In this document: positions 1 to 42,950 of the stretch, piece by piece
Layout of the letters: each line of letters opens with the position of its first letter
Numbering within the stretch: the first letter of the stretch is position 1
Source: a virus
Taxonomy: Duplodnaviria > Heunggongvirae > Uroviricota > Caudoviricetes
IMG/VR virus record: IMGVR_UViG_2870479586_000005
DNA length: 42,950 nucleotides
Reading direction: 5' to 3' (one strand)
Notes under the pieces: model-generated
Databases searched by the model: none
What the model saw: only the letters and a program-made list of their open reading frames with translations
What the model was told of the DNA's origin: nothing
Position numbers and translations under genes: made by a program

Positions 1-1044
1 TTACTCCAGAGACAGCCGAACCGAAAAACCGTTTTCAGCGAGCGTCAGACTCAGTGTGTTGATAGTCCAGTCCCGGTCCTCCTCGGTCCCGAATCCTTGA
101 GTTGTGACTTTGCATTCTGCTGTCAGCGACACTAAATCGAGCGTCGCTGGCGTCGTGTACGTCATAGAGAACTCTTTTTTAGCTGCACCGCCCTTGAGCC
201 CTGGTGCAGCTTCTTTCGCTGCGTCGAGCGACGGCTCAACTGCCGGCCATTCAATGACAGGATCGCCGCCACTACCTGTCCGCAATTCTTTGATCTGCCC
301 AGTTGCTGTGTCGTGATATTTAATCAGATACGTCGGTTCCGGATTTTCGCCACCGCTACCACTATCGCCACTTTGTCCATTTCTCGAATAGCCCCAGCTG
401 GAGTTATCACGACGAGTTAGCGTGTAGTGCTGGAGCGGAGCACCGCTAACAGATTCGCCCGCGCCGCGCGGCAGGAATATCCAGTACCCGCCCGCGGGTT
501 TACTCACCGCATCGAATCTCGTTGCGAGCCGCGACATCAGGTGCATATCTGACTCGCCGACCTGATCGAGTTGCGTGATAACATTGTCTGCAAACCGCTT
601 TGATACGCGTGGTTTTAGCCCATTATCGCTCGCTATTGTCGCAACGATATCGCTGACAGTGACGTCGCTCCAGGAACGAGTCTTTTTGCTCTGAACTGTC
701 GGAGATCCTTTTGCTGCGTTCATCGGAGCCGCTTTTGCTGTGAAATCAACTACCCGGGGTTCACCGCCACTGCTAGCACCGTCAACGATGTATATCCCTT
801 TATCAATTATCTGATTACCGAAACCGAGCCCAATACTGATTTTTACTCCGCGGGCCGGAATTTTCAGAGTTTCAGAAACTATTGCTACGCGGAGTTCGTC
901 TGTCTGTTTACTGGAGCCGCCGTAATCTGTCAGCGTGATATTGATCAAACCTTTTCTTATTTTATCCGTGATGTTTTTATTATCAGCAGATATATAAAAA
1001 TTAGGTTTCCACGCCTCCACGCCAGTATTTACGTAATCACTCAT
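1..1044 (-). CDS. phage tail protein D (P2 gpD-like, late control D family)
   Basis: 347-aa ORF with stop at window edge; terminal position of a P2-type tail module after U and X; family assigned from recalled resemblance only. Confidence 0.55.
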   Translation of the reverse strand: MSDYVNTGVEAWKPNFYISADNKNITDKIRKGLINITLTDYGGSSKQTDELRVAIVSETLKIPARGVKISIGLGFGNQIIDKGIYIVDGASSGGEPRVVDFTAKAAPMNAAKGSPTVQSKKTRSWSDVTVSDIVATIASDNGLKPRVSKRFADNVITQLDQVGESDMHLMSRLATRFDAVSKPAGGYWIFLPRGAGESVSGAPLQHYTLTRRDNSSWGYSRNGQSGDSGSGGENPEPTYLIKYHDTATGQIKELRTGSGGDPVIEWPAVEPSLDAAKEAAPGLKGGAAKKEFSMTYTTPATLDLVSLTAECKVTTQGFGTEEDRDWTINTLSLTLAENGFSVRLSLE

Positions 1045-1047
1045 TCA

Positions 1048-1272
1048 TCAATCCCATAATTGCGTTTCTTTTTTAACCGGCTCTGGTTCGATATCTGGTA
1101 AAACAATTTTTTCTCCAGCACGAAACACGGCACACATATCCGTTACGCCGTAATTCGAAACCTGATATAAAACAGTCTCTGTCGTTTTTGACGCTCTCCC
1201 GTAGACCGCAAGGCAGATCTGATCGAGACGGTCACCGTCCCGTGTAGTGTATGTAATCATTTGGGGCCCCAT
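1048..1272 (-). CDS. phage tail protein X (gpX-like, LysM-like)
   Basis: 74-aa ORF; GDRLDQICLAVYGR...ETVL...LPD...LWD pattern recalls P2 gpX; sits between U and D. Confidence 0.7.
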   Translation of the reverse strand: MGPQMITYTTRDGDRLDQICLAVYGRASKTTETVLYQVSNYGVTDMCAVFRAGEKIVLPDIEPEPVKKETQLWD

Positions 1273-1432
1273 TAATTAAAAGGATTTCATAATGAGAATT
1301 AATTTTAGTAGTCGGAGAGGTATTAGTATTTCGGCGTCAAAAAAAATACCATCAGGTTGTTTTACATTTATGTTCGTAGTTTTTTTATTATTTTTATACT
1401 TGTTAAGTGCTCTGGTAGCGCTTGATTTTGTA

Positions 1433-1861
1433 TTAATCTAGCGAAGCTCCATAATATTCGAGCGTGAGTGAAAAGTCCTGCGATTTAGGTGTTCCGCCCA
1501 TCAAAAAGCTGTTTTGCGTTTCAGTTAGTTCTCGCAGCACCCAGTACCCTTTCACCTCCCCGGTCCCCAGCACTAGCTGCTGGGGTTCTCCCGTGTTCCC
1601 GAGCGCTCGCAAATCTGTCAACAGGCCGACGCCGCACCCGTCAAGAAATAAAGCGTTTATCTTTCCATCGATAGTAATTGTGGGGTTCGGTCGTCCGGTT
1701 ATCTGCAACGCGTCGTTTTTCCCGAATCGTGTTTGCTGAGCCCAGCGCCAGGCGTCACTACGTTGCAGTTTGTTGTACGCTACTGTTGATATAGCAAAAA
1801 TGAAATCACCCAGGCCGAGCATGATATCCTCAGCACCGTTTATTGCATCACTCATTGTCAC
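1433..1861 (-). CDS. phage tail protein U (gpU-like)
   Basis: 142-aa ORF; LQRSDAWRWA...FLDG...DFSLTL pattern recalls P2 gpU; immediately downstream of the tape measure. Confidence 0.75.
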   Translation of the reverse strand: MTMSDAINGAEDIMLGLGDFIFAISTVAYNKLQRSDAWRWAQQTRFGKNDALQITGRPNPTITIDGKINALFLDGCGVGLLTDLRALGNTGEPQQLVLGTGEVKGYWVLRELTETQNSFLMGGTPKSQDFSLTLEYYGASLD

Positions 1862-3496
1862 CCCGCCGCCGCTGGTTTATCAAACATCGCGCCACGATTG
1901 TACGAACTCGCAGCCTGTCTCAGTCCATCGAGCACCCCCGACGCTGCAGATTGTTGTATTGACTGCGGATCTGTCGCACCGACAATATTGATTTCGATTT
2001 TATTGTTTTGCTCCGGCGCAGGTGTCGAGACTGCCTGCTTCAACGTATCAATATTTAACGTCGACGAATCCAGTGCTGCAGGCGCGGTATTTTTATTTAC
2101 CATCCCGGATAATGGATTAACAAACGCGAGCATTGATTCTGCCTGAGATTTTGCCTGTTCTTGCCGTTCTGGATGCCGCATATTTTCGACAGCCTCTTCG
2201 GCTTTTGCCTTCGCAATATTATCAGCAGTCAATCCAGCGTTCGGTGAATATTTACCTCCCGAATCCATAAACTCTTGATATGCCCGATTATATTCGTCAT
2301 TATAAGTTTTCTGTTCTTCATCTGATTTTTCATCCGGAATAAGCCACTCCAGTTTCTTTACGACAGCCCATATAATCTTCCCGAATTTGACGCAACCTTC
2401 TCCAAAATTGACGATGCCATCCCACATTTTTTTCATATTTTCTGGTTTTACCCACTCAGTAATTGTGCTGACAAAACCACCCTGATTATCCTTAAACCAG
2501 GATGTAAATGTTTCACGTACTGAGTCAAACGTCGGCGCGAGTTCCCCCCGATTTTACCGAGTGTATCTGCAAGTCCCGACGTAATAGAGCCCCACAGATT
2601 TGTCACTGATACATGCGCACGCGCCGCCCCTTCCGCACCCTCTTTTGTTAACAAATTCGACTTTTGCGCGTCAGACATTGTCTGTTCCCAGCTTTTACCC
2701 GTCGCCTTCATATACGTCATGATCTTATTAGCCTCGCCCCCATGAGCTGGTCAGCGAGGCTCGCCGCTTGCTTCTCATCTTTCATTTCAGAGATGCGACG
2801 CATAACCTCATTAAACTGTTTTTCCCGATCCCAGCCAGCCATTCGTTTTTTCGTCAGGCCAATTTGAAATAACATGGGATTCAGGCTTTTTTCGTTTCCG
2901 ATTTCGCCGATTTTATTTGTAAGTTCTTCAGACAAATCCCCGATATTTTCGCCGTTCAGGCCCGCGGCTTTACCAATATTTTCCCACGCAGCGTATTTTT
3001 CGACGCCAACGCCGTAGGACTTCGCCAGACCGAGTTTTTCTGACGTCTCTGCATTCATTGCCAGCGAACCAGCTGCAGCACCGCCAATGAGCCCTGCCGC
3101 GCCAAGTGTCCCCCATTTGATACCCCGCCCCGTAGCCCTCACCGCACCTGCGGCGGCTCGTCCGCCCCATTTTGCAGCTCCTTTTGCGCGACCCGTCCAC
3201 TTCTCCAGCCGCTGTTTTTTAGCAAGTTGAGTATTCAGCGCCTCCTGGTCCTGCGTTGTCGCTTTTATCCGACGGTCCAGCTTTTGATACTGAGCAGATA
3301 AATCAGAAACGTCTTTACCTGCCAGTTTCATTGCTGCGATTTTGTCTTTTAATTTATCCTGACTTTTCGTTAATTTCCCGACAGTAGACGACGTCTGCCG
3401 AATCGCATCATTGAGTTCTGTTGTACCGCGACGAAACGACGGGTCTATTCGCCCACCGAATACAACCTGCGTTTTAAAGTTTTGAGAAATAGCCAT
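1858..3496 (-). CDS. tail tape measure protein (gpT-like), interrupted by two apparent 1-nt frameshifts
   Basis: Three consecutive minus-strand ORFs (2717-3496, 2448-2720, 1858-2436) with coiled-coil, Gly/Ala-rich tape-measure character; frames rejoin if one base is added in the C5 run at 2737-2741 and in the C6 run at 2544-2549. Confidence 0.7.
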
Positions 3497-3604
3497 CGAT
3501 TTTCATGACCTCGTTTACATAGAAATTAAAAACCCGGTACGGCAGGTCCATTTGCGTATCGGGCGGGATGGCAAGTTTTTTCGCAATAAACGGAATCAGA
3601 ATAA

Positions 3605-3886
3605 CTATATCTGATGTCGGTCTTTCGGGGGCTTTACCAGTTCGTTAAACGCGGCCTCCATTTGATCGTAATCGCACGCAGGCAGTGCATATAAATCCTC
3701 ACGCTCCAGATTTGCCAGGCGCGCCAGCATTGTCGCTGTCCGCTCTTCAAGACCACTTTTATCGTTACTGAACATAATGCGGTCGCGTAATTTTGGTTCG
3801 CGAATAGTAATTGTATCGCGGCTCTCACCCTTAATAATAAACGGGCGAGAGAGCGTAATAGTCATACTGTCTAATAATGATTCCAT
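3605..3886 (-). CDS. tail assembly chaperone (gpE-like)
   Basis: 93-aa ORF between tube and tape measure genes, the conserved chaperone position; no in-frame slippery heptamer found for an E-prime product. Confidence 0.45.
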   Translation of the reverse strand: MESLLDSMTITLSRPFIIKGESRDTITIREPKLRDRIMFSNDKSGLEERTATMLARLANLEREDLYALPACDYDQMEAAFNELVKPPKDRHQI

Positions 3887-3898
3887 TTTATTTGCCTT

Positions 3899-4411
3899 TT
3901 AATATACATGGAGAATACGAGCAACGCCCGCAAGAACGTCAACACCATTAATTACTCGTTTCATTTTTGCAGGATGAATCTCGTAAATAACTTTTCCATT
4001 TTGAACTCGTTTATAATAGCTCGGCGCAATCGTTACTGATTGCCCAACTGCTGATTTTGAATCAGTCCCCTGCGCGTCATCAGTAATCGCCGTAATAAGC
4101 CCCTCATATGTATCAATACGTTCAAAATTGACACCGTAATTGTCAGTATATGCACTTCGAATTTCGAACCTTGTTTTAGCACCTGGTATTAATCCAAAAT
4201 ACCCCATCACACCAGAATCGGAGCCAGAGACTTTAAAACTGGCTGACATTTTCTCCATCCCCCCATCCAGAGTGATAGCTGTATCCATCGCGCCTGTTTT
4301 AAACTCGTCTTCGATTATTTTCATATCGACTGGAGTATATTCAGTACAATTTAAAACCCGTTCGCCCTGCACGAATAGCGCAAACGCGCGGTAAGCGTTG
4401 CTGTCTGACAT
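3899..4411 (-). CDS. contractile tail tube protein (P2 FII-like)
   Basis: 170-aa ORF directly downstream of the sheath gene; C-terminal INGVDVLAG recalls P2 FII. Confidence 0.7.
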   Translation of the reverse strand: MSDSNAYRAFALFVQGERVLNCTEYTPVDMKIIEDEFKTGAMDTAITLDGGMEKMSASFKVSGSDSGVMGYFGLIPGAKTRFEIRSAYTDNYGVNFERIDTYEGLITAITDDAQGTDSKSAVGQSVTIAPSYYKRVQNGKVIYEIHPAKMKRVINGVDVLAGVARILHVY

Positions 4412-4428
4412 ATTTAATCTCCGAATTA

Positions 4429-5930
4429 TCAGGCTGCTTCTTTAAAAAGGGAGGCCAGTGCTTCAACTGTATAGTCATTATTAATGCGGTACATTAACGT
4501 AATTGTTTGTGCCGGAGATTTCGGACCAAAATCAACATTAATATAAAGATTACCCGCAGCCAGGCTTTCTTTTGTATTCAGCTCACTGTCTAACCACGCA
4601 CGCCCTCCGTTAATCGCACCCTGCTCCTCTAATTTGTGCAGATATGCGTTTATCGACTCGACAACGTCTGTTCCGAGGTGCAGGTCTATCGGACGATCAA
4701 TAAAATCGGTCATCATTGCCCGGGCTATAGAATCCTCAATTACGTCAGCTGTTCGACGAACGCTCTCGAAAGACCATTGCGGGCTGAGGCTGCACAAATA
4801 GTTACCCCAGTGTCTGAACCCGTCATAGCGAATAATCGTGCTGACCTGGCTGGCATTCAGCAGGTTCGCTGTGCAGTTTGTCTCACCAATAATAAAATCG
4901 TCGACTTGTTCAAGCCCTGTAACTCCGTAGATATTCTGGTTCGATTTACTCCACCAGAATCCTTTTTCATTATCAATTCGGGCTCGTAAACCAGCAGCGA
5001 TAGCTGAATACGGACGAGATAACCCACTGACATCACTCGTAGAATAAACGCGAGGTCGCAACAACTCAGCGCGTCCGCCGAGTTTTTGCCTGCGATTCAC
5101 AACGTCTGCAGGGGTAGCAGCGCGCGGAGAGTCGATATAACACACTCCCCGGAGTTTATTTGCAACCACTTCAAGCTGAGCCGCTATTTCGTCTCGTGCG
5201 CTGTAATCCGGCGCTATAATAATTCGCGGGGTAACTTCGTTAATTTGCGCTGACGTCAAAAGCGAATTAATTCCGGCGATAACATTTTCGCTCATATCAG
5301 CGTCGTCGCTACTCTCTACAACGCGAACAACAACGATTAATGCATCAGTCTGATTTAAAATATCAGAAATAGCGGGGGGCAGAGTCCCGTATTTCCCGAG
5401 CAGGGCGGCTTTCTTCTGACTACCTGCAATTAATACAGGAGAATTAATCGGGAATGCGTCATCCGTTCCACCTGATAAATTTGTAGGTGGAAGACCAAAT
5501 ACTGTACCGGTTCCGGAATGCTCGCCACCAAAAGTTACATTAATCCACTCTCCGTCTGTTTTCCCCTCTCTATATTCCTGATTCTGATCATACATTTTGC
5601 CGGGGTCATTCCCGGCTCCGTAATCATCGTTAATTTTTTTGTTCCGTCGGGCAGCGTGCTATATCCTGGAGTGCAGGTTGCGCCCTCAACTGTCATATCT
5701 ACAATTTCAACAACCCATTTATTCCCGTCGCTGCCCGGTGATACAGTTGAAAACTCAACGAGATTATCAGCCAGCGATGAGCCCCACGTTAATGATGCTC
5801 TCGTAGCCTCCGCGACGTTCGTCGCAGTACCAACAATCCCAATCACGGAAATATCTACTGTGTTGATCTCTTTTGTGCCGTCGTCGTATTCGAGCGTGCG
5901 AATACCGTGCAAAAAATTAGTTACGCTCAT
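4429..5930 (-). CDS. contractile tail sheath protein (P2 FI-like), split across two frames at a T7/A7 run
   Basis: ORF 5535-5930 begins with a sheath-like N-terminus (MSVTNFLHGIRTLEYDDGTKEINTVDISVIGIVGTA); ORF 4429-5595 carries the rest (FPINSPVLIAG...IIRYDGFRHWGN...LYINVDF); frames join with one extra base in the run at 5634-5640. Confidence 0.75.
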
Positions 5931-6316
5931 TTTATTCCTTCTCTATTTTCACCAATTCGCGTCGCTATTGCTTCTTTAAGCTCGGCCAAGTTTTCGATTT
6001 GCGCGTCAGATGCGGTTCCGGCATCTACTGCACACTGAATTGAGAATGCCTCAATTGACAGATCGCCAACAGTCCGTAATGTAGTCTGGAGTTTTTGCGT
6101 CTGCTCTTTTTTTACAAATTTAGAAATGCTCCCATAATCCCCGCTCAGCGCTCTTTCATATAAAACCCTACCGTGTTCCTCGCAATCATTTTTCATTGCG
6201 GTGAATGGAATGTCGTTTCCAATCCCGTCAATATCGCAAATAATATTTATAGATAACCCATGCTCGTCATTAAAAACAGGGTTTGTTATTTTTCTAAATG
6301 AATCAACACTTATCAT
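5927..6316 (-). CDS. tail fiber assembly chaperone (gpG/Tfa-like)
   Basis: 129-aa ORF immediately downstream of the tail fiber gene with 1-nt overlap. Confidence 0.5.
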   Translation of the reverse strand: MISVDSFRKITNPVFNDEHGLSINIICDIDGIGNDIPFTAMKNDCEEHGRVLYERALSGDYGSISKFVKKEQTQKLQTTLRTVGDLSIEAFSIQCAVDAGTASDAQIENLAELKEAIATRIGENREGIK

Positions 6317-7500
6317 TACGCAATCCTAATAGCTAAAAAACAGGCAGTCCCAATATCACCGACTCCACCTGGTGAATACGCCATAGCTCGCCATGAGCCA
6401 ACAAGTGGTGTGTCATAAAATGGTTTTGTGGCAATATCCGTGTTATATGAACCGGTATTATTTATACTAGCGTAATATAAATCACCTCCAGCCCATATGG
6501 AGCCCGGGAGTATTTGGGGTGCATGATTAATAGCGACAAGCGCATAAGTATTAACCGCGCCAACAACACCTATTTCCGGTGATGGGTCCGGTGAAAGACT
6601 TATATCTATGTTGCCATTTTCATCCGGCGACTCCCCGTTAATCGTTTTAACCGGTTTAAGATTAGCCTCATTCCAGTATTTATACGTCCGTCCGCCACAC
6701 AGTAATACCAGGCCATCATAGTGAACTCCGCGTAATCTATAAAAAACCTTCTGATTGTTTTCTCCACGGGTCGAAAAATCTAAATAATCGCCCGACACAT
6801 CTGATAAACCAGCAAGTGAAAACAACGTCAAATCAGTGCCCGGTTTGTTTATATTTATTTGTTTTTTAGAGGATAAAACGTCTTCAAAAATCACATCATC
6901 TTTAAAAGTATTTGGATGAGTAAATGCATTACCCTTATCTCTATATGCAACGTCCCCATCTATACCAATATTTTTCCGCGCAGCCTGCTGAGCAGTATCA
7001 CCATTTGCGGAAATTTCAGATAAGTTTTTACTTATCTGCAAATATTTTTTGTCAGCTTCCTCGGGAGTTACGTAGTTGTCATATACTACAACATTAACCG
7101 TAGATGTGCTGGACACCGCGAGGGTGTATTTATACGTGATTGAAATCAGCGCGCCGTTGCTGTCCGTGGGTTTTAAAATATCCGGCGAACGCGCTACAGA
7201 GTACAGTTCACCTTTATCTGTCAGTATTCCCACTTCGCGGATAGTATAGCCGCCGGTTTCCGGTGGTACGTATAGCGTAAAAATAACCTGATTACCGCTA
7301 TTTTCTGACGATTTAATATCACCGCGATACGTCTCGTGAATTAATGCTGTTCGTGCAGGGTCTGGTGTTACATCGTCGTTTCCGTTCGCGTCACCGATAA
7401 CAAATTTGTTCAGCACCACTGGAACGCCTGACGCCAGGGCGGCGGCCTCGAGTTGTGCGCCACGGTCTGTCAGTACTGCGTAAATTTTATTTTCAGCCAT
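6316..7500 (-). CDS. tail fiber protein (gpH-like N-terminal domain)
   Basis: 394-aa ORF; N-terminus (RTALIHETYRGD...YTIREVGILTDKGELYSVA) recalls the conserved N-terminal domain of P2 H; follows baseplate gene I. Confidence 0.7.
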   Translation of the reverse strand: MAENKIYAVLTDRGAQLEAAALASGVPVVLNKFVIGDANGNDDVTPDPARTALIHETYRGDIKSSENSGNQVIFTLYVPPETGGYTIREVGILTDKGELYSVARSPDILKPTDSNGALISITYKYTLAVSSTSTVNVVVYDNYVTPEEADKKYLQISKNLSEISANGDTAQQAARKNIGIDGDVAYRDKGNAFTHPNTFKDDVIFEDVLSSKKQININKPGTDLTLFSLAGLSDVSGDYLDFSTRGENNQKVFYRLRGVHYDGLVLLCGGRTYKYWNEANLKPVKTINGESPDENGNIDISLSPDPSPEIGVVGAVNTYALVAINHAPQILPGSIWAGGDLYYASINNTGSYNTDIATKPFYDTPLVGSWRAMAYSPGGVGDIGTACFLAIRIA

Positions 7501-8119
7501 TTGGCCCTATCTCCACATTTAAACTAACAATTGGTGAGCCCGATATATATAGCCCGCCGTTAATTTTTACACCGCCGTCGCCGTCTGCTGGGACGTTTAC
7601 GCCTATTTTCGCGTAAGGTGTACCGGCTATAAAAAACTCACCATCGACACCCGTTTCGAAATTTATTTCCTTTAATAATGAACGACAATTTTTTGCATCA
7701 AATATTTGCGCTATAAATGTATTCAATAGCTCTAAATCTAACCCTATACTTTTTAGCAGATATATTTTAATTGCGAATGTATACGGGTCGTCCCTGGGCG
7801 TGGCTTCAAACCACTCTCTCATTTTGCTCTCAAATCCCACCGTTAATAATGCTCGTTCGACGGCACCACGCGTGCCGCGATGTTTATTTTGCCAGGCTGC
7901 GGCCTTAATAATTTCGCGTTTTTGCTGCTCGCTCCAGTCGGGGTTCCAGTAGGTGACCGCGTACTCCCACGCCAGCCACGGCAACAGATTTGCAGGGCAC
8001 AAATCGGGATTTTTAATAATTCGAATATCGCCAGGCAGATCGCCGACGTGAGATAAAACAACCTCAAGCGCCCTCTCAGGGGTTATTGCGTTCGGAGGCA
8101 GTACGCTTTGACTTGTCAT
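7493..8119 (-). CDS. baseplate/tail protein I (gpI-like)
   Basis: 208-aa ORF between J and the fiber gene, as in the P2 V-W-J-I-H order. Confidence 0.6.
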   Translation of the reverse strand: MTSQSVLPPNAITPERALEVVLSHVGDLPGDIRIIKNPDLCPANLLPWLAWEYAVTYWNPDWSEQQKREIIKAAAWQNKHRGTRGAVERALLTVGFESKMREWFEATPRDDPYTFAIKIYLLKSIGLDLELLNTFIAQIFDAKNCRSLLKEINFETGVDGEFFIAGTPYAKIGVNVPADGDGGVKINGGLYISGSPIVSLNVEIGPNG

Positions 8120-8121
8120 GG

Positions 8122-9042
8122 CTACCCCATTTGCACGCTGAGTTTGATTTCTGTGCAGTACGGAGCCTGTCCGACGCCAGCAATCACATCCTCTGTTGGC
8201 GATATCAGAATCACACGCTCCGTTCCGTCACGATGTATCGCGTCGTAAATTCCTGACAGGGCTGCTGTCGCCCCGATTTTATGTTGTGTAGCCACGTATA
8301 TAGCTAAATCGCTTTGAGCACCGTTGAGCAACACGTTCTGATCGGGACCGAGCCCCGCTACGATAACGGCTTCAACCCGGTAATTCAGGTTCGACGCAGG
8401 TTTTACAGTCACGAAATCAGTCAGCGGTCGAGTATCGTCAGGAGACAGGGCCGCATTCACTGTATTCAGTAGTGATTGAGGCGGAGTGCCGTCGCCGGTT
8501 CGCGACAAAACATACATATCGACGTATCCAGGCTGGGTCACCGGCGGGCCGTACGCCTGAGCTGACAGAACGTCGGGATCACTCGACAGCGCGAAATAGT
8601 TATAGGCGTTCGTACTGCCGGCAGTATTCCGCGCGTACCATGATAGCTGTATGCGATGACGATACTCGTCGTCACTCTCGTAAACCGCCTCAGTCGGAGG
8701 AATTGCGTCAGGATTAGCTGGCGTTATCAACAGCCGCAGGCAGTCAAAATTAGCGCCGATCTGGTCGAGGTCACTCCCTTTTGCAAACGCGAGCAATACA
8801 GCGAGCATCCCCTGATTTACCCGAGCTGTAATAATGATTTCTCTGTATGCAACTATTTCCAGCAGTTTAACGGCCGGGTCTGACTCCAGGAGTGCGTTAA
8901 ATTGTGGATATAATATCTGCAATTCTGACAGTAGACTGGATTTAACATCTGAAAATAATGGGGTTTTAACGAATGCTGGCGGCGGCAGCAGACTCATATC
9001 AATAGTTTTCACTATCGAATTCTGAACTGTTGATGTTATCAA
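8122..9042 (-). CDS. baseplate protein J (gpJ-like)
   Basis: 306-aa ORF following the W-like gene; size and position match P2 J. Confidence 0.75.
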   Translation of the reverse strand: MITSTVQNSIVKTIDMSLLPPPAFVKTPLFSDVKSSLLSELQILYPQFNALLESDPAVKLLEIVAYREIIITARVNQGMLAVLLAFAKGSDLDQIGANFDCLRLLITPANPDAIPPTEAVYESDDEYRHRIQLSWYARNTAGSTNAYNYFALSSDPDVLSAQAYGPPVTQPGYVDMYVLSRTGDGTPPQSLLNTVNAALSPDDTRPLTDFVTVKPASNLNYRVEAVIVAGLGPDQNVLLNGAQSDLAIYVATQHKIGATAALSGIYDAIHRDGTERVILISPTEDVIAGVGQAPYCTEIKLSVQMG

Positions 9043-9428
9043 AATATCAGTTCCATATTATTAAACTCTAATCGCTGTTGTGTTTCGATATCTGTTGCGA
9101 TAATTAATATTGTTATTTTCCCGATGTCCACTGCTAACACATTTATTCTGTCAATTCTGACGCGTGGTTCCCAGCGTGCTATTGCTCCTGCACTTTCCAT
9201 TATTATTCTCATAGCAAGCGACGGATCAGTGGGATTATCAACGAGGTCAAATAATTTGCTGCCGTATTCCGGCAACATTACACGGGTTCCCAGCGGGGTC
9301 GTTAAAATATCAACGATAGACTGACAAATGTGATCAGTCCCCGATAAAGGCTTACCGGTGTTACGGTCCATTCCAAGCATATTTACGCCATTGGTTGGTT
9401 CGGTTGTTGTGTTTCCCCGTTCGGACAT
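9039..9428 (-). CDS. baseplate wedge protein W (GPW/gp25-like)
   Basis: 129-aa ORF; LGMDRNTGKPLSG...SIVDILTTPLGTRVMLPEYGS...WEPRV recalls P2 gpW. Confidence 0.8.
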   Translation of the reverse strand: MSERGNTTTEPTNGVNMLGMDRNTGKPLSGTDHICQSIVDILTTPLGTRVMLPEYGSKLFDLVDNPTDPSLAMRIIMESAGAIARWEPRVRIDRINVLAVDIGKITILIIATDIETQQRLEFNNMELIF

Positions 9429-10299
9429 ATATGAGTGTGTCCGTTGTACGTTGTGCGGACCTCAGTCATTGTGCCTTGTCGGTCCTGCACCTCTTGCCCT
9501 GCTAACACACTACCGCGAGTTGTGATATTACCTGTTCCACCGTTATCTCCAGTGACAGAAATATCGTTACGGAATGTCGCTAATTTATCTACTACTAATG
9601 TCTCGGTAATATGCGTTGGACCAGCTAGTGTTATACCACCCGGAGCCCACGCGCTGATTGTTTGAGCTGTCAGCGATATTCTGTTCGCAGCAGTAACACT
9701 AACAGAACTCGTTGCTATAACGTTCACTAAATCAGCATGTGCGTTAATTGTATCTGTCGCTGTGACATTAATAATATCAGCGTCTGCGTTAATTAATTTC
9801 CCACCATGGATATTAACTACATTTTCGCTATTAATAGTAACATCTGCGCGTCCAAATATTTCTATTTCAGACTCACCGAGTATTTTTACCACGCCGTCCG
9901 GTACGCCCTGCCATGTCAGAGTGTGATTTTTTGTGTTATACGTCATCGTAGCCCCGTCACAGTATGCAGTGACATGATCATGGGGTCATTGCTTGGCGGA
10001 GCTTTGTCGTCAATGTGCAGCCCGAGCATAACTACACCGTTCCGCGTATCCCCACCCTCAGAAACAACAGTAACGGGATCGCCCACTGATGGTGCGCTCC
10101 AGTCGACGCGTTCTGAGGTGGCGTGAGTAAACCACTGCAGCCAGCCTGACTGGTGTTCGCCACCAAATGAGACTCGGCAGCGTGGAGGATTCATTTTAAC
10201 TGCAGCTATCGTGCCGCGTTTAACTGCGTCACGCAGCCTGCGCGCGTTCTCCGCTGCAGCATATTCATCGTCCGATTGGGCCATAATAGTCGCCCTCAT
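9383..10299 (-). CDS. baseplate hub/spike protein V (gpV-like), encoded as two ORFs
   Basis: ORF 9943-10299 resembles the gpV N-terminal region (CRVSFGG...WLQWFTHA...WSAPSVG); ORF 9383-9946 resembles the C-terminal spike (beta-helical repeats, HTH metal-site motif); junction is an ATGA overlap beside a G4 run at 9982-9985. Confidence 0.65.
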
Positions 10300-10801
10300 G
10301 TTCTGCGCCGATATCTGGTGCTATTCCGACGTATATATTTTTCAGGGTCCCCTGTGAGGGATAATCGAAAATATCTGGACCAACGCCTACAACCTGCGTG
10401 AACGACACGCACTGAACTGAATGCGAACCGACTGACTGCCCGTTTTTAATCCAGTCGCACGGTTCCGCGTCGCTGAATTTTGCCGGTTTAGTTCCGGGAC
10501 CGAACATTCGCCCATTGATCCAGCTCGTCATATAGAGCGCTGCATTCTGCGATTTCAGTCCGTACTGATCAGCTGCAAATTCACGCAGCAAATACAAATT
10601 ACACGACAGCTCGACTGACTGAATTGAGCCTGGAACCGATTCGTCACTCTGTGACCAGTTGCTGATTTCCAGGAACAGAGCTGGCGTTTCAAATCCAGCC
10701 GGAATTTCCGGATAAATTCCGAATGTTTTGATGAACGGTATTTGTAAAACCGCGCCTTTAACGCGATCAAGATATTCGTCAAATGCATCCAGTCCGCTCA
10801 T
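10265..10801 (-). CDS. hypothetical virion protein (possible tail completion protein)
   Basis: 178-aa ORF between head and baseplate genes; assignment by position only. Confidence 0.3.
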   Translation of the reverse strand: MSGLDAFDEYLDRVKGAVLQIPFIKTFGIYPEIPAGFETPALFLEISNWSQSDESVPGSIQSVELSCNLYLLREFAADQYGLKSQNAALYMTSWINGRMFGPGTKPAKFSDAEPCDWIKNGQSVGSHSVQCVSFTQVVGVGPDIFDYPSQGTLKNIYVGIAPDIGAEHEGDYYGPIGR

Positions 10802-11100
10802 AATCGTTTACCTGTTTTTGGGTCTACGTGGACATTACCTTTCACGCGACCGCGCAAATCTTTCTCAAAAAAGCCCATAAAAACAGGGCCAATGTTTTCA
10901 AAAATATAATCATCGATAGCATCCTCCAGCGCGTCGTGCACAGGTACGCGAGCCTCTTCGATTCCTCCGCGATCCAGTCGAATCCAGACACTTTTCGCAC
11001 CGTAGCGTTTCGCTACGAATGAATCGGGCCAACTCATCATCGCCAGCCCTGCACTTTTGGGTGTAAAAGTTGCCCCTCTAGCGCCTTTTTTGGTTTTCAA
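10798..11100 (-). CDS. hypothetical virion protein (TTG start; may be 3' part of a frameshifted gene with 11214-11477)
   Basis: 100-aa ORF; its reading frame stays open upstream to about 11245 and can be joined to the 87-aa ORF by a 1-nt change near 11230-11240. Confidence 0.3.
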   Translation of the reverse strand: MKTKKGARGATFTPKSAGLAMMSWPDSFVAKRYGAKSVWIRLDRGGIEEARVPVHDALEDAIDDYIFENIGPVFMGFFEKDLRGRVKGNVHVDPKTGKRL

Positions 11101-11213
11101 AAACAGGCCGGTCTCAGGATCGCGAGGCTGTTTTTGCCTCCGTGGATTTTGTAATCGCCCCTTTAGCTCAGATACCCGGAAATCATTCAGACCGTACCAG
11201 AGCTTGGCGCTGC

Positions 11214-11477
11214 TCAGGTCTCCTGCCCTTCTTTTGTAAAATTACGGCGCTTAATGAACGGCTTGATTCGTTTATCTACGGCCTTATGATTTTTAGCTGC
11301 CAGTGCAGTCAAAATCATTCCTGCTGAAATTCGGTGCATATGTTTTGCAGTTCGGTTCAGCGCCCTGTTGTATACCATTAACATTTGATGTTGCGTCGCG
11401 CTGATTTCGACTCTGAGCTGCTCCAGCGCCGAAACATCGATATCGAACATCTGCGCGTTACTACGTAAATCGGCCAC
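11214..11477 (-). CDS. hypothetical virion protein
   Basis: 87-aa ORF downstream of the FII-like gene. Confidence 0.3.
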   Translation of the reverse strand: MADLRSNAQMFDIDVSALEQLRVEISATQHQMLMVYNRALNRTAKHMHRISAGMILTALAAKNHKAVDKRIKPFIKRRNFTKEGQET

Positions 11478-11508
11478 GGTTCCCCCTTAAGTGGGACCGA
11501 GGTCCCAC

Positions 11509-11889
11509 TTAGTATTTTGAATACTCGCTGTTTTCGCTGGACGTGTGAGGCTCTAAAAAAATATTCGTGAGCCCTGTGCCATCAGGTTGAGGCTCTTTAA
11601 CCACGTAATCGGTCCAGCCAGACCAGGTAACAGAGCCGTCAGGTTCGATGCTGCGCTGCTTTGGAACCTGGACGACGTCACGCGCAACAACGCCAGCGAC
11701 GTCGTCCGAGAGCGCCGTCAGGCTCGTTACTGTACCGGTAATAAAACCAGCGTGAGGAACGTCAACGCGCGCGTAAGGCTCGTTGAAAATAGCGATAATG
11801 GGGTCGGTTTTACCGCGTAATTTAACGGGCCGTCCCCACTCACGGATCATCTCCTCGTCGCCGGCCCGGAGGTCATCGTAGTAGCTCAT
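11509..11889 (-). CDS. head-tail connector / head completion protein (lambda FII-like)
   Basis: 126-aa ORF directly after the FI-like gene, in lambda head-gene order. Confidence 0.45.
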   Translation of the reverse strand: MSYYDDLRAGDEEMIREWGRPVKLRGKTDPIIAIFNEPYARVDVPHAGFITGTVTSLTALSDDVAGVVARDVVQVPKQRSIEPDGSVTWSGWTDYVVKEPQPDGTGLTNIFLEPHTSSENSEYSKY

Positions 11890-12305
11890 AGAGCGTAAAC
11901 GTGATCAGCTGCGATAAGGTCTGCGACCTCCGGTGAATCAACAACAATTTCACGGCCTGCGGCAACAATCTCGCGAACGCGACGCCCGTTCACGTAGTGA
12001 TAAACGTCCAGCGTGTTACGCAACTTGACGCGGCGCGTAGCCGGTGCGAGCTCCTGCTCTTGTGACTGTGAAACGATAGCGCTCGCGATTGATTGAGCGA
12101 GTTCATTATCGGTCCCGGACGCAGTATTCACTGTAATCTCGATGCCTCCCGCGTCACCGGATTGCTCGTTCAGAATATCGAGCTCTGACTCAGCGCCGGC
12201 AACGATTGATTCCAGTTCCGCAATAGTCCCGCTGCGCGGTAATTCGCGACCGAGCTGAGCGCTCAGATCGTCAATACGCGCCAGCAATTCTGTTTTTGTG
12301 CTCAT
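11886..12305 (-). CDS. DNA packaging protein (lambda FI-like)
   Basis: 139-aa ORF; N-terminus MSTKTELLARIDDLSAQLGRELPRSGT recalls lambda FI; follows the major capsid gene. Confidence 0.6.
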   Translation of the reverse strand: MSTKTELLARIDDLSAQLGRELPRSGTIAELESIVAGAESELDILNEQSGDAGGIEITVNTASGTDNELAQSIASAIVSQSQEQELAPATRRVKLRNTLDVYHYVNGRRVREIVAAGREIVVDSPEVADLIAADHVYAL

Positions 12306-12339
12306 GTTGATTCCTTAACAAAAAAGAGCCTTTCGACTC

Positions 12340-13374
12340 TTACGCGATTTTTACGACAACGAACGCGTCGGCGTCCGTGAGGACCATTGCTGGCGCGGAT
12401 TGCGTCATTGTTTGCGTCACTGCCGGATCACCGGTAGTGGTCCAGACTTTTGGATAGCGCGTCGCTTCGGAAATACCCTCTTTCAGCGCGTCTTCGTCCT
12501 GAATTGCGCCATAAGTGCGGAGCCCGCGGTTTTTTGTGTTGCCAAGGATCATCGTGTTATCCGGCATATAACGCGTTTCAGTGTCTGTTACCGGGTCGAG
12601 GTATTGCCCTTTGTAGACAAACAGCGCAGTGTCGCCGTAGTAGCCTTTAAAGCTGACAACGTCGCCCAGGTTTTTCAGCGCGACCTCGAGCTGGCTGTTT
12701 GAGCCACGGCGCGTATCCAGTGCCGTCCAGAATTTTTTAAAACGCTTCAACTGCTTCCAGGCTTTACCATCCATGATGATCACGTTAACAGCACCGGAGG
12801 CGAGGTCTGCATAGGATTCGATATCGTCGCTCGGGTCATACGTTTCCGCGTCCTGCGTAGACCAGGCTGTCGAACCAGACTGAGTGACGTTATTCGTCGC
12901 GCTGCGGCTCATGTCGATCTCATAGGTCTCGATATTGCTGCCGGAAACTGTGTATTTACCGTACAGAACCGCCTGCACAGCCTGAAATTCTTCGAGCTGG
13001 CTGATGCTCAGTTCCTCATCGAGCAAGTTCTGCATGATGATTTTTGCACGACGTTCGACCGGTGTTTCCGGCTGGCCAATCTGCTCTCCGGCGGCGCGCT
13101 TGATGCTCATATTCGGATTGATCGTGTGTTTGGGTTTCGTGTAACCCGGCTTAAAATGGTTAGTTGAATAGCCGCGGGTGCGATCTACTTTGCCGGTGAT
13201 CATCGGCGCGCAATACACCGCCATATTGACCTTACCCGGGATTTTATCCAGAAAAACCTCTTCGCTCGTAAACGTGTAGGTCTCACGGAAAAACAGTCTT
13301 AAAAACAACGAATTGAACTTAAATACCTGCTGTGTCGCGGTAATCAATTCTGACGTAGTAAACGAATCGCTCAT
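12340..13374 (-). CDS. major capsid protein (lambda gpE-like)
   Basis: 344-aa ORF; long colinear resemblance to lambda E (FKFNSLFLRLFFRETYTFT..., RGLRTYGAIQD..., YPKVWTTTGDPA...). Confidence 0.9.
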   Translation of the reverse strand: MSDSFTTSELITATQQVFKFNSLFLRLFFRETYTFTSEEVFLDKIPGKVNMAVYCAPMITGKVDRTRGYSTNHFKPGYTKPKHTINPNMSIKRAAGEQIGQPETPVERRAKIIMQNLLDEELSISQLEEFQAVQAVLYGKYTVSGSNIETYEIDMSRSATNNVTQSGSTAWSTQDAETYDPSDDIESYADLASGAVNVIIMDGKAWKQLKRFKKFWTALDTRRGSNSQLEVALKNLGDVVSFKGYYGDTALFVYKGQYLDPVTDTETRYMPDNTMILGNTKNRGLRTYGAIQDEDALKEGISEATRYPKVWTTTGDPAVTQTMTQSAPAMVLTDADAFVVVKIA

Positions 13375-13432
13375 TTATATATCCTGTTATAAAAAAACCG
13401 CCCGGAGGCGGCTTGTTTTGAGTTTTTTGCTA

Positions 13433-13762
13433 TCAGCCGACGCTGATCGGCGTACCCGCAAATGCTGATTTGCGTTTAGCTACGTCGGTAACCGTACCCC
13501 AGTTAATCGCCGTGTAACGGAACGAGCCTGATTTATAGTACGAGCAGTCTGCAGAACTGGAGCCAGTATTAACTGCGGTGGCAGTGAGGCCAATAGCTTT
13601 ACCGACTGAGCCGTCCCAAACCTTAAACGTCCCGACAGTAGCGTCGAGCATAATCGGTGTCAGCCGGGGTACGTTGATCCCGCCCTGAAAATGACCGACG
13701 GTCGTGACAACAAGGTCAGGCCCAAGAATAAAATCGTCCGGGCTATACGTTTCTGTAGTCAT
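13433..13762 (-). CDS. head decoration protein (lambda gpD-like)
   Basis: 109-aa ORF; YYKSGSFRY...KRKSAFAGTPISV recalls lambda D. Confidence 0.8.
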   Translation of the reverse strand: MTTETYSPDDFILGPDLVVTTVGHFQGGINVPRLTPIMLDATVGTFKVWDGSVGKAIGLTATAVNTGSSSADCSYYKSGSFRYTAINWGTVTDVAKRKSAFAGTPISVG

Positions 13763-15069
13763 TATTCATCCCCTAAAATTGAACGCCCTGCAGCAACCAG
13801 CATCGAGACGTTTGCGGTTGTTCCTGTTGCCGTAGTACTGCCAGCATCCTGAATAGTCGCTGGTGATTCAGTGCTCATTAGTGTATCGAGCGCCGTTTCT
13901 GTCCGCGCCTGCGCCGTTTTAGGTGCTGCAGCGAGGACTACCTGCGCCTGCCCGACCGTCATCCCGGGGACGCCAGCGAGCGCTTTTGCCTGCGCCTCGC
14001 GCCCAACAGCTTCGGGACAATTGATGATGGCCATCACACGCGCCAGTTCGCTTGATGCGGCGTCCGCGCGAATCTGCTCCGTGTTAAACTCAACCTGCGC
14101 GACAGTAGTCGTGGTCGCGGTTTGTTCTGTGGTCGTGGTCTCCGCCGTGGTTTCTGTACCAGACATAAAGCGCTCCATTTTTGGTTTCAGTGCGTCGGCC
14201 ATCACTGCGATAGCGTCCGCGTAATTAACGAGTTGATCAGCGAGACCAGATTTAATCGCGTCCGCGCCGATAAATACTGCAGCTTCCGTGGCCAGCACCC
14301 TGGATTTTTTCAGCCCGGTATAATCCGAGACTTTTTGCGCGAACTGCTCGCGCGTGCTGTTAATACTCAGCTGGAATTCGTCGCGAACGTCGCCTGGCAG
14401 CTGGGAATACGGGTTCCCGTCAACTTTGTGCGCGCCGGCGTAAATCAGCGTCACGTCGACGCCAGCAATCTCCAGCGCTTTTTCGACGCAGCGGTGAGCC
14501 ATCAGGACACCGATTGAACCAACTGTGCCTGTCTGCGTTATCAGCCGGCGCGAACACGCTGACGCCAGCAAATAGGCAGCGCTGCAGGCCGTATCGCTGG
14601 CCAGCGCCCACACAGGTTTTTGCTCTCGCGCCCGGGCGATTAAATCAGCAGTATCAAACGCGCCGGCGACTTCACCGCCAGGGGAGTCAATATCAAGCAG
14701 GACCCCTCTTACATCGGGATCAGAAATCGCCTGCTGCAGGCGTTTTGCGATTCCGTCGTAACCGCTCATCCCGCTAACTGGGTTGATATAACCCAATTTA
14801 TGAACCAGCGTCCCGGTAACCGGCAGAACGGCTATACCACGCTCCACGCGATACGATTTCTGGCGTGTTCGCTCGCTGCTGTCCCACCCCATCGCGAGCG
14901 CGTTCATTTCGTCGCTGTTCATTACCTCTCCAGACGCTGTATCAATCAGTCGCCCGGTACCGAACCGGTCGCTCAGCGCCGAAAAAAATACCCGCGCGTA
15001 GGTGGGCTCCAGCAAAAGCGGTTGATTGAACGCCCTGGCGGCGAGGTGCGGAAAATTGTTCCACGGCAT
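13762..15069 (-). CDS. head maturation protease / scaffold (lambda gpC-like, S49 peptidase family)
   Basis: 435-aa ORF between portal and decoration genes; ClpP/S49-like core with Ala/Thr-rich C-terminal scaffold-like region. Confidence 0.8.
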   Translation of the reverse strand: MPWNNFPHLAARAFNQPLLLEPTYARVFFSALSDRFGTGRLIDTASGEVMNSDEMNALAMGWDSSERTRQKSYRVERGIAVLPVTGTLVHKLGYINPVSGMSGYDGIAKRLQQAISDPDVRGVLLDIDSPGGEVAGAFDTADLIARAREQKPVWALASDTACSAAYLLASACSRRLITQTGTVGSIGVLMAHRCVEKALEIAGVDVTLIYAGAHKVDGNPYSQLPGDVRDEFQLSINSTREQFAQKVSDYTGLKKSRVLATEAAVFIGADAIKSGLADQLVNYADAIAVMADALKPKMERFMSGTETTAETTTTEQTATTTTVAQVEFNTEQIRADAASSELARVMAIINCPEAVGREAQAKALAGVPGMTVGQAQVVLAAAPKTAQARTETALDTLMSTESPATIQDAGSTTATGTTANVSMLVAAGRSILGDE

Positions 15070-16643
15070 CAGTTACCTCCCCAGCCGTTATCGTTGGTAT
15101 TTGAGGGGTGAGATACAGACCATGACGGTTCGCTCAGCCCCATTTCACGCCGGCGCTGAATTTCGTATTCCTGCTGCTCCATAACCTCCTCGTAATCCTG
15201 TCCCTGCAGCGCCAGTTCGTTCTGATACGTGCTGAGGCCAGTTGTGATGCGCATGGCGCTCTCCTGAACCTCTTTCAGCCCATCAATCGCCATGCGACCA
15301 GCGCCGATCCAGAGCGCGTTCGTCCAGGAGTTCCGCGCCTCATAAAACGACCGGACAGCTGAGCGTGGCAGGGTGATAATTCCGCGTGCCAGCGCCTCTT
15401 CAAACCAGCAGCAGAACATCAGCGACGCCTGTCGCGCGGCGATAAAACGTCGACGCCCCATGAAAAATCGCCAGCTGACGTTAGCACTGGCCCGGGCGCT
15501 GGAGTAACTGACCTGGCTGTAGTCCCGGCTAAGTTCTTCGTATGACGCGCCAACGCCAGCTGCAACGTAACGCAGGAGTGATTTTTCCAGTGAACTAAAA
15601 CCAGCATCAGCATTCTGAGCGGTCTGTAAACTGAGTTTGTCGCCGGGATGCAGGTGGGGAACTTTCACACCACCGAGCTTGATATTTGCGCCGTTGTAGT
15701 ACGTCACGTAACTCTGAATAAACGAATTCAGCGGGTTCGAGTCGATATCAGTACCCGCGCCGGCGATATATTCAAACGCCTGCTGGCTGTCGAGCTCTGA
15801 TTCGATTGTCGCGGCATACATCGCCTTCACAATGGCGCTCTGCAGTTGTGTTTGCTGCAGTGTGTCGAGCATTTTCAGGCGCTCCATGACGCTGTAAAAA
15901 ATATTGTCCCCGCGGGTCTGTCCGTCCTCGAGCGGCTCGAATATGTGGATGAATGCGTGTCTGCCGCTGCTGAGCTGTGCTGGGATACGCCGGCATTTAC
16001 CGACTCCGCCGAGAGGGTAAGTATCCTCGGCTATCCAGTACCCGACCGCGGCCCCGTTTTTATCGATATCAACACCGGCGCGGCGAAATTGAGTGTCAGC
16101 TGCGTAACCCGGATTTCGAATCCGTTTCGGTGAGACCATTTTGAATCGCGTCCGAAAAACGCTGCCGGCACTACTCTCCCATACTGGTTGTACGCAGGTT
16201 TCACCGTTGAAAGCGTGAGTAGCCACGCCCTCGCGGATCATCATTGTGAACGTCCGTTTCCGCTCGATATCAATCGTGCAGTGAGGGTCCTCGGCGTATT
16301 CAGTCCACGCTACCTCGACGTCACGCGCCAGCGCCCTGGCGTCCTCGCGAGATATGCCGAGGTAACGCCAGTTAGGGCGATAACTCAACTTAAACAGATT
16401 GCCGACGATATGATCCTGGTGCAGCTGCACGGCGTTCGACGCGACGCCGTTATTGCGAACGAGATCGTCTGCTCGCGCGTTACCGCGATAAAAATTCGGC
16501 AACAGTGCTGCGTCGGCGCTCTGCTGTGGTGCGTTCCAGTCAATCAGCTGGCCACCGAAACCGGGACCGCCGCCGTTATACCCCGCGTAACGGCGTAGTG
16601 GCGTTTTACCGTCAGGCCCGAGCAGCTGCTGCGGAGCAGTCAT
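15069..16643 (-). CDS. portal protein (lambda gpB-like)
   Basis: 524-aa ORF; extensive resemblance to lambda B (LLGPDG...YAGY.GGG.GFGGQL..., FTMMIREGVA.HAFNGE, QSAIVKAMYAATIESELD, WIGAGRMAIDGLKEVQE). Confidence 0.9.
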   Translation of the reverse strand: MTAPQQLLGPDGKTPLRRYAGYNGGGPGFGGQLIDWNAPQQSADAALLPNFYRGNARADDLVRNNGVASNAVQLHQDHIVGNLFKLSYRPNWRYLGISREDARALARDVEVAWTEYAEDPHCTIDIERKRTFTMMIREGVATHAFNGETCVQPVWESSAGSVFRTRFKMVSPKRIRNPGYAADTQFRRAGVDIDKNGAAVGYWIAEDTYPLGGVGKCRRIPAQLSSGRHAFIHIFEPLEDGQTRGDNIFYSVMERLKMLDTLQQTQLQSAIVKAMYAATIESELDSQQAFEYIAGAGTDIDSNPLNSFIQSYVTYYNGANIKLGGVKVPHLHPGDKLSLQTAQNADAGFSSLEKSLLRYVAAGVGASYEELSRDYSQVSYSSARASANVSWRFFMGRRRFIAARQASLMFCCWFEEALARGIITLPRSAVRSFYEARNSWTNALWIGAGRMAIDGLKEVQESAMRITTGLSTYQNELALQGQDYEEVMEQQEYEIQRRREMGLSEPSWSVSHPSNTNDNGWGGN

Positions 16644-16873
16644 AATCGAACTCCCACGGGCCGACGGCGTCCCGTACTCAGACCGAGCTGTGATTTCAGC
16701 TCGATAATGTACGTTCGGAGCTGCTCAATACTCGCCTGCGAGTATTGATAGCTCCGGTTATTTCCTGCTGAATCGCCGTGAGACAGCGACACGGTCGATT
16801 TACCCGTTAATAATTTGTGCAGAGCGATTTCCGCTTCCAGCAGTCGTTCTGTTAAAACCTCGCGCGACGTCAT
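16640..16873 (-). CDS. head-tail joining protein (lambda gpW-like)
   Basis: 77-aa ORF between terminase and portal genes; coupled overlaps with both. Confidence 0.75.
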   Translation of the reverse strand: MTSREVLTERLLEAEIALHKLLTGKSTVSLSHGDSAGNNRSYQYSQASIEQLRTYIIELKSQLGLSTGRRRPVGVRL

Positions 16874-18834
16874 TAGCTCCCTCCGAGCATTCTGGCCATC
16901 TCCTCGAGAGACAGTTTGTTTTGTGATTTTTTCCGTTGCTCAGCGAGCGTCTCGAGATTGAGCTGGAAACGAATTTTACTGATACGCAGCGCTGCCAGTC
17001 CGTACACCCAGCAGTCGAGCGCCTCATTTCGCCGGCCCTGGTTGTCCCAACGATAAACGACGCGACCGTTAATGAGTTTCGGGATCAGAACCTCGGAGAC
17101 GAGCTGTTTTGCCTCTGTCGTGCTGAATATTTCGTCGTCGTTGGGAAAATGAATCGCACCTGGTGTCGCCGATTTGGAGTCGGGTTCCAGCTGCAGGCGC
17201 ATTGCGAGCAGGTCTTTCGCTGTATCTGTCCCAATCAACGACAAATACACTTTATTCGCGTTACGGGTACGAGGCATATTTACGACCGGCTGGCCGTATG
17301 AGCTCGCACCCTTGATTGGAATGACCCACAGCGGACCGAGTTTCAGCGAGCGGTTATAAACGACCTGCGCATCTATGCCGCCGGTATCCCACGCCCAGCG
17401 ACTGACGCCGATTGTGGTCCCGTCGCTGCGCCGGTATTGTTTGCGAATCACGCCGTCGACGCGCTGCAGCGTATCCTCCTCGTCGTAGCGACCGAGGACG
17501 ATTGTTTTATCAATCAGCCAGCACTCCTCCTCGGCTCCCCAGCCCCACACGTAACACTCGTAGCGCCCGGACGTCTGAGAGTCGATGCCGCCGGTTATAT
17601 AAACAACACCGTCAGGAACCTGGCTGGCGTATCTTTCCCGGCGATTAACGAGAATATCGTGTTCCAGCTGCTCGCTGGCCACTTCGCTCCAGAGTTCGCC
17701 GAGCGTAGTGTTATGAAACGTTTTTTCTTTGAGTGGTTCGCCCTTCGCTTTCAGCCACTCGCTGACAATCTCGCCCCAGCCGTCGAGATTCAGTGAATAC
17801 AGGGCGTTTATCACGATCGCCGCGTGTTTCGGCGCGCGAACGACGCCACCGTCATGATCAAAAAAATGGATTCCGTCTCGGGTCCAGGTGCAGTCCTCGG
17901 CTATCCAGCGCCCCCCGAGCTCCATTTTTTCGAGATCGCGATAGTAAAAATGCTCCGGGCAGTGGCAGCACTGGTAATACGCGGACGACGATTTCGACTC
18001 GTTGGTCTGCAGGCTGTCATCCCACTTGAGACCGTATTCGATACCGTCGAAACCAAATACCAGGGTCTGCTCCTCGCTACAATGCGGACACTTCAGGTAA
18101 AAACGAAATGTCAGATCAGCAGCGTCTTCCAACATTTCGATATGACTTTTACCGGTGACTGTCGGTGTCGAACCGAAAATCGCCTTCGGGTACGCTGCCC
18201 CTTTAATTCGAACGAGCGCCAGTTCGATGGGCGAGCCCTCGCCTTTGCCTTTTTTGGCAACTTCCAGCGGCCAGCCGTCAACTTCGTCACCCTCGACAAC
18301 CTGTTTCGTTAGTCGCCGGAAATTTCCTGGCGTACTCGCGCCGCGAAAATCAATAATCGCGCCGTTCATTTCTTTACGCTGGAGATTGTTACGCTCGTTG
18401 CTTTTATCCCAGTCGGGGAAAATTTTCTGAATCACCGGCATTTCGGCGATAGCGGGGTCAACCTCATCGGCGACAAATCCATCCGATTCGTCATCGATAG
18501 GCTGATAGACCACGGCACTACGTTTTTTGTGCTCAGCGAAATAGAGCAGCGCCGCGACGAGTATTTTTGTATAACCGAGACGAGCTGATTTGCGAACAGA
18601 CACGATTTTTATCGCGTCGTTAGTCATCATATTGAGCATCACTACCTGGACCGGCTGAGTCGTCCAGTGGCCAGCGATGTGGCTGGAGCCCTCAGGGAGA
18701 TAAAAATATTTATCAGCCCACTTAACCCCCGTCATCGGTATCGTCACGCGCAAGGGATTCAACCCTGTCGAGATCGCGTTCGATATCGCTGACATCGTAA
18801 TCGCTGAAATCGACTCGTATGTCTGCCAGTTCAT
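16873..18834 (-). CDS. terminase large subunit (lambda gpA-like)
   Basis: 653-aa ORF; resemblance to lambda A including CPHC...C motif, GIDSQ and ALDC motifs; true start probably downstream of 18834 since the ORF overlaps the small-subunit gene by about 110 bp. Confidence 0.9.
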   Translation of the reverse strand: MNWQTYESISAITMSAISNAISTGLNPLRVTIPMTGVKWADKYFYLPEGSSHIAGHWTTQPVQVVMLNMMTNDAIKIVSVRKSARLGYTKILVAALLYFAEHKKRSAVVYQPIDDESDGFVADEVDPAIAEMPVIQKIFPDWDKSNERNNLQRKEMNGAIIDFRGASTPGNFRRLTKQVVEGDEVDGWPLEVAKKGKGEGSPIELALVRIKGAAYPKAIFGSTPTVTGKSHIEMLEDAADLTFRFYLKCPHCSEEQTLVFGFDGIEYGLKWDDSLQTNESKSSSAYYQCCHCPEHFYYRDLEKMELGGRWIAEDCTWTRDGIHFFDHDGGVVRAPKHAAIVINALYSLNLDGWGEIVSEWLKAKGEPLKEKTFHNTTLGELWSEVASEQLEHDILVNRRERYASQVPDGVVYITGGIDSQTSGRYECYVWGWGAEEECWLIDKTIVLGRYDEEDTLQRVDGVIRKQYRRSDGTTIGVSRWAWDTGGIDAQVVYNRSLKLGPLWVIPIKGASSYGQPVVNMPRTRNANKVYLSLIGTDTAKDLLAMRLQLEPDSKSATPGAIHFPNDDEIFSTTEAKQLVSEVLIPKLINGRVVYRWDNQGRRNEALDCWVYGLAALRISKIRFQLNLETLAEQRKKSQNKLSLEEMARMLGGS

Positions 18835-19288
18835 TCAGGGCTATCGCCAGCTCCTCTCGTAATACACTGCTCGCCTCCTGCGGCATTTCAGGCCACACCT
18901 TTTTCAATCGTGGTGGCCACGACTCGACGCGGGTACGTAATTCAACGGCGACGCGAGATACAGCAACGCTAATTAATTCAATTGGCGCGTAGCGTTTAGC
19001 GAGAATGCGGCGTTTTACTCGTGCCATCAGGATTCGCTCCTGTCGTTCCTCATTTTTCAGCCACTGCTCGCGATTTTTTTCGGGAGAATTGTCCCCCACT
19101 TCCGGTTCGTCAGTACCAATTGTGTCGCGTCTATTACTCCGGAGATAATGAATATAAAAATGGCGCCAGGCATCAAGGTCCCAATCGCCACGTCCCTGTG
19201 GGACTGGAGCTCCCGGAAGTTTTGCGAGATCGCGCAGACGACGATCAGATAGCAGTAAATGTGCTGCGACCTCAGCCTGACTTGCCAT
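18722..19288 (-). CDS. terminase small subunit (lambda Nu1-like)
   Basis: 188-aa ORF immediately upstream of the large subunit; N-terminal HTH-like segment. Confidence 0.65.
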   Translation of the reverse strand: MASQAEVAAHLLLSDRRLRDLAKLPGAPVPQGRGDWDLDAWRHFYIHYLRSNRRDTIGTDEPEVGDNSPEKNREQWLKNEERQERILMARVKRRILAKRYAPIELISVAVSRVAVELRTRVESWPPRLKKVWPEMPQEASSVLREELAIALNELADIRVDFSDYDVSDIERDLDRVESLARDDTDDGG

Positions 19289-19643
19289 TAAAAATCCTCA
19301 CCGGAACCGGAAATACCCAAAATGAAAAAATACTAAAAATGAGTGAGTTTTTGCGCGTCTACCGACCCTCGGTGTTTTGGATTTCGGAAAGGACCCGCGA
19401 CCAGGGTGGGCTATCTCCCTTTCAGGACAGGAATCGGGGGCTCGCATCAGGTTCATCAAACTCGACTGTAGCCTCGCGGCGTACTTGTTTGCATACATCA
19501 GCTTTGTGTATCTGATTATCAGCGTAAGCTTTCACTTTGGCAGCGAGCCATCCTTTTGCGCTGTATCGATAGACTACCGAACAAGTTTTCGATATATGTA
19601 TATATCTTGAACTTATTGATATCCTTACAGAAAAACAACAACC

Positions 19644-19904
19644 ATGAGAACGCAAAAAATGAACAGAGAAAAAATTGAAGCCTTAATGAGCGTAATATTA
19701 AAAGAAGCTGACCCAAAAAAGTTTCCTGAGACGTTATCAGAGGACGCCATCGTATCTTTTTATCGTGCGAACTCCTCTTATCTAAATTGTTCAACTTTAA
19801 GAGAATGGCTAAGCGGCGAAGCAGAGCCTTCAGATGAGATACTTCAGAAGATTATGGTTCAGAACAACTGGCGCGCAACAAAATGGTCAAATCAGTTACC
19901 TTAA
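19644..19904 (+). CDS. hypothetical protein (possible moron, opposite strand to the late operon)
   Basis: 86-aa ORF in an AT-rich segment between the lysis cassette and the packaging genes; no strong RBS. Confidence 0.3.
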   Translation: MRTQKMNREKIEALMSVILKEADPKKFPETLSEDAIVSFYRANSSYLNCSTLREWLSGEAEPSDEILQKIMVQNNWRATKWSNQLP

Positions 19905-19963
19905 TCTGTTGAATGTGTGCCGCCTTAAAACAAAAAGGCGGCCTCTCGTTAAAGTAAATTACC

Positions 19964-20158
19964 CTATTTTCCACCAAGGCATGAAGCCTCTGCCCCGGTT
20001 GAATCAATACAACCACCGTTCGCAGTAGTAATCTTCGTACCCGGCGCGATCATCACGTGTTTAATACTGCTGCCGTCAGCGCGAGTCGCTTCGGTGTATG
20101 TCGAATGTGTGCAGCCTGCCATCGTGAAGAACGCGACAGCTAAGAGAAGTTTTTTCAC
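19964..20158 (-). CDS. small lipoprotein at the end of the lysis cassette (possible o-spanin-like or lysis accessory protein)
   Basis: 64-aa ORF with signal peptide and lipobox (LLAVAFFTMAGC); directly downstream of the endolysin gene. Confidence 0.55.
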   Translation of the reverse strand: MKKLLLAVAFFTMAGCTHSTYTEATRADGSSIKHVMIAPGTKITTANGGCIDSTGAEASCLGGK

Positions 20159-20165
20159 GTTTTAC

Positions 20166-20645
20166 CTACGCTTCTGAGATAGATTTCTCAGCATTCACCA
20201 ATGGAAGTGATTGTGGAACATCCGTTTGACCTGCTGGCCAGCGGTAGCCTGTTACGCGGGAACGAGGAAAAGCTTTGATATTCACTGCGTCTGCCTGGTT
20301 GCCACCCAAAATCATTAAATCCCCGGCGGCATTTTTCCCGACAACAAAGCCAACGTGACCACCGCCAGACCGAGACAGAATAGCAATGCATCCATAGGCG
20401 GGTTCCTTCAGTTCATTACCCCAATCGAGATAAGAATTCGCAGACTCAAAACGCGTTGAGCGAATACCCGCACGTTCCAGCATTGCCCCGGTGAAAGCAG
20501 CGCACCACGGTGTTTCGTCATCCTTAATGCCGCCGCGTTTGATATCTTTCCAGTACTGCACAATTTCCGCAGCATGTTGCTTCCCTTTCATTTCCCGAAT
20601 GCCGAGGTTTTTTCGAGCCTCAATTAGCCATTTAGGATCGGTCAT
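20166..20645 (-). CDS. putative endolysin (Cys peptidase-like, TIGR02594-type)
   Basis: 159-aa ORF after two membrane-protein genes; candidate catalytic Cys in WCAAF and His in GGGHVGFV. Confidence 0.55.
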   Translation of the reverse strand: MTDPKWLIEARKNLGIREMKGKQHAAEIVQYWKDIKRGGIKDDETPWCAAFTGAMLERAGIRSTRFESANSYLDWGNELKEPAYGCIAILSRSGGGHVGFVVGKNAAGDLMILGGNQADAVNIKAFPRSRVTGYRWPAGQTDVPQSLPLVNAEKSISEA

Positions 20646-20917
20646 GACCTGTCTCCTGTTATTTTTGAAATATTCCCTCGTGCCCGCCAGACAGCAATAC
20701 AGATGGTGAGGTTGAGAAAGAACTCTGCGGGATCAACCTGCGTATATTTCCCGTAAAAAATTCGTAGGGCTATCCACGCAGCAGACAGAATCGCGAGGTA
20801 AGCAGTTAGTGAGATGAAAAAACGATAGCGGCCTGTTTTTTGAAAAAACATCAACCGTAGTGCCAACATCAGACAAATAATTGCATTGGCATTGATGAGG
20901 ACAGAGTGCAGGGTCAT
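20642..20917 (-). CDS. holin-like / antiholin-like membrane protein
   Basis: 91-aa ORF with about three hydrophobic helices; coupled between holin and endolysin. Confidence 0.5.
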   Translation of the reverse strand: MTLHSVLINANAIICLMLALRLMFFQKTGRYRFFISLTAYLAILSAAWIALRIFYGKYTQVDPAEFFLNLTICIAVWRARGNISKITGDRS

Positions 20918-21255
20918 TATTTCATCCCCTTATCTGATTTCCATAAACGAGCTTGTGACATGATCCGCAACAGTGATGTAACGCTGATTACTGATGCAAC
21001 CAGTGCACCAATGGCGGGAGAGACTTTTACTGTTACGGGAGGGTTCAGGTGACTCAGCACCGCGTTCAGAATACCGGTAATGATGGCTGATGCTGTTTCA
21101 GCGCAATACACACCACCAACAAATGAAATGAGTGCGAAAATAACCTGCTTCCAGAATCGATGCTGCCCGGATGACAACACATAGAGAGCTGCGCCTGCCA
21201 GCGCACAGATCATCACTGCAGGTGTTGCCTCAGGAAATAACGCAGCAAACGTCAC
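20917..21255 (-). CDS. putative holin
   Basis: 112-aa ORF (GTG start in track, internal Met nearby) with multiple TM helices; first gene after the Q-like gene. Confidence 0.5.
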   Translation of the reverse strand: MTFAALFPEATPAVMICALAGAALYVLSSGQHRFWKQVIFALISFVGGVYCAETASAIITGILNAVLSHLNPPVTVKVSPAIGALVASVISVTSLLRIMSQARLWKSDKGMK

Positions 21256-21496
21256 CCCGCCGAGCCAGCAGCAACGCCAGCGGTTAGAGGTTCAGACATG
21301 ATTTTTCCTGATTCAGAAACGACAAAACCCGCCGTGGCGAGGTTCTTAGAGATTTGGCAACATACCAAATTAGCGTTAAATATGGCCTATTTTGTTCGGT
21401 TTTGCAAGCATTATACGCAAACGTCGTCTAAATGGTTCTGATAATGATGCAAAGTTGCAAGAAGTGCCACTTCATCAAGTGCTCTCACCGCCTCTT

Positions 21497-22081
21497 TCAT
21501 TCCTGCCCAGTGCGGGAGTATGTTTCGCACCAGGTGGAACGAGAAACAGACAACATTCCAGCTAGCGCAGATCCGGCCATCTCCTTAAAATCCTCGCGTT
21601 TATTTGCTGCTGCGACCGCCTGCACGGACAACCACACCAACGAAAGCAGGCGCTTGACTACTTTTCTCTGAGTTGACGCAGAGATGTTTCCTTTATAGCG
21701 ACTCCAGACAGCCTCACAAATAGCTGTTTGGTGTTTGAACGCCAGGTTACCACCGTAGCAATAGCGCAACCACGCCTGCTGGCTAACGTCGAGCGCGTTC
21801 ACAGCGCGGCGCCACGATGAATCAGCGAATTCAAAATCATTCATCGGCGGCGCGGGGCGACGTCTGCTGAAACTTTCCAGGGCATAAACTGGCGTAACCA
21901 GAGCATCAACGGTCCGGTCCTCCAGTTGCACACGATGAATATGTTTGCGTGGGTATGCGTTTTTATCTGCTGGCGGGTGCTCACACAATGCTTCCAGTTG
22001 CCCCTTAGAACCACCAGACAAATCCCGCAATGCAGCGCGCAGTTTTATGCGGGTATATTCCAATAAATACTCGTTACTCAT
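21497..22081 (-). CDS. putative late-gene regulator (antiterminator Q-like by position)
   Basis: 194-aa ORF immediately upstream of the lysis genes and downstream of nin-like genes; no sequence motif recognised. Confidence 0.4.
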   Translation of the reverse strand: MSNEYLLEYTRIKLRAALRDLSGGSKGQLEALCEHPPADKNAYPRKHIHRVQLEDRTVDALVTPVYALESFSRRRPAPPMNDFEFADSSWRRAVNALDVSQQAWLRYCYGGNLAFKHQTAICEAVWSRYKGNISASTQRKVVKRLLSLVWLSVQAVAAANKREDFKEMAGSALAGMLSVSRSTWCETYSRTGQE

Positions 22082-22374
22082 CAGATAAACTCCTCATCGC
22101 GCCAGATAGCCAGTGTTCTGAAAACTCCCTCAGCGTGCATCAACAGCAATGAGTCGTGCTCGTAATCCGTTTTTGTACGTCCGTCGATAGCATCGTGACA
22201 CGCACTACAGGCGATAGCGCCCTGCATATCGTGAGGTTTGATGGCTGTGCCGCACGTTCCGGCGAGACGATAATGAGCCAGTACGCTGGTTTCAGGATTG
22301 TGATTGCACACACCGGGGATACGCACAGTACAAGCGCGACCACGTGCAGCTTTTCTCAGGTCGATTTTTTTCAT
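22081..22374 (-). CDS. YbcO-like protein (DUF1364)
   Basis: 97-aa ORF; KAARGR.C.VRIPGVCN.NPETSVLAH.RL.G.CGT..KP.D...AIACSACHD.ID.RT motif recalls DLP12 YbcO. Confidence 0.7.
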   Translation of the reverse strand: MKKIDLRKAARGRACTVRIPGVCNHNPETSVLAHYRLAGTCGTAIKPHDMQGAIACSACHDAIDGRTKTDYEHDSLLLMHAEGVFRTLAIWRDEEFI

Positions 22375-22967
22375 GATGTGTAATCCAGCAGCTGCGCGGC
22401 GGCATTTTCAGCGGCCTCCTGAGAGGCAAACGTGCGGAACAAAATATAATTCCACAGCACATCTAAAACGGCTGAATACAGTTGACCGAACTCAAGATCG
22501 TCCATCGCAGCAAACGAGATTGAACGAGGTACGCGCATCAAACTGCCGTCTGGCATCTGATGAACGTCATAAAACCCAGCTTCCATAATCGCCCATGCGC
22601 GAAACGCCTCGAACGACTTCACCGCACTGATATTCCCCGCGCGCTTTTCCGACTCATCGAGAAGATACTGATCAGCCAGCTCTGCCATGACATCACCGTG
22701 TCCACCGTAATACGCCAGTAACTTAACGTAGCCATGGACCAGTTCGCGCTCCGCAGGAGAAATAGCCCCTCCGGACGGATGCCAGTAATCAAAGCCCAGG
22801 TTTAGAAGTGAGAAAAATTTACGATGAAACGCGGGATTACGCGCCTGTTTGAAATCTGCATACACAACAGCACCTGGTTTGACTCGTTCAGTCAACCAGC
22901 GTTGCGTGTCTGGTGTCGCGGGTATTAGCGAACCGCCGGATACCCTGATAAATGAATGCTGCGCCAT
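22371..22967 (-). CDS. DUF1367-family phage protein
   Basis: 198-aa ORF, coupled (4-nt overlap) to the YbcO-like gene; family assignment from recall. Confidence 0.5.
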   Translation of the reverse strand: MAQHSFIRVSGGSLIPATPDTQRWLTERVKPGAVVYADFKQARNPAFHRKFFSLLNLGFDYWHPSGGAISPAERELVHGYVKLLAYYGGHGDVMAELADQYLLDESEKRAGNISAVKSFEAFRAWAIMEAGFYDVHQMPDGSLMRVPRSISFAAMDDLEFGQLYSAVLDVLWNYILFRTFASQEAAENAAAQLLDYTS

Positions 22968-23044
22968 GTTTAACTCCAGGTGGCGCGGCAGTGTTCAGAA
23001 AATGGTGCCGGGTGTTCAATCCAGCACCGATATTATACCGTGTT

Positions 23045-23224
23045 TTACGCGTCAGGGGGTGTAATAGTATATCCAGCTATTTCTGCCAACTCGAGAAACG
23101 CCATCAGGCTGGCAATCCGTTCATCATCAGTCAGAACACGCACACCAACGATGTGTCCGTCCTTACGCTTGATAACAGCCCGGCATGTTTCCGGTAGTTC
23201 GCCTATAGATTCTTGAATATTCAT
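23045..23224 (-). CDS. small hypothetical protein (59 aa)
   Basis: ATG at 23224 preceded by an AGGGGG Shine-Dalgarno; below the ORF-track length cut-off. Confidence 0.25.
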   Translation of the reverse strand: MNIQESIGELPETCRAVIKRKDGHIVGVRVLTDDERIASLMAFLELAEIAGYTITPPDA

Positions 23225-23375
23225 GTCTTCCCCCTAACGCCATTGCCTGTGCATTTATACAGTATTTTATGGCATTTGTCATAACGCCAGATACAATGAG
23301 GGAATAATGAACAATTATATTCACGTCGTGAATTTTATTAAACGGTTTTATAGGGGATTAAACCGTTTATGGTCA

Positions 23376-24017
23376 TTATTTATCACTCCTGTAAATTGAA
23401 ATTAACCATTTTCTAATCGTCGACGCTGCAGGTGGGTCAGAGTATTTCGCCACAAAAATACCGGATATGTATTGCACACCACGCGATAATGGCGCTGTCG
23501 GGTTTTCAGTAAAAAAACGATCAGCCAGTTCAATGGCTTCGCTTTTTAATCTGTGCTGTGGCCGTCCTCCGCCCTTAGTGCCAAGGTAACGCGCCAGTTG
23601 TTTGAAACGGTAGGCGATGATTAACGGTCGCATCATCATATTGAAAAAATCTCGGGCATCGTTGTCAGCGCCTTGCGCTATCAACAGTGCAAAAAACAGA
23701 TACGGGATTGTGTACACTTCAGGAGATATACGAACCCGTTCACAAGTTGGTGGAGCCAACTCAATAAGTAAGTCAGCCAGCGGATCCCCCTTTTCTCCAT
23801 GTTTGTAATAGCGATACAGAGGCCCGATATCGAGTTCACTCACGTCAATTTCAGGATGCCCGGCAACGGTTGTACGTATCTCTTCTGCCAGAGCGTCAAA
23901 TATTACCCCGGTCCGCTCAAGATAGAGCCTCCGGGTCGAACCGCGATCATCCAACGCCCGTAACATATCTAACCGGCTTACGAAAGTTTCAGGCCAGTCC
24001 TCATAGAAAGTTTTCAT
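23376..24017 (-). CDS. hypothetical protein (213 aa), accessory island
   Basis: Track ORF 23376-24053; internal ATG at 24017 has a GAGGT Shine-Dalgarno 5 nt upstream, so the upstream extension is probably not translated. Confidence 0.5.
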   Translation of the reverse strand: MKTFYEDWPETFVSRLDMLRALDDRGSTRRLYLERTGVIFDALAEEIRTTVAGHPEIDVSELDIGPLYRYYKHGEKGDPLADLLIELAPPTCERVRISPEVYTIPYLFFALLIAQGADNDARDFFNMMMRPLIIAYRFKQLARYLGTKGGGRPQHRLKSEAIELADRFFTENPTAPLSRGVQYISGIFVAKYSDPPAASTIRKWLISIYRSDK

Positions 24018-24088
24018 AATTACCTCGAATAATAAAAACTGCATTATTTGCACAATTTATTATTCGTTTTCACATCGCAGGGTTCTAT

Positions 24089-24115
24089 AAAAAAGAAAAC
24101 CCGCCGAAGCGGGTT
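24089..24115 (-). terminator. rho-independent terminator
   Basis: Hairpin AACCCGC-CGAA-GCGGGTT followed on the minus strand by TTTCTTTTT, 20 bp after the stop of the 92-aa gene. Confidence 0.55.
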
Positions 24116-24135
24116 AGTTAATAAGTTACACCAGG

Positions 24136-24414
24136 TTATGAGGCCATACCGTAAGCTTTTTTATGCATCCCATGGTCATAGCCCATATTATATGCTTCAA
24201 AAGCATCTTTATGACGGACATGCCCAGCCTGGCTTTCGGGTAAATCACCTAAAACAGAGTCATCAACCGCACGCGGAACGCCGATTAATGCATGCCACAT
24301 ACCTTTATCATAGGCACATCCACAACACTTGTGCCGCCCAACGTTACCCTGATTTGCAGAAAGAACATCAAACATACTGTCGTGACGATGTGACTTTTTA
24401 CAGATGTGTTTCAT
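24136..24414 (-). CDS. hypothetical Cys/His-rich small protein
   Basis: 92-aa ORF (CKKSHRHD...HKCCGCAYDKGMWH...) with its own downstream terminator; weak Shine-Dalgarno. Confidence 0.35.
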   Translation of the reverse strand: MKHICKKSHRHDSMFDVLSANQGNVGRHKCCGCAYDKGMWHALIGVPRAVDDSVLGDLPESQAGHVRHKDAFEAYNMGYDHGMHKKAYGMAS

Positions 24415-24882
24415 TCATTGACCTATATCATTTTCGGTAATGAATGCTTTACACGGGATCCCGGTTGAGGTAATCTCCCAAACCGAGATCTCAACGAAAG
24501 CATTAACCGATGTTTTTGTATGGCCCTGACAGTTGGCGCTGTCAGGGCTTTCCCTTTGATGCGACTCTAAAAACTTCGCAACCTCCAGATCCTATCCAGG
24601 ACCAAGAAAAACTTCAATGAAAAGATCAAGTTAGATCTGTATTTTTTTACAGATGTAATAAATCACACATGTAATAGCCTTCCCTTTCCGTTCTCATCTG
24701 GCCTCTTGTGGCATCCATTTTTTTAAGAAACATATGGACGCCTAAAAAACCACTAATGTCATGATTATCATGTATGTTTTTACTGGAAACATTGAGCCAT
24801 CCACAATGCAGCGTAAAAAGCAAGCAATTCACAAGATTTTAAAGTGATTTATCTGGAAGACTTTACTACTAACAGTTAATAT

Positions 24883-24927
24883 CGTACCAGAAGTGCAGAA
24901 TTTGCACTTTCACAGGAAAGTGGTACG
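24883..24927. promoter_or_regulatory. nested palindrome / candidate operator upstream of the peptidase gene
   Basis: CGTACCA (24883-24889) pairs with TGGTACG (24921-24927); AGTGCA (24892-24897) pairs with TGCACT (24903-24908); lies 55-100 bp upstream of the ATG at 24982. Confidence 0.4.
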
Positions 24928-24981
24928 GAACATGTTGTCTATATTTCGACCAACAATCGTAATGCAGTAACTGGAGGAGCT

Positions 24982-25470
24982 ATGGCTACCAACCCAAGAG
25001 AGCACGCCCGGCGAGTGCTGGACACGTTCTGGTGCGGGCGTGGTTTCCCTGTTGATCCAGCGAAAATTGCTCACGACATGGGATTAGATGTTTTTATTAC
25101 CGATCTTCCTGGGAAAGTTTCTGGCGCACTGATTAAACAAAAAGATCAAGATCCAGCGATCTTTCTAAACAGTGATGACAACAAAGTTCGTCAACGTTTT
25201 TCATGTGGGCATGAGTTGGGGCATTACATCGCCCGGCAAGCATCGCATAGTGATGAATATGAGTACGTTGATTTACGTGGCGAAACCGCAAGCGCCGGAA
25301 CGCATCCTGATGAAATTTTTGCGAACAAGTTCGCAGCAGAACTTCTGATGCCGGTTGATGAGGTCAGAAAACTGCACGCTGACGGCCAACCAAGTTATAT
25401 AATGGCGCATTATTTTGGCGTATCTGACGATGCGATGACTTATCGTTTAAAGAACTTGAGGTTGGGGTAA
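24982..25470 (+). CDS. ImmA/IrrE-family Zn metallopeptidase (HExxH)
   Basis: 162-aa ORF; HELGHY motif within a DUF955/ImmA-like context; GGAGGA Shine-Dalgarno upstream. Confidence 0.75.
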   Translation: MATNPREHARRVLDTFWCGRGFPVDPAKIAHDMGLDVFITDLPGKVSGALIKQKDQDPAIFLNSDDNKVRQRFSCGHELGHYIARQASHSDEYEYVDLRGETASAGTHPDEIFANKFAAELLMPVDEVRKLHADGQPSYIMAHYFGVSDDAMTYRLKNLRLG

Positions 25471-25479
25471 CGCTTTAGA

Positions 25480-26085
25480 ATGCCATCGGATGACGATTTT
25501 AACAGCCGTTTCAAACAGGAAGTTGCACGCCGACTGAAGGATTCCCTCAACCTACACCGTCAGTTAGCAGAAGAGGTTGAGCCGGAGGACGATGAAACTC
25601 CGGTTCAGTCCCCTGATGAAACTTCACCTCTGCAAAAGATTTCGCACGACCCCAAAAAACCATCTGTCCGTATTCACGGAATAGCCAGAAAAAGAGCTGC
25701 CGAAGCTCGCAAAATGGCTGTAGCTGCGTCTAGCAAAAGAACTCCAACTGCTACACCATCTCAACAAGTCACCCGTACTGAGAGTAAAATCTTGACCGAG
25801 TTCACATCTGTGAAACAGGTGAGTTCACTTGATACCGAGCATGAGCGCAAACAACTCAACAACAAAGATTTTGAAGCTGAAATCGCTCTAAAAAAACGCT
25901 ACGGAAAATGGTTCCTGATAATCCTTGCTTGCCAACTTCTGATAATGAATGGGGTATTTATTGCCGACGGCGCAGGTAAGCTGGAATTTGAGGATTTAAC
26001 ACTACAGTTGTACATGGGCGGTACTTTGACAGAGGTATTCGGCCTCGTGCTGGTCGTGACAAAATACCTTTTTAAACGCAAGTAA
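25480..26085 (+). CDS. membrane protein with charged N-terminal region and two C-terminal TM helices
   Basis: 201-aa ORF starting 10 bp after the peptidase stop; C-terminus WFLIILACQLLIMNGVFIA and GGTLTEVFGLVLVVTKYLF are hydrophobic helices. Confidence 0.65.
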   Translation: MPSDDDFNSRFKQEVARRLKDSLNLHRQLAEEVEPEDDETPVQSPDETSPLQKISHDPKKPSVRIHGIARKRAAEARKMAVAASSKRTPTATPSQQVTRTESKILTEFTSVKQVSSLDTEHERKQLNNKDFEAEIALKKRYGKWFLIILACQLLIMNGVFIADGAGKLEFEDLTLQLYMGGTLTEVFGLVLVVTKYLFKRK

Positions 26086-26509
26086 CTCTCTCGGTCCAAC
26101 AGTCTTTCGAAAGCCCTGATCAAAGGGCCTTGATAAATTAGCAGTGCGTTGAAAACAGATAGTTATTCCCATCAGTTCCAACGTAATACACATCAAAAAA
26201 ATCACCATTCTTTTGCTCTACGTCAACACCTACCCTTAAAAAAATAATTCTCCAAGAATGAGAAAGTTATTGTGTGTATTAGATAAGATATGAGCTGACA
26301 CATCTATGGCGTGGAGCCAAACCTAATATGACAGTCCGCTCTGTGCCAAGAGCGAACATTACAAACACACTAAAATTTATGTTTGTACTTCGCTGTAGCC
26401 ACCTAAAAGTATTATTGCGGGTGGTTTCGTGACAATGTTAGATATTCTTCATTTTGAATTGATTACTGAATTAAGATAAAACCACCCGAATTAAAACTAT
26501 CAAAAGTAT

Positions 26510-27391
26510 CTATGGTTGTTCATCACTCTCTTCTGAAAGTATTTGTACTACTTGTCCACACTCTCCACATACTACGTGTAATTGACTATCTTCTTCGGAC
26601 TTGAAAATCTCACTAACTAAGCTATGACAGTTAGGGCATTTTATCTCGTTATCAAAACCTATGAATTTAAGGAATAAGTTTTGAATTAATGAAACTGCAG
26701 TGCAAGTGAGTATAAGGCAAATTTTAGCGTCAGGAATGTTTTTGTTTGAAGAGTGCACCGTCTCTGCGGAAAAATCCCATGCAGACTCAATCGTTGAGCG
26801 GCAATATTTTCTGAGACTTGAGTTTCGTTTTCCTGCGGCATACAACCCAATAATAATTCGGCAAATATTTTTAAAGTCAGCTGCTTTAATATTTTCTTTT
26901 TTTAATATATCCTCATGAGTTTTATAAAGGTGAGCAGCAAGCTCAACCATGCTCTCTCTACAAGTTAGTCCAATACTTTGAATATCTTCAGGGGCCTTAA
27001 TATTATTCAGAGCAACAGCAGAAGCATTTAACCTCCGGCTAATAGAACGAAGCATATCTATATCTAAAGGTAACTCATCAATAACATGTTTGAAATCATT
27101 GCTATGTCTTGCTTGTAGTCTTTGAGTTATACCCAAATGAAAAGAATATGCTTCATCAGCAGAAAAGAAAAACTCATTTTGAGTGTATAAGTTTAAAGGA
27201 ACGTTTTCACCTTCAGCAACCCACCAGTTACCATCATTTTTTGTTCTGACGTTCCAAATGTTAACCTCAAAACCTAAATCATTAAATGTTTGCTCAACTT
27301 GCATGTTTTTTATGTTTTCTATATTTTGAGTTTTTAAATATTCAGTAATTCTTTTCTCAGCATCGATTCTGTATTCTGGTGTCATGTGCAA
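26510..27391 (-). CDS. hypothetical protein with C-terminal zinc ribbon
   Basis: 293-aa ORF in AT-rich DNA; C-terminal CPNC...CGEC four-Cys motif. Confidence 0.55.
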   Translation of the reverse strand: MHMTPEYRIDAEKRITEYLKTQNIENIKNMQVEQTFNDLGFEVNIWNVRTKNDGNWWVAEGENVPLNLYTQNEFFFSADEAYSFHLGITQRLQARHSNDFKHVIDELPLDIDMLRSISRRLNASAVALNNIKAPEDIQSIGLTCRESMVELAAHLYKTHEDILKKENIKAADFKNICRIIIGLYAAGKRNSSLRKYCRSTIESAWDFSAETVHSSNKNIPDAKICLILTCTAVSLIQNLFLKFIGFDNEIKCPNCHSLVSEIFKSEEDSQLHVVCGECGQVVQILSEESDEQP

Positions 27392-27449
27392 TCCCTTTTA
27401 ATAAGATACTAAAAGTAAAAGCGCATTATAGCATAACACATACAATGCG

Positions 27450-27695
27450 TTAATGCGTATGCTTGTGCCCTGTAATGATTTCAAAATGAACGTTTGCATA
27501 CAACTGTTTTTTGATCTGGTTGTATTGCAACAGAATGATTTCCACTGCTCGTTCATAGCTGATCTTCAGTTTAGTTAGCATGTCCGTTCTGTGCCTTTTA
27601 AGTTCATTCTTGCCATACTTAGCCGACTTGAATGCTATTTCTTCTATCACTTTTTTAGTTGGCATATTGGGGCTAGAGTTCCGTTCCTCGCTCAC
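27450..27695 (-). CDS. small hypothetical protein
   Basis: 81-aa ORF (GTG start in track) just upstream of the 293-aa gene; start uncertain. Confidence 0.3.
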   Translation of the reverse strand: MSEERNSSPNMPTKKVIEEIAFKSAKYGKNELKRHRTDMLTKLKISYERAVEIILLQYNQIKKQLYANVHFEIITGHKHTH

Positions 27696-27862
27696 GGCAG
27701 ACCTTAAGCTCAGTTAGTTCGTCTGCTCCGTGCCAGAGCGAACGTTGTAAACACAACATTGCTTTAGTCGACAGGGGCCAATAGGCTACTGCGTACCCTG
27801 TGCTAGAGTAAGTATCAAATAGGTATTATCCATGTATATGACTGCTCGATGATGCATCATAA

Positions 27863-28942
27863 TCACAAACGTTCATGATCAAGACTGTTTTCATCATTAT
27901 TTAAGTCATTAAGCATTTGAAGTGCGTCACGAGTACGTTCATAATTACTTTCAGGGTATAATCTAAACTTCATATTTTCCAAATTAATTAATTTTCTTTT
28001 TAATTTGAAGGAATCGTTAGAAAGTGACATTTCGTAAAAATCAATATCCCCCTGTCTGGATTGTAATGCACTCATAACGGAAAACTTAGCAGATTCTTTG
28101 AACCTCAAACCGAATGTAACATCGCTTAACCGAAATGGTGAGTTCTGTAAACCTTGATTATTAATAACTCGATATTCATTTTCATATTTCCAAGAAGGAG
28201 CTTTGCTGAGAAGAATGACCCTATCAATCTCTTTTTTGGCAGTATTCTTTATATTATCATTGCTGCCAAATAACATATCATGAACTTGTTGAGTTCTAAT
28301 AAATCGATTCCCTTTGTAATCAACTGGATGGATATCTAAAGAGTCATTTTCAGAAGTATCATATCCAATACAAAATCCCTTATGTTGATCAGCATAATGC
28401 GACCACATTAAGGGGCAGTTAAATTTTCTTGCTAATGAAAGAACACCAACCTCATAATTTTTTAGCAAGTATCTTTTAATATAAAAACTGGCGCTAGCAT
28501 AAAAATCATCACCATAATTATCAACATCCCACGAAATATTATCAATTAATTTTCGAGCTTCGCTTTCACCTAGCATTTCAATTTTCTCTAATGTCCTTAG
28601 ACCTTTATATTTAATTTTTTTTGCTGCTTTCGCTAGTTCCTTTTGATGATTTTCTTTTACTAATTTATGAAGGATAGAGTTCAATTCATTGACATTATTG
28701 ATGTCGTTTAACACGGAAGGATTACAATCCAAAGGGTCATTGAATGTTGTTGGATCAGCAAAATACAGTCTATCGCTTACAAGCAAGTCAAGACTATCAA
28801 CACTAAAGCTTTTATATTTATATAATCGAGAGGGAATATTCTGTATCATCACTTTTATCTCATAAATTTTTTTGATATTATCTGCCAATTCTAGCCCCAT
28901 GGGCAATAGCAAAATCGAAAAATACTCTCTACGTAAGGGCAA
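27863..28942 (-). CDS. DUF2971-like protein (candidate defence-associated)
   Basis: 359-aa ORF in AT-rich DNA; RLYKYKSF...LYFADPTTFNDPLDC...PLMWSHYADQHKGFCIGYD...KYENEYRV motifs recalled as DUF2971 hallmarks; start may be at an internal Met. Confidence 0.5.
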   Translation of the reverse strand: MPLRREYFSILLLPMGLELADNIKKIYEIKVMIQNIPSRLYKYKSFSVDSLDLLVSDRLYFADPTTFNDPLDCNPSVLNDINNVNELNSILHKLVKENHQKELAKAAKKIKYKGLRTLEKIEMLGESEARKLIDNISWDVDNYGDDFYASASFYIKRYLLKNYEVGVLSLARKFNCPLMWSHYADQHKGFCIGYDTSENDSLDIHPVDYKGNRFIRTQQVHDMLFGSNDNIKNTAKKEIDRVILLSKAPSWKYENEYRVINNQGLQNSPFRLSDVTFGLRFKESAKFSVMSALQSRQGDIDFYEMSLSNDSFKLKRKLINLENMKFRLYPESNYERTRDALQMLNDLNNDENSLDHERL

Positions 28943-29514
28943 GCCCTTTCCCCATGGATATTCATCAAATTAAGCGGGTGTACTTAGGTCATATTGACCT
29001 GTTCCTAATTGACGATACACCTCGATGTTCATTAAGCCACTTAGAGTGCTGAGACAGATATGAACTGCAGCTTTTCGCTCACTGCTGCCCTTCAGTAAGC
29101 GAAAAAATGCCTACTCGGTGCCATATACAGTCATGGTTATTAACTACAGGGAATAATTCCACACTGAAATTAAATGTCTGCCTTTTACAGTAGAAATAGT
29201 TTCTCCAGGACACTATCCATTGCCGGGCACAATCACTCGGGGTATAACGATATAAAATATGTTCATGATAGTGCAGGTTCGTATATTAAGTTCAGCAGCG
29301 AAAACATGCCTTACAGGTTTCCGGTTTTGGGAGCGTCGTTACAGGATCCTGCGCATACCGTTCCCATCTGTTGAATTAAAGGTTTCACAGCCTTTGCCGA
29401 TATCGCCTTTTACCTTGCCTGTGATGCGTTCAGTGCTCAGCGTTGTTTACTGTAGCTCTCGGAACTGATTACAGACCGCGTCTTAAAAACCAATCCTTAC
29501 TCTAAAGGGAATTC

Positions 29515-30438
29515 ATGAGATTAAAATACTCAGTACTCTTACTCGCCATTGCCCTTACAGGCTGTGATAACAAAAAAGATGAGATCGGTTGTTCTTCGGA
29601 AATGACCCAATCAGCTCTCATGGATTTATTAAAAAAATCTGCTTATGAAGGACTCTCTGAACAGGTCGATAAATACCCTGATGTCACTAATCAGACCAAA
29701 CGAAGCACACTGGACAAGATCAAACTAGCCGTCTCTGAAATCTCCACAACATCAAGTGACACGGGCAGCACAATGAAAACTTGTGAAGGGACCGTGACGA
29801 TGACTCTACCTGCGAACGAGTACGTCCAGCTTTCAGATGCTTACAGAAAGAATTTTAATCGTAATCTCGACAAGCAAATGGAAAGCCTGTTTTTGGAGAA
29901 CAACGCAAACGCCTTTTCCAAACGTATCACCTACACCGTGCAGGCGACCGACGATCAGAAAAACGTTTTTGTAAAAACCTCTTCTGATAATCCGATATCA
30001 GTGGGCGCCGCTTTACTGACATCACTTTCTATTATCAACCCGATCGTTGAGCAGCAGAAAATCCAGCAGGCTAAGGATGCCCAACAGAGCCAAATTGAAG
30101 CGGAACAACAGGTGCAACTCAGGGCGCAGGAACAGGCTAAGTATGAGGCGGAGAAGCAAATAGAGAGACAGGCACAACTTCAGCCACAAAAAGCTGACAG
30201 CCTTGATCAGTCCCGAATGGCATTTGCGAATGCCGACTCTGATTTGAGTACCGTCTGGAGCAAGTTAACCCCGGCGAAGAAAAAAGATTTGCTGCCTTCT
30301 CAGCGTCAGTGGATCAAAACTAAGGATGCTATGTGCGGTAAAGTTTCAATGCAGGGAACAGATGCTGAAGTCAAGAAAATGCTCGACTGCCAGACGCAAA
30401 TGACCCTTTCAAGAATCGCTTTCCTCAGAAACCAATAA
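29515..30438 (+). CDS. lipoprotein with C-terminal LprI/DUF1311-like domain
   Basis: 307-aa ORF; signal peptide plus lipobox (LLLAIALTGC); Gln-rich coiled region; C-terminal QRQWIKTKDAMCG...KMLDCQT...RIAFL resembles lysozyme-inhibitor LprI-type domains. Confidence 0.65.
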   Translation: MRLKYSVLLLAIALTGCDNKKDEIGCSSEMTQSALMDLLKKSAYEGLSEQVDKYPDVTNQTKRSTLDKIKLAVSEISTTSSDTGSTMKTCEGTVTMTLPANEYVQLSDAYRKNFNRNLDKQMESLFLENNANAFSKRITYTVQATDDQKNVFVKTSSDNPISVGAALLTSLSIINPIVEQQKIQQAKDAQQSQIEAEQQVQLRAQEQAKYEAEKQIERQAQLQPQKADSLDQSRMAFANADSDLSTVWSKLTPAKKKDLLPSQRQWIKTKDAMCGKVSMQGTDAEVKKMLDCQTQMTLSRIAFLRNQ

Positions 30439-30458
30439 CTGAAGTTTCCTTCAAGCTG

Positions 30459-30492
30459 GCGCCAGGTGTTAACCTGGTGCCAGCTTAGTCAT
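30459..30492. other. strong stem-loop downstream of the lipoprotein gene
   Basis: AGCTGGCGCCAGG-tgttaa-CCTGGTGCCAGCT, 13-bp arms with one mismatch; not followed by a clear U-tract. Confidence 0.5.
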
Positions 30493-30515
30493 CAAGTGCA
30501 TATTTAACTGTTTTA

Positions 30516-30588
30516 TATGGGCGGTACTTTGACAGAGGTATTCGGTCTCGTGCTGGTCGTGGTCAAATACCTTTTTAAACGCAAATAG
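30516..30588 (+). repeat. orphan direct repeat duplicating the 3' end of the membrane-protein gene (26011-26085)
   Basis: About 73 bp near-identical to 26011-26085, including the stop region, but with no gene body upstream. Confidence 0.8.
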
Positions 30589-30612
30589 AGTATTTCCACC
30601 CCAAACAACCTG

Positions 30613-31401
30613 TCAAAATGCTGAATCAGCAACAGATACAGCCGACTTTTTCCCCATTACCATCAATTTATCCAGTGTCATACTTCGCAGATTGTCGCTG
30701 TGGATCACCAGATACCCTGCCCGCTCAGCGATCTCTTTGAAAGCGTCAAAGGTCATCAGATGTTCGCCTTTGGCAACATGGCGCATCCTTGTCACTTTTC
30801 CATTTTTGATAGTGGTGATAAAAGAAAAATCCGGAATGGTTGGCTGATTTTCATCGAGTAGCAGGCAGTGGATGTATTCAATCGCCTCTAACATTTGCGT
30901 CTGTGACAGTTGTTCTATGTGAGAGACGGCGAAGCGTTGATGAATCATGGTGTAGGCATCGGGATACATCATGCCTTTCTTACCGACCAGCATATTAACG
31001 GCATCACGTAAGGGAGTACGGTCATCGGTAGTTGTACTCCGCCTCTCTGGGCGCTGGCTAAAATAACAATCTTCAAGCTTTTCGAAAACTTCCCAAGCCT
31101 GTTCTGTTTCCAGCATTTTGGCATGGCGAGCTGCGCCGCGTTCTGTCCAGAGAATGAGGGATCGGGTATGTTTAGCAACTGACTGACTATCTGTCAGTCT
31201 GTTTTTGAAGTCGCGTAATTCATTACCTTCCAGCTTAAAAAAATGCTTTCCTACGACAAATCTGGCGATGTTGCGCTTGAAGTTTTGCTGGATACCATTT
31301 ACTTCCGTGCCATACAAACTGGCAAGCAATTCAGTAGTGATGACGGGAAGTTGGTTATGATGTAGCGGAGAAAGGGATTCCGCAGATATTTGGATTGTCA
31401 T
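30613..31401 (-). CDS. phage antirepressor (AntA/ORF6N-type N-terminus)
   Basis: Track ORF 30613-31449; ATG at 31401 has a GAGG Shine-Dalgarno; antirepressor-like character judged from recall. Confidence 0.6.
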   Translation of the reverse strand: MTIQISAESLSPLHHNQLPVITTELLASLYGTEVNGIQQNFKRNIARFVVGKHFFKLEGNELRDFKNRLTDSQSVAKHTRSLILWTERGAARHAKMLETEQAWEVFEKLEDCYFSQRPERRSTTTDDRTPLRDAVNMLVGKKGMMYPDAYTMIHQRFAVSHIEQLSQTQMLEAIEYIHCLLLDENQPTIPDFSFITTIKNGKVTRMRHVAKGEHLMTFDAFKEIAERAGYLVIHSDNLRSMTLDKLMVMGKKSAVSVADSAF

Positions 31402-31431
31402 CGCAGTGGCCTCACTTAGTGTTTTTTTCAT

Positions 31432-31462
31432 CACCACCAGCGACGCCAATCATCTGGTGGTG
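31432..31462. promoter_or_regulatory. perfect 9-bp inverted repeat (candidate operator of the antirepressor gene)
   Basis: CACCACCAG (31432-31440), 13-bp spacer, CTGGTGGTG (31454-31462), immediately upstream of the antirepressor start codons. Confidence 0.45.
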
Positions 31463-31673
31463 AACTGTGCAGGGTTGGCGTAACCGGCTAAGTGAACCCG
31501 GCGCTTCCGCAGAAGCCCCCACACAGCCCACCATAATGCGAATGTGGCCGTGCCTAACACATAAAAAAACCGCTAACGCGGCTATGCGTCACTTAGATAT
31601 CCGGGACGCCAATCCCGGCAACCGATTTTGCGGCTGCGCGGAAACTATAGCCCCGGGCTTTTTCTAAGTCAAT

Positions 31674-31895
31674 TCAATCAACTTCAAACCTCCGGTGTTC
31701 ACATTCCATACACTCAACGGGAACATCATCGCGATGCAAGTCCACATATCCGACCCGCTTATACAACTCAATAATGTCCGGTAACGTGACCAGATGTTTT
31801 TCCGGTTCCAACACCTCAGCCCTGGTTACTTTGTAATCTGAAATATAGAGCACTATCCGCCCGTTCCGTGGTAACTCCAGTTTATCGCCAAACAT
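31674..31895 (-). CDS. hypothetical protein
   Basis: 73-aa ORF in minus-strand early region. Confidence 0.3.
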   Translation of the reverse strand: MFGDKLELPRNGRIVLYISDYKVTRAEVLEPEKHLVTLPDIIELYKRVGYVDLHRDDVPVECMECEHRRFEVD

Positions 31896-32082
31896 GTCCT
31901 TTCCCTCCGGGAAACCAATGATATTGACGATATTACACCCACAACGATTCGTTTTACGTCACTCCGCAATCACCATACATACGTACCAATCCGTACATTC
32001 CCACCACAAAAATGGCATTCGGCGGGCACTGGTAATGGATTTTTAACGCGTGCTATTGCCTTGCGACGTATTTTCAACTCAC

Positions 32083-32307
32083 TCATACAGCCTCCCTGCT
32101 CTCAAATGGGCGAATATTGGTTGGTTCTCCACACGGAATAGCCCAACCCAGCCAGGTAAATATTTTCAGGTCACACATCGCGTCATACCGTTCGCCAGGA
32201 TTCACATCCACCATGCTGCAGGCAATTTCATATTGTTCACCATTATCAGTCAGTGCGATCTGGTCATTAATAAACCGGGGCACAAATGCCAGAAAAAGTT
32301 CTTTCAT
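32083..32307 (-). CDS. hypothetical protein
   Basis: 74-aa ORF, coupled to the upstream gene. Confidence 0.3.
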   Translation of the reverse strand: MKELFLAFVPRFINDQIALTDNGEQYEIACSMVDVNPGERYDAMCDLKIFTWLGWAIPCGEPTNIRPFESREAV

Positions 32308-32614
32308 GAAATCCTCCGCTCAAAATAAACATACTGATTCACCGCACCGATCGACATTTCGAGTTTTTCCGCGATATCCTGGCGATTAATACCCGACTGA
32401 TGTAATTCCCTTGCCAGCTCGATATCCTCCTGGCGGTATTTCACTGACTGGTGATAATTACCCGCAGATACATACAGATTTTCAACTCGCGCGCTTTTGT
32501 GCGTACCGCAGCACCGGTTCTTCCAATAAGCTGCCCTATACGTTCAACTGTCATGCTGCCCGCACATTGTTTGATGATTACGACTTCCGCACGCACCCAC
32601 CGTTTGTATTTCAT
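32304..32614 (-). pseudogene. HTH-containing small protein gene, apparently frameshifted
   Basis: ATG at 32614 opens a 57-codon frame (MKYKRWVRAEVVIIK...MTVERIGQLIGRTGAAVRTKAREL); a second frame continues to 32304 (...DIELARELHQSGINRQDIAEKLEMSIGAVNQYV); both halves look protein-like. Confidence 0.3.
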
Positions 32615-32847
32615 TGCTCCATCCCCCCTCTCCAGTAGTTCAGACGCTCTCTGAAAAATTCCCGGTACGTATCCGGCGTCATTCCGATTTGCTCAATCAC
32701 GCTTCCCCTCGGAATACGTTTCTCAAAGAGTTGGCGGATCAGCGTCGCCGCTCGCATGTCGTAGTGCTCTTTAAGCAGGTATTCCTGAGGCCATTTGGCG
32801 CGGTTGTGTGGTAAGCCGGGCGGCAGGTAATCTGATTGCCCTGCCAT
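32611..32847 (-). CDS. hypothetical protein
   Basis: 78-aa ORF with ATGA overlap to the downstream gene. Confidence 0.35.
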   Translation of the reverse strand: MAGQSDYLPPGLPHNRAKWPQEYLLKEHYDMRAATLIRQLFEKRIPRGSVIEQIGMTPDTYREFFRERLNYWRGGMEQ

Positions 32848-32848
32848 A

Positions 32849-33259
32849 TCACGTCCCTTTCTTTGCTATCGGAGTGATGGAACTCAGCAGCAGGCGACAG
32901 CGACCGGGCGCGCCAATGCGCTGTCCGGTTATCTTGTCGTAAGTTTCATGCGGTGAGGCACACCAGGTTGTCGCTGTTTCGTGGAGTTTCACTTGCCGCT
33001 CACCATTTCTGCGAATCGCGATCCCGATGTGCGTTTTACCCTTACATTTCACTGCTGGCGCTGCGGCTACGGATGCCTGACGGGCAGGCTGAGCTGGTGT
33101 TGAAAAATTGCCTGCTTTGGGTCTTGGTACAAAAACCGCACGAGTGCGCGCACGTGGCCCGGCGTTCATATTCCACAAAATGACGTCGAGATAGTTTTTA
33201 CCGTCGTCTATGTGTCCTTTGTCCGACGGGTACTCTAATTTGCCTGAAATGGTGGTCAT
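32849..33259 (-). CDS. hypothetical protein
   Basis: 136-aa ORF directly downstream of the helicase gene. Confidence 0.35.
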   Translation of the reverse strand: MTTISGKLEYPSDKGHIDDGKNYLDVILWNMNAGPRARTRAVFVPRPKAGNFSTPAQPARQASVAAAPAVKCKGKTHIGIAIRRNGERQVKLHETATTWCASPHETYDKITGQRIGAPGRCRLLLSSITPIAKKGT

Positions 33260-33297
33260 TGGTCTTTCCTCGGTTATTTCACGCTGGTCATGCGTGG

Positions 33298-34689
33298 TTA
33301 AAATGGGTCCGTATTAAAGTTTTTGTTTGAATACCGTTTTTCACGTTTTCTCGGTTGCTCTGCCTCCTTCTGGATGCGTAATTTTTCGCGTGCTACGTGT
33401 TGATCAACTGGCAGGAAATGCCCATTCCGGAATTCCTGATAAATAATTTCACCTGCCCCGCCAGAACGGTTTTTACCGATAATCACCTCGGCGATACCCT
33501 TTGCAGGTGAATCAGGTGTGTAAACTTCATCGCGGTACAAAAACAAAATGCTGTCAGCGTCCTGCTCAACACTGCCGGAATCGCGCAGGTCCGACATCAC
33601 CGGGCGACGCTGGCCAGCAGGTCGAGAATCCACCTGGCGGGAAAGCTGGCTAAGAGCAAAAACAGGGGTATGCAGACGCATGGCCATAGTCTTCATGTTG
33701 CGGGAGATATGCCCGACAGCGAGATCGTGGCGCTCGGCCTTCGGTTTTTTGATCAGGCCCATGTAATCAACACCAATCAACTTCAGGTGCGGATAACGGC
33801 GTTTATGAGTCTCTGCAATGGCGCGGATCTGCTCAATCGTCAAATCAGTGGCATCAACAATCCAGATATCGCGATCCTGCATGATTGCAAGCGCGGCGGT
33901 TAATCTGGTCAAATCCTCATCGTCCATTTCTTTTGGATTACGCAGACGCGACGTGGACATATTCCCAGCCCCGGCAACGGTACGTTCAACAATCTGCTGA
34001 GCGCCCATTTCCATGCTGAAAAACAGTGCGCCGCCGCCATCTGCGGTAACGCCATCGATAATCTTCAGGGTAAATTCCGTTTTCCCCATGCCTGGACGAC
34101 CGGCAACCACAACAAGGTCGGTCATGTTGATACCGCCCAGGGCGACATCCAGATCCTCGACTCCGGTTTTCAGCATCATTTCCTGCGCGTCGCCAGACAT
34201 CCGTTTATCAACGGTGTCAATGTAGAGCGGTAACAGCTCTTTGATGTGTACCGGCTGGACTGTGCCGGTAGCGGCGCTCATATCCAGCACCTGAGCAACA
34301 TGAGATTCAATAACCTCATCACGCTGACTCTGGTTTACAGCGTTACGGATACCATCCGCGCCAGATTGCAACAATGCCGCCATTTTGCGGCTCCGCCATG
34401 CCCGCACCATTTTCCCGGCATAGCCTTTCAGATTCGGTACCGTTGCCGGGATCCGGGATATTTGAGACAGATCCGCAAGGCTGGAACCGCCCAGCGCTTC
34501 GCTGATAAACAACATGTCGATCATGCCGTTCGCCAGTGCCTGCTTTTTGATTTCGCTGAAAGCGCGACGGTGAAACACGATGCTGAAGGCTTCCTCCGGA
34601 GTAGTGGCAATCACATCAAACGCGTCAGGCGTCGCGCCACCGTTAATCAGACCAGCGAGAACGATCGCTTCCAGTTCTTCTGGATTCAT
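33298..34689 (-). CDS. replicative DNA helicase (DnaB-like)
   Basis: 463-aa ORF; Walker A GRPGMGKT, Walker B-like IWIVD context, DnaB-type C-terminal motifs; follows the O-like gene. Confidence 0.85.
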   Translation of the reverse strand: MNPEELEAIVLAGLINGGATPDAFDVIATTPEEAFSIVFHRRAFSEIKKQALANGMIDMLFISEALGGSSLADLSQISRIPATVPNLKGYAGKMVRAWRSRKMAALLQSGADGIRNAVNQSQRDEVIESHVAQVLDMSAATGTVQPVHIKELLPLYIDTVDKRMSGDAQEMMLKTGVEDLDVALGGINMTDLVVVAGRPGMGKTEFTLKIIDGVTADGGGALFFSMEMGAQQIVERTVAGAGNMSTSRLRNPKEMDDEDLTRLTAALAIMQDRDIWIVDATDLTIEQIRAIAETHKRRYPHLKLIGVDYMGLIKKPKAERHDLAVGHISRNMKTMAMRLHTPVFALSQLSRQVDSRPAGQRRPVMSDLRDSGSVEQDADSILFLYRDEVYTPDSPAKGIAEVIIGKNRSGGAGEIIYQEFRNGHFLPVDQHVAREKLRIQKEAEQPRKREKRYSNKNFNTDPF

Positions 34690-35786
34690 AATGCCCCTTC
34701 CCTGGTTTTACGCAGTGTTTCTGGCTTCATCAGGTAATCAAACCCTGCCCGCCAGCCGGTGCGATATTCGCCGCCGAAATAGAAGTCTGGGGCGTTATCG
34801 CGGAATTTTTCGAAGTAGCCGATAAATGCGCCAAGAGTTTGCGTGCGCATATGTGCCAGCAGGCGCAGGATTGCCCGACGGCGGTCAGTATCAATTTCAG
34901 CTATAGGTAGCAGGTCGCCCAGAATCTCGTTGTAGCCCTTCACAACTTCAGCAGGGTCAACGGCAGCCTCAGCAGTGGCCCACGTCTCAGCGTCAGCCAG
35001 GTATCCGTCAAACCGGTTTACGCGGCAAATGTTCGCAGGTTTCGGAACGCTTCCGCTACGACGGCGCCATGTCGCAATAACCCAACGAATTACTAACTGA
35101 ATCTCAGCCACGCTGTAACCAGCGCGGGTGGTGGTGGCAGTTAGCAGCATGACAAACGGTTTAACGTCGCGGCAGCGGGTACCGACTTTCTCGTTGTAGT
35201 AGTTCAGAGCTTTTTGAGCGTCAGCGAGAATGATTTCCTCGCCCTCCCCCTTTTGGGGGTAAGGGGGATCTTTTATCTCTGTAGTACTCTCTGTTGTATT
35301 CTCTGTAGGAGATTGGGTCATTTTGACCTTAGCGCATGGGTCAACTTGACCTGATGCTTGGGTCACATTGACCTCTTCGATTGGGTCAACTTGACCTAAT
35401 CGATTGGCCACAGGGAATGTTGTCTCTTCAATCTTACATAACTGGGCATAATTGATTGAATACCACTTGGTTTTATCCCAGGCATCACTGTTAAAGTTCC
35501 CAGTAAGCAACACATTCAATTTTTCCAGATTGGCCAACACGCGTTTTATTGTCGACTCGCTCCAGAACGGGAATTGTTCTTGCCAGTCGGTCACACTGTT
35601 GTACACCCAGTGGCGATTTTCGAAGAAATTTTGAGACGAATTCAGCCAGTAGTGGATTTGCTGTAGAACGATGGCTTCATTCAACCCTATAGTGCATGCC
35701 AACGTGGGCAGGACCTGAAGGGGGTTTTCGTTAATCAGCAAACGACTCATACTCAGATCTCCAGAGCTTCGGCTATCTGACGACAA
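34686..35786 (-). CDS. replication initiation protein (lambda O-like) containing the origin iterons
   Basis: 366-aa ORF; four iterons lie inside the coding sequence (each translated as the GQVDP repeat), as in lambda O/ori; coupled to the helicase gene. Confidence 0.6.
   Translation of the reverse strand: MSSDSRSSGDLSMSRLLINENPLQVLPTLACTIGLNEAIVLQQIHYWLNSSQNFFENRHWVYNSVTDWQEQFPFWSESTIKRVLANLEKLNVLLTGNFNSDAWDKTKWYSINYAQLCKIEETTFPVANRLGQVDPIEEVNVTQASGQVDPCAKVKMTQSPTENTTESTTEIKDPPYPQKGEGEEIILADAQKALNYYNEKVGTRCRDVKPFVMLLTATTTRAGYSVAEIQLVIRWVIATWRRRSGSVPKPANICRVNRFDGYLADAETWATAEAAVDPAEVVKGYNEILGDLLPIAEIDTDRRRAILRLLAHMRTQTLGAFIGYFEKFRDNAPDFYFGGEYRTGWRAGFDYLMKPETLRKTREGAL
35331..35418. repeat. origin iterons (4 copies of an 18-19-bp palindromic unit)
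   Basis: TTGGGTCAACTTGACCT-like units, each an inverted repeat GGGTCA-N2-4-TGACC; adjacent 3x TCTCTGT(A/T)G direct repeat at 35276-35311. Confidence 0.7.
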
Positions 35787-35977
35787 CCGGCTTCATAGTC
35801 CGCATTGCTCAGCCCTTTGTCGCGCAACTCGACCTTCCTGGATTCATACTGCTCCCACACCGAAAGCGCGGCAGCCATACGCCCATCAAAAATAGGTTGG
35901 ATCTCTGCAACATGTGCCGGGCGCCCATTCAGGTGCCAGCCGTTACGCCAGGTAATGCGGTCAATATGTCTTAACAT
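35753..35977 (-). CDS. hypothetical protein
   Basis: 74-aa ORF between the YdaT-like and O-like genes. Confidence 0.3.
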   Translation of the reverse strand: MLRHIDRITWRNGWHLNGRPAHVAEIQPIFDGRMAAALSVWEQYESRKVELRDKGLSNADYEAGCRQIAEALEI

Positions 35978-36016
35978 CGGTCTTTCCTCGGTATAAGTTA
36001 AACGCTGGTCAGGCGC

Positions 36017-36493
36017 TCATGCATGGTGGCCTTGCGCAGTGCTTATCACTGCTCCTCGCGTCGCTACCAGCGCCGCTATTGCTTCGTCAATTTCCTGAAT
36101 AGTTAACTCTGGCGCGAAGTGGAGATGTACAGCGTTAATCGCTTCCACCCCTTCTTTTGCCGCCAGCGTTGCCAGCAAAACGGGATCGCCCGGCGACTCC
36201 AGACGCGCCCGCCGTTCTGCGGGTAGCACTGCTTTCATCACACTGGCCAGCACCTGAGTTTTTCGGCGCGCCGCCGTTGTCTCGCCACGTAACCAGCGAA
36301 AGATTTTCTGCCGGTTGTTGTTGATGGCTCTCCAGTCCACGTTGCCGTCCGTGTCCTCAAATTCATGTAGTCTCAACTCATCATTGCGTCCCTGACTGAA
36401 CCAGGCCCGGCAGATTTCAATCGTGACGAGTTCCTGCCCTGCCCTTGCCGCCCAGGTCAAAATCTCTTTTTGTAATTCCTCTTGGTTTTCCAT
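36017..36493 (-). CDS. YdaT-like regulator (CII-analogue position)
   Basis: 158-aa ORF; NNNRQKIFRWLRGETTAARRKTQVL recalls Rac YdaT (WLKGET region); second gene of the cro-side operon. Confidence 0.55.
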   Translation of the reverse strand: MENQEELQKEILTWAARAGQELVTIEICRAWFSQGRNDELRLHEFEDTDGNVDWRAINNNRQKIFRWLRGETTAARRKTQVLASVMKAVLPAERRARLESPGDPVLLATLAAKEGVEAINAVHLHFAPELTIQEIDEAIAALVATRGAVISTAQGHHA

Positions 36494-36552
36494 AGCGTCT
36501 CCTGTCGCTAAAAATTGATTACGCTTAATCAGATGTAATAAGCCGCCTTTTG

Positions 36553-36750
36553 CTAAGCTTTTTCATGTTTTGGAACATCGTAAAAAGTCGGGTCATATTT
36601 CAGTGCTCCATTAGTGATATGGTCGAGTCGAGCTGCTCGCTTTTCAGGAACTGTTGCCCCCCAACGAGTAACCGCCACTTGTGATATACCCAGCACCTTG
36701 GCTGTGGCTGTCTTTGAACCAAAAAAACTAATAACCGTCTCTGTTTTCAT
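36553..36750 (-). CDS. Cro/YdaS-like HTH regulator
   Basis: 65-aa ORF with an HTH (TATAKVLGISQVAVTRW); divergent from the repressor gene. Confidence 0.65.
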   Translation of the reverse strand: MKTETVISFFGSKTATAKVLGISQVAVTRWGATVPEKRAARLDHITNGALKYDPTFYDVPKHEKA

Positions 36751-36818
36751 AATTCCTCCGCGTAACTTTTGTTAGCAACATAAATACTAACGAAAGTTAT
36801 GTCAAGTTAACTTATATT
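36751..36818. promoter_or_regulatory. divergent promoter/operator region of the immunity switch
   Basis: 68-bp AT-rich spacer between divergent cro-like and repressor genes. Confidence 0.4.
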
Positions 36819-37232
36819 ATGAGGATGAAAAATTTGATGCTTAGCGACCGTTTATCTCAAAGACGCAAACAGCTTGGTCTAACCCAACAACAGCTTGCTG
36901 ATATGGTTGGAAGATCGAGTGTGAGCGTTTTTAAATGGGAAAGCGGACAAAATGAACCAAAGGGCCAGAACTTGTTGGCTTTGGCCAATGCACTCAAGTG
37001 TTCTGCCACATGGCTGCTTTTTGGTGACGAAGACCAGGCGCCAACTCCGGTAGACGAATTACCAACAGAGCTGGATTCACGTCAAAAAAGATTGTTAGAG
37101 TTATTTGATTCATTACCCGAGTCAGAAAAAGAAAAGCAACTAATTGAATTAGAAGATAAAGTTGAAAACTTTAATCGTTTATTTGAAGAGTTACTGGTTA
37201 CCAGAAAGAAACTAACCCCCACCAAAAAATAA
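36819..37232 (+). CDS. XRE-family HTH repressor (CI analogue lacking S24 peptidase domain)
   Basis: 137-aa ORF; HTH (LTQQQLADMVGRSSVSVFKWESG) then a coiled, acidic C-terminus; no Ser/Lys autoprotease motifs seen. Confidence 0.7.
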   Translation: MRMKNLMLSDRLSQRRKQLGLTQQQLADMVGRSSVSVFKWESGQNEPKGQNLLALANALKCSATWLLFGDEDQAPTPVDELPTELDSRQKRLLELFDSLPESEKEKQLIELEDKVENFNRLFEELLVTRKKLTPTKK

Positions 37233-37235
37233 AAT

Positions 37236-37270
37236 AAAGGCAATGTTTTCAATGCATTGCCTTTATTTTT
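37236..37270 (+). terminator. rho-independent terminator after the repressor gene
   Basis: AAAGGCAATG-9 nt loop-CATTGCCTTT followed by ATTTTT, starting 4 nt after the stop. Confidence 0.65.
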
Positions 37271-38178
37271 ACCCCAAATACTAACTTTTGTTATAAAACA
37301 TCTTGCACATAAAATTACCTTTAGTTATATTCATTCCATCAACAACGCTTACCCAGCGGCAGTTGTTCAGAAACACGTTCTGACAGCCGGAAAGACGGCA
37401 CCAAATTTTGCGCGTCGGCGCCAACACGGTGACAGAGGGAAAGACTTCACCGGCATATGGCACATGTGTCGAAGCGGTCTGGATGGAAGCGGAGCCTTAA
37501 CGCGTTGTCTCCATAGCAGGTAGCCGGAATGTGCAAGCCACAGCCAGGTATGAGCGATTGATTCACCATCAAGGCGATACGGTGTGACCACCAGGGAAGA
37601 GTCCTGGCTACAACACGAGAGCGCACTTCATCGACTCAACTTTGAGCTTTGTCGTTAAATTTTGAAATGGCGGAGTGCGCTCCCGGTTGTGGTGAACAGG
37701 TGTTTAACGGGAACTCCCTGCCCGTTACCCGGTTCGATTCCGGGCGCCCATCATCAATTTGCTGTGTTTAGTCTTTGCCCAGTCCGCACGATGGGCCATT
37801 TTTTCACACAGCCAGGTTTTATCGCTGTGCCTGAGTCCCCAACAGGAGAGGCCAAACCCGCAGCGTGACACCAGGGAAAGACCGGAGGAAGTACCACGCC
37901 TGACCAGCGTTGACCATGAGCCTGACCAGCTCAAAACAGGAAAGACCAGCCCTGTACGGTCGTAATGGAAACATAACGACGCCGGAAACGTAACCGGCAC
38001 CCTTTAGATAGCAAAAGACCCGCACAAGGCGGGCCAGTTACCCCGAACGGCGACCAAACCATTCGGATTTATCACAAGTGACCAAACTTGTGATGAGGAA
38101 AGACCAACGACACTGACGCTATGGAAGCTGATCAATATTCGCTGATCGGCTCTGAGTATACATTACCAAGGAGTCGCT

Positions 38179-38499
38179 ATGGAAGCGCGCACCATCCCAG
38201 TAACACTCTTTATTCATTATGCAACTTCAACTTTCAGCCACGAAAAGCTGCTTGTTGCGACGGTTGATATGTCAAAAAATTTTCCAGACAGGTACATCCT
38301 TCTGGAAAGCCGCGAAATTGAAATTACCGTCAACCAGCCCCAGCCAATCGACATCATCGGTTTACAGGTCGAGCAGCTGCATGAGCAAAAACAGAAAACA
38401 GCCGCCGACGCCCAACAGCGTATTGCTGCTATCGATGACGAAATCCAGCAGTTACTTTGCATCGAATACACGCCAGATACCGATGAAATCCCCTACTAA
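38179..38499 (+). CDS. hypothetical early-left protein
   Basis: 106-aa ORF with AAGGAG Shine-Dalgarno. Confidence 0.4.
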   Translation: MEARTIPVTLFIHYATSTFSHEKLLVATVDMSKNFPDRYILLESREIEITVNQPQPIDIIGLQVEQLHEQKQKTAADAQQRIAAIDDEIQQLLCIEYTPDTDEIPY

Positions 38500-38529
38500 A
38501 GACCACTGACCTGTAATGAGGAAAGACCA

Positions 38530-38859
38530 ATGACCATTTTTAACGGCTTGTTAGAAGCGAAAAAAGGCGCGCTCAAAAACGGTGCGATCCCGGCGCTGGC
38601 CATCGCCATCGACGCCCCTAACAAAAAAGTTGCCGAGAACATCATCATCGGCAAATTGTGGGAAGCCTACCCTGACCACGGCGACAACTATTTCAAACCT
38701 AAAATCTGGGAGGATGCCCCAGGCCAACCGCGCCCAGGCGTCGGTGAGTTTGATGAGACGTTTGCCACAGAACACAGTTTTGATGGCGAAAAATGGGTAG
38801 TTAACCCCCCGCTGATTCAGATAGCGGTTCAGCAGATATCGCACAGGTTAACGACCTGA
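38530..38859 (+). CDS. hypothetical early-left protein
   Basis: 109-aa ORF; ATG directly follows the repeated TAATGAGGAAAGACCA initiation module. Confidence 0.45.
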   Translation: MTIFNGLLEAKKGALKNGAIPALAIAIDAPNKKVAENIIIGKLWEAYPDHGDNYFKPKIWEDAPGQPRPGVGEFDETFATEHSFDGEKWVVNPPLIQIAVQQISHRLTT

Positions 38860-40745
38860 TGAAACTGCCTGCTCGTGAACGCTTCGCCGCCGTCCTGCTG
38901 TTCAGCCACGACGCCAACGAAGTCGACAGTGAATTGCTTGCGCAGACGCGTGAATACCTGGAGATGCTCGACAACAGTGATACTAACAGTGAGGATGAGG
39001 TTGACGCGTTTAACCGCATCGTCCTCGATGCCATGGTAGCGTGTAAGCCCATTGAGTACATGCATATTGCTGGATTGAATAATCTGGTACATGCAATTTT
39101 GGCAAGTTGCGATACCCAGGAACAAAACCCGACCAGTTGGACTATCTCCAAATTTATAAAAAAATGGGTAGAGAATCCCGGTAAACGCGATGAAATGCTG
39201 CCGGAGGTAAAACCACAAACAGCATCCGCACGTCCTTACCAACAGACTCACGCCACACTGGATCGTGAAATTGCCTGCGCCCTGTTACCTGTTGCCCCGG
39301 AAAAAATCACCCCCAGCATCCTGAAAGCGGCAGACGAAATAATCAGTCAGGACAGGGAAGATTTTAAACGCTGGTCAATGGCCTTGCGCACAACGGATCA
39401 GATCCTTGCCTATGACCGCGCATCAGTATTCGGTGTTATTCAGAGCGCCCCCGCAAAAGACACGTACCACTTCCCACAATCCCTGCGCAGTCACATCGAC
39501 AACTGGCTGCAAGCTAACGGGCAGCGTGATGCAAATGCTGTTGAAGAGAAGCCAAAGGAAGCAGCACCAAAGGATGATGTAAAAGTCACCAACCACGGCG
39601 GCGGACGATTCTCAATTGATGGGATGATGTCAGAAACATCCTCAAATCAGGGCGAAAAAAGCGAAGCAGCAAATGCTGGAGAACGTAGTTTGCAGCAGTT
39701 GCGTGAGCAGTTTGTCACGCCCCGCCATGTGTATGGCGTACCAGAAAATAACGCCGTATCACAGCGGGAATCTGTAACTGTTATCCTGGAAGAAGAGACT
39801 CCTCCACAAGAAAAACTTAGCGAGCAGGTAAAGGAGCCTGTGCAGAACGTTGACGCGCTGGTTGAGCGGATCCATACCGAAGAGCACCAGCGGCAGAATG
39901 CAATCTCAGCTATCGAAACGGAGTTAAATGACTCCAGTGATACGGATAACCTGGCATTGTGGAAGAACGTATTCAAAACCGATGAGCGTTTCACCAAAGC
40001 TTTCTCTCAGAATGGCGGCGGCACATCCATCAACGGTACTTATATAGCGATGAAAGCGACTCGCGAATTTGGGCCGTTTGGTATTGGCTGGGGTGTAGAG
40101 GTGGTGGAAGAGCGTTTTGATAAAGGCGCACCGATAGTTCGCAAAAAACAGGTTGGTGAAAAAATAGAATGGGATCTGATTCAAGACGGAGTTGGCGGGT
40201 ACCTATGTGAAATGCACCACACCATGAAAGTTAGAGTCTGGTACATATTGAATGGGGTGCGCGGTGAGTCCGAGGCTTACGGATGCACACCTTATATCTA
40301 CGACACTAAATACGGACCAACAAGCGACGGCGAAGCGCCGAAGAAATCCTGGACGGATGCTGTTAAGAAAGCGCTATCCCCTCTCGGATTCAGCGCCGAT
40401 ATTTTCATGGGCCTGTACGACAATCCGGAATACCGCCAGAGGAATAAAGCTGAGTTTGATATCAAGAATGCCAGCGAAAATGCGGAAGATGCTACCCGTC
40501 TGCGTAAGGAACTGGATGAGAAGCTTATCAACGTTGCCAATACGCTGGCCGCCGCGGTAACCGCCAACGAAGTAAACAAGGTATTTGGCCTCATCGCCCG
40601 CGAAGTGGATGTACACCGAAAAGCAGCAGAAGCCAAAGGCGATAAAGAATATTCATCGTATCTGGGATCGCGCCTGCGCCGTATCACCGACATCAAAACT
40701 GAACGCCTCGCCGCCCTCACCGCTGCACAGGAGCAAACCGCATGA
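38859..40745 (+). CDS. large early protein, possible single-strand annealing recombinase (Erf/Rad52-like C-terminal region)
   Basis: 628-aa ORF; C-terminal KKSWTDAVKKALSPLGFSADIFMGLYDNPEY loosely recalls the Erf-family conserved segment; upstream of a Gp157-like gene. Confidence 0.35.
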   Translation: MKLPARERFAAVLLFSHDANEVDSELLAQTREYLEMLDNSDTNSEDEVDAFNRIVLDAMVACKPIEYMHIAGLNNLVHAILASCDTQEQNPTSWTISKFIKKWVENPGKRDEMLPEVKPQTASARPYQQTHATLDREIACALLPVAPEKITPSILKAADEIISQDREDFKRWSMALRTTDQILAYDRASVFGVIQSAPAKDTYHFPQSLRSHIDNWLQANGQRDANAVEEKPKEAAPKDDVKVTNHGGGRFSIDGMMSETSSNQGEKSEAANAGERSLQQLREQFVTPRHVYGVPENNAVSQRESVTVILEEETPPQEKLSEQVKEPVQNVDALVERIHTEEHQRQNAISAIETELNDSSDTDNLALWKNVFKTDERFTKAFSQNGGGTSINGTYIAMKATREFGPFGIGWGVEVVEERFDKGAPIVRKKQVGEKIEWDLIQDGVGGYLCEMHHTMKVRVWYILNGVRGESEAYGCTPYIYDTKYGPTSDGEAPKKSWTDAVKKALSPLGFSADIFMGLYDNPEYRQRNKAEFDIKNASENAEDATRLRKELDEKLINVANTLAAAVTANEVNKVFGLIAREVDVHRKAAEAKGDKEYSSYLGSRLRRITDIKTERLAALTAAQEQTA

Positions 40746-41311
40746 GCACAGCTATCGCTATTGCAAAAGAATATGCCAGCCTGATTGACCTGCTGGAAAC
40801 CTCCGACGAACTGACGCCAGAGATGATCGCCGACACGCTTGAAGGTATGGAAGGAGAACTGGGAGACAAACTGGACGCCATGATGGTCATCTGCCGCAAT
40901 TTACAGGGCAATGCCAATACCTGCGCTGAAGAAATGTCTCGCCTGGCTACCCGTAAGACGTCCTTTGAAGGCAAGGAAAAAGCAATCCGAAAGCATATGC
41001 TCGCCTGCCTGCAAGCTGCTGGCCTGGATAAACTGAAAACCGCAAAAAACACATTTACTGATGCACAGGGGGCTATCCGGGTAATTATCGATAGCAAAGA
41101 TAAGATCCCGGATGAGTATGAAGGCGTGTCACTTGTTGATGTAGAAACGGTTATTACACCAAACAAGCGAGCCATTAAAGAAGTGATTGAATCTGCGGAG
41201 GCGGTTGCCGCCGAAATACTGGCGCGTGGAGAAACACCACCAGCCGAGTTATTAAACCCGGTACCAGGCGCACATCTGGAACGCGGCGAACGTTCACTGA
41301 GGGTACGCTAA
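40742..41311 (+). CDS. Gp157-like protein (recombination-associated family)
   Basis: 189-aa ORF coupled to the upstream gene; family assignment from recall. Confidence 0.4.
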   Translation: MSTAIAIAKEYASLIDLLETSDELTPEMIADTLEGMEGELGDKLDAMMVICRNLQGNANTCAEEMSRLATRKTSFEGKEKAIRKHMLACLQAAGLDKLKTAKNTFTDAQGAIRVIIDSKDKIPDEYEGVSLVDVETVITPNKRAIKEVIESAEAVAAEILARGETPPAELLNPVPGAHLERGERSLRVR

Positions 41312-41471
41312 TGCTTAAACTCACATTAAAGCGTGGTGACGCGGTTCACCTGGTACTTGCCGATGGAACCAACGGCATTATTGAAGCACGGAGCCGCTGC
41401 GAACTTGGGCTACACCTGCCAGAAAACATTAAGGTCACGCGGGAGAAATCGGCATTCCCCCACCAGAACTG
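41310..41471 (+). CDS. small hypothetical protein (53 aa)
   Basis: ATG overlapping the upstream stop (TAATG); MLKLTLKRGDAVHLVLADG... ; below the ORF-track cut-off. Confidence 0.25.
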
Positions 41472-41701
41472 ATTACGCCTAATCAGAAATAAAAACTCAC
41501 CATCGCTAGCATTGCGATTCACCAGTAACCGGAGGATCACAATGCTGCGATGGCAACCGGGAGCAACTCTGCTCTCCGCATTTGATATCAAAATTGGCCG
41601 ACTGTCGGCCAGCGTCAGGAAACAGGCTGTGACCGAGTCTGATATTGCCCGTGCCTGCAAGGCGGCAGATGACGCAATAAGCTACATAATGAGGAAAGAC
41701 C

Positions 41702-41965
41702 ATGAGAAGCGATCACGACATAATCACCAGAGAAGAAATGGTCGAGCTGACGGGAAGCCCACTTAAATCAAAGCAATGTGAGGCTCTTCGCCGGGCTGGA
41801 ATTTTCTTCATGGAAAGGGCTGACGGGCACCCAAAAACAACCTGGGGCCATTTCATGAACCCAATAAAATTTCGCAATTTACAGGAGGTGACGACGCGAA
41901 AAGATGATGAACCTGATTTTGGAGCAATATTTAATGGCCGGAAAGAGAAAGAACCCAGCAGATAA
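41702..41965 (+). CDS. DUF4224-like small protein (possible excision/directionality factor)
   Basis: 87-aa ORF immediately upstream of the integrase; ATG follows the repeated initiation module. Confidence 0.45.
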   Translation: MRSDHDIITREEMVELTGSPLKSKQCEALRRAGIFFMERADGHPKTTWGHFMNPIKFRNLQEVTTRKDDEPDFGAIFNGRKEKEPSR

Positions 41966-42950
41966 CTGGATGCCGCCTCGTGTTTACCAGGGCAAAGCGG
42001 CCTACGAATTCAGGAATAAAGATAACAAAGCGATACGCCTGTGCGCATTGGATGCGCCACGATCAGCCGTATGGCTGGCATATGAAAAAGCGGTCGGTGA
42101 CGAAAAAGAAAGAAATACTTTTCAGGCGCTCGCGGAACAATTCATGACCTCCCCTGATTTTATGGATTTGGCAGTCGAAACCAGGAAAGACTACACAAAA
42201 TATTCCGGAAAAGTTCTGCCTGTCTTCGGGAAGATCGACCCGGATAAAATCAAACCTGAACATATTCGGCGCTATATGGATCAACGCGGTTTATCAAGCC
42301 GAACTCAGGCAAACAGGGAAAAAAGCTTTATGTCCCGGGTATTCCGTTGGGGTTATGAGCGAGGTTATGTCCAGAGGAATCCTTGCCAGGGAGTTAAGCA
42401 GTTTAAAGAGACAGCACGCGAACGTTATATTACGGATGAAGAATATCAGGCCGTTTATGAAGTGTCTCCTGACGTCGTTCGCGTGGCAATGGAGATTGCC
42501 TACTTATGCGTGGCCAGACAGAGTGATGTACTTTCATTGCAGAAAGACCAGCTGTTCAATTCCGGGATCTACATTCGTCAGGGAAAAACCGGCGTTAAGC
42601 AAATCAAAGCCTGGTCGCCTCGTCTGCAGAAAGCGATAGCTCTGGCTCGTTCTCTGCCATTAAAAACGGGAATCAGTAGCCTGTTTGTGATTCATCAAAC
42701 TACCGGTGGCAAGTACACCCGTGATGGTTTTAACTCTCGTTGGCGTGATGTCAAAGCGGCAGCACAGGAAAAATATCCTCATCTGCAAATAGACTTCACA
42801 TTTCATGATCTGAAAGCAAAAGGTATCTCTGATCTGGAAGGCAGCCTGGAAGAGAAGCAAGCAATTTCCGGGCATAAGAACCCACGACAGACAGCTGCCT
42901 ATGACCGAAAAGTTAAAGTAGTGCCCGTAGTTGGTGGCCAGAGAAAATGA
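41904..42950 (+). CDS. tyrosine integrase (site-specific recombinase)
   Basis: 348-aa ORF ending at the window edge; C-terminal catalytic region FHDLKAKG...GHKNPRQTAAYDRK with His and Tyr; true start probably at 41934 or 41970. Confidence 0.85.
   Translation: MMNLILEQYLMAGKRKNPADNWMPPRVYQGKAAYEFRNKDNKAIRLCALDAPRSAVWLAYEKAVGDEKERNTFQALAEQFMTSPDFMDLAVETRKDYTKYSGKVLPVFGKIDPDKIKPEHIRRYMDQRGLSSRTQANREKSFMSRVFRWGYERGYVQRNPCQGVKQFKETARERYITDEEYQAVYEVSPDVVRVAMEIAYLCVARQSDVLSLQKDQLFNSGIYIRQGKTGVKQIKAWSPRLQKAIALARSLPLKTGISSLFVIHQTTGGKYTRDGFNSRWRDVKAAAQEKYPHLQIDFTFHDLKAKGISDLEGSLEEKQAISGHKNPRQTAAYDRKVKVVPVVGGQRK

Follow-up and report, generated by a model that had tools for sequence, protein, structure and literature searches.

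A duplicated gene end borders a turnover-prone accessory slot in an E. coli lambdoid prophage

Why does the end of a gene recur, without the rest of that gene, several kilobases downstream of itself in a prophage? The window, the whole stretch of viral DNA that was analysed (IMGVR_UViG_2870479586_000005, 42,950 nucleotides), contains one direct-repeat family for the tail of the gene, here called gene X. A repeat search of the window placed the copies at 26004-26084 and 30507-30587; they are 81 nt long, 90% identical, in the same frame and spaced 4503 nt apart. The 45-nt repeat core occurs twice at no more than 1 mismatch against 0.00 expected from 100 dinucleotide shuffles, and low complexity was ruled out. 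The first-pass annotation had described this recurrence of a gene tail lacking a gene body over slightly shorter intervals (26011-26085 and 30516-30588), and alignment of the copies confirms it, the similarity being neither short nor simple sequence. Its label of membrane protein is reasonable, as a single hydrophobic helix stands out in the gene X product (residues ~144-165). The bracketed DNA is indeed AT-rich (GC 0.32-0.39 at 26200-29000 vs 0.45-0.55 in the flanks) and holds four open reading frames, of 293, 81 (a weak call), 359 and 307 aa. We favour, with a probability of about 0.8, a reading in which copy 1 is gene X's own intact 3' end and copy 2 the orphan remnant of another allele, the pair bracketing an accessory and anti-phage slot prone to turnover, with a three-step history.

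Table 1. Features of the repeat-bracketed interval and its flanks, in window coordinates
Feature	Coordinates	Strand	Basis or remark
ImmA/IrrE (Peptidase_M78) metalloprotease gene	24982..25470	+	Pfam PF06114 E 7.7e-18; PADLOC capP 2.4e-25
Gene X, 201 aa	25480..26085	+	PHROG 5346
Repeat copy 1, intact gene X 3' end, final 27 codons	26004..26084	+	
29-nt block common to both copies	26014..26042	+	GPEC172 deletion crossover interval
Spacer 3' of gene X	26086..26357	.	Common to ST131-type prophage; a mosaic boundary recurs at its hairpin-containing end
~36-nt element copy A, 3' of 293-aa gene	26335..26369	-	
293-aa cargo gene	26510..27391	-	Weak C-terminal zinc ribbon
Small cargo ORF, 81 aa	27450..27695	-	Called with 71 aa in CP027104.1
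~36-nt element copy B, 3' of DUF2971 gene	27720..27755	-	
359-aa DUF2971 / PADLOC PDC-S31 candidate single-gene anti-phage protein	27863..28942	-	
Conserved DNA upstream of LprI, right edge of variable segment	29075..29514	+	Homology to related prophages resumes
LprI-family (DUF1311) lipoprotein gene, 307 aa	29515..30438	+	Pfam PF07007 3e-7; PHROG 5094
Strong 15-bp hairpin right after LprI	30453..30486	+	Directly upstream of illegitimate joint with copy 2
Repeat copy 2, orphan gene X allele remnant (pseudogene fragment)	30507..30587	+	
ORF6N-domain antirepressor gene	30613..31449	-	Pfam PF10543 9e-22; PHROG anti-repressor 2.5e-163
C4 antisense RNA, isrK and a1b1 target elements upstream of antirepressor gene	31453..31650	-	P1 immI-like control

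Gene X sits in a conserved left flank. The ImmA/IrrE gene ends 9 nt upstream of it, and the two are paired in all relatives that carry gene X. The N-terminal half of the gene X product is hypervariable; its hydrophobic C-terminal tail, nearly invariant across Enterobacterales, is the repeat itself. The conserved right flank is the ORF6N antirepressor gene, which is convergent with gene X and whose upstream control elements match Rfam families RF01695, RF01394 and RF03163 at 74.5, 80.4 and 52.9 bits, all exceeding the gathering scores. These matches to C4, isrK and a1b1, upstream of ORF6N, were the sole Rfam matches, and no tRNAs were found; a tRNA or other known RNA as insertion target was rejected. 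In distant relatives (L005-L007, L020 and L021) gene X is present as one full-length copy, and in L005-L007 its 3' end leads directly into a terminator-like hairpin. Alleles from other genera keep the tail peptide with many synonymous positions changed, so that the protein and not the DNA is conserved there, and none of them has the tail duplicated. A degenerate-codon pattern search for the tail matched 13 viral contigs and 3 species genomes, and none of these matches was a two-copy locus outside one E. coli prophage lineage. Among 50,697 records of sequenced phage isolates, gene X and LprI gave zero tblastn matches, and a DNA search of such isolates matched only a fragment of ImmA.

The interval is a hypervariable accessory/anti-phage slot of an E. 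coli lambdoid prophage; it belongs to the nin-like region and lies between ImmA-gene X and the c4/isrK-controlled ORF6N antirepressor. Six relatives (L001, L002, L004, L010, L011 and L013) have the same fixed flanks, ImmA-gene X on one side and ORF6N with replication genes on the other, and at least 6 different cargos were found between these flanks. These include the window's PDC-S31 gene and, in relatives, PD-T4-3 (L003 and L013, E 5.7e-138 and 1.7e-137), GIY-YIG/IS1, SMEK/Aga-like and methyltransferase genes, and a 232-aa gene. LprI is a semi-constant passenger of the slot: it is present in L001, L003, L004, L008-L011, L014, L015 and L019, truncated in L013 and absent from L002 and L018. 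In close relatives only the segment from 26108 or 26358 to 29074 or 29113 varies, left-hand homology ending at 26107 or 26357 and right-hand homology resuming at 29075-29114. Other relatives have their joints elsewhere: L013 inside LprI, L018 right at the end of copy 2 and L003 upstream of ImmA. None of the relatives' cargo boundaries, the one at 30576 included, falls at an inner edge of the repeat.

These comparisons separate two parts of the first-pass annotation. That the bracketed DNA is foreign-looking cargo is supported. That it is a single 4.4-kb cassette moving as one unit does not hold, since close relatives exchange an inner segment and leave LprI and copy 2 mostly constant. The proposed exchange by recombination at the tail stands in part: all four pairings of the variable patch upstream of the tail with the DNA downstream exist, so crossovers occurred in or beside the tail, but the swapped DNA is not delimited by the repeat. 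Stimulation of recombination at the repeat by Chi was rejected, as the window has no more than 2 Chi sites, with 1.0 expected, and neither of them lies close to the repeat.

Copy 2 spans just the final 27 codons, keeps its reading frame (MGGTLTEVFGLVLVVVKYLFKRK and then the stop codon) and has no gene body, because an in-frame TAA and unrelated DNA precede the frame. Its upstream junction (...GTCATCAAGTRCATA...) is the same, save a few point differences, in all carriers examined (the window, L001, L003, L004, L008-L011 and L013-L015). The duplication therefore arose once, and the tail is not a reusable insertion site. The 5' end is the most degraded part: in the window and in ST131 types the 5' codons have decayed to a stop. 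A 1-nt deletion has frameshifted copy 2 in L003. In L018 and L002 the copy is missing or merged, and their annotated prophage genes look intact; it is dispensable. Copy 2 is, we conclude, what is left, as a pseudogene fragment, of a second gene X allele. Of the 7 codons changed relative to copy 1 in the L003 remnant, the least decayed one, 6 are synonymous or preserve the stop (P = 0.0012 if substitutions were random), a pattern expected of alleles that diverged while functional, rather than of neutral decay of a duplicate. The remnant-specific synonymous changes are TTT and AAG CGC AAA TAG. Some changes in copy 2 that are specific to a lineage are synonymous as well, and gene conversion from copy 1, instead of a history as separate alleles, could account for these.

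One of 485 E. coli genomes, GPEC172 (H41/L002), has an unoccupied site in which the antirepressor gene comes straight after gene X, as the first-pass annotation had anticipated for a related genome. It matches a synthetic empty site at 1467/1467 nt in a single piece, and its tail is a hybrid with a copy 1-like 5' end and a copy 2-like 3' end. All 8 mismatches to the occupied prophage of SK1144 lie within the repeat; over 46.6 kb of prophage and chromosome the two genomes differ by ~7 other SNPs, and their integration site is identical. The empty site is thus not an ancestral, never-occupied state. It is a recent deletion of 3,423 bp between the two copies. The background is near-clonal and of ST131 type, and the crossover fell within the 29-nt block that is identical between the copies (26014-26042 and 30517-30545). 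The evidence for this deletion is a single assembly, the CM-series whole-genome-shotgun chromosome of GPEC172.

The history that we propose would begin with an illegitimate joint, formed once, between a segment ending at the LprI terminator hairpin and the middle of a resident gene X. The last ~80 nt of the resident gene would have been left as a scar beside ORF6N, and a complete incoming allele of gene X would have taken over on the left. Since then, cargo between gene X and LprI has turned over repeatedly through recombination, homologous or homeologous, within the conserved flanks, of which the near-invariant tail of gene X is a part, with new illegitimate joints occasionally adding to the exchange. 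Lastly, the two tail copies can recombine homologously, through RecA or a phage recombinase, which deletes all the DNA between them and rebuilds an intact hybrid gene X. GPEC172 is a natural example that shows this last step directly. The second step is documented by comparison of the relatives. The founding joint is a reconstruction, not an observed event, and we found no phage with the ancestral arrangement, in which the second allele of gene X would lead directly into ORF6N. A Campbell-type single crossover with a circular fragment carrying a copy of the tail would give the same structure. That the duplicated tail is a product of recombination, as the earlier interpretation had it, is supported. 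Red and Rad52-like recombinases build lambdoid mosaics between diverged or short homologies, and RecA does so less efficiently (Martinsohn et al. 2008, PMC2327257; De Paepe et al. 2014, PMC3945230).

Could the tail instead be an att-like or cassette recombination site, and the 4.4-kb block a discrete mobile cassette of integron-like or Campbell type? This is the best placed of the alternatives and still improbable. Foreign AT-rich DNA bracketed by direct repeats and a precise empty site with a hybrid repeat speak for it, and a second, nested module (26370-27755) is also flanked by a short imperfect repeat, which is single-copy in the relative L023. However, scanning of the ORFs of roughly 80 aa or more at 24-32 kb revealed no domain of an integrase, transposase or resolvase, and the sole integrase (41904-42950) is the prophage's own. 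The variable cargo boundaries, the single junction shared by every copy 2, the 90% identity of the copies and the conservation of a never-duplicated tail as protein in other genera all argue against a site of this kind, and homologous recombination within 29 identical nt fully accounts for the lone excision-like event.

Very unlikely, and ranked next, is duplication in situ, in which an insertion into gene X copied a target of ~81 bp (as a long target-site duplication, or by repair or replication slippage) and copy 2 then decayed. The layout of full gene, insert and tail is as expected, and copy 2 is most degraded at its 5' end. Target-site duplications in known transposition are 2-14 bp long, and 81 bp is far beyond this range; there are no terminal inverted repeats at the inner edges of the repeat, and the nearly all synonymous pattern of the L003 remnant points to alleles that diverged while functional. 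Insertion of a transposon or IS was rejected on the absence of a transposase and of inner-edge inverted repeats, together with an 81-bp duplication at 90% identity.

A more speculative reading, which we regard as a long shot, takes the near-invariant gene X tail and the small hairpin-containing elements that end the inner modules as dedicated recombination anchors, with repeat-bracketed defence modules, two nested examples of which are seen here, being looped out and taken up as circles by RecE/Gp157-type recombination functions of the phage itself. If true, it would imply an integrase-free cassette exchange system common to lambdoid and P2-like hotspots. Copy A of the ~36-nt element coincides with the boundaries of homology to L001 (26357) and L023 (26368), and no further copies of the element were found in other loci at up to 7 substitutions.

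Least probable of all is that copy 2 was kept as functional, either as a 23-aa hydrophobic micro-protein or as a terminator shielding the convergent antirepressor gene against transcription running on from LprI: most carriers have an unbroken ORF with an ATG, and the + strand can fold a hairpin followed by U5, but the micro-ORF is rejected by the L003 frameshift, sequence inspection finds no Shine-Dalgarno sequence before the ATG, L018 and L002 do without the copy, and the terminator is rejected since its hairpin energies resemble those of shuffles (10/200 and 33/200 fold equally well), the hairpin is lost in L003, and distant relatives lack it and place a separate terminator past the stop codon.

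The reading of an intact gene end and an allele remnant around a turnover-prone slot places this locus in a known kind of feature, a mosaic joint combined with a prophage hotspot, within ordinary phage mosaicism; neither the slot nor the repeat reveals a new mechanism. The novel joints of lambdoid mosaics (PMC2327257, PMC3945230), ascribed to illegitimate recombination and subsequent selection and to homeologous recombination by Red/Rad52-like recombinases, which belong to the same type of phage (lambdoid temperate phages of E. coli), likewise have a truncated gene fragment at a module boundary, traces of homologous exchange in conserved flanks and short identical stretches as crossover points. 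Here, in contrast, the remnant is in direct orientation 4.4 kb from an intact paralogous tail, so the scar also serves as a substrate for deletion, of which one natural product is documented. The P2 old/tin and P4 defence hotspots (Rousset et al. 2022, PMC9122126) share a fixed position between conserved phage genes and highly variable, AT-rich content with known or candidate defence genes (here PD-T4-3 and PDC-S31/DUF2971). They differ in that the present slot is lambdoid, lies between the replication genes and Q rather than adjacent to cos, and is flanked by ImmA-gene X and the ORF6N antirepressor, with cargo in the window that is linked to defence by homology only. As in the morons of lambda-type phages, the cargo genes are low in GC, each with its own hairpin-ended module, and the DUF2971 and 293-aa genes occur independently in other phages; unlike morons, several are stacked in one slot flanked by a duplicated gene end. 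Integron cassettes and attC sites resemble the locus in layout only (stacked single-gene modules, imperfect palindromic elements, direct repeats at the borders), whereas here there is no integron integrase, the boundaries are non-uniform and the elements, by inspection, misfit the RYYYAAC/GTTRRRY cores.

The locus thus offers a case, at nucleotide resolution, of a prophage accessory/defence slot being built and lost, through what would be one old illegitimate joint, repeated homologous exchange via a conserved gene end, and the natural deletion of 3.4 kb. It also identifies a lambdoid-prophage hotspot, occupied by PD-T4-3 in some strains and by uncharacterised genes in other strains, that is worth mining for new anti-phage genes, the candidates here being the 293-aa, 81-aa and DUF2971 genes. 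The window's cargo set (the DUF2971/PDC-S31 candidate and two other genes) was found in no other record examined, and none of 5,426 complete E. coli genomes has its inner cargo. When the 293-aa, 81-aa, gene X and LprI proteins were searched by sequence against NCBIfam and PDB, nothing useful came up. An exact-protein look-up did not find the 293-aa ORF on record, because the deposited gene call begins 2 codons later; a 90% relative of this gene stands alone in another viral contig (L033).

The DUF2971 assignment of the 359-aa protein comes from Pfam PF11185 (E 9e-11, 43.4 bits vs a gathering cut-off of 22) and from PDC-S31 (PDLC04990; 171 bits, E 1e-50, with 255/259 profile positions covered), and the protein has no sequence match in PDB. 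The Aristaios system of Lactococcus plasmids is a DUF2971 single-protein abortive-infection system, for which an ADP-ribosyltransferase-like fold and abortive-infection activity have been reported (PMC11381338). The window's protein likewise has DUF2971 and is the product of one gene that a mobile element carries, a likeness drawn by the shared domain, and host and element differ. An 84% relative of the DUF2971 gene lies in a P2-like defence hotspot, beside a Gabija-like pair.

The window is a lambdoid prophage read on the minus strand. Integrase, Gp157, a RecE-like 628-aa protein, the cI/cro/YdaT region, a DnaB-type helicase, small genes and ORF6N lead up to the slot, which is the DNA between the ImmA-gene X pair and the ORF6N antirepressor gene; gene X and ImmA (opposite strand), DUF1367, DUF1364, Q, lysis genes, terminase, portal and capsid come after it. 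This gene order places the slot in a nin-like region, from the replication genes to Q. A repeat search across 24-33 kb returned a single strong direct-repeat family, consisting of two copies of 81 nt that are 90% identical and lie 4,503 nt apart. The 45-nt core of this repeat occurs exactly twice at no more than 1 mismatch, with 0.00 occurrences expected from dinucleotide shuffles. Copy 1 is the end of gene X, and copy 2 stays in frame with it (MGGTLTEVFGLVLVVVKYLFKRK, then the stop); it has no gene body because an in-frame TAA and unrelated DNA precede it. The first-pass annotation had claimed a duplicated gene tail enclosing an AT-rich interval with four genes, and both are real: the DNA between the copies has a GC content of 0.32-0.39 (26.2-29.0 kb) compared to ~0.45-0.55 in the flanks, and contains four ORFs.

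Features of the slot and its surroundings in the window
Feature	Position	Strand	Remarks
ImmA/IrrE-gene X pair (left flank)	24982-26085		ImmA/IrrE metalloprotease gene (PF06114; capP-like in PADLOC), then gene X 9 nt on
CRISPR-array match inside ImmA gene	25188-25222		35 nt at 100%
Gene X	25480-26085	+	201 aa
Repeat copy 1	26004-26084		final 27 codons of gene X
Repeat copy 2	30507-30587		orphan tail
29-nt identical block	26014-26042 / 30517-30545		within the repeat
~36-nt imperfect direct repeat	26335-26369 and 27720-27755	-	~80% identical
293-aa gene	26510-27391	-
81-aa gene	27450-27695	-
DUF2971 gene	27863-28942	-	359 aa
CRISPR-array match near LprI start	29507-29550		44-45 nt at 93%
LprI	29515-30438	+	DUF1311 lipoprotein gene
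ORF6N antirepressor gene (right flank)	30613-31449	-	convergent; PHROG anti-repressor 2.5e-163
C4 antisense RNA (RF01695), isrK (RF01394), c4 a1b1 target (RF03163)	31453-31650	-	above Rfam gathering scores
628-aa protein	38859-41311		weak RecE (exodeoxyribonuclease VIII)-like stretch, E 3.5e-12, far under family cut-off

Gene X has family members in prophages of Escherichia, Klebsiella, Salmonella, Enterobacter, Cronobacter, Kosakonia, Leclercia, Serratia and Plesiomonas. Its N-terminal half is hypervariable in both sequence and length, and its C-terminal ...LTLQLYMGGTLTEVFGLVLVVTKYLFKRK is nearly invariant across the family; the repeat is therefore the gene's most conserved patch. Distant relatives keep the tail peptide, with many synonymous changes in the DNA, and in L005-L007, which are loci of this kind, gene X is single-copy with a terminator hairpin directly 3'. 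The variable half is charged, whereas the invariant C-terminus is hydrophobic. The pairing of ImmA/IrrE with gene X, at short spacing, is conserved among Enterobacterales prophages (the window, L005-L007, L020 and L021), and the protease matches PADLOC capP (2.4e-25) with no helix-turn-helix partner gene adjoining. The pair could be a module of its own, a membrane effector or sensor under the control of the protease.

A degenerate-codon search found tail loci in 13 viral contigs and 3 species-representative genomes, and all two-copy loci and orphan copies fell within one E. coli prophage lineage. Every orphan copy shares one upstream junction, lying after the LprI hairpin (...GTCATCAAGTRCATA...), so the duplication arose once. 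This bears out the recombination scar that had been predicted, with copy 2 as an orphan gene X tail at a single shared junction. The first codons of copy 2 are degraded to a stop in the window and ST131 types. The least decayed remnant is that of CFSAN061769 (L003), which differs from copy 1 in 7 codons; 6 of these 7 changes are synonymous or stop-preserving, a bias with P = 0.0012 under random substitution. This suggests that two alleles diverged while both were functional, rather than neutral decay of an in-situ duplicate, and copy 2 is probably the decaying remnant of a second gene X allele. Gene conversion from copy 1 is a possible contributor to the synonymous pattern. The same pattern, together with the repeat length and the absence of terminal inverted repeats, disfavors a long target-site duplication as the source of the two copies. 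A functional copy 2, acting as a micro-protein or terminator, is likewise disfavored: a 1-nt deletion frameshifts its mini-ORF in L003, its hairpin energies are non-significant, and it is lost in L002 and L018. At the L003 locus (NZ_CP042969.1 1915351-1930297), ImmA and gene X are absent and LprI, the frameshifted orphan tail and ORF6N are still there; the decaying remnant can therefore outlive its parent gene.

Next to copy 1, the 120 nt just 5' of the tail occur in two sharply distinct versions (17 mismatches per 60 nt), and the DNA from 22 nt past the gene X stop likewise has two versions, unrelated to each other. Each of the four possible pairings is present (window and L001; L004 and L012; L017; L019), and the tail between the variable sides is virtually identical in all of them; crossovers have thus occurred in or beside the tail among full-length alleles. 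In cargo exchange the gene X tail serves as the left arm of homology, as published work on how Red/Rad52-like recombinases act at short or diverged homologies would lead one to expect (PMC2327257, PMC3945230).

We also searched with an artificial empty site in which gene X leads directly into the sequence that follows copy 2. It had matches in 485 E. coli genomes, and only GPEC172 (L002; GCF_054903355.1) matched in a single piece (1467/1467 nt); the empty site predicted in a related genome thus exists. The lone tail of GPEC172 resembles copy 1 at the 5' end and copy 2, down to an ST131-specific G, at the 3' end. Compared to the occupied prophage of SK1144, there are 8 mismatches, all inside the repeat, and only ~7 other SNPs across the 46.6 kb of chromosome and prophage that the two share; both have the same integration site (tRNA-Gly/Cys/Leu adjoining pgsA) and an identical FliC accession. 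The hybrid tail and the near-identity to SK1144 indicate that GPEC172 is an ST131-type lysogen with a very recent 3,423-bp loss. Judged from these alignments, its empty site is derived and not ancestral, and the deletion crossover would have taken place within the 29-nt identical block.

The same flanks hold different cargo in different genomes: one 232-aa gene in the ST131-type prophage (L001; at least 400 genomes), a GIY-YIG nuclease and IS1 in Z0117EC0036 (L004), membrane proteins and PD-T4-3 in L013, where LprI is mostly replaced, PD-T4-3, an HNH protein and others in CFSAN061769, SMEK/Aga-like and methyltransferase genes in L017 and ECO20 (L018), and none in GPEC172. ECO20 is without LprI, and its homology begins only at ~30576 of the window. 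PD-T4-3, a validated defense gene (GIY-YIG; PADLOC E ~1e-137), lies at 2743-3549 of L003 and 5402-6229 of L013. The window differs from its closest relatives in the inner segment alone; homology on the left reaches 26107 in the L004 type or 26357 in the ST131 type, and on the right it restarts at 29075-29114, ~400 nt upstream of LprI. Positions 29114-39448 are 99.9% identical to the Z0117EC0036 prophage and 22386-26107 only 97.2%, and the window is itself a mosaic, with the slot between these two parts. The bracketed DNA is a hypervariable accessory/defense slot, not a single cassette. A site-specific or integron-like cassette is disfavored, as no recombinase lies within the interval, cargo boundaries do not fall at the repeat, there is one junction type only, and other genera lack DNA-level conservation of the tail site. 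The earlier proposal of a cassette inserted or exchanged at the tail therefore stands in part: crossovers at the tail and a tail-by-tail deletion are found, but the interval is not a cassette that acts as one unit, nor is the tail a site for repeated insertion.

We infer that an illegitimate joint would first have linked the LprI terminator region to the interior of a resident gene X, leaving the tail as a scar, and that on the left side the gene would have been replaced by an incoming complete gene X allele. Comparison among genomes shows that the cargo has turned over by homologous exchange in the conserved flanks, with new illegitimate joints now and then. Finally, the natural example shows that a homologous tail-by-tail crossover deletes the whole slot and restores gene X as an intact hybrid; candidate recombinases are RecA and the prophage's RecE-like/Gp157 module. 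Known phenomena, here well documented, account for the feature: it is a lambdoid mosaic joint and a prophage defense hotspot; literature searches found no description of this locus. In practice it is chiefly of use as a slot to mine for new anti-phage genes.

The window's own inner segment, with three ORFs (359-aa DUF2971, 293-aa and 81-aa), was found in none of the 5,426 complete E. coli genomes searched. The DUF2971 protein matches the PADLOC candidate family PDC-S31 (1e-50), and the exact protein is on record in CP027104.1 only. For the DUF2971 protein Aristaios of Lactococcus, abortive infection has been shown by experiment (PMC11381338). The DUF2971 and 293-aa genes travel separately elsewhere. 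A relative of the former (84%) stands alone in a P2-like prophage (L023 6001-10577), with gpA on one side and a Gabija-like OLD-ATPase/UvrD-helicase pair adjoining the portal gene on the other; the gene shares ~87% DNA identity with that of the window, its downstream region included. A relative of the latter (90%) stands alone in another contig (L033). The gpA-to-portal site of P2-like prophages is the classical P2 hotspot (PMC9122126), and the DUF2971 relative in L023 indicates gene flow between lambdoid and P2-type hotspots.

Nested in the segment is a second direct repeat, a ~36-nt element containing the hairpin GCTCT-TGGCAC-AGAGC. The 293-aa and DUF2971 genes each have a copy on their 3' side, and between the two copies is thus a 293-aa plus 81-aa module. 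L023 has a single hybrid element (7186-7216), and its DNA skips from ~27725 to ~26368 of the window. The element coincides with the homology boundary to the ST131 prophage (26357), and the other loci gave no additional copies.

The C4, isrK and a1b1 elements immediately precede the ORF6N antirepressor gene, an arrangement like c4-ant of P1 immI, here in a lambdoid prophage, and like the IsrK-like control region of Gifsy-1. The GPEC172 counterpart of the 628-aa RecE-like protein has 738 aa and is annotated as an exonuclease family protein; a Gp157-family gene comes after the 628-aa gene, and the two may form a recombination module belonging to the prophage. Short stretches near the LprI start and inside the ImmA gene match annotated CRISPR arrays in several E. 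coli genomes, and these matches may be spacers against this prophage family.

Follow-up and report, generated by a model that had tools for sequence, protein, structure and literature searches.

The question raised by this locus is what two imperfect direct repeats, here called A and B, are doing on either side of two open reading frames of 81 and 293 aa in a stretch of prophage DNA of 42,950 nt (the window, meaning the whole stretch that was analysed). The original prediction took the repeats and the two frames together for a mobile or co-regulated two-gene unit. Behind it stands a wider question, namely how defence and accessory genes move so fast between the fixed hotspots of unrelated mobile elements.

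The claimed similarity of the two repeats is real. In the local alignment of 26331-26370 with 27711-27752 the two sequences (GTCCGCTCTGTGCCAAGAGCGAACATTACAAAC and GTCTGCTCCGTGCC-AGAGCGAACGTTGTAAAC) share 28 of 33 positions and need a single gap. When repeat A was scanned across the whole window the score was 23 at repeat B, well above shuffled windows (maximum 16 over 30 shuffles), and 14 at the runner-up position; an ungapped pattern search with 3 mismatches overlooks A solely through the 1-nt indel. Each copy also contains the short inverted repeat that had been described, GTCCGCTC (26334-26341) pairing with GAGCGAAC (26350-26357) in A and GTCTGCTC (27721-27728) pairing with GAGCGAAC (27736-27743) in B, and a second small inverted repeat follows directly 3' in both (TACAAACA..TGTTTGTA in A, GTTGT..ACAAC in B). 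The DNA hairpins predicted on folding are modest (-5.4 to -6.3 kcal/mol for A, z about -2). The two repeats do bracket both reading frames.

Beyond these two copies a larger element became apparent, of which B is the 3' third and of which the window holds two further, decayed copies. It is built from a 24-bp site in which two inverted arms, GTCCGCT and AGCGGAC, surround an asymmetric centre, and this site exists in two versions. Site 2, to which both A and B belong, has the consensus GTCCGCTC-YGTGCCAR-GAGCGGAC and the centre C-TGTGCC. In site 1 the site is inverted and has another centre (G-TGAGCG in reverse complement); read as the reverse complement, its consensus agrees with that of site 2 in 21 of the 24 bases, the three mismatches all lying in the centre. 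The composite element of about 68 nt is made up of a site 1, a linker of 18 nt and a site 2. The features of the region, in window coordinates, are as follows.

26265..26333, plus strand: backbone flank ('landing pad'), directly left of the solo site 2.
26334..26357, plus strand: core of repeat A, a solo site 2 (nhmmer model positions 43-69, fold and homology ends), with left arm GTCCGCTC at 26334-26341, spacer TGTGCCAA at 26342-26349 and right arm GAGCGAAC at 26350-26357.
26510..27385, minus strand: 291-aa gene, whose homologues begin at MTPEY.
27425..27453, minus strand: predicted sigma-70-like promoter of the 291-aa gene (TTAACG, 17 nt, TG-TATAAT; 10 of 12 matches).
27450..27695, minus strand: 81-aa ORF, an orphan judged to be no real gene, starting in B and crossing B'.
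27540..27596, plus strand: B', a decayed full element (nhmmer E=3e-7).
27679..27743, plus strand: B, a full element of about 68 nt (nhmmer E=8e-20).
27863..28900, minus strand: DUF2971 gene of the neighbouring cassette (PADLOC candidate family PDC-S31).
29067..29132, plus strand: R, a decayed element closing the variable region on the right, beyond the neighbouring 359-aa gene.

These features lie in a lambdoid prophage hotspot situated between the ImmA/201-aa genes and an LprI-family gene, which in the window holds two cassettes, one with the 291-aa gene (26358 to about 27560) and one with the DUF2971/PDC-S31 gene (about 27744-29075). Element B consists of site 1 (27679-27702), the linker CCTTAAGCTCAGTTAGTTC and site 2 (27721-27743); the repeat B first noticed is this site 2 with its 3' flank. 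In B' a site 1 (TTCCACTG-CTCGTTCA-TAGCTGA) and a linker are followed by the left arm and spacer of a site 2 whose right arm has been lost, and R retains the site 1 spacer TTCGCTCA (29074-29081) and the site 2 spacer GGTGCCA (29117-29123), after which comes the backbone arm TATACAGTC. What was read as the 81-aa ORF is the collapsed remnant between both cassettes. Since A and site 2 of B are directly repeated, recombination between them could in principle excise the intervening DNA.

The limits of homology to other genomes fall within these sites. The flank at 26265..26333 is identical in an Escherichia coli ST131 prophage (L001), and copies with about 75% identity border the G-FI cargo hotspot of a P2-like phage on its left and occur in Stx-converting phages as well. 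Compared with L001, homology ends at 26348, in the centre of site 2, and resumes at 29075, in the centre of site 1; the first of these limits was placed at 26348 by megablast and at 26357 by blastn. Repeat A is a hybrid site, its left arm and spacer being common to the prophage backbone of other strains and its right arm going with the cargo. In another locus (L059) homology picks up again at the site 2 centre of R, and further breakpoints were located at model positions 8-10, 23-24, 41-43, 52-57 and 65-69. Moreover, the chromosome of a Providencia strain (L062) is 87.7% identical over 26324-27559, a segment limited by site 2 and site 1; at its far end the 291-aa gene cassette stops at site 1 of B'. 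The repeats do therefore bound a mobile unit, as had been proposed, since the cassette recurs in this chromosome with homology stopping at both sites. The same prophage hotspot is occupied by at least four different cargos, but, as a point against exchange at these sites, a synthetic junction of left and right backbone, representing the unoccupied hotspot, was matched without interruption neither among 5,426 complete E. coli genomes nor among the phages; the phage-collection search brought up the P2-like and Stx phage copies instead. Breakpoints were also seen at arm edges and not in centres alone, in a sample of about 12 independent junctions, for which reason short-homology recombination is a further possible account of them.

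The element was found in more than 20 genera, mostly Enterobacterales, on phages, plasmids and chromosomes, the profile search having added copies elsewhere in the window, in islands of E. coli and on plasmids. Element B matched 414 E. coli genomes and 33 plasmids, each E. coli genome having no more than 1-2 detectable copies, and scanning a single genome of each species for the pattern yielded 27 loci from about 15 genera. Copies form arrays with a spacing of 0.45-3.4 kb and separate cassettes of 0.5-3.5 kb, with adjacent copies on the same strand in 34 of 35 pairs. The cassette genes sit between site 2 and site 1 and thus have inverted, non-identical flanks, and the arrays start with a lone site 2 and finish with a lone site 1. 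Most cassettes have a single gene, with ORFs in both orientations, and the cargo comprises defence, resistance and detoxification genes (the named defence families PD-T7-1 and PD-T7-5 as PADLOC matches in E. coli array cassettes; also Mrr_cat, ArsB, APH(6) and more). In the P2-like phage a lone site 2 and a lone site 1 flank the cargo at the G-FI hotspot. The repeat is therefore not private to the module; it is widespread and non-specific, but as a generic cassette-boundary element it is not irrelevant to it either. No description of the element was found in the open-access literature by sequence, protein accession or concept, and a 24-bp palindromic site marking the edges of swappable cassettes is apparently undescribed so far.

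A tyrosine recombinase core site has inverted binding arms around a 6-8 bp asymmetric overlap in which the strands are exchanged, and its cognate recombinase is encoded nearby. The sites described here have two inverted arms around an asymmetric centre, several of the breakpoints are in the centres and a recombinase gene is adjacent in other genomes. This gene, which encodes a 200-aa PF00589 protein, lies between site 1-like and site 2-like sequences in E. coli, Cedecea, Hafnia, Citrobacter, a MAG, Proteus and marine ICE-like loci, and at these loci the gene-proximal arms are constant and the outer arms variable. Identity of the homologues to the first sequence ranges from 77 to 95%, with the catalytic residues R51, K79, R151, H174 and Y183 invariant and H148 nearly so (Arg in one of 22 homologues). 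One representative is WP_023147793 (L002), and arrays occur together with the recombinase in E. coli SCEC020001, E. coli WP8-S17-ESBL-12 and Proteus strains (L045-L048). The protein matches PF00589 only, reaching 46 bits on the XerA / integron-integrase model against a cut-off of 220, and had no sequence-level relatives among solved structures. Judging from sequence and gene arrangement, the sites are probably cut and rejoined by this recombinase. The arms of the element are conserved by sequence without significant compensatory covariation, neither of two alternative folds (two hairpins or one long hairpin) convincingly beating shuffles, and this fits protein binding without proving it.

We favour, with moderate confidence, the reading that A and B, like the other copies, represent a recombination site bounding exchangeable cassettes, the 200-aa enzyme being the inferred agent of exchange. 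Consisting of a catalytic domain only, the recombinase would exchange strands within the site centres, and like would pair with like, site 2 with site 2 only and site 1 with site 1 only. A crossover at one kind of site and then at the other kind would swap the cargo between replicons, the outcome being a natural counterpart of recombinase-mediated cassette exchange. Against this reading, no recombinase of this family is encoded in the 42,950 nt of the window and its sites are partly decayed; here they are most likely scars of past exchanges, possibly still usable in trans.

An unlikely alternative is that the elements are passive conserved linkers over whose 24-68 bp the cassettes are shuffled by RecA or by Red/RecET-like homologous recombination, the small recombinase gene being just another cargo. 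Similar proposals exist for the boundary sequences of lambdoid phages and for the PeSL elements of T4-type phages. The breakpoints at several positions of the element would be expected under such shuffling, as would the conservation of all 68 nt, linker included, and a window that lacks the recombinase. However, the layout is that of a textbook tyrosine-recombinase core site, with inverted arms around an asymmetric centre of 7-8 nt, and the two site versions differ in the centre alone. The recombinase gene, moreover, is always placed exactly between site 1 and site 2, with hybrid outer arms and across bacterial orders, and RecA-dependent exchange between replicons that are otherwise unrelated would have very little to work with in 24 bp.

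It is improbable that the element is a repeat of the MITE or REP/ERIC kind, which would insert independently, work through RNA as a terminator, an attenuator or a hairpin that stabilises mRNA, and be found at cassette edges incidentally. It is true that it is intergenic, palindromic and widespread, and that the consensus has a good single-stranded fold (-20.1 kcal/mol, z -5.4). Against this, a repeat of that kind would have to be reconciled with the very low copy number per E. coli genome, the orientation common to nearly all neighbouring copies, the half-sites at array ends and the homology breaks within the element. In addition, covariation was not significant, Rfam gave no match at E<=1 for positions 24000-31000 and no intrinsic terminator (hairpin plus T-run) was present at any repeat copy.

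Narrower identities were also considered and rejected. A terminator shared by morons was discarded because the hairpin plus T-run is missing at every copy. A sigma-54 promoter is suggested by TGGCAC-N5 on the minus strand, but the -12 TTGC element is lacking, as judged by eye. The string GTGAGCGAGG, which we take to resemble part of ERIC, led to an ERIC/IRU repeat being considered; it was dropped in view of the 1-2 copies per genome and the differing remainder of the sequence. A tRNA or tmRNA fragment serving as att site was rejected since the window has no tRNA genes.

The reading closest to the original prediction, in which a dedicated mobile or co-regulated unit of the 81-aa and 293-aa genes has the repeats as its own private ends (att sites or target duplications), is very improbable and already largely refuted. 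Two direct repeats bracketing both ORFs are what such a unit would show, but the repeat stands beside unrelated genes in the many genera mentioned, and the conserved mobile unit stops at 27559, which leaves out most of the 81-aa ORF. This ORF has its GTG start inside element B and continues through B'. Among 5.8 billion proteins it had no homologues apart from the same locus, tblastn against homologous loci likewise returned only the same locus, and its product had no PADLOC match. It is missing upstream of the 293-aa gene in Pectobacterium, Klebsiella, Vibrio and other loci, and gene callers mostly omit it in other assemblies of the same prophage. As a partner gene it was rejected on the homologue searches, and we judge that it is not a real gene. 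The 293-aa gene, in turn, has its own sigma-70-like promoter, and the dedicated or co-regulated pair is not supported. Scarcely credible, finally, is an integron attC cluster without integrase that is served by IntI elsewhere: arrays of mostly single-gene cassettes with imperfect palindromes of 60-80 nt between them, often flanked as ..AAY / GTCCGC...GCGGAC / RTT.., do recall one, but the sequence is conserved across genera beyond structure (mean column identity 75%), the RYYYAAC/GTTRRRY consensus is missing, the ORFs run in both orientations from their own promoters, the 200-aa recombinase falls far below the integron-integrase cut-off (46 vs 220 bits) and the crossovers are at internal centres, not at an outer GTT.

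Returning to the cassette-exchange reading, the cargo bounded by A and B' can be described more closely. The 293-aa ORF begins at TTG 27391, and with the start shared by its homologues (MTPEY) the protein has 291 aa. It comprises an N-terminal alpha/beta domain, a HEPN-like helical core and a C-terminal CPxC...CxxC zinc ribbon with the cysteines C250, C253, C273 and C276. The core has the four-helix fold of HEPN domains and lacks their catalytic Rx4-6H motif, there being no Arg 4-6 residues ahead of the invariant His; invariant in it are R143, E144, K167, D170, R192, W203, H211 and N216. No family match was obtained in Pfam, NCBIfam and PADLOC, and among solved structures the sequence-level relatives were weak zinc-ribbon matches only. 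Of the homologues in other genera, most have the gene alone, without recognisable flanking sites, which speaks against the exchange reading. We take the gene for a self-contained, self-promoted cargo and probably an anti-phage effector, a role that is plausible from its context and from a fold match that lacks the canonical motif. The neighbouring DUF2971 gene matches PDC-S31 at 1e-50.

Taken as a whole, the observations may point to a new cassette-exchange system across the Gammaproteobacteria, in which a mini-recombinase and an inverted pair of 24-bp sites with incompatible centres would move the cargo; this broader proposal is tentative and we place it slightly short of even. If true, it would carry defence, resistance and detoxification genes among lambdoid and P2-like phages, ICE-like elements, plasmids and chromosomes, and it would be the missing mechanism for the rapid swapping at phage defence hotspots. 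A short conserved site pair at the cargo edges together with a dedicated mini-recombinase is a concrete and testable mechanism. The sites would serve as a sequence tag for new cargo genes, such as that of the 291-aa protein, would allow cassettes to be delimited to single nucleotides and possibly provide a compact (200 aa) natural tool for cassette exchange.

Several known systems resemble this arrangement in part. Sites of the dif type have a XerC arm, a 6-bp spacer and a XerD arm, and are served by the host XerC/XerD. In the dif modules of Acinetobacter, accessory modules with resistance, toxin-antitoxin and detoxification cargo lie between short sites of alternating orientation, with inverse flanks and two alternating 'phases', and exchange is thought to pass through a cointegrate that forms at one site and is resolved at a different one (PMC13141974). 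The arrays described here (site 2, cargo, site 1, linker or int gene, site 2) likewise have inversely oriented alternating sites and mixed resistance and detoxification cargo in discrete modules. They differ in the identical inverted arms, unlike those of E. coli dif (compared by eye), in the two site versions with differing centres and in the embedded gene for a dedicated 200-aa recombinase in place of reliance on host XerC/XerD. Moreover, the hosts are mostly Enterobacterales and other Gammaproteobacteria, and the carriers are prophages, P2-like phages, ICE-like elements, chromosomes and plasmids rather than Rep_3/OrfX plasmids.

With integrons they share arrays of small, mostly single-gene cassettes, imperfect palindromes, a presumed tyrosine recombinase as engine and a cargo enriched in defence and resistance genes. 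However, the sites are sequence-conserved cores of the duplex type and not single-strand hairpins specified by structure, each cassette has two unlike flanking sites, and the genes run in both orientations with promoters of their own, where integron cassettes are promoterless and co-oriented. IntI is absent from the window and the loci, attI and Pc are lacking, and the R''/R' box consensus of attC (RYYYAAC...GTTRRRY) was not in the flanks, which have partial AAY/RTT only.

The 7-bp core of the sfx sites of the R64 shufflon is GTGCCAA (PMC5430464; PMC11852207). This string equals the site 2 centre GTGCCA(A/G), which may be coincidence. The conserved 12-bp right arm of sfx, TCCGGTNNGTGG, is absent here, and neither Rci nor pilV is present in the window. 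Rci, at 384 aa, is larger, has an extra C-terminal domain and inverts pilV segments instead of exchanging cassettes.

The accessory and defence hotspots of phages also have fixed positions in temperate phages and rapidly swapped, self-promoted genes, and the one P2-like phage examined has the same sites at its G-FI hotspot. According to a survey from 2026 that covered P2 and P4 hotspots in the thousands, transposable elements were almost absent, homologous recombination was hard to square with exchange between different element types, and the hotspots were defined by flanking core genes with the mechanism of exchange left open (PMC13586616). The published descriptions there differ from ours in reporting no boundary sites or dedicated recombinase. 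Finally, engineered recombinase-mediated cassette exchange with heterospecific lox or FRT sites is a laboratory design, whereas here a natural arrangement with an uncharacterised enzyme would be at work; the two have in common the shared arms, the incompatible centres and the flanked cargo, which a double crossover would swap and which would not be excisable by a single intramolecular event.

Repeats A and B had originally been predicted to be imperfect direct repeats of about 35 bp, with hairpin potential, that bracket a mobile or co-regulated two-gene unit. Their similarity was confirmed (28 of 33 positions identical, with one gap), as was the 8-bp inverted repeat that each copy forms around a loop containing GTGCCA. 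When repeat A was scanned over the window it scored 23 at B and 14 at the next best position, and shuffled windows gave at most 16. The search for further copies, with a profile from six copies, found two more in the window, and repeat A proved to be only the 3' third of an element of about 68 nt.

Features of the window
26331-26370: repeat A, a lone site 2 of the element
27453-27425: promoter-like site of the 291-aa gene (minus strand)
27541-27595: B', a decayed copy of the element within the 81-aa ORF
27711-27752: repeat B, the site 2 of full element B
29070-29123: weak copy (right element), right edge of the variable region

The element comprises site 1 (consensus GTCCGCT-CCTCGCTCAC-AGCGGAC), an 18-nt linker (CTTCAGCTCAGTTAGCTC) and site 2 (GTCCGCTC-TGTGCCAG-GAGCGGAC). 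As the reverse complement of site 1 is identical to site 2 at 21 of 24 positions, ungapped and with all three mismatches central, the element consists of one 24-bp site present twice in opposite orientation; judged from their sequence, the two copies have common arms and unlike centres. The core site of a tyrosine recombinase has inverted arms around an asymmetric centre of 7-8 nt (Cre/lox, FLP/FRT, Xer/dif), and this is the layout that these putative recombination sites display. Pair counts over 29 copies gave 81-86% pairing, and no convincing compensatory change was found in these copies, whether read as two hairpins or as one long hairpin. The arms are conserved as sequence, a pattern that would suit recognition by a protein. 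In a Stx2c-converting phage (L078 4040-4100) site 2 reads GTCTACTC-TGTGCCTG-AAGTAGAT, both arms being altered symmetrically by a change of their central CG to TA, possibly a sign that the recombinase there has a changed specificity.

Comparison of related loci provides evidence that cassettes may move as units delimited by these sites. Homology with the closest E. coli prophage (L001, ST131-type) covers 24720-26357 (to 26348 by megablast) and returns at 29075, so that the variable region begins, on its left, inside repeat A. The cargo swap between the two has its left end in the site 2 centre and its right end in the site 1 centre of the right element. This prophage hotspot holds at least four different cargos, and the right-hand breakpoints of all four lie within or beside the right element.

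Cargos of the prophage hotspot
Cargo 1: this window
Cargo 2: prophage L001, a 232-aa gene
Cargo 3: related prophage L059, a GIY-YIG nuclease set with a full element inside
Cargo 4: L061, a five-gene set with three full elements

In a Providencia chromosome (L062) the 291-aa gene lies between SMR pump genes and ridA/dinG, in DNA that is 87.7% identical to window 26324-27559; homology ends there, the span running from lone site 2 (A) to site 1 of B'. Moreover, in the P2-like Yersinia phage vB_YpM_115 the cargo that separates tail-fibre assembly gene G from sheath gene FI has a perfect lone site 2 as its left border and a lone site 1 as its right border; it consists of genes for a LysR-type regulator and an efflux pump, plus an unknown gene. 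About 60 nt to the left of that site 2 are similar to the left flank in the window, and a variant occurs in Stx-converting phages.

The proposed two-gene unit did not hold, the 81-aa ORF being an orphan and not the partner of the 291-aa gene (293 aa before its start was set from homologues). This ORF was not found upstream of 291-aa homologues elsewhere, starts inside element B, crosses B' in its reading frame and is mostly uncalled in other assemblies of the same prophage. Homologues of the 291-aa protein (57-93% identity) occur in Providencia, Pectobacterium, Dickeya, Klebsiella, Pantoea, Vibrio, Shewanella, Marinobacter, Burkholderia and Pseudomonas, and profile search gave 517 clusters at 50% identity; no match was found among Pfam, NCBIfam and PADLOC families. 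The AlphaFold model (mean pLDDT 79.6) predicts a helical core between an N-terminal alpha/beta domain and a C-terminal zinc ribbon. Neighbours of the homologues include genes for retron-type reverse transcriptases, SIR2, SLATT and Schlafen-AlbA_2 proteins and integrases, and a role in defence is plausible, if tentative. Loci L065-L067 carry a 291-aa homologue which one source names Enterobacter cancerogenus; a Schlafen/AlbA_2-domain gene follows it directly, after a 56-nt gap (L065 5926-7065), and the two may form a two-gene arrangement in this lineage.

The window corresponds to an Escherichia-type lambdoid prophage. Its minus strand carries the early-right genes (DnaB-type helicase, nin-region genes, Q antiterminator), after which come lysis and terminase genes. 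Two tandem 45-nt units (35313-35402), each with TTGGGTCA-N-TTGACC-type motifs, lie within a 366-aa replication-initiator-like ORF (34686-35786) and look like lambdoid origin iterons. The stretch holding repeats A and B has a GC content of 33-37%, against about 50% elsewhere, and has an ImmA/IrrE-201-aa gene pair on one side and an LprI-family gene on the other. The adjoining ImmA/IrrE-type metallopeptidase (24982-25470) matches the PADLOC model capP, a CBASS-associated regulator (2e-25); the next gene encodes the 201-aa protein, which carries a membrane segment at its C-terminus and belongs to no assigned family. A second copy of the 3' end of this gene occurs immediately downstream of the LprI-family gene. 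The resulting 81-nt direct repeat (26004-26084 and 30507-30587, 90% identical) brackets the entire 4.4-kb hotspot and LprI; L001 and L059 have the same duplication. At 28721-28752 (GATTACAATCCAAAGGGTCATTGAATGTTGTT), inside the DUF2971/PDC-S31 gene, 32 of 32 nt agree with a type I-E CRISPR spacer from E. coli OkiPb01700, and AAG, a canonical I-E PAM, precedes this protospacer. A second spacer matches 29515-29546 (ATGAGATTAAAATACTCAGTACTCTTACTCGC), the first 32 nt of the LprI-family gene, at 32 of 32 nt; its flank on the targeted strand is ATG, also a functional I-E PAM, and it occurs in CRISPR arrays of many E. coli genomes (at least 13 among the matches listed). The hotspot has thus been sampled by E. 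coli at least twice.

By blastn, the region around B has unannotated matches of about 70 nt and 80% identity in 414 of 5,426 E. coli genomes, each with 1-2 of them. Matches were also found on 33 plasmids, beside unrelated genes, from Enterobacter, Citrobacter, Pantoea, Lelliottia, Rahnella, Leclercia and Klebsiella. Scanning one genome per species for the pattern gave 27 loci, in Erwinia, Kluyvera, Enterobacter, Citrobacter, Hafnia, Cedecea, Kosakonia, Buttiauxella, Scandinavium, Mangrovibacter and other Enterobacterales, with one each in Pseudomonas and Pseudoalteromonas. Copies form arrays with a spacing of 0.45-3.4 kb, neighbours lying on the same strand in 34 of 35 pairs; typically, a lone site 2 starts the array and a lone site 1 finishes it. 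The intervals contain one or two ORFs each, which may face either way. Cargo with a profile match includes the defence families PD-T7-1 and PD-T7-5, the candidate defence family PDC-S31/DUF2971, a Mrr-type nuclease, ArsB with ArsH, APH(6), GrpB, an acetyltransferase, LysR regulators with reductases and DJ-1/PfpI proteins, besides many unknowns.

In E. coli (two islands), Cedecea, Hafnia, Citrobacter and a MAG, a gene for a 200-aa recombinase, whose sole domain is the Phage_integrase catalytic domain, lies no more than 2-3.5 kb from the element; the proteins from these loci are 89-96% identical. The conserved DNA module of about 698 bp starts at the centre of a site 1-like sequence (..CTCGCTCA TAAGGGAC..) and ends with a site 2-like sequence (..CAGCAGCCC TGTGCCA GAAGCGGAC), so that the recombinase gene takes the place of the 18-nt linker; the outer arms vary between loci. 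The same arrangement surrounds Proteus homologues in four different neighbourhoods, including TIR, SIR2 and SMC-like genes, as well as homologues that marine ICE-like contigs carry between modules for arsenic and copper resistance. Clustering at 90% identity divides the family into at least 8,000 clusters; in 22 diverse members R51, K79, R151, H174 and Y183 are invariant and H148 nearly so. No sequence match was found among solved structures. Directly before the ATG lies a perfect 12-bp inverted repeat whose 3' arm contains GGAG (L002 6990-7045, L004 2817-2869, L045 7940-8000); by analogy with some insertion sequences, this hairpin may hide the ribosome-binding site from read-through transcripts.

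From the sites we infer a cassette exchange in which like would recombine with like, site 2 with site 2 and site 1 with site 1. Two replicons would be fused by a first crossover and then resolved, with their cargo exchanged, by a second one at a site of the other kind, while the incompatible centres would block inversion or loss of cargo through a single event. [quoted passage not shown] The like-with-like exchange would have parallels in engineered cassette exchange and in the model of cointegrate formation and resolution for Acinetobacter dif modules (PMC13141974).

The searchable open-access literature yielded no account of the element, the recombinase or the accessions, and the authors of a survey of P2/P4 hotspots from September 2026 expressly left the exchange mechanism open (PMC13586616). 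The sfx core of the R64 shufflon is identical to the site 2 centre GTGCCA(A/G) (PMC5430464, PMC11852207), although the sfx arm is absent here. The arrangement is functionally like that of dif modules, but dif-like sites are absent, and more loosely like that of integrons, but there are no IntI and no attC boxes. Given these likenesses, the missing defining features and the lack of a prior description, we rate the element system as a putative new form of site-specific cassette or module system, with a mechanism that is proposed.

Follow-up and report, generated by a model that had tools for sequence, protein, structure and literature searches.

DUF2971 proteins have been published as predicted ADP-ribosyltransferases (ARTs) of the HYE clade, similar to DarT and AbiGi, with an invariant Tyr, an ExE motif and a poorly conserved His (PMC12522546); the original prediction from the DNA analysed here had called the function of the family unknown, a statement that this publication supersedes. 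An effector role was predicted for approximately 18% of DUF2971 proteins (PMC12522546) and proposed for Legionella lpg1268. The family also includes Aristaios, a 316-aa single-gene system of the Lactococcus plasmid pUCCL641_199, which confers resistance of the abortive-infection type (PMC11381338) and blocks Skunavirus transcription (PMC11381338, PMC13064643). PDC systems, as catalogued in PADLOC, are explicitly untested candidates, and the single-gene PDC-S31 was predicted by guilt-by-embedding (Payne et al., bioRxiv 10.1101/2024.01.29.577857).

The locus lies in a lambdoid E. coli prophage; the stretch of DNA examined (42,950 nt) is referred to as the window. The 359-aa open reading frame (ORF) claimed at 27863..28942 was found there, on the (−) strand. 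Because the length of 359 aa reflects a TTG start set mechanically, homologues have 310–330 aa, the PADLOC profile matches from residue 32 and promoter-like hexamers fall within the extension, the likely gene is 27863..28849 (−), with its stop at 27863 and its real start probably at M32 (ATG at 28849), giving 328 aa; the assignment was made using Pfam PF11185, PADLOC, homologues, AlphaFold and dN/dS. Close homologues (83–86% identical) are 328 aa long and their gene calls begin at the equivalent of M32; the gene call of the sequence collection begins at M15 (345 aa). The upstream extension of the mechanical ORF (28850..28942, −) is, judged from its sequence and from homologue starts, most likely an untranslated leader and promoter. 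Promoter scanning gave a sigma-70-like TTGCCC-N18-GATAAT at 28906–28877, inside the supposed N-terminal extension, the number of such sites in the region being not above chance. Serratia and Edaphovirga keep both hexamers in their orthologous modules, and Kosakonia and Pectobacterium have the first as TTGTCC (L015, L016).

The GC content of the gene is 31.8%, and the lowest 1-kb GC of the whole window (0.332) was located at 28001–29000. The gene had been described as sitting alone in the most AT-rich part of the island; the base composition is as described, but the 2.7-kb insert also holds co-directional ORFs of 81 aa and 291 aa. Divergence from a lipoprotein gene was likewise found: an LprI-family gene (29515..30438, +; Pfam LprI, E = 3.2e-7), considered for context only and conserved in E. 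coli relatives, is opposite in strand, and the N-terminus of its product (MRLKYSVLLLAIALTGC) includes the lipobox LTGC. The DUF2971 gene, in a nin-like region, shares its strand with the early-right operon, which extends from the replication genes to Q, and with this co-orientation expression in lytic growth rather than lysogeny is possible.

Membership of DUF2971, for which a profile search had been suggested as a check, was confirmed by Pfam (PF11185: score 43.4 bits where the cut-off is 22, E = 9.1e-11, with profile positions 1–89 of 89 covered), and this was the only Pfam match of the protein. The PADLOC PDC-S31 model PDLC04990 was matched over profile positions 1–255 of 259 (E = 1e-50), and three further PDC-S31 models were matched at E = 9e-33 to 1.5e-10. 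A subfamily profile search returned 25,701 clusters at 50% identity, 345 of them at E ≤ 1e-30, and homologues were present in 50 IMG/VR viral contigs. Across orthologues dN/dS was 0.14–0.19 (0.16–0.19 with three orthologues), indicating purifying selection; one copy carries a frameshift (L019) and another ends early, at codon 320 (L015).

Structure prediction, also suggested beforehand, returned an AlphaFold model (pLDDT 89.6, pTM 0.82) with an ART-like fold that contains the ART core and is nearest to DarT and Tpt1. In alignments of 63 close (A1) and 48 divergent (A3) relatives, N37 D38, W149 H151 Y152 H156, Y178, K216 and Y222 E223 x E225 x R227 were invariant and S150 nearly so, which marks out a candidate active site. 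By order along the fold and by reference to the published description (PMC12522546), with which the candidate site agrees in its invariant Tyr and ExE, Y152 was assigned as the Tyr of motif II and E223/E225 as the ExE of motif III. The invariant residues may belong to the NAD+ pocket. Strand 1 (residues 8–13) carries Y10-K11-Y12, and the classical motif I His/Arg is not clearly present. The non-catalytic parts are a helical insert of approximately 75 residues (53–129), a second insert (186–214) and a C-terminal domain (250–328). A PDB sequence-profile search and a Foldseek search against PDB gave nothing significant, and no DarT chain was among the profile-search matches even at E = 10.

The gene had been put forward as a candidate for defence, and the full-length PDC-S31 match, the Aristaios precedent and the genomic context support it as such. 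The gene occupies a variable slot of the prophage; one homologue is located beside a type I restriction–modification (RM) hsdR gene, another in an ICE adjoining AbiEi, and others in the IMG/VR viral contigs. DUF2971 and DUF4238 were found carried together as cargo of one element, the DUF4238 family being protective against T7 (bioRxiv 10.1101/2021.01.21.427644), and AbiU is carried by the same family of vehicles. We give a probability of about 0.6 to the following reading: the gene encodes a cytoplasmic ART-fold enzyme of approximately 328 aa that acts alone as a prophage-borne, abortive-infection anti-phage system, expressed from its own promoter, self-inhibited, released by phage and ADP-ribosylating nucleic acid in a NAD+-dependent manner. 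The protein would be made in the lysogen and held inactive by its own non-catalytic parts (the two inserts and the C-terminal domain). An incoming phage would release the enzyme, which would then use NAD+ to ADP-ribosylate nucleic acid, most likely DNA as for DarT but possibly RNA ends as for Tpt1, and the modification would stop transcription or replication of the phage (and host). What we infer here is the defence phenotype itself as well as the use of NAD+, the target, the trigger and the auto-inhibition. The same fold and the same defensive role would also suit a NAD+ glycohydrolase, or an enzyme whose ADP-ribosylation target is a protein (RNA polymerase, for example, or a translation factor), with abortive infection through NAD+ depletion or protein modification; we consider this variant unlikely.

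That the gene is of stand-alone type, as had been claimed, was borne out at 81 loci (80 fetched genome loci and the Serratia locus). No conserved partner gene was found, no neighbour family being present at more than 7 of the 81, and Pfam and PADLOC detected no macrodomain or other antitoxin-like domain among the neighbours. In three genera, DUF2971 is the sole ORF of elements of 1.42–1.49 kb bounded by terminal inverted repeats (TIRs) and target duplications (L005, L015, L019). An alternative is a selfish toxin that stabilizes its mobile element by means of an unrecognized antitoxin (a small RNA or a structured repeat RNA) and brings no anti-phage benefit. The gene is always on mobile DNA, the flanking repeats are strongly structured, and the frameshifted and truncated orthologues are consistent with a costly gene; against this, no neighbouring ORF is conserved across the 81 loci, Rfam gave no match over 24000–31000, purifying selection acts across genera and a lone DUF2971 gene, Aristaios, is known to act against phages. 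A selfish toxin is regarded as very unlikely.

The 2.7-kb insert (26358–29074), which contains the DUF2971 gene and the 81-aa and 291-aa ORFs, sets the prophage apart from its E. coli relatives, and the three co-occur only in this prophage lineage. The product of the 291-aa gene (26510..27385, −) starts with an alpha/beta domain, continues with a helical domain that is HEPN-like and ends in a CxxC...CxxC zinc ribbon. A Vibrio homologue of its product adjoins an ADPrib_exo_Tox gene, and at one locus of the 291-aa family (L118) a distant DUF2971 gene is found approximately 600 bp away. The 81-aa ORF (27450..27695, −; GTG start) is of doubtful coding status, begins inside the junction designated J-B below and has no Pfam or PADLOC match; complete copies are confined to this prophage lineage (L002–L004), with only a 26-residue fragment match elsewhere (L101). 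Neither ORF was found near homologues at any of the 81 loci, and 88 loci of the 291-aa family have no conserved neighbour; a three-gene operon was rejected on these grounds. A role of the 291-aa protein as partner or antitoxin of the ART was also rejected, the association being inconsistent and the fold HEPN-like, not that of a macrodomain or glycohydrolase. Both ORFs are independent of the DUF2971 gene, and the 291-aa gene is no partner to it.

The slot in the prophage is variable, E. coli relatives having a different gene at the DUF2971 position. The gene could serve the phage itself, as an ART expressed early in lytic growth to remodel the host machinery or to mark DNA (cf. T4 Alt/ModA/ModB) or as an anti-defence factor, and the strand shared with the early-right operon, the nin-like location, the 50 viral contigs and the distant DUF2971 genes of SSU5-like phage-plasmids and other phages would fit such a role. 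However, close homologues occur in settings that are not those of a phage (the ICE, the type I RM island and chromosomal islets) and as sole cargo of very small transposon-like elements, the module has its own conserved promoter-like region, and related prophages do without the gene; a service to the phage is judged quite improbable. Another reading is a virulence effector, secreted or translocated, of the kind put forward for Legionella lpg1268. An effector role is predicted for a minority of the family, but here there is no signal peptide and no secretion-system context, the gene occupies a prophage accessory slot, and the proteobacteria in which the subfamily occurs come from soil, plants and gut and show no host association; such a role is scarcely credible for this gene.

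The reading as a lone defence gene is accompanied by evidence on how the gene travels. By blastn of window positions 26001–29600 against all fetched loci, a portable DUF2971 module was delimited at 27725..29081 (−), comprising the upstream region, the gene and 138 nt downstream, with 85–88% nucleotide identity to Serratia, Kosakonia, Pectobacterium, Dickeya and Edaphovirga. In four of these genera (Serratia, Kosakonia, Edaphovirga and Pectobacterium) the module is contained in an element of 1.4–2.6 kb with TIRs of approximately 100 nt, 7-bp target duplications and no transposase. Exact 7-bp duplications were read at L005 (TTTTAAC), L015 (AATAATT), L019 (AATCATG), L182 (CGTTACT), L238 (GGTTATG) and L190 (ATTAAGC); the duplication matches at 6 of 7 positions in L016 and L235, and is of 7 or 8 bp in L236 and L237 depending on the placement of the tip. 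Five chromosomal elements are complete (L005, L015, L016, L019, L182); none of them contains a transposase ORF, and a search for a partner transposase that could mobilize them in trans found none. Their cargo is DUF2971, DUF2971 with DUF4238, or AbiU. Plasmid copies of the vehicle carry GrpB with DUF4440 and also small ORFs of no known kind, none of which matched PADLOC; the notion of a defence-specific vehicle is not supported, and since non-defence cargo (GrpB, DUF4440) is also carried, riding the vehicle is by itself no evidence of defence.

In the window, a complete terminal repeat copy of approximately 100 nt was identified at 26275..26367 (−) by nhmmer (E = 4e-22 and 1.4e-24) and by alignment with the Serratia, Kosakonia, Edaphovirga and Pectobacterium ends. 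Its tip (...ATCTAATACA) is at 26275. The two-gene insert ends with this copy, which the E. coli SK1144-type prophage has too. Junction J-C (29051..29110), defined by sequence comparison and repeat analysis, has hairpin arms at 29067–29084 and 29093–29110, contains the inner part of the 5' end of the element (GTGAGCGA...) and sits at the exact point (29075) from which the sequence again matches the E. coli prophage backbone. Junction J-B (27677..27755) separates the DUF2971 module from that of the 81-aa and 291-aa ORFs and was defined by direct repeats D2, D3 and D7, by sequence comparison and by weak nhmmer matches (E = 3e-4 and 0.011). There the inner part of the 3' end of the repeat is joined to the inner part of the 5' end, with a hairpin, and the sequence aligns with J-C; J-B may represent a collapsed tip-to-tip junction. 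Two TIRs flanking the DUF2971 gene were found in L005, L015, L016 and L019 but not in the window, where 26275–26367 is the single complete end and 27677–27755 and 29051–29110 hold inner fragments alone. The window copy is therefore no longer a mobile unit, and its target duplication is unreadable because one end is missing. IS66 was rejected as parent of the repeat, the IS66 in L184 being an insertion into the tip of the element; integron attC sites are improbable, as by eye the junctions have no GTTRRRY / RYYYAAC core sites. For the tip of the repeat (TGTATTAGCTCAG), a search of the literature returned nothing relevant.

From these comparisons we put forward, at slightly less than even odds, that Enterobacterales have a hitherto undescribed family of non-autonomous transposable elements, of which the DUF2971 gene is cargo, with structured TIRs of approximately 100 nt (tip TGTATTAGCTCAGAC, two ATCTGACAG boxes and an inner TGGCACAGAGC/GCTCTGTGCCA hairpin) and 7-bp duplications. 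The family would shuttle single small genes (AbiU, DUF4238, DUF2971) among prophages, ICEs, plasmids and chromosomes, and would form multi-cassette arrays, such as the DUF2971 and HEPN/zinc-ribbon pair of this prophage, by tip-to-tip insertion followed by collapse of the palindrome. The sharing of a tiny, transposase-less element by DUF2971, AbiU and DUF4238 suggests a route for the horizontal spread of one-gene immune systems. If the element family is real, its repeat could act as a beacon, and may be a sequence handle for discovering further one-gene immune systems, unrelated cargo also being carried. Should the function be confirmed, the gene would be the first of this very large family to be characterized from a Gram-negative organism; the family would consist of antitoxin-free, DarT-like ART toxins, raising the questions of how a lone ART is kept in check and which phage cue frees the enzyme. 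Being small, of E. coli origin and probably equipped with a promoter of its own, the gene is directly testable.

Mobile insertion cassettes and cargo-bearing MITEs are non-autonomous IS derivatives. The orthologous DUF2971 modules resemble them in their TIRs, 7-bp duplications and lack of a transposase, whereas the window copy differs in having one complete end and two internal junctions. The likeness to DarT lies in the fold of the model; sequence homology was not detectable, and the protein here has no DUF4433 match. Strand 1 of DarT carries the motif I His, where the DUF2971 protein has K, and DarT is without the two large helical inserts and the C-terminal domain. As compared with DarTG, no DarG macrodomain antitoxin gene is present beside the DUF2971 gene or any of the 81 homologues. 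For Tpt1/KptA no sequence match was obtained, and the invariant residues include no evident counterpart of its catalytic R-H-R-R tetrad. Aristaios, compared by description, is likewise a solitary DUF2971 gene (316 aa, and 328 aa here) but is Gram-positive and plasmid-borne; no Lactococcus record was among 636 plasmid tblastn matches (E ≤ 0.01), Aristaios probably being too distant for a tblastn link. PDC-S31 is alike in the full-length HMM match, in the single-gene architecture and in the hsdR neighbour of a close homologue, the type of association from which PDC systems came; the copy here differs in being placed in a prophage accessory slot and not embedded in BREX, DISARM or RM. The PDC-S31/DUF2971 family is already catalogued; what is unexpected is the carriage of relatives of the gene by small transposon-like elements that lack a transposase gene.

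The ORF at 27863..28942 (-) was present in the window as a mechanical frame of 359 aa, and its proposed family membership was borne out by profile search (Pfam DUF2971, E 9.1e-11, 43.4 bits with a cut-off of 22, all 89 model positions). It was also tested for, and found to belong to, the PADLOC phage defence candidate family PDC-S31, four models of which were matched (best E 1e-50, profile positions 1-255 of 259, from ORF residue 32). Translation probably starts at M32 (ATG at 28849), giving a predicted protein of 328 aa, because homologues have 310-330 aa, the PADLOC profile begins there and a promoter-like site, TTGCCC-N18-GATAAT, lies within the supposed N-terminal extension. This site is retained in orthologous modules of four other genera (TTGTCC in Kosakonia and Pectobacterium). 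The family is very large: a DUF2971 subfamily profile searched against 1.84 billion representatives gave 25,701 clusters at E <= 1e-3 and 345 at E <= 1e-30.

The gene has a GC content of 31.8% and lies, as the original prediction held for the island, in the most AT-rich part of the sequence (GC 0.332 at 28001-29000, the minimum among 1-kb windows of the 42.9 kb). It is likewise divergent from a lipoprotein gene, an LprI-family gene at 29515..30438 (+) identified by Pfam match and lipobox LTGC. The description of the gene as sitting alone stood as regards partners, none being conserved in homologous loci, and had to be amended as regards the AT-rich block, where two co-directional ORFs of 81 aa (27450-27695, (-)) and 291 aa (26510-27385, (-)) come after it. 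The 81-aa ORF has a GTG start, begins within a junction hairpin, matched no family and was found complete only in the window's own prophage lineage; it is probably not a gene.

The whole window was read as a prophage, positions 1-24000 having 99% identity to E. coli prophages that bear terminase, portal and tail-sheath genes. Gene order near the DUF2971 gene was DnaB-type helicase, small ORFs, ORF6N antirepressor, LprI, the insert, a 201-aa membrane protein, ImmA/IrrE, DUF1367, YbcO and antiterminator Q. Homology to the prophage of E. coli SK1144 ended at 26357 and restarted at 29075, with a different 1.6-kb segment coding for a 232-aa protein in between, and 26358-29074 is therefore an accessory slot of variable content within the early-right ('nin-like') region. 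The flank at 29075-29500 was found at ~97% identity in 449 of 5,426 complete E. coli genomes, none of which had a DNA-level match to the DUF2971 gene or to the two ORFs behind it. Only Logan assemblies of sequencing runs yielded identical copies of the protein, in the same prophage in the 11 contigs examined.

The SK1144 occupant (L001 10554-11252) codes for the hypothetical protein WP_000536231.1, whose sole PADLOC match was weak (DRT-associated membrane protein RTasTM, E 1.8e-5); its segment begins with the same GTGAGCGAGGAAC junction motif and finishes at the same terminal repeat. The ImmA/IrrE protein (24982-25470) matched the PADLOC capP (E 2.4e-25) and RmrA models, CBASS being absent. 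It may form a further accessory or regulatory cassette with the 201-aa membrane protein (25480-26085); a prophage variant (L004) that is nearly identical in other respects lacks positions 24209-26196 as a block. An 81-nt direct repeat of 90% identity consists of the 3' end of this 201-aa gene (26004-26084) and a duplicate immediately downstream of LprI (30507-30587); the pair flanks the accessory insert and LprI (4.5 kb) and may be a recombination scar. The ORF6N-domain, antirepressor-like protein (30613-31449, (-)) also matched models of the PADLOC candidate PDC-S05 (E about 1e-9).

Neighbours were compared over 80 genome loci with relatives of 34-86% identity, plus several retrieved by exact lookup. 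Neither the 291-aa nor the 81-aa ORF had a tblastn match within 6 kb of relatives in the fetched loci, and each family of clustered neighbour ORFs (<=3.5 kb) was confined to 7 or fewer of the 81 loci. This absence of recurrent neighbours makes the DUF2971 gene a self-sufficient unit. The 291-aa gene, with an extended -10 promoter-like site to itself, is a separate passenger; its family had no conserved neighbour across 88 loci, in one of which (L118) it adjoins a distant DUF2971 gene. In that metagenome contig (5001-7339) the DUF2971 match has an HMM E of 4.5e-20, and in Vibrio (L011 5001-6560) a 291-aa homologue adjoins an ADPrib_exo_Tox gene (Pfam E 4.5e-10); two places among 88 loci were too rare for the pairing with ADP-ribosyltransferase (ART)-type genes to be called an association. 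The DUF2971 protein is under purifying selection, with dN/dS (Nei-Gojobori) of 0.16-0.19 for the window gene versus the Serratia, Kosakonia and Pectobacterium orthologues and 0.14-0.19 over all six pairs.

An AlphaFold2 model built with 63 homologues was confident (mean pLDDT 89.6, pTM 0.82) and matched an ART-like fold, at fold level only, over ~101-138 residues. Two inserts, a long helical one (53-129) and another at 186-214, lie outside the aligned core together with a C-terminal domain. A profile search of all PDB sequences gave no match, and Foldseek returned nothing significant, its top match (E 0.63) again being an ART. N37 D38, G135, W149 H151 Y152 H156 G158, Y178, K216 and Y222 E223 x E225 x R227 were invariant in both the close (63) and the divergent alignment (48 sequences, 26-39% identity), and Y10, K11 and S150 nearly so. 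Published bioinformatic work places DUF2971 in the HYE clade of ARTs; it describes a motif I His of weak conservation, a Tyr that does not vary and an ExE motif, and reports that the family resembles DarT, AbiGi and Tox-ART-HYD1 in sequence (PMC12522546). The residues found here agree, at the level of alignment, with that description, and their placement would be in the NAD+ pocket.

The protein is read as probably a lone ART, auto-inhibited by its inserts, an overall model to which we give a probability of about 0.6. Upon infection the protein would ADP-ribosylate nucleic acid with NAD+ as the donor, DNA being the first guess for the target and RNA ends the second, and the resulting arrest of transcription or replication would abort the infection. 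That the same protein works by NADase or protein-ART chemistry is unlikely.

The gene is mobile. A 1,357-bp module (27725-29081) has 85-88% DNA identity with Serratia, Kosakonia, Pectobacterium, Dickeya and Edaphovirga, and in Serratia, Kosakonia and Edaphovirga a ~100-nt repeat stands on both sides of it in opposite orientations; this repeat has the tip TGTATTAGCTCAGAC, two ATCTGACAG boxes and an inner hairpin TGGCACAGAGC...GCTCTGTGCCA. The elements of Serratia (L005 5701-7185, TTTTAAC), Kosakonia (L015 5767-7186, AATAATT) and Edaphovirga (L019 5702-7191, AATCATG) have perfect 7-bp duplications and only the DUF2971 gene as cargo; that of Pectobacterium (L016 5702-8292, duplication 6/7) carries DUF2971 and DUF4238. 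Decay or truncation affects some of the transposon-borne copies, given a frameshift near codon 168 in Edaphovirga (L019 6001-6985) and a stop at codon 320 in Kosakonia (L015 6001-6987). In the window only the distal repeat end (26275-26367) is complete, and the boundaries at 27677-27755 and 29051-29110 are mutually alignable hairpins from inner parts of the 3' and 5' ends, which may be collapsed tip-to-tip junctions of successive insertions.

Other elements with these ends include one of 2.2 kb in E. coli ij001 (L182 ~1867-4081), which adjoins a prophage integrase and has AbiU/AIPR cargo (PADLOC AbiU E 2.6e-111), and a 1.3-kb element on a phage contig (L190 5933-7244) whose 331-aa gene, without recognised function, lies right beside another DUF2971 gene. 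Plasmid elements of 0.5-2.5 kb in Yersinia, Klebsiella, Citrobacter and Edwardsiella (L235-L238) carry a 66-aa ORF, GrpB and DUF4440, a 143-aa ORF, and a 257-aa ORF with an IS, cargo that is not recognisably defensive. Duplications of 7 bp were also found at non-DUF2971 elements (7 or 8 bp for two plasmid-borne elements with ambiguous tip position). The repeat is present 1-4 times in about 2,100-2,300 of 5,426 complete E. coli genomes (about 40%) and in 132 plasmids. All copies lack an internal transposase apart from L238, into which the IS256-like ISEic2 has inserted as a passenger; an IS66 in one plasmid copy was ruled out as parent, having inserted into the element. In E. coli B/C43(DE3), between gltD and nanQ (L181 3695-4073), one repeat end directly follows a 101-aa ORF annotated 'transposase' in RefSeq, which had no NCBIfam match; this locus is the source of many 80-90% identity repeat matches in E. 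coli.

The elements thus appear as a family defined by structured ~100-nt terminal inverted repeats, 7-bp target-site duplications and lack of a transposase. A literature search for the tip gave no relevant match, and this vehicle is the most novel observation of the analysis. It supports the view of the DUF2971 gene as a portable, self-contained unit; alone it is no evidence of defence function, because the cargo is mixed. That the gene encodes a purely selfish toxin is very unlikely.

Four lines of evidence favour a putative defence role: membership of PDC-S31, the surroundings of homologues, the DUF4238 gene carried alongside in Pectobacterium, and Aristaios. The catalogue to which PDC-S31 belongs lists 145 'phage defence candidates', all at candidate stage, which were taken from genes lying inside BREX, DISARM or type I RM loci (bioRxiv 10.1101/2024.01.29.577857). 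Homologues adjoin type I RM hsdR, RadC and a resolvase in Serratia, lie in an ICE beside AbiEi_4 and DNA-modification genes in Dickeya, and occupy an IS-rich islet near AIPR in Citrobacter. The DUF4238 gene sharing the Pectobacterium vehicle (Pfam E 2e-37) belongs to a family with demonstrated protection against T7 (bioRxiv 10.1101/2021.01.21.427644). Homologues also occur in 50 IMG/VR viral contigs, with distant relatives on SSU5-like phage-plasmids. A function benefiting the phage is quite unlikely, and a secreted effector is scarcely credible.

A defence phenotype of the window protein, as a lone ART, is suggested by analogy with Aristaios, a DUF2971 protein of 316 aa encoded on a Lactococcus plasmid. 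Aristaios has been validated as a single-gene system, shows an abortive-infection phenotype (PMC11381338) and was later reported to block Skunavirus transcription (PMC13064643). The original prediction was essentially right, for a candidate family already catalogued. As proposed, Aristaios would be the closest likeness in mode of working and DarT the closest in chemistry. The protein falls outside the DarT family and lacks a DarG, and it is therefore best regarded as a new Gram-negative, prophage-borne representative of the known DUF2971/PDC-S31 type.

What the first reader, a model, noticed from the sequence alone, without database searches (positions are those of the whole stretch)
29515..30492. 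Lipoprotein with LprI-like C-terminal domain followed by a 13-bp-arm hairpin
A plus-strand lipoprotein with a Gln-rich region and an LprI/DUF1311-like C-terminus sits inside the cassette; such envelope proteins are typical lysogenic-conversion or superinfection-exclusion cargo. The hairpin at 30459-30492 lacks a U-tract, so it may be a recombination or RNA-stability element rather than a simple terminator.
Basis: partly seen in the sequence, partly recalled or inferred. Interest (0 to 1): 0.4.

Follow-up and report, generated by a model that had tools for sequence, protein, structure and literature searches.

The report
Flagellar-regulon lipoprotein module in a prophage
A gene annotated as a lysozyme inhibitor in an E. 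coli prophage is a self-contained 1.2-kb unit (promoter, lipoprotein gene, closing RNA hairpin) that carries a near-consensus flagellar sigma-28 promoter, so it is probably switched on with the cell's motility genes and probably acts on cell-wall enzymes rather than on host lysozyme.

Summary
The ORF is real: 29515-30438 (+), 307 aa. It has a lipobox (LTG|C17), a Gln-rich helix and a C-terminal Pfam LprI/DUF1311 domain (31.1 bits, cut-off 22). It lies at 30453-30486, with 15-nt arms that include one G·U pair, and has no U-tract.

New here: a near-consensus sigma-28 (FliA) promoter, TAAAGGTT-N11-GCCGATAT, at 29377-29403. It keeps 14-16 of 16 consensus positions, 131-142 nt before the ATG, in all 14 orthologous loci scanned with at least 70% DNA identity (E. 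coli, E. whittamii and six other genera). These include both chromosomal and prophage copies.

Cross-genus DNA homology runs only from about 29284 to 30487 and ends at the hairpin. The unit is therefore a mobile promoter-gene-hairpin module (a moron). It occurs in 439 of 5426 complete E. coli genomes, including ST131.

The N-terminal 140-aa domain has no Pfam family or solved relative, yet it defines at least 218 protein clusters. Asp at +2 predicts inner-membrane anchoring.

Function is inferred: a periplasmic modulator or inhibitor of a peptidoglycan glycosidase made together with late flagellar genes. "Lysozyme inhibitor" is unproven, because there is no MliC, Ivy or PliG domain. The hairpin behaves as an mRNA 3' element, not a recombination site.

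The parts
29284..30487 (+). Whole mobile module: promoter region, 5' UTR, ORF and 3' hairpin. This is the only stretch shared with other genera.
   Evidence: blastn of window 27001-33000 against 17 loci. Homology starts at 29284-29286 in C. freundii, Citrobacter sp., Y. rohdei and Pseudescherichia. It ends at 30484-30487 in C. freundii, Citrobacter sp., Y. rohdei, E. cloacae and Pseudescherichia, at 82-90% DNA identity.
29377..29384 (+). Predicted sigma-28 (FliA) -35 element, TAAAGGTT
   Evidence: Consensus is TAAAGTTT-n11-GCCGATAA (PMC2859248). The only match in the 43-kb window, with 0 of 100 shuffles matching. Invariant block in the 11-locus alignment A6.
29396..29403 (+). Predicted sigma-28 -10 element, GCCGATAT. 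The 11-nt spacer is 29385-29395. The transcript start is inferred near 29410-29412.
   Evidence: 14-16 of 16 matches, 131-142 nt before the ATG, in all 14 loci scanned with at least 70% DNA identity. The best score in 2000 random 400-nt windows was 12, apart from windows overlapping this site.
29505..29509 (+). Shine-Dalgarno AAGGG, 5 nt before the ATG
   Evidence: Read directly. TAAAGGGAA is invariant in all 11 aligned loci.
29515..30438 (+). ORF of 307 aa. PGAP names it 'lysozyme inhibitor LprI family protein'.
   Evidence: It also matches phrog_5094 (unknown function) at E = 4e-186.
29515..29565 (+). Lipoprotein signal peptide with lipobox LTGC (Cys17 at 29563-29565). Asp18 at +2 follows.
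   Evidence: Sequence. Cys17 is invariant. Asp+2 is conserved in the Escherichia, Citrobacter, Enterobacter, Yersinia and Pantoea members. That Asp+2 acts as a Lol-avoidance signal is established knowledge, not tested here.
29581..29991 (+). N-terminal alpha+beta domain (aa 23-159) with conserved Cys26/Cys90 and the YT.Q.TDD.K motif. No Pfam family covers it.
29992..30189 (+). Gln-rich helical stalk (aa 160-225), variable in length between homologues
   Evidence: AF2 helix 160-221. Indels are confined to this stretch.
30190..30426 (+). LprI/DUF1311 domain (aa 226-304): three helices, invariant QRQW motif and Cys274/Cys292
   Evidence: Pfam PF07007, 31.1 bits against cut-off 22. Invariant columns. 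AF2 helices 230-249, 253-274 and 283-305.
30453..30486 (+). 3' hairpin: 15-nt arms, GUUA loop, one G·U pair, no U-tract. It is the last conserved element of the module.
30507..30587 (+). Second copy of an 81-nt direct repeat (first copy 26004-26084, which is the 3' end of the phrog_5346 gene). It marks the prophage-side junction just after the module.
   Evidence: 90% identity. The same pair is seen in L001, L022, L023 and L009.

Best explanation
The locus is a self-contained accessory gene module at 29284-30487. It consists of a sigma-28 (FliA, flagellar class 3) promoter, a leader of about 105 nt, a lipoprotein gene, and a G+C-rich hairpin that closes the transcript. A lambdoid/P2-mosaic E. 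coli prophage carries it as a moron.

Shown:
- the ORF, lipobox and LprI/DUF1311 domain;
- a promoter match that is conserved in position and sequence across chromosomal and prophage copies in E. coli, E. whittamii and six other genera;
- module boundaries that coincide with the hairpin;
- hairpin conservation with strand-specific wobble pairs.

Inferred:
1. RNA polymerase with sigma-28 transcribes the gene together with the late flagellar genes (flagellin, stator, chemotaxis). A lysogen would therefore make the protein only when motile.
2. The protein is lipidated at Cys17 and, because of Asp+2, stays in the inner membrane facing the periplasm.
3. The membrane-proximal alpha+beta domain and the distal LprI three-helix bundle are each locked by a disulfide. 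A stalk of about 60 residues, roughly 9 nm, would hold the LprI domain near the peptidoglycan layer.
4. The protein binds and modulates or inhibits an enzyme that cleaves glycan strands, such as a lytic transglycosylase or muramidase. This would tune wall remodelling or protect the wall while flagella and stators are being installed.
5. The hairpin acts in the + strand RNA as a 3'-end-forming and exonuclease-blocking element, that is, a terminator without a U-tract or a stabiliser after Rho-dependent termination.
For: Gene and domain.

Promoter:
- TAAAGGTT-N11-GCCGATAT matches 14 of 16 positions of the published consensus (PMC2859248). That is a better match than the experimentally FliA-dependent aer promoter listed in that paper (12 of 16).
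- It is the only match in the window, with 0 of 100 shuffles.
- The two boxes are the invariant blocks of the upstream alignment while the 11-nt spacer varies. Pantoea deserta has a perfect 16 of 16.
- A relative in Kluyvera with 45% protein identity has its own 13 of 16 site, 65 nt before its ATG. It is the only hit of at least 13 on that strand in 11 kb.
- No sigma-70-like site was found on the + strand upstream.

Module and moron:
- Homology to chromosomal Citrobacter, Yersinia, Enterobacter and Pseudescherichia copies is limited to 29284-30487.
- The gene sits in non-phage loci in C. freundii and Pantoea and in unrelated lambdoid prophages of Enterobacter at the equivalent position.
- In E. 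coli prophages the left neighbours differ from strain to strain while the gene stays.

Hairpin:
- It is conserved in 10 loci. Changes are one-sided and give U·G, C·G or U·A, and G·C or G·U. These pair only in the + strand RNA.
- Distant orthologues have a canonical terminator (Morganella, stem plus U7) or an A/T-flanked hairpin (Proteus) at the same place.

Function:
- LprI-domain proteins are periplasmic partners of peptidoglycan glycosidases. ScwA controls MltD levels, and its overproduction lyses cells (PMC7933661).
- DUF1311 proteins neutralise or are predicted to neutralise lysozyme-like or pesticin-like T6SS effectors (PMC12981562, PMC9796082, bioRxiv 10.64898/2026.08.01.741415).
- Loss of MltD impairs motility in H. 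pylori without loss of flagella (as summarised in PMC5077204).
Against: - No expression data. The promoter is a sequence prediction.
- Orthologues in Morganella and Proteus (44-50% identity) and the P0120 paralogue lack the site, so the flagellar link is confined to one clade.
- No partner enzyme is identified, and no neighbouring gene suggests one. The only hint is Morganella, where the gene follows yfhM-pbpC.
- A truncated allele that stops after aa 259 and lacks most of the LprI domain represents 166 E. coli sequences. The domain is therefore dispensable in some lineages.
- An EC958 transposon screen for enhanced motility did not list this gene (PMC5425062).
- The hairpin shows no fully compensatory (both-sides) changes, and without a U-tract it is not a textbook terminator.
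Confidence: 0.5

Rival explanations
1. It is what the annotation says: a periplasmic inhibitor of host (c-type or g-type) lysozyme. The prophage would then give the lysogen lysozyme resistance, as classical lysogenic conversion.
For: Pfam and PGAP name the family after M. tuberculosis LprI. The protein is a membrane-anchored lipoprotein, as the ScwA authors describe for bona fide inhibitors (PMC7933661). Another Enterobacter prophage that carries the gene also carries an Ivy lysozyme-inhibitor gene (L024).
Against: No MliC, PliC, Ivy or PliG domain at E <= 1. By the ScwA paper's account, the MliC domain of LprI is sufficient for lysozyme resistance and no experiment supports that role for the LprI domain. 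ScwA gave no protection. A sigma-28 promoter is an odd control for an anti-lysozyme defence. Asp+2 would place the protein on the inner membrane, behind the peptidoglycan.
Confidence: 0.12
2. It is an orphan immunity protein. It would neutralise lysozyme-like or pesticin-like muramidase toxins delivered into the periplasm by competitors' type VI secretion systems or bacteriocins, and it spreads on prophages as a defensive gene.
For: DUF1311/LprI proteins with signal peptides serve, or are predicted to serve, as immunity to peptidoglycan-targeting T6SS effectors, including orphan copies (PMC9796082, PMC12135965, PMC12981562, bioRxiv 10.64898/2026.08.01.741415). The gene is solitary, mobile and patchily distributed. 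In E. coli it lies beside a hypervariable defence slot.
Against: No effector, VgrG, Hcp or PAAR gene lies next to it in any of the contexts inspected. The known immunity proteins are small single-domain proteins, whereas this one has an extra conserved N-domain and a stalk. Conserved sigma-28 control is not expected for immunity, which should be constitutive.
Confidence: 0.18
3. It is a superinfection-exclusion or anti-phage envelope protein. For example, it could block the virion-associated muramidase or the DNA entry of incoming phages, possibly flagellotropic ones, given that it would be made together with flagella.
For: Prophage location next to candidate defence genes (DUF2971 = PADLOC PDC-S31; DUF262 or GIY-YIG in other strains). 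It is an envelope lipoprotein. Two E. coli CRISPR spacers show that the gene arrives on invading DNA.
Against: No PADLOC model matches it. The same gene with the same promoter is an ordinary chromosomal gene in Citrobacter and Pantoea. No homologue was found in 50,697 sequenced phage genomes.
Confidence: 0.08
4. The hairpin works at the DNA level, as a recombination or cassette-boundary site that mobilises the gene, rather than in RNA.
For: Cross-genus homology ends within 3 nt of the hairpin's 3' end in five contexts. Each arm is itself nearly palindromic (CTGGCGCCAG and CTGGTGCCAG). In most other genera the 5' arm contains the Chi octamer GCTGGTGG.
Against: There is only one copy and no partner site at the 5' boundary. 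No integrase or transposase is associated with the chromosomal copies. The window's own copy lacks Chi. Wobble pairs fall on the + strand only, which argues for selection on RNA. Distant orthologues have an ordinary terminator at the same position.
Confidence: 0.1

Closest known systems
LprI (Rv1541c) of Mycobacterium tuberculosis, the founder of Pfam PF07007
   Same: Lipoprotein with an LprI/DUF1311 domain, exported to the cell envelope.
   Different: LprI carries a second domain, MliC (PF09864). The ScwA paper reports that MliC is sufficient for lysozyme resistance (PMC7933661). The window protein has no MliC domain. Its LprI domain is C-terminal, behind an unrelated alpha+beta domain and a Gln-rich stalk.
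ScwA (SL1344_0490) of Salmonella Typhimurium
   Same: Enterobacterial, horizontally acquired and about 275-307 aa. The LprI domain is C-terminal. Four conserved cysteines lie at similar positions (ScwA 30/100/237/259; here 26/90/274/292). Periplasmic. It is the only characterised enterobacterial protein with this kind of layout. ScwA controls the level of the lytic transglycosylase MltD and gives no lysozyme protection.
   Different: ScwA is soluble, not a lipoprotein. It is induced in stationary phase, and no flagellar promoter has been reported for it. I could not obtain the ScwA sequence, so homology of the N-terminal halves was not tested. Nothing with its length and cysteine pattern appeared among the 150 best hits of the N-domain profile or in a second profile search.
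DUF1311-type T6SS immunity proteins (Etsi4 of EHEC; LprI-domain orphan immunities and Psi15 of Pantoea agglomerans)
   Same: Periplasmic DUF1311 domain. Associated with toxins that hydrolyse peptidoglycan. Orphan copies spread horizontally.
   Different: Those genes sit beside effector genes or inside T6SS islands. This one never does in the loci examined. It also has an extra conserved N-domain, a stalk, a lipid anchor and a sigma-28 promoter.
flxA of E. coli K-12 (FliA-dependent gene in the Qin cryptic prophage; Ide and Kutsukake 1997, cited in PMC6551532; the Qin location is from my own knowledge)
   Same: A prophage-borne gene of unknown function wired to the host flagellar sigma factor.
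   Different: Unrelated protein. flxA is not an exported lipoprotein and is not known as a mobile module shared with chromosomal loci of other genera.
Phage morons such as lambda bor and lom (concept of Hendrix and colleagues; my own knowledge)
   Same: An autonomous transcription unit with its own promoter and 3' stem-loop. It is inserted between phage genes, is expressed from the prophage independently of the phage programme, and encodes an envelope protein.
   Different: The promoter here is for an alternative host sigma factor, and the 3' stem-loop has no U-tract. G+C content (43-49%) does not stand out from the phage background.

Membership tests
Pfam PF07007 LprI / DUF1311 | HMM score above the curated gathering threshold | tested here: met
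   31.1 bits against 22; aa 226-304 cover profile positions 11-106 of 106.
Pfam PF07007 LprI / DUF1311 | Helical bundle with a conserved Q-R-x-W motif and a cysteine pair | tested here: met
   Q263, R264, Q265, W266, C274, C292 and R300 are invariant in 24 homologues. AF2 gives three helices, 230-305, at pLDDT 78-94. The disulfide itself was not tested.
Proven lysozyme inhibitors (MliC/PliC PF09864, Ivy PF08816, PliG) | Presence of one of the inhibitor domains | tested here: not met
   No such Pfam or NCBIfam hit at E <= 1. No structural match to them.
Proven lysozyme inhibitors (MliC/PliC PF09864, Ivy PF08816, PliG) | Inhibition of lysozyme activity | not testable with these tools
   Needs an enzyme assay. 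ScwA, the only enterobacterial LprI-domain protein tested, was negative (PMC7933661).
Bacterial lipoprotein (signal peptidase II substrate) | Lipobox [LVI][ASTVI][GAS]C after a charged n-region and a hydrophobic h-region | tested here: met
   MRLKYSVLLLAIALTG|C. Cys is invariant in 24 homologues. Lipidation itself is not testable here.
Inner-membrane (Lol-avoidance) lipoproteins | Asp at position +2 of the mature protein | tested here: met
   The mature N-terminus is C-D-N. It is C-D-N or C-D-D in Citrobacter, Yersinia, Enterobacter and most Pantoea members, but C-N-D in two and C-G-E in the P. vulgaris and Morganella type. Localisation was not tested.
Sigma-28 (FliA) class 3 flagellar regulon | Promoter matching TAAAGTTT-N11-GCCGATAA at a suitable distance upstream | tested here: met
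   14 of 16 matches with an 11-nt spacer at 29377-29403. 0 of 100 shuffles match. Conserved at 14-16 of 16 in 14 loci from E. coli, E. whittamii and six other genera.
Sigma-28 (FliA) class 3 flagellar regulon | Transcription dependent on FliA and repressed by FlgM | not testable with these tools
   No expression data were found. Literature searches for FliA together with LprI, DUF1311 or yecT gave nothing relevant.
Phage moron | Autonomous unit (own promoter and 3' stem-loop) inserted between phage genes and absent from related phages or present elsewhere | tested here: met
   Promoter and hairpin lie inside the 1.2-kb unit. The unit is shared with non-phage chromosomal loci. It lies on the strand opposite to the flanking phage genes.
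T6SS immunity protein | Gene adjacent to a cognate effector or inside a T6SS island | tested here: not met
   No effector, VgrG, Hcp or PAAR gene in any neighbourhood examined.
Intrinsic (Rho-independent) terminator | G+C-rich stem-loop directly followed by a U-tract | tested here: not met
   The stem is present (-38.5 kcal/mol for the 95-nt fold), but the tail is AGUCAUCAAG. The consensus scan did not call it.
ScwA family | Sequence homology along the whole protein to SL1344_0490 | not tested
Only the architecture and the cysteine spacing could be compared, from the paper.

The most novel reading that the evidence does not exclude
A horizontally mobile promoter-gene-hairpin module adds a new periplasmic component to the late flagellar (sigma-28) regulon of enterobacteria. 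This would be an inner-membrane lipoprotein with two parts: a previously undescribed alpha+beta domain (motifs RT.K.DPNSTK.FC and Y.VQPTDDGK in its wider family) and a stalk-mounted DUF1311 domain. Together they would control a peptidoglycan glycosidase around the flagellar motor. Prophages, including the one in pandemic ST131, would then use the module to rewire wall remodelling or motility of their host only when it is flagellated.
Probability: 0.25. Interest if true: 0.65.

Novelty: new member of a known kind. Interest (0 to 1): 0.42.

Why it matters
1. Annotation. The label "lysozyme inhibitor", which PGAP applies to this gene in the annotated E. coli records inspected (439 genomes carry the gene), rests on a domain with no demonstrated inhibitory role. 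That warns against reading it as a virulence or conversion factor.

2. A testable handle on DUF1311. The conserved sigma-28 promoter is a concrete and cheaply testable prediction. It would place a DUF1311 protein in the flagellar regulon and suggests where to look for its partner: lytic transglycosylases, FlgJ, or the peptidoglycan-binding stator.

3. Prophage biology. The case shows a prophage cargo gene controlled by a host developmental sigma factor rather than by phage or housekeeping promoters.

4. A new domain. The N-terminal domain defines a sizeable family (at least 218 clusters at 50% identity) that is not in Pfam.

None of this is a new kind of system. It is an uncharacterised member of known kinds, namely an LprI-domain periplasmic protein and a phage moron.

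Tried and rejected
- PDB sequence searches with the family profile and with the LprI part gave nothing significant.
- tblastn against 50,697 phage genomes gave no match, although the protein belongs to phrog_5094.
- PADLOC gave no hit for this protein. Rfam gave nothing for the leader or the hairpin.
- Sigma-E promoter idea (GGAACTG...TCTTA at about 29472). Rejected by eye: the spacer is about 3 nt too short, and the GGAACT box is not conserved in Citrobacter.
- Integron attC idea for the hairpin (GTTAAC in the loop). Rejected: it does not fit GTTRRRY, and there is no integron context.
- Hairpin as terminator of the convergent ORF6N anti-repressor gene. On the - strand the stem carries an A·C mismatch and is not followed by a U-tract.
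- Attempt to link the protein to ScwA by sequence. The ScwA sequence was not in the paper's supplement, and two profile searches did not surface it, so the question stays open.
- EC958 motility papers. They gave no expression or fitness data for this gene.
- The second 'place' per genome in the first BLAST is explained by the 81-nt repeat, not by a paralogue.
Full report
**1. What is in the sequence**

The + strand ORF 29515..30438 (307 aa, ATG start) is present as described. Its N-terminus, MRLKYSVLLLAIALTG|C, is a lipoprotein signal peptide with lipobox LTGC. AlphaFold2, run with a 24-sequence alignment, gives four parts (mean pLDDT 83.9):
- a disordered tether (aa 18-25);
- an alpha+beta domain (aa ~29-155);
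- one long helix (aa 160-221), of which about a third of residues 178-225 are Gln;
- a three-helix bundle (aa 230-305).

Pfam assigns the bundle to LprI/DUF1311 (PF07007). The hit is E = 3.2e-7 at 31.1 bits, above the gathering score of 22, and covers nearly the whole profile. NCBIfam has nothing specific.

The hairpin exists but lies at 30453-30486. It has 15-nt arms and a GUUA loop, with 14 Watson-Crick pairs plus one G·U on the + strand, which is an A·C mismatch on the - strand. No U-tract follows on either strand.

**2. Genomic setting**

The window is an E. coli prophage. It has lambdoid early, replication, nin and Q regions and a P2-like baseplate, and it is integrated beside the tRNA Leu-Cys-Gly cluster near pgsA-uvrC.

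The gene lies between the replication genes and the Q region, on the strand opposite to all flanking phage operons. PGAP names it 'lysozyme inhibitor LprI family protein'.

In total, 576 of 5426 complete E. coli genomes match the module, and 439 of them match over at least 80% of its length. ST131 strain EC958 is among them.

Immediately to its left is a low-G+C slot (26.1-29.1 kb, 32-38% G+C) whose content changes from strain to strain:
- a DUF2971 protein (PADLOC candidate PDC-S31) plus a 293-aa ORF in this window;
- a GIY-YIG nuclease plus IS1 in another strain;
- a DUF262 gene pair in another;
- a different hypothetical gene in EC958.

The lipoprotein gene itself is constant. No isolated phage genome in INPHARED encodes it, although it belongs to PHROG 5094, which has no known function.

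**3. The family and its mobility**

Full-length homologues are confined to Enterobacterales. Protein identities to the window are:
- Citrobacter, 88%;
- Yersinia rohdei, Enterobacter, Leclercia and Pseudescherichia, 81-85%;
- Pantoea and Erwinia, 67-75%;
- Proteus and Morganella, 43-50%.

The contexts differ:
- In C. freundii the gene is a solitary chromosomal gene between a fec-type iron transport operon and an MFS/amn region.
- In Pantoea it is also chromosomal.
- In Enterobacter it sits in unrelated lambdoid prophages at the equivalent nin-region position and again on the opposite strand.
- In Morganella it follows yfhM (alpha-2-macroglobulin) and pbpC.
- A 35%-identity paralogue lies on an integrase-bearing island.

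DNA comparison shows that what is shared between these contexts is a discrete unit. Homology to the window starts at 29284-29286 in four genera. It ends at 30484-30487, the 3' end of the hairpin, in five contexts, at 82-90% identity. The unit is therefore promoter region, gene and hairpin: a moron-like module that has moved between chromosomes and prophages.

**4. The promoter (main new result)**

I aligned the 250 nt upstream of the ATG from 11 loci. Two blocks remain invariant even in Pantoea, where the coding DNA is only about 70% identical: TTAAAG.TT and TGCCGATA, separated by a variable spacer.

In the window they read TAAAGGTT-N11-GCCGATAT (29377-29403). The published consensus for sigma-28 (FliA) promoters is TAAAGTTT-n11-GCCGATAA (PMC2859248). 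The window matches 14 of 16 positions. The experimentally FliA-dependent aer promoter in that paper matches 12 of 16.

- It is the only match in the 43-kb window, and 0 of 100 shuffles produce one.
- The site scores 14-16 of 16, at 131-142 nt before the ATG, in every locus scanned with at least 70% DNA identity (14 loci from E. coli, E. whittamii and six other genera), chromosomal and prophage alike. P. deserta is a perfect 16 of 16.
- Apart from windows overlapping the site itself, 2000 random 400-nt windows never exceed 12.
- A Kluyvera relative with 45% protein identity has its own 13 of 16 site (TCAAGTCT-N11-GCCGATAC) 65 nt before its ATG. This is the only hit of at least 13 on that strand in 11 kb. 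That locus also contains an srfB-like gene.
- Morganella, Proteus and the island-borne paralogue lack such a site.
- No sigma-70-like promoter was found on the + strand.

I conclude, with roughly 75% confidence, that the gene is a class 3 flagellar-regulon member. In a lysogen it would then be expressed with flagellin, stator and chemotaxis genes rather than constitutively. I found no report of this. The nearest precedent is flxA, a FliA-dependent gene in the Qin prophage of K-12.

**5. The protein**

*Sorting.* The mature N-terminus is Cys-Asp-Asn. Asp at +2 is the classical Lol-avoidance signal (established knowledge), and it is conserved in the Escherichia, Citrobacter, Enterobacter, Yersinia and most Pantoea members. 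The protein is therefore predicted to stay on the periplasmic face of the inner membrane.

*N-terminal domain.* The domain-only model is confident (pLDDT 92.8, pTM 0.86). It has an invariant Cys26/Cys90 pair and an invariant YT.Q.TDD.K motif. Searches gave:
- no Pfam family;
- 218 clusters at 50% identity in an exhaustive profile search of 1.84 billion representatives.

In 62 sampled members, 33 carry a C-terminal LprI domain. A few instead carry SH3, TPR, TonB_C or other modules. Across that wider family the conserved motifs are RT.K.DPNSTK.FC and Y.VQPTDDGK.

*Stalk.* The stalk of about 60 residues would span roughly 9 nm and varies in length between homologues. That is consistent with a spacer that places the LprI bundle near the peptidoglycan. 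This is inference.

**6. What the LprI domain is likely to do**

The family name comes from M. tuberculosis LprI. That protein also has an MliC domain, and the ScwA paper states that MliC is sufficient for lysozyme resistance. It also states that there is no experimental evidence for such a role of the LprI domain (PMC7933661).

Evidence from characterised or predicted LprI-domain proteins:
- ScwA is a Salmonella periplasmic protein with a C-terminal LprI domain and four cysteines spaced much as here. It gave no lysozyme protection. Instead it controls the level of the lytic transglycosylase MltD and of several other hydrolases, and its overproduction lyses cells.
- DUF1311 proteins also serve, or are predicted to serve, as immunity to lysozyme-like or pesticin-like T6SS effectors.

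The common denominator is binding of enzymes that cut the glycan strand. With the sigma-28 promoter, the most economical hypothesis is a periplasmic modulator or inhibitor of such an enzyme during late flagellar assembly. Loss of MltD impairs motility in H. pylori without loss of flagella (summarised in PMC5077204). This functional step is inferred; I give it about 30%.

Points against:
- no partner is identified;
- a truncated allele lacking most of the LprI domain represents 166 E. coli sequences;
- the gene was not among the hits of an EC958 motility transposon screen.

**7. The hairpin**

A homologous stem-loop follows the stop codon in ten loci from E. coli, E. whittamii, six other genera and one unclassified isolate. 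There are no double compensatory changes. The one-sided changes give U·G, C·G or U·A at one position and G·C or G·U at another. All are tolerated in the + strand RNA, but on the - strand they would be A·C mismatches.

In Morganella the same position holds a canonical terminator (stem plus U7), and in Proteus an A/T-flanked hairpin. The hairpin is the last conserved element of the module. It matches no Rfam family.

I read it as the transcript's 3'-end element: a terminator without a U-tract, or an exonuclease barrier after Rho-dependent termination. A DNA-level recombination role is not supported, but it is not excluded. The module boundary coincides with the hairpin, and in most other genera the 5' arm contains the Chi octamer GCTGGTGG. 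The window's copy reads GCTGGCGC instead.

**8. Verdict**

The gene is prophage cargo encoding an envelope lipoprotein with an LprI domain. However, 'lysozyme inhibitor' and 'superinfection exclusion' are unsupported, and the hairpin is a conserved mRNA 3' element of a mobile module.

The added value is the conserved sigma-28 promoter, the predicted inner-membrane location, and a sizeable N-terminal domain family that is not yet described. This is a new, uncharacterised member of known kinds, of moderate interest.

Noticed in passing
window 29515-29546 and 29989-30020; L020 1509-1540; L021 1501-1532: Two different native type I-E CRISPR spacers of E. coli match this gene exactly. One sits in the iap-cas2 array and equals the first 32 nt of the ORF. 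The other sits in the ygcE-queE array. Both protospacers are followed by 'cat', which gives an ATG PAM on the - strand, the same strand for both. About 137 of the 576 matching genomes match over less than 80% of the query. Every such row in the listed sample was a CRISPR spacer, and 119 records fall in the identity band of the first spacer. At most 6 genomes have two matching places, so I cannot tell whether spacer and gene exclude each other.
   Followed up: partly
window 26004-26084 and 30507-30587: An 81-nt direct repeat (90% identity) brackets 4.4 kb that holds the variable slot and the lipoprotein module. The first copy is the 3' end of the phrog_5346 gene (25480-26085). The second copy leaves a 23-codon ORF (30517-30588, MGGTLTEVFGLVLVVVKYLFKRK) just after the hairpin. 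This looks like the scar of an insertion or recombination into that gene's end. The pair is conserved in the related prophages L001, L022, L023 and L009.
   Followed up: partly
window 26086-29110: A hypervariable, low-G+C (32-38%) slot lies left of the module. Here it holds a 293-aa ORF (26510-27391, -) with no family hit and a DUF2971 protein (27863-28942, -) that matches the PADLOC candidate defence family PDC-S31 (E = 1e-50). Other strains carry a GIY-YIG nuclease plus IS1, a DUF262 gene pair, or another gene at this place. The right edge of the variable region coincides with an 18-nt-arm imperfect hairpin at 29067-29110.
   Followed up: partly
window 24982-26085: A + strand gene pair: an ImmA/IrrE metallopeptidase (best PADLOC hit CapP, E = 2e-25) followed by a phrog_5346 protein with a hydrophobic C-terminal tail. 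Possibly a regulatory or defence pair. Not examined further.
   Followed up: no
L002 8958-8965, and the equivalent position in L010, L011, L012, L013, L017 and L024: In most other genera the 5' arm of the hairpin contains the Chi octamer GCTGGTGG on the + strand. The E. coli prophage copy reads GCTGGCGC instead. The window has no Chi on the + strand and two on the - strand (31434, 41237).
   Followed up: partly
protein P0071 (E. coli); corresponds to window 29515-30291: A common allele (a cluster of 166 sequences) stops after residue 259, which removes two of the three LprI helices and both of its cysteines. This suggests relaxed selection on the domain in some E. coli lineages.
   Followed up: partly
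window 21410-22081 (-): The Q antiterminator reading frame hits a stop after 194 codons, whereas EC958 has 223. The near-identical prophage in L001 is annotated as a Q pseudogene with an internal stop. This prophage may be unable to switch on its late genes.
   Followed up: partly
L006-L008 5332-9002 (Morganella morganii): The 46-49%-identity orthologue lies directly downstream of yfhM (bacterial alpha-2-macroglobulin) and pbpC (PBP1C), a pair linked to periplasmic defence and wall repair. It ends with a canonical intrinsic terminator.
   Followed up: no
L024 4178-4591 (Enterobacter prophage): A lambdoid prophage that carries the lipoprotein gene also carries an Ivy (PF08816) lysozyme-inhibitor gene near its terminase genes.
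   Followed up: no
EC958 prophage (L022) and PMC5425062 Table 1: In a transposon screen of EC958, insertions in two phage genes enhanced motility: EC958_2136 (tail fibre) and EC958_2149 (packaging protein). Their locus tags fall between yecG and fliT, where this prophage sits. I did not verify that they belong to the same prophage, and the lipoprotein gene itself was not listed.
   Followed up: no
L033 5001-10960 (Kluyvera): The 45%-identity relative with its own sigma-28-like site lies a few genes upstream of an srfB-like gene. From my own recollection, the srfABC operon is under flagellar control in Salmonella.
   Followed up: no

Follow-up and report, generated by a model that had tools for sequence, protein, structure and literature searches.

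Immunity region and repressor

The window, that is, the whole stretch of 42,950 nucleotides that was analysed, contains an E. coli prophage flanked by the leuZ-side tRNA cluster and yecA. The following features were found in the immunity region.

36017..36493, minus strand: YdaT / CII-like protein (Pfam YdaT_toxin, 2e-15; CII-like family phrog_163, 2.8e-42)
36553..36750, minus strand: Cro-like regulator (Pfam P22_Cro, 7e-20)
36763..36819, no strand assigned: OR-like operator cluster, with TAAC-N4-GTTA at 36763-36774 and 36788-36799 and a copy with one mismatch at 36808-36819
36819..37232, plus strand: prophage repressor assigned to the DicA/GfoR family, 137 aa, HTH only
37282..37331, plus strand: OL/PL-like region, with an operator at 37282-37293 identical to the one at 36763 and a copy with one mismatch at 37316-37327

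The only Pfam families hit by the repressor are HTH ones (HTH_3, 1.4e-14); the same search gave no Peptidase_S24 match in 36819-37232. Residues 5-74 are similar to the DNA-binding domain of P22 C2 (PDB match, 5e-15). The C-terminal half has no PDB match; it is helical and contains the motif LLELFDSLPESEK. Thus the original prediction of a repressor without the S24 domain holds. Over its full length the protein shares 52% identity with DicA of K-12 (2e-48); its identity to the Gifsy-1 repressor is 31%. By sequence it is assigned to the DicA / Gifsy GfoR-GtgR family. The C-terminal motif LLxLFxxLPExEK is common to the DicA-family repressors compared here and could be a common docking site for antirepressors. 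Relief of repressors of this family by antirepressors has been demonstrated experimentally (PMC3121763, PMC10448788). In particular, Rem inactivates DicA, and the DicA-controlled dicBp is derepressed 165-fold by Rem (PMC10448788); mitomycin C fails to induce dicBp. As the repressor described here has no protease domain, its relief must come from antirepressors.

The OR-like cluster overlaps a leftward PR-like promoter (TTGACA, 36805-36800; TATGTT, 36782-36777), and the OL/PL-like region contains two overlapping promoter-like sites. There are four exact TAAC-N4-GTTA sites in the window, compared to 0.52 expected. Relative to a sibling prophage of EC958, the immunity cassette has been swapped, with the right edge at 37330/37331.

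The RNA cassette upstream of ant

The antirepressor gene ant, correctly recognized in the original prediction, is the last element of a cassette on the minus strand, in the order promoter, IsrK sRNA (with the c4-a1b1 motif), C4 antisense RNA, ant.

31644..31672, minus strand: sigma-70-like isrK-C4-ant promoter, TTGACT, 17 nt, TATAGT (10/12 matches)
31598..31650, minus strand: c4-a1b1 motif overlapping IsrK (Rfam RF03163, 52.9 bits, GA 46.7)
31563..31637, minus strand: IsrK sRNA (Rfam RF01394, 80.4 bits, GA 50)
31453..31538, minus strand: C4-type antisense RNA, corresponding to STnc1160 of Gifsy-1 (Rfam RF01695, 74.5 bits, GA 45)
31431..31463, minus strand: inverted repeat, an RNA hairpin UCACCACCAG-N13-CUGGUGGUGA (-19.7 kcal/mol)
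31412..31534, minus strand: 40-aa frame in the position of Gifsy-1 orf45, starting at a 5' AUG of C4 and with its stop 10 nt before the ant ATG
31410..31419, minus strand: a2 target CUAAGUGA (31419-31412), which overlaps the Shine-Dalgarno box of ant, GAGG (31413-31410)
30613..31401, minus strand: Ant, 262 aa (ORF6N, 8e-22; PHROG anti-repressor families, 4e-161)

In 15 homologues of the isrK promoter the TTGAC and CCGGGGCTATA core is invariant or nearly so, two of them reading GGGAT. Neither a LexA box (the best PWM score being -1.6 bits) nor an operator of the repressor was found at this promoter. In IsrK, b1 (UUGGCGU, 31612-31606) lies in the loop of hairpin 2, a1 (CUAAGUGA) is at 31596-31589, and the 3' end is an intrinsic terminator at 31583-31563 identified by a terminator scan. 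The two loops of C4 are UCACUUAG (loop 1, 31495-31488) and ACGCCAA (loop 2, 31481-31475). The a2 site, 8 nt before the ant ATG, is complementary to loop 1.

The inverted repeat had been described as a perfect 9-bp repeat at 31432-31462. It is indeed present and non-random, and in fact has 10-bp arms, TCACCACCAG (31431-31440) and CTGGTGGTGA (31454-31463), separated by 13 nt. A count of perfect repeats (arm length 10 bp or more, loop 3-20 nt) gave eight distinct ones in the window, compared to a mean of 0.6 (maximum 4) in 50 shuffles. The loop of the hairpin displays b2 (UUGGCGU, 31449-31443). The 5' arm of the hairpin is shared with the C4 closing stem, of which it makes up the 3' strand; only one of the two pairings can therefore form at a time. 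Each of the 15 homologous leaders folds into this hairpin with b2 in the loop, and the inner stem shows compensatory substitutions across them.

Could this repeat be a DNA operator, bound by a LexA-like factor or by proteins such as Arc and Mnt in the immI region of P22, with ant acting as a DNA-damage-responsive inducer? The repeat is perfect and situated just upstream of ant, and the central segment of Ant (residues 104-183) shares 54% identity with P22 Ant, the gene of which is operator-controlled. However, no sigma-70-like promoter was found between the repeat or C4 and ant, there is no adjacent Arc/Mnt-like ORF, and no LexA-like sequence was found at the repeat. Moreover, the 5' arm is a part of the C4 RNA model, the substitutions in the inner stem are compensatory, and the loop co-varies with C4 loop 2. 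The repeat was therefore rejected as an operator or promoter element, and this role is extremely improbable. It belongs to the RNA cassette; thus ant is under separate control, as had been proposed, but through the IsrK/C4 RNA and not a DNA-binding protein.

Conservation of loop-target pairing

Across 15 distinct homologous leaders, every cell (100%) of the helix between C4 loop 2 and b2 is paired, and five of the seven pairs of this helix vary on both sides. This covariation was reached in none of 500 shuffles, and slid controls were 31-54% paired. The same result was obtained for loop 2 and b1 of IsrK. The duplexes of C4 loop 1 with the Shine-Dalgarno-proximal site have a mean energy of -9.8 kcal/mol in cognate and -5.3 kcal/mol in non-cognate combinations, and those with a1 of IsrK, -9.1 and -5.2 kcal/mol, respectively; none of the 198 non-cognate pairs reached the cognate mean. 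The existence of many C4 loop types suggests selection for immunity between phages.

A different model comes from the genetics and structure probing of Gifsy-1 (PMC4825925). Here IsrK alone would act: the read-through transcript would adopt alternative folds, translation of an orf45-like frame would be coupled to ant, and the excised C4 would not be a repressor. In Gifsy-1, IsrK supplied in trans increases translation of anrP 139-fold, and constitutive expression of STnc1160/orf45 does not relieve the toxicity of IsrK but strengthens it (PMC4825925), which does not fit a simple model of C4 repressing ant. Further, basal expression is raised by G28A or G31A, substitutions in that part of the fusion which comes from IsrK (b1) (PMC4825925); this would not be expected from titration alone. 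The orf45 frame is needed for translational coupling in Gifsy-1 (PMC4825925), and the 40-aa frame of the window occupies the same place. However, the frame is not conserved: its length varies from 8 to 45 aa in 15 leaders, and in homologues it often ends far upstream of ant. This argues against the dependence on IsrK alone, and counts against the explanation by an RNA cassette as well. Selection keeps both C4 loops complementary to the downstream sites a2 and b2, which goes beyond IsrK alone, and these sites are unused in the published model.

The published compensatory pairs of Gifsy-1, G28-C162 and G31-C159 (PMC4825925), are, by our own count on the Rfam alignment, pairs between b1 and loop 2. 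The double mutants thus rebuild the b1:loop 2 helix and not loop 2:b2; they recover repression only partly, giving 224 and 327 Miller units where the wild type has 4 (PMC4825925), and this speaks against IsrK acting alone. The two models are compatible and not mutually exclusive. Still, action of IsrK alone seems rather unlikely, and we prefer control of ant by IsrK together with C4.

Ant and small Rem-like proteins

Two small ORFs of the prophage belong, together with Rem itself (4.4e-21), to the protein family phrog_340.

31674..31895, minus strand: 73-aa Rem-like protein, candidate antirepressor (phrog_340, 3.5e-21)
23045..23224, minus strand: 59-aa Rem-like protein, candidate LexA-controlled small antirepressor (phrog_340, 1.6e-20)

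The 73-aa ORF is the last ORF of the early operon before the isrK promoter; no CDS is annotated at its position in NZ_CP098214, a RefSeq genome with 99.9% identity. Of 5426 complete E. coli genomes, 444 carry the DNA segment with the 59-aa gene. The third module is in Ant, which has three parts: an N-terminal ORF6N domain, a centre similar to P22 Ant, and a C-terminal Rem-like module (approximately residues 191-241). Its first 116 aa share 74% identity with AnrP of Gifsy-1, and residues 197-238 match phrog_340 (2.8e-12).

A family HMM was built from 93 representatives and run on 1317 sequences. It matched only the three copies of the window, Rem (1.9e-7), the C-terminus of AnrP (2.8e-4) and GfoA/GftA (3e-3), with the same core aligned in every match. 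In all ten long members tested, the module is C-terminal to a Rha, Bro-N, P22_AR_N, ORF6N or KilA-N domain. BLASTP produced no pairwise alignment of the 59-aa protein with Rem; this proposed link rests on profiles, and those to GfoA and AnrP are marginal.

The targets of these proteins may lie elsewhere. Ant and the Rem-like proteins could act on other prophages or incoming phages, similar to FsoA of Fels-1, which does not take part in the induction of its own prophage (PMC3121763), or Ant could have another ORF6N-related role. The diversity of C4 loops agrees with such crosstalk, as does the heteroimmune EC958 sibling, which has a 98% identical Ant, an identical 59-aa protein and a repressor with only 31% identity. 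Since the sibling combines the same proteins with a divergent repressor, the cognate antirepressor-repressor pairing in this prophage remains a candidate one. On the other hand, Gifsy antirepressors hit several non-identical repressors, their own included (PMC3121763), AnrP induces Gifsy-1 (PMC4825925), and the conserved LLxLFxxLPExEK motif may serve as a docking site in all compared repressors. Hence we consider it unlikely that these proteins are directed only at other phages, and retain the resident repressor as their candidate target.

LexA boxes and the probable SOS input

The original prediction reported no canonical LexA box CTGT-N8-ACAG. This is correct for the region 30.4-37.4 kb, where a scan with a LexA PWM, made from a hand-entered set of SOS boxes, gave nothing above the shuffled level: the best score, 12.6 bits, is within a replication gene and close to the shuffled mean maximum of 12.2. 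However, the prophage has two exact boxes, at 23247-23262 and 24637-24652. The former scores 17.1 bits, higher than all 20 shuffles (maximum 15.9), and is a part of the candidate promoter of the 59-aa gene.

23245..23281, minus strand: SOS-type promoter, -35 box TGACAA (23281-23276), -10 box TATAAA (23259-23254), LexA box TACTGTATAAATGCACAGGC (23264-23245)

The LexA box overlaps the -10 box, and a terminator-like hairpin is situated upstream of the promoter (23339-23369). In homologous loci the box is retained 18-20 nt from the ATG and scores 19.5-25.8 bits, with the 25.8-bit box belonging to a homologue whose protein is only 75% identical. The control, Gifsy-1 dinI, gives 23.9 bits at 19 nt from the ATG. 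Compared with the boxes of its relatives, that of the 59-aa gene is weaker, and rem of K-12 has no LexA box; both points count against the proposed SOS input, as does the lack of induction of dicBp by mitomycin C. A LexA box in front of a small gene 8 kb away matches the Gifsy paradigm; this box had been missed by the earlier reading, whose proposal of Gifsy-type induction is supported by the repressor family and the AnrP-like N-terminus of Ant.

The second exact box is 330 bp upstream of a gene at 24982-25470 encoding an ImmA/IrrE (CapP-like) metalloprotease (Pfam Peptidase_M78, 7.7e-18; PADLOC capP, 2.4e-25). ImmA/IrrE-family proteases cleave XRE-type repressors after DNA damage. One possibility is that this protease cleaves the prophage repressor in trans, as in ImmA-ImmR or CapP-CapH, with the palindrome 24635-24654 as the SOS input. 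However, this palindrome scores 13.6 bits, inside the shuffled range. The gene is located 11 kb away from the repressor; it belongs to an accessory island, and its neighbour encodes a membrane protein and not an HTH partner. Further, the protease matches models of defence systems, and the documented mechanism in the DicA family is antirepressor binding (PMC3121763, PMC10448788). Cleavage in trans is thus very unlikely, and relief by antirepressors remains the preferred reading.

Comparison with known systems

The cassette is most directly comparable to isrK-orf45(STnc1160)-anrP of Gifsy-1 from Salmonella (Hershko-Shalev et al. 2016, PMC4825925). The three Rfam elements, their order and spacing are the same (the distance between the C4 3' end and the ATG is 51 nt here and 54 nt in Gifsy-1), the sequences of b1 and loop 2 are identical, the antirepressor N-domains are similar, and a short frame overlaps C4 in both. 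The differences are in the specificity of C4 loop 1 (UCACUUAG here, GGUGAU in Gifsy-1) and in the antirepressor, as AnrP has 187 aa, whereas Ant is longer, with a P22-Ant-like middle and a clear Rem-like C-terminus. Unlike in Gifsy-1, the cassette follows replication-side early genes and not antQ, and isrJ is absent downstream.

The biology of P1 immI is well established. As in immI of P1 and P7 (c4-icd-ant; Citron & Schuster 1990, cited in PMC8201110), C4 and its target are on one transcript, the two C4 loops have complementary sites both upstream (a1/b1) and downstream (a2/b2), the downstream target overlaps a ribosome-binding site, and specificity varies through loop-target co-variation, as between P1 and P7. 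Unlike in immI, there is no icd, and the target overlaps the ant Shine-Dalgarno box itself; no operator of the primary repressor was found at the cassette promoter, and the a1/b1 segment is a free-standing, terminator-ended sRNA. As for P22 immI, the similarity is in the middle part of Ant; arc and mnt genes and operators are absent here, the RNA is of the C4 type and not sar, and the N-terminal domain is different.

The antirepressor operon of N15 consists of a C4-like RNA, icd and antA-C. The similarity is that an RNA cassette of the immI type occurs together with an antirepressor dependent on SOS, AntC being under LexA control (Mardanov & Ravin 2007, cited in PMC3121763). However, in N15 it is the promoter of the RNA-gated operon that carries the LexA box, whereas here the box is on a separate gene.

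Finally, the prophage shares with Gifsy GfoR/GfoA and GtgR/GftA and Qin DicA/Rem (PMC3121763, PMC10448788) a short repressor without the Ala-Gly/S24 module and a small gene outside the immunity region. Its small gene has an upstream terminator-like hairpin and a LexA box over the promoter, and the 59-aa product is in the PHROG of Rem. Unlike K-12 rem, the 59-aa gene has a LexA box. Unlike in Gifsy, no partner genes dinI/irsA were noticed, and the 59-aa gene is a solitary one before the nin/Q genes. Another difference from Gifsy and Qin is that this one prophage has the module three times, in one case as a fusion with an ORF6N protein.

Proposed lysogeny switch

We suggest the following scheme. 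Lysogeny would be maintained by a DicA/GfoR-type repressor that does not cut itself and is relieved by antirepressors. The ant gene, with no operator-controlled promoter of its own, would be the distal gene of an RNA cassette of the P1 immI / Gifsy-1 isrK type. The constitutive-looking promoter (31672-31644, minus strand) would produce IsrK, with most transcripts stopped at the IsrK terminator; the read-through RNA would yield the C4-type antisense RNA, followed by the 51-nt leader and ant. C4 bound to b2 and a2 would keep ant untranslated, and this direction of control is inferred. Excess IsrK, carrying the same two sequences, may compete for C4 or remodel the transcript, thus switching ant on. 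DNA damage most likely enters elsewhere, through the 59-aa Rem-like gene, whose promoter would be bound by LexA, as for GfoA/GftA of Gifsy. The Rem-like module is the probable part of Ant, the 73-aa ORF product and the 59-aa protein that would physically bind the repressor.

Known kinds account for every component of this switch. That it combines a short DicA/GfoR-type repressor, an ant gene gated by the IsrK/C4 RNA and SOS input via the 59-aa gene appears likely from comparative sequence analysis. A short peptidase-less repressor, Rem-like modules and a LexA box together make antirepressor-mediated induction probable. Thus induction of this prophage is probably Gifsy-like, with the SOS signal acting via the 59-aa gene and with Ant controlled by RNA.

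The original prediction likened the induction of this prophage to that of Gifsy-type prophages, with an antirepressor as the inducer. The comparison holds by way of two elements that the prediction had missed, an AnrP-like antirepressor gene gated by candidate IsrK and C4 RNAs, and a small antirepressor-like gene with a candidate LexA box. All components come from described families, and there is no new kind of system here.

Prophage and repressor

The 7 kb around the locus share 99.9% identity with a prophage in the chromosome of E. coli Z0117EC0036. That prophage has a tRNA Gly-Cys-Leu cluster with the adjoining integrase on one side and yecA on the other; its early genes are lambdoid and its late genes are of the contractile-tail type. 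In the window, cI and the early-left genes lie on the plus strand, and cro, a YdaT/CII-like gene, the replication genes, ant, Q, the lysis genes and the structural genes lie on the minus strand. The Q antiterminator gene (21497-22081, minus strand) is truncated to 194 aa; compared with Q of the sibling prophage in the ST131 strain EC958, which has 223 aa, its C-terminus is in another frame. The Q gene of the 99.9%-identical copy is flagged as a pseudogene in RefSeq. Given the truncated Q, the prophage may be defective in late gene expression. An AT-rich accessory island, with the nin/Q region on one side and ant on the other, contains a gene for a DUF2971 protein (27863-28942, minus strand) matching the PADLOC candidate defence family PDC-S31 (1e-50). 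Directly downstream of ant, on the opposite strand, is a lipoprotein-like gene with a C-terminal LprI (lysozyme inhibitor) domain (29515-30438, plus strand), probably a moron.

The repressor (cI, 36819-37232, plus strand, 137 aa) matches only HTH families in Pfam and no Peptidase_S24, as had been predicted. Its residues 5-74 match the DNA-binding domain of P22 C2, and the PDB profile search gave no match for the rest of the protein. In self-cleaving repressors of the lambda CI and LexA type, the C-terminal domain is a Peptidase_S24 with its Ser/Lys dyad and Ala-Gly site, whereas the C-terminal half of this repressor aligns with DicA. The identity with DicA of K-12 is 52% over the full length (2e-48), and with the Gifsy-1 repressor 31%. 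This is the short repressor without S24 of the DicA/GfoR paradigm. Such non-cleavable repressors are inactivated by small LexA-controlled antirepressors (Lemire et al., PMC3121763), and Rem, the antirepressor of DicA, causes 165-fold derepression (PMC10448788). The operator TAAC-N4-GTTA occurs in three copies between cI and cro and in two copies just downstream of cI.

The prophage of EC958 belongs to the same family and has a different immunity cassette. The exchanged segment is exactly 36535-37330 (cro, the operators, cI and OL/PL), and the flanks are 97.7-100% identical. The EC958 repressor is 31% identical to that of the window and retains the C-terminal motif LLxLFxxLPESEK. Since Ant is 98% identical, the ant leader is 99% identical and the 59-aa protein discussed below has the same accession, the two heteroimmune phages have a common antirepressor set. 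This echoes the antirepressor cross-reactivity described in Gifsy phages, with cognate binding here being putative. Downstream of the cassette, the first early-left gene is set off from the PL-like promoter by about 850 nt (37331-38178) that have no convincing ORF and are 97.7% conserved in EC958. All Rfam matches to known small RNAs in this stretch are below threshold (the RprA-like one has 37.4 bits, the gathering score being 70). Either a long leader with secondary structure or an RNA not described so far may be encoded here.

The XRE-type repressor could in principle be cleaved by an ImmA/IrrE metalloprotease, and a gene for a CapP-like protein of this family is indeed present at 24982-25470 (2.4e-25). 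However, it lies in the accessory island, 11 kb from the repressor gene, and has no adjacent HTH gene, whereas in the ImmR/ImmA (CapH/CapP) systems the protease is encoded beside its HTH substrate. Its neighbour encodes a 201-aa membrane-like protein (phrog_5346). An exact CTGT-N8-ACAG palindrome at 24637-24652, 330 bp upstream of the protease gene, was discounted as a second LexA box, as its score of 13.6 bits is inside the shuffle range. The two genes (24982-26085, plus strand) may form a damage-sensing accessory or defence module.

A candidate LexA-controlled antirepressor gene

Induction through antirepressors, as in the Gifsy phages, has a candidate SOS input in the window. The original prediction saw no LexA box. 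This is true of the interval that it considered, 30613-37232, but exact CTGT-N8-ACAG sequences occur elsewhere, at 24637 and at 23247. The latter is part of the best-scoring site of a LexA positional weight matrix in the window (23245-23264, TACTGTATAAATGCACAGGC on the minus strand), with 17.1 bits against a shuffle maximum of 15.9. This putative box overlaps a -10 hexamer, TATAAA, with TGACAA at -35 16 nt upstream, and its end is 20 nt from the ATG of a 59-aa gene (23045-23224, minus strand). Just upstream of the promoter is a terminator-like hairpin, as described at the Gifsy loci (PMC3121763). In homologous loci the LexA box scores 19.5-25.8 bits and is situated 18-20 nt from the ATG, including the locus of a homologue with only 75% protein identity; the positive control, the Gifsy-1 dinI box, has 23.9 bits and a distance of 19 nt. 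The segment with the box was found in 444 of 5426 complete E. coli genomes, EC958 among them. No box was detected by the matrix at rem of K-12, in agreement with the report that mitomycin does not induce dicBp. A one-mismatch repressor operator beside the 59-aa gene promoter, at 23282, was discounted, as it is indistinguishable from 22 other background sites.

In the Gifsy paradigm, a small gene outside the immunity region is homologous to a proven antirepressor and has a LexA box over its promoter. Judging by sequence, the 59-aa gene would qualify through its match to phrog_340, an independent HMM and the putative box. The Gifsy antirepressor binds the repressor and frees it from DNA; by analogy, the 59-aa protein is a candidate for the same role. 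In the Gifsy phages the operon is dinI-antirepressor-irsA. Here a gene for a 225-aa phrog_5215 protein lies upstream of the 59-aa gene, and DUF1367, DUF1364 and Q genes lie downstream; no homologue of dinI or irsA stood out among these neighbours.

RNA cassette upstream of ant

The product of ant (30613-31401, minus strand, 262 aa) is an ORF6N protein matching PHROG anti-repressor families, in line with its predicted function. The gene is preceded by the following features.

Candidate regulatory features upstream of ant
31672-31644, minus strand: sigma-70-like promoter (TTGACT-17-TATAGT, 10/12), preceding the three RNAs
31650-31598, minus strand: c4-a1b1 (Rfam RF03163, 52.9 bits, above the gathering score)
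31637-31563, minus strand: isrK (Rfam RF01394, 80.4 bits, gathering score 50)
31538-31453, minus strand: C4 antisense RNA (Rfam RF01695, 74.5 bits, gathering score 45; full-length model match, with the closing stem and two exposed loops)

The small RNA IsrK ends with a terminator, consisting of a hairpin and U7. No TAAC-N4-GTTA with at most one mismatch occurs at the isrK promoter (31640-31700), and repressor operators were rejected there; the LexA matrix found no LexA-like sequence at this promoter either.

The perfect inverted repeat predicted upstream of ant exists, but has arms of 10 bp (31431-31440 and 31454-31463) rather than 9 bp. Comparable repeats are rare by chance, with 8 distinct ones in the window against 0.6 in shuffled sequences. 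A role as an operator or a promoter element is contradicted by its position. The 5' arm (UCACCACCAG on the RNA strand) is the 3' strand of the C4 closing stem; therefore the repeat sits in transcribed RNA and not in a promoter. In addition, the promoter scan between C4 and the ant ATG found no promoter-like site. The palindrome belongs to the RNA and does not serve as an operator.

Viral contigs were scanned with the N-terminal domain of Ant, yielding 80 loci with 35 distinct upstream regions, and 15 representatives were aligned. In all 15 leaders the repeat folds into a hairpin (-11 to -21 kcal/mol), with a near-invariant outer stem, UCACCACC/GGUGGUGA, compensatory substitutions in the inner stem and UUGGNNN in the loop of every leader. 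This corrects a plausible misreading: the palindrome before the antirepressor gene is an RNA hairpin displaying the target of an antisense RNA, rather than a protein operator.

The target in the hairpin loop, b2 (UUGGCGU, 31449-31443), is complementary to C4 loop 2 (ACGCCAA, 31481-31475). In the 15 sequences all cells of this 7-bp helix are paired, and five of the seven pairs change on both sides. Such covariation was reached in none of 500 shuffles, and sliding the partner reduced pairing to 31-54%. The same loop pairs with b1, located in the loop of IsrK hairpin 2, again with 100% pairing and five compensatory pairs of seven.

C4 loop 1 (UCACUUAG, 31495-31488) has two complementary sites of the sequence CUAAGUGA, one in IsrK (a1, 31596-31589) and the other in the leader (31419-31412). 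The leader copy, a2, overlaps the ant Shine-Dalgarno box GAGG, 8 nt upstream of the ATG. Here the alignment is out of register, with about 50% of positions paired, so alignment-based covariation was dropped in favour of duplex energies for individual sequences. The mean for loop 1 with the leader site is -9.8 kcal/mol for cognate and -5.3 kcal/mol for non-cognate pairs, and with the IsrK site -9.1 and -5.2 kcal/mol respectively; none of 198 non-cognate duplexes is as strong as the cognate mean. There are at least 10 variants of loop 1 among the 15 leaders, each matched at both the IsrK site and the site near the Shine-Dalgarno box, in the style of P1 and P7, and thus selection maintains the pairing of C4 with both the ant leader and IsrK. 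At the sequence level, the diversity of loop 1 with compensatory changes at both sites points to diversifying selection for immunity specificity of RNA, as between P1 and P7.

Comparison with immI and isrK-anrP

The immI loci of P1 and P7 consist of the C4 RNA, the upstream sites a1/b1, the downstream sites a2/b2 and the antirepressor gene. C4 is cut from a precursor by RNase P and acts in trans. The C4 RNA with its closing stem and two exposed loops, the upstream a1/b1 complementary to these loops, and the downstream a2/b2 complementary to the same loops and overlapping the ribosome-binding site were all found in the window. There are two differences. Firstly, the promoter of the immI operon is under the primary repressor, whereas the isrK promoter has no repressor operator. 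Secondly, c4 and ant of immI are separated by an icd-like gene that must be translated for ant to be expressed. In the window, C4 is separated from ant by 51 nt, and the sole frame is an unconserved 40-aa ORF overlapping C4 and ending 10 nt before ant. In homologues the orf45-like frame varies from 8 to 45 aa and often ends far upstream of ant, so translational coupling of the orf45 type is not a conserved requirement and was rejected as a general feature.

In Gifsy-1, anrP is preceded by the same trio of Rfam matches in unchanged order, with IsrK and its own terminator directly upstream, as here. AnrP and Ant are 74% identical over residues 1-116 (4e-63), whereas their C-terminal parts differ. 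The Gifsy-1 cassette is situated downstream of antQ and is followed by isrJ; in the window, the gene upstream of the cassette is a 73-aa Rem-like ORF, Q is 9 kb away, and Rfam gave no isrJ match.

In Gifsy-1, isrK-orf45-anrP is transcribed from the isrK promoter, and the mRNA that results from read-through is silent in translation. When IsrK is supplied in trans, translation of anrP increases 139-fold, and AnrP induces the prophage (Hershko-Shalev et al., PMC4825925). Processing of the orf45 region yields a stable RNA, STnc1160 (PMC4825925), and the C4 match falls in this region. If positions are counted on the Rfam alignment, the compensatory pairs published for Gifsy-1, G28-C162 and G31-C159, fall in the b1:loop 2 helix; the double mutants restore this helix and, by the same count, would leave loop 2:b2 mismatched. 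Expression in these mutants was 224 and 327 Miller units, compared with 4 for the wild type (PMC4825925), and such partial recovery is consistent with a contribution of the downstream site. On the other hand, constitutive STnc1160 did not relieve IsrK toxicity, and b1 mutations increased basal expression of the fusion (PMC4825925). Neither result is expected if C4 is simply a repressor titrated by IsrK, and hence we infer the direction of C4 control. This suggests a testable re-reading of the published IsrK data, in which a2/b2 of the anrP leader may be additional pairing partners of the C4/STnc1160 loops.

Rem-like module

The family phrog_340, of unknown function, matches the 59-aa ORF (1.6e-20), the 73-aa ORF at 31674-31895 on the minus strand (3.5e-21) and residues 197-238 of Ant (2.8e-12). 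Rem belongs to the same family (4.4e-21). The 73-aa protein adjoining dinI in the LT2 Gifsy-1 record, which we take to be GfoA/GftA, falls into a PHROG different from that of Rem. The 73-aa ORF of the window has a good Shine-Dalgarno box, yet is unannotated in near-identical RefSeq genomes.

A profile of the window copies was run against 1.8 billion representative proteins, yielding 123 clusters, and a family HMM was built from 93 small members (at most 110 aa). This length limit kept out P0011, a 5655-aa library protein matching the profile in 24 separate stretches (3.7e-22), which may be a low-complexity or repeat artefact. The HMM was searched against 1317 sequences, namely every stop-to-stop frame of the window, of Gifsy-1 and of the Qin locus, and the named proteins. 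Besides the three window copies, it matched only Rem (1.9e-7), the C-terminus of AnrP (2.8e-4) and GfoA/GftA (3e-3), with the same core aligned in all. In all ten long family members scanned, the module is C-terminal to a Rha, Bro-N, P22_AR_N, ORF6N or KilA-N domain.

The link between the 59-aa protein and Rem is visible to profile methods only. BLASTP produced no alignment of the two, tblastn of the 59-aa protein against phages found three records, and a word-indexed protein search found close relatives only. No Pfam family covers the module, and a PDB profile search gave no relative of the module or of Ant. Foldseek with the AlphaFold model of the 59-aa protein (pLDDT 78) had no match with E below 1.

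The occurrence of the module in three differently wired copies is the sole, mildly new point of this analysis. One tentative possibility, on the doubtful side, is that the Rem/GfoA-like module (a beta-hairpin and a helix, about 45 residues) is a portable repressor-binding unit of many phage Ant, Bro, Rha, KilA-N and ORF6N proteins. The 59-aa gene would then be controlled by LexA, the 73-aa ORF at the end of the early operon would provide feed-forward, and the copy fused to ORF6N in Ant would be gated by RNA. If so, the three copies would be the three inputs of an induction switch that acts on a repressor of the DicA type, and Rem, GfoA/GftA and the AnrP-type C-termini would be unified in one superfamily. 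It would also suggest the SOS response as the ancestral trigger of Qin Rem.

Taken together, these observations show the probable induction route of a common E. coli prophage family. They also link the Rem/DicA pair of Qin to intact relatives in which the Rem-like gene has a conserved candidate LexA box.

What the first reader, a model, noticed from the sequence alone, without database searches (positions are those of the whole stretch)
35276..35418. Replication origin embedded in the O-like gene
Four palindromic iterons (GGGTCA-N-TGACC cores) are translated as a repeated GQVDP peptide in the initiator, followed by a 3x TCTCTGT(A/T)G repeat. This is the lambda ori-in-O arrangement with different iteron sequences, so the replicon specificity is distinct.
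Basis: partly seen in the sequence, partly recalled or inferred. Interest (0 to 1): 0.35.

Follow-up and report, generated by a model that had tools for sequence, protein, structure and literature searches.

The report
Prophage replication origin inside initiator gene
The repeats are real and are almost certainly the replication origin of an E. coli prophage, written into the floppy linker of its own initiator gene as in phages lambda and P22: an ordinary arrangement, but one that uses a widespread, unstudied initiator family.

Summary
Four 13-bp palindromic cores (GGTCAnnnTGACC; spacing 23, 22, 23 bp) and three 12-bp TCTCTGTAGTAC repeats lie at 35276-35407. They are the only tandem arrays in the window.

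They sit inside a minus-strand gene (34686-35750, 354 aa; NCBI names close homologues "RepO") of an E. coli prophage. That gene is followed by an overlapping DnaB-type helicase gene.

The repeats encode exactly the predicted disordered linker (residues 114-169), between a winged-helix N-terminal domain and a helical C-terminal domain.

Selection acts on the DNA, not the peptide:
- The iteron motif is read in all three frames across relatives.
- Synonymous-codon identity rises from about 0.2-0.55 to 0.86-1.0 over codons 109-174, while amino-acid identity there stays at about 0.5-0.7.
- Iteron number varies (2, 4 or 6) among near-identical prophages.

Modules swap as in lambdoid phages. The N-terminal domain, iterons and 12-mers travel together. 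The C-terminal domain, a small palindrome and the helicase travel together.

The closest model is P22 genes 18/12 (C-terminus 38% identical, helicase 46%). The N-terminal domain is not the lambda O/P22 type (no PF04492 match).

The same iteron and an ACAGAGA 12-mer recur in Staphylococcus, Bacillus and Listeria phages.

Verdict: a new member of a known kind. No experiment exists yet.

The parts
34686..35750 (-). Replication initiator gene (354 aa; PGAP WP_021560866.1 'hypothetical protein'; close homologues are named 'replication protein RepO'). The ATG at 35750 lies 2 nt after the stop of the upstream ORF. The stop overlaps the helicase start (ATGA).
   Evidence: ORF list. PHROG 428 'replication initiation protein', E=5e-73. 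100% identical in an E. coli chromosome. Names given by sources.
35421..35750 (-). N-terminal winged-helix domain (aa 1-110), the presumed iteron-binding module. It has no Pfam model.
   Evidence: AF2 pLDDT 80-93 with an H-H...H-H-E-E topology. The best Foldseek matches are winged-helix DNA binders, including plasmid RepA_N 4pql, but none reaches E<1e-3. No Pfam hit at E<=10. 2,344 homologues.
35244..35411 (-). Codons 114-169: the predicted disordered linker that carries all the cis elements.
   Evidence: pLDDT below 50 for residues 114-169. Synonymous-codon identity 0.86-1.0 over codons 109-174, against 0.1-0.56 elsewhere.
35311..35407 (.). Iteron array: four 22-23-bp units with palindromic cores GGTCA-nnn-TGACC at 35316-28, 35339-51, 35361-73 and 35384-96.
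   Evidence: Family-wide positional enrichment of 190 hits in nt 300-500 of rep, against about 0.03 per 100 nt elsewhere. Read in three frames. Copy-number variants with 2, 4 or 6 iterons.
35276..35311 (.). Three tandem 12-mers (TCTCTGTAGTAC on the + strand, (T/A)ACAGAGAnTAC on the coding strand). Proposed unwinding or strand-recognition element.
   Evidence: 35267-35302 is tied for the least stable 36-bp duplex of 33298-36500. Codon bias inside versus outside the element. Conserved across phyla and across initiator families.
35245..35268 (.). Inverted repeat TCCCCCTT / AAGGGGGA (inner CCCCC-TTTT-GGGGG) at the linker/C-terminal-domain boundary. It travels with the C-terminal domain and helicase module.
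   Evidence: I9. Hairpin dG -10.2 kcal/mol, z -3.3. Present in L004, L085 and L012-L017, which have different N-terminal domains. Covered by the synonymous-site conservation peak.
34689..35243 (-). C-terminal helical domain (aa 170-354). Its last ~92 aa are homologous to the C-terminus of P22 gp18. Presumed helicase-recruiting module.
   Evidence: 38% identity, E=6e-18. PHROG 345 'O-like', aa 260-353. Co-inherited with the helicase in 13 of 14 loci.
33298..34689 (-). DnaB-type replicative helicase gene (463 aa), translationally coupled to rep.
   Evidence: Pfam DnaB_C 2e-69 and DnaB N-terminal domain. 46% identical to P22 gp12, E=7e-137.
35753..36750 (-). Upstream genes of the same rightward-type early operon: cro-like (36553-36750), cII-like/YdaT (36017-36493) and a 74-aa ORF (35753-35977). 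A sigma-70-like promoter lies at 36805-36777, and a divergent cI-like repressor at 36819-37232 (+).

Best explanation
This is the vegetative replication origin of a lambdoid E. coli prophage, embedded in the linker-coding part of its own initiator gene.

Proposed mechanism:
1. After induction, the early operon is transcribed and makes the initiator (Rep) and a phage DnaB-type helicase.
2. Dimers of the Rep winged-helix N-terminal domain bind the four palindromic iterons. The iterons are spaced about two helical turns apart, so the dimers sit on one face of the DNA and form an O-some-like complex.
3. This complex strains and opens the adjacent low-stability segment that carries the three ACAGAGA 12-mers.
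4. The Rep C-terminal domain recruits the phage helicase onto the opened DNA.
5. Host primase and Pol III then take over.

What is shown here:
- the anatomy of the locus;
- the domain layout of the protein;
- DNA-level selection on the repeat region;
- co-inheritance of the modules;
- homology of the C-terminal domain and the helicase to P22 gp18 and gp12.

What is inferred:
- binding of the N-terminal domain to the iterons;
- unwinding at the 12-mers;
- contact between the C-terminal domain and the helicase.
For: Anatomy:
- The iterons, the 12-mers and the palindrome are the only tandem arrays in the window.
- They sit at the same gene position as the annotated lambda iterons and the P22 gene 18 repeats.

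Protein:
- A confident winged-helix N-terminal domain, a disordered stretch at residues 114-169 that matches the repeat-coding DNA, and a helical C-terminal domain.

DNA-level selection:
- The iteron motif is read in frames 0, 2 and 1 (99, 66 and 13 instances). TGA is changed to TGG or CGA only in the frame where it would be a stop codon.
- Synonymous-codon identity is 0.86-1.0 across codons 109-174, against 0.1-0.56 in both domains, while amino-acid identity there is only about 0.5-0.7.
- Inside the 12-mers, Glu is GAG in 34 of 39 codons against 91 of 262 outside. Thr is ACA or ACT in 47 of 49 against 104 of 210 outside. This holds even in phages of 33-35% GC.

Module logic:
- Klebsiella phages have the same N-terminal domain, the same iterons and identical 12-mers, but a different C-terminal domain and no helicase.
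- A Stenotrophomonas phage and Klebsiella RepO have the same C-terminal domain, palindrome and helicase, but different N-terminal domains and different 23-bp iterons.
- This C-terminal domain is followed by a closely related helicase in 13 of 14 loci.

Other:
- Iteron copy number is 2, 4 or 6 among near-identical prophages, as with lambda versus Stx phages (PMC7466680).
- 35267-35302 is tied for the least stable duplex of the region.
- The C-terminus is homologous to P22 gp18 (E=6e-18) and the helicase to gp12 (E=7e-137).
Against: - There is no experimental evidence for this family. Literature searches by motif and by topic found nothing.
- The segment next to the iterons is only moderately AT-rich (about 62% A+T). 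A second, equally unstable segment lies on the other side of the iterons, at 35427-35462, so the unwinding site is not pinned down.
- The structural matches of the N-terminal domain are generic winged-helix folds with E>0.08.
- The 12-mer always lies in the Thr-Glu reading frame except in some Bacillus variants, so some peptide-level constraint cannot be excluded.
- The codon statistics pool related sequences, so they overstate independence.
Confidence: 0.8

Rival explanations
1. The repeats are Rep-binding sites used mainly for regulation: autorepression by roadblock, copy control or handcuffing, or titration. Strand opening and helicase loading happen at another site.
For: In iteron plasmids the same sites serve both control and initiation (established knowledge). 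A second low-stability segment lies on the far side of the iterons. Nothing here maps a replication start.
Against: No other repeat array exists anywhere in the window. The position and order of elements copy those of the mapped lambda origin, and P22 gene 18 shows the same layout. A sequence-conserved element and the duplex-stability minimum abut the iterons.
Confidence: 0.1
2. The DNA conservation reflects a different cis function placed in the rep linker. Candidates are a homologous-recombination 'linker' that promotes module exchange between phages, or an antisense terminator or RNA element.
For: Module junctions fall exactly at the 12-mer/palindrome boundary. The palindrome followed by a T-run scores as an intrinsic terminator on the antisense strand.
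Against: Recombination junctions explain where the breakpoints fall, not purifying selection across phyla. The palindromic, helically phased iterons co-vary with the DNA-binding domain. Terminator-like sites in this region are no more frequent than in shuffled sequence (7 found against 6.6 expected).
Confidence: 0.06
3. The repeats are just an in-frame duplicated peptide repeat in a low-complexity linker and have no function as DNA.
For: The 45-bp unit is in frame. The region encodes a disordered, Thr/Glu-rich peptide.
Against: The same DNA motif is read in three frames, giving unrelated peptides (GQNDP, VKMT, RSKWH). Synonymous sites are frozen while amino acids vary. Each unit is a palindrome. 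Rare codons (ACA, GAG, CCC, GGG) are fixed even in low-GC hosts.
Confidence: 0.02

Closest known systems
Phage P22 replication module (gene 18 initiator with internal ori, plus gene 12 DnaB-type helicase)
   Same: - An initiator gene immediately followed by its own DnaB-like helicase.
- The helicase is 46% identical to gp12 (E=7e-137).
- The last 92 aa of the initiator are 38% identical to gp18 (E=6e-18).
- Four iterons begin at about nt 352-354 of the gene and are followed by short tandem purine-rich repeats: 2 x 14 bp ACAAAAGACAATAT in P22, 3 x 12 bp here.
- Both lie in a cro / cII-like / rep / helicase operon.
   Different: - The N-terminal origin-binding domain is unrelated at the sequence level: PF04492 matches gp18 but not this protein.
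- The iteron sequence differs: GGTCAnnnTGACC here, TTTACCnnATCGGTAAA-type in P22.
- This protein has an extra ~90-residue N-terminal part of the C-terminal domain (aa 170-260) and a GC palindrome at the domain boundary.
Phage lambda ori within gene O (O/P system)
   Same: - Four iterons with dyad symmetry in the middle of the initiator gene (annotated at gene nt 349-433), then an easily melted purine-rich tract, then a palindrome (PMC7466680).
- The region encodes the inter-domain linker.
- Iteron number varies between relatives: 4 in lambda against 6 in Stx phages, and 2, 4 or 6 here.
   Different: - No significant protein similarity to O (best E=0.13).
- No P-type loader that hijacks host DnaB; the phage brings its own helicase.
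- The tract after the iterons is only about 62% A+T, but its sequence is conserved as 12-mers.
Iteron-type theta replicons of plasmids with winged-helix Rep proteins. This includes Gram-positive RepA_N plasmids, whose origin lies inside the rep gene (from established knowledge).
   Same: - A winged-helix initiator binding directly repeated sites next to an unwinding element that carries short repeats.
- The RepA_N N-terminal domain (4pql) and a Rep-DNA complex (5kbj) are among the best, though weak, structural matches.
   Different: - No significant sequence or fold-search match (all E>0.08).
- Each iteron here is itself a palindrome, implying dimer binding as with lambda O rather than monomer binding to asymmetric iterons.
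- The genetic context is a phage early operon.
'DnaD-like helicase loader / replication initiation protein' of Staphylococcus, Bacillus and Listeria siphoviruses (PHROG 6493 / 428)
   Same: - The same N-terminal domain, 50-62% identical.
- The same iteron motif GGTCAAAATGACC just after the domain, and the same ACAGAGA element.
   Different: - The C-terminal domains are DnaD (PF07261) or Phg_2220_C (PF09524) types rather than P22 gp18-like.
- Their partner proteins differ.
- I found no origin study for these phages either.

Membership tests
Lambda O / P22 gp18 initiator family (Pfam PF04492 Phage_rep_O) | N-terminal origin-binding domain matches PF04492 | tested here: not met
   hmmscan finds no Pfam family at E<=10 for the N-terminal domain or the whole protein, while lambda O (5.7e-36) and P22 gp18 (6.9e-38) match in the same run. 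BLASTP against lambda O gives E=0.13.
Lambda O / P22 gp18 initiator family (Pfam PF04492 Phage_rep_O) | C-terminal domain homologous to that of O or gp18 | tested here: met
   The last 92 aa are 38% identical to the P22 gp18 C-terminus, E=6e-18. PHROG 345 'replication initiation O-like' matches aa 260-353, E=1.8e-23. The match is to gp18; it is not detectable against lambda O itself.
Lambdoid 'ori inside the initiator gene' origins | An array of three or more dyad-symmetric iterons, about two helical turns apart, in the linker-coding middle of the initiator gene | tested here: met
   The position matches lambda and P22.
Lambdoid 'ori inside the initiator gene' origins | An easily unwound AT-rich tract directly downstream of the iterons in gene orientation | tested here: inconclusive
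   35267-35302 is tied for the least stable 36-bp duplex of the region (dG -40.9 against a mean of -50.9, sd 3.8). However, A+T is only about 62%, and a second minimum lies on the other side of the iterons.
Lambdoid 'ori inside the initiator gene' origins | The initiator binds the iterons, and the fragment supports initiator-dependent replication | not testable with these tools
   Needs EMSA or footprinting and a plasmid replication assay. There is only indirect support, from co-variation of the N-terminal domain with the iterons.
P22-type initiator-helicase replication module | A phage-encoded DnaB-family helicase gene directly downstream of, and co-inherited with, the initiator C-terminal domain | tested here: met
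   Pfam DnaB_C 2e-69. 46% identity to gp12. Overlapping stop and start codons. 13 of 14 loci with this C-terminal domain carry the helicase.
PHROG 428 / NCBI 'RepO' winged-helix initiators | Full-length profile match and close named homologues | tested here: met
   PHROG 428 E=5.3e-73 over aa 4-353. A 98%-identical cluster is named 'replication protein RepO'. No NCBIfam HMM hit.

The most novel reading that the evidence does not exclude
The 12-nt ACAGAGA-nTAC repeat may be a previously undescribed, sequence-specific origin element shared across bacterial phyla by a very large superfamily of phage initiators.

- It sits directly after ~23-bp-period iteron arrays of many different sequences.
- It is kept at the DNA level, as shown by fixed rare codons, frame-shifted variants that preserve the DNA, and frozen synonymous sites.
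- It is independent of which C-terminal domain or helicase partner the initiator uses.

It would then act as a conserved strand-specific recognition or helicase-loading site, comparable to the DnaA-trio or ssDUE sites of chromosomes and plasmids, rather than as a merely AT-rich unwinding tract. The lambda and P22 'ACAAAAGAC' repeats could be its diverged counterparts.
Probability: 0.4. Interest if true: 0.6.

Novelty: new member of a known kind. Interest (0 to 1): 0.4.

Why it matters
For this locus, the result turns a PGAP "hypothetical protein" into an initiator with a precisely delimited origin. The region that matters is 35229-35426, about 200 bp.

It also defines replicon specificity. Prophages with this N-terminal domain and iteron set should be mutually incompatible or cross-activating, and independent of lambda- or P22-type replicons.

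More broadly, this locus is a clean example of how overlapping constraints are resolved. The cis elements are parked in a disordered linker, the iteron is tolerated in all three reading frames, and its TGA is edited only where it would stop translation.

The cross-phylum identity of the iteron and the 12-mer offers a ready-made, testable handle on how phage origins are opened.

Tried and rejected
- Pfam and NCBIfam scans of the initiator gave no hit, even at E<=10.
- A sequence search of PDB chains gave no hit.
- Foldseek against the PDB gave only generic winged-helix matches, none with E<1e-3. No specific structural family can be claimed.
- Literature searches found nothing on this family. 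I searched by exact iteron and 12-mer DNA words, by the TENTTE/TEITTE peptides, and by topic.
- DnaA boxes: none near the origin. GATC sites are not enriched.
- Purine/pyrimidine strand asymmetry of the 12-mer region is unremarkable (10th percentile). I dropped it as an argument.
- I looked for a natural plasmid using this Rep as its sole replicon. The family occurs on 89 PLSDB records. The smallest one examined (16.4 kb, Bacillus weihaiensis) also encodes a Replic_Relax protein and an FtsK-like protein, so it is not decisive.
- I considered whether primase recognition trinucleotides, DnaA-trios or the DnaD recognition element explain the 12-mer. None fitted convincingly, by inspection only.
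- I considered recent recombination as the cause of the DNA identity peak and rejected it. Amino-acid identity is lowest exactly where synonymous identity is highest.

Full report
**What is there**

The window is an E. coli prophage. The stretch 34686-35786 is 100% identical to several complete E. coli chromosomes and is present in 75 of 5,426 genomes.

The finding lies inside a minus-strand gene, 34686-35750 (354 aa). PGAP calls it "hypothetical protein" in the identical genome. Close homologues are named "replication protein RepO".

In gene orientation the layout is as follows.
- Codons 1-110 encode the N-terminal domain.
- Four 22-23-bp units follow. Each has a palindromic 13-bp core GGTCA-nnn-TGACC, at + strand coordinates 35384-96, 35361-73, 35339-51 and 35316-28.
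- Three tandem 12-mers follow ((T/A)ACAGAGAnTAC; 35311-35276).
- Next come a short A/T stretch and an inverted repeat TCCCCCTT/AAGGGGGA (35268-35245).
- The C-terminal domain follows.

The two arrays are the only tandem repeats in the 42,950-bp window. The iteron clustering is far beyond chance. The in-frame unit is 45 bp and holds two iterons, so only iterons 1 and 3 read GQVDP. Iterons 2 and 4 read VNVT and VKMT.

**Gene context**

The gene sits in a typical lambdoid early operon. A divergent cI-like repressor and a sigma-70-like promoter come first. Then follow a cro-like gene, a cII-like/YdaT gene, a 74-aa ORF and rep (ATG 2 nt after the preceding stop). Last is a DnaB-type helicase whose ATG overlaps the rep stop codon.

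**Protein architecture**

An AlphaFold2 model built on a 46-sequence alignment gives three parts:
- a confident N-terminal winged-helix-like domain (residues 1-110, pLDDT 80-93);
- a stretch with pLDDT below 50 at residues 114-169;
- a helical C-terminal domain (170-354).

The low-confidence stretch is exactly the part encoded by the iterons, the 12-mers and the palindrome. Foldseek against the PDB returns only generic winged-helix DNA-binding proteins. Plasmid RepA_N (4pql) and a Rep-DNA complex (5kbj) are among them, but none reaches significance. I therefore claim no more than "winged-helix-like". Neither domain has a Pfam or NCBIfam model. PHROG 428, "replication initiation protein", matches the full length.

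**Selection acts on the DNA, not the peptide**

There are four independent lines.

1. Reading frames. I compared 52 dereplicated relatives fetched through the N-terminal domain alone. The motif GGTCAAAATGACC (up to 3 mismatches) occurs 3.7 times per locus in nt 300-500 of rep, against about 0.03 per 100 nt elsewhere. It is read in all three frames: 99 times as G-Q-x-D-P, 66 times as x-V-x-M-T and 13 times as R-S-K-W-H. In the third frame, where TGA would be a stop codon, the half-site is changed to TGG or CGA.

2. Synonymous sites. I compared this gene codon by codon with three relatives about 71% identical in protein. Synonymous-codon identity is 0.1-0.56 throughout both domains. It is 0.86-1.00 over codons 109-174 (window about 35229-35426). 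Amino-acid identity is at its lowest there, about 0.5-0.7. This is the signature of purifying selection on DNA overlapping a weakly constrained peptide. It argues against recent recombination.

3. Codon choice inside the 12-mers. Glu is GAG in 34 of 39 codons, against 91 of 262 outside. Thr is ACA or ACT in 47 of 49 codons, against 104 of 210 outside. This includes Staphylococcus and Bacillus phages of 33-35% GC. The sequences are related, so the P values overstate independence. Bacillus variants read ENTQR(V/L) and keep ACAGAGA through a local frame shift.

4. Copy number. Among near-identical E. coli prophages the arrays vary: 2 iterons (339-aa P0122), 4 (this one), 6 (L005), and 4 rather than 3 12-mers (L009). 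Lambda and Stx phages differ in the same way, with 4 and 6 iterons (PMC7466680).

**Module logic**

Megablast of the whole gene against 50,697 phage records hits only the repeat region.

- Those Klebsiella phages carry the same N-terminal domain family (47% identity), five to six GGTCAAA-type iterons and an identical 33-nt 12-mer block. Their C-terminal domain is unrelated, and no helicase lies next door.
- A Stenotrophomonas phage (HTH_36 N-terminal domain) and the common Klebsiella RepO (a third N-terminal type) show the converse. Both carry this C-terminal domain at about 71-72% identity. Both also carry the same palindrome and a helicase about 76% identical. Their ~23-bp iterons are quite different: CCTATGCCGCCAAAAAGCATAGCC and CCGCAAACAAGGATGCGGAAAAA.
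- Across the loci, this C-terminal domain is followed by the helicase in 13 of 14 cases. The exception is a truncated contig.

So specificity (N-terminal domain plus iterons) and replisome recruitment (C-terminal domain plus helicase) are separable. Each travels with its partner, as classically described for lambdoid phages.

**Comparison with the models**

*Lambda.* In the lambda record the four iterons are annotated at gene nt 349-433. A purine-rich AT tract and a palindrome follow them. BLASTP against lambda O is not significant (E=0.13).

*P22.* Gene 18 has four 20-nt repeats at nt 352-438, followed by two 14-bp ACAAAAGACAATAT repeats. Here the iterons start at nt 354.

*Homology.* The last 92 residues are 38% identical to P22 gp18 (E=6e-18). 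The helicase is 46% identical to P22 gp12 (E=7e-137). PF04492, the N-terminal domain of lambda O and P22 gp18, does not match this protein.

The best description is therefore a P22-type initiator-helicase module. Its origin-recognition half has been replaced by a different winged-helix domain with its own iterons.

**Unwinding element**

The 36 bp at 35267-35302 (the A/T stretch plus 12-mers) is tied for the least stable duplex between 33298 and 36500 (dG -40.9 against a mean of -50.9, sd 3.8). However, a second equal minimum lies just upstream of the iterons, at 35427-35462, and A+T is only about 62%. There are no DnaA boxes nearby. Assigning the 12-mers as the unwinding or strand-recognition element is an inference from position, conservation and analogy.

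**Breadth of the family**

The N-terminal domain family has at least 2,344 members at E<1e-5. It occurs in phages of Staphylococcus, Bacillus, Listeria, Lactobacillus, Klebsiella, Pseudomonas, Bacteroides and others. The Staphylococcus, Bacillus and Listeria members, 50-62% identical, use essentially the same iteron.

I also searched IMG/VR for the 12-mer pair alone. It returned at least 120 loci. In 72 of the 80 loci retrieved and examined, it lies in the Thr-Glu frame at about residue 130-200 of Rep-like ORFs. The upstream repeat peptides of those ORFs differ widely. For 59 of 71 of these, the 105 nt upstream has a best self-period of 23 bp. The mean self-match is 0.55, against 0.34 in a coding control.

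The 12-mer is thus a general post-iteron element of a large initiator superfamily. It is absent from the HTH_36-type relatives. I found no description of it in the searchable literature. That library lacks most subscription-journal papers, so this is weak evidence of novelty.

**Verdict**

The feature is a new, uncharacterised member of a well-known kind of origin. Its function remains to be shown experimentally.

Noticed in passing
window 31453-31650 (-): Rfam matches above gathering score to isrK Hfq-binding sRNA (31563-31637), C4 antisense RNA (31453-31538) and its a1/b1 target (31598-31650). They lie directly upstream of an ORF6N-domain (antirepressor-type) gene at 30613-31449 (-). This looks like a P1/P7-style antisense-controlled antirepressor (immI-like) module in this lambdoid prophage.
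   Followed up: no
window 35245-35278 (+ strand): The conserved GC palindrome, followed by TCTTTTATCT, scores as an intrinsic terminator on the strand antisense to rep (hairpin dG -10.2 kcal/mol, z -3.3). On the sense strand there is no T-run. It could shield the origin from convergent transcription, or it could be coincidental, since terminator-like sites in the region are not above shuffled expectation. Its inner part CCCCCAAAAGGGGGA also resembles a lambda iteron (ATCCCTCAAAACAGGGGGA).
   Followed up: partly
protein P0196 (Klebsiella pasteurii, 436 aa): A RepO homologue with an HNH endonuclease domain (PF01844) inserted between the N-terminal domain and the TEITTEIT / DPPNPQ linker, that is, at or beside the presumed origin. 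It may be a homing-endonuclease-like insertion into an initiator gene.
   Followed up: no
L208 (phage P22) 1699-1726, gene 18: P22 gene 18 carries two perfect-to-near-perfect 14-bp direct repeats, ACAAAAGACAATAT/A, immediately after its four iterons. Lambda has the related ACAAAAGACAC...ACAAAAGAAAA at the same place. These may be diverged counterparts of the ACAGAGA 12-mers.
   Followed up: partly
window 37250-38180: About 900 bp beyond the cI-like repressor has no ORF of 100 aa or more. It holds three terminator-like hairpins on the minus strand (37944-38035) and the window's only DnaA-box-like match (37800-37808). Its nature was not examined.
   Followed up: no
window 26000-30000: A low-GC island (34-38% GC against about 50% in neighbouring prophage DNA). 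In the identical genome it encodes an LprI-family lysozyme-inhibitor protein (window 29515-30438). It is likely a moron or cargo insertion.
   Followed up: no
L209 (Bacillus weihaiensis plasmid NZ_CP016021.1) 1798-2628 (-): A 16.4-kb circular plasmid carries a Rep of this family with degenerate GGACAAATTGACC-type repeats and a CCAGAGAATAATACAGAGAAT element. It also encodes an integrase, an FtsK-like protein and a Replic_Relax protein. It may be a small element replicating from an in-gene origin of this type.
   Followed up: partly
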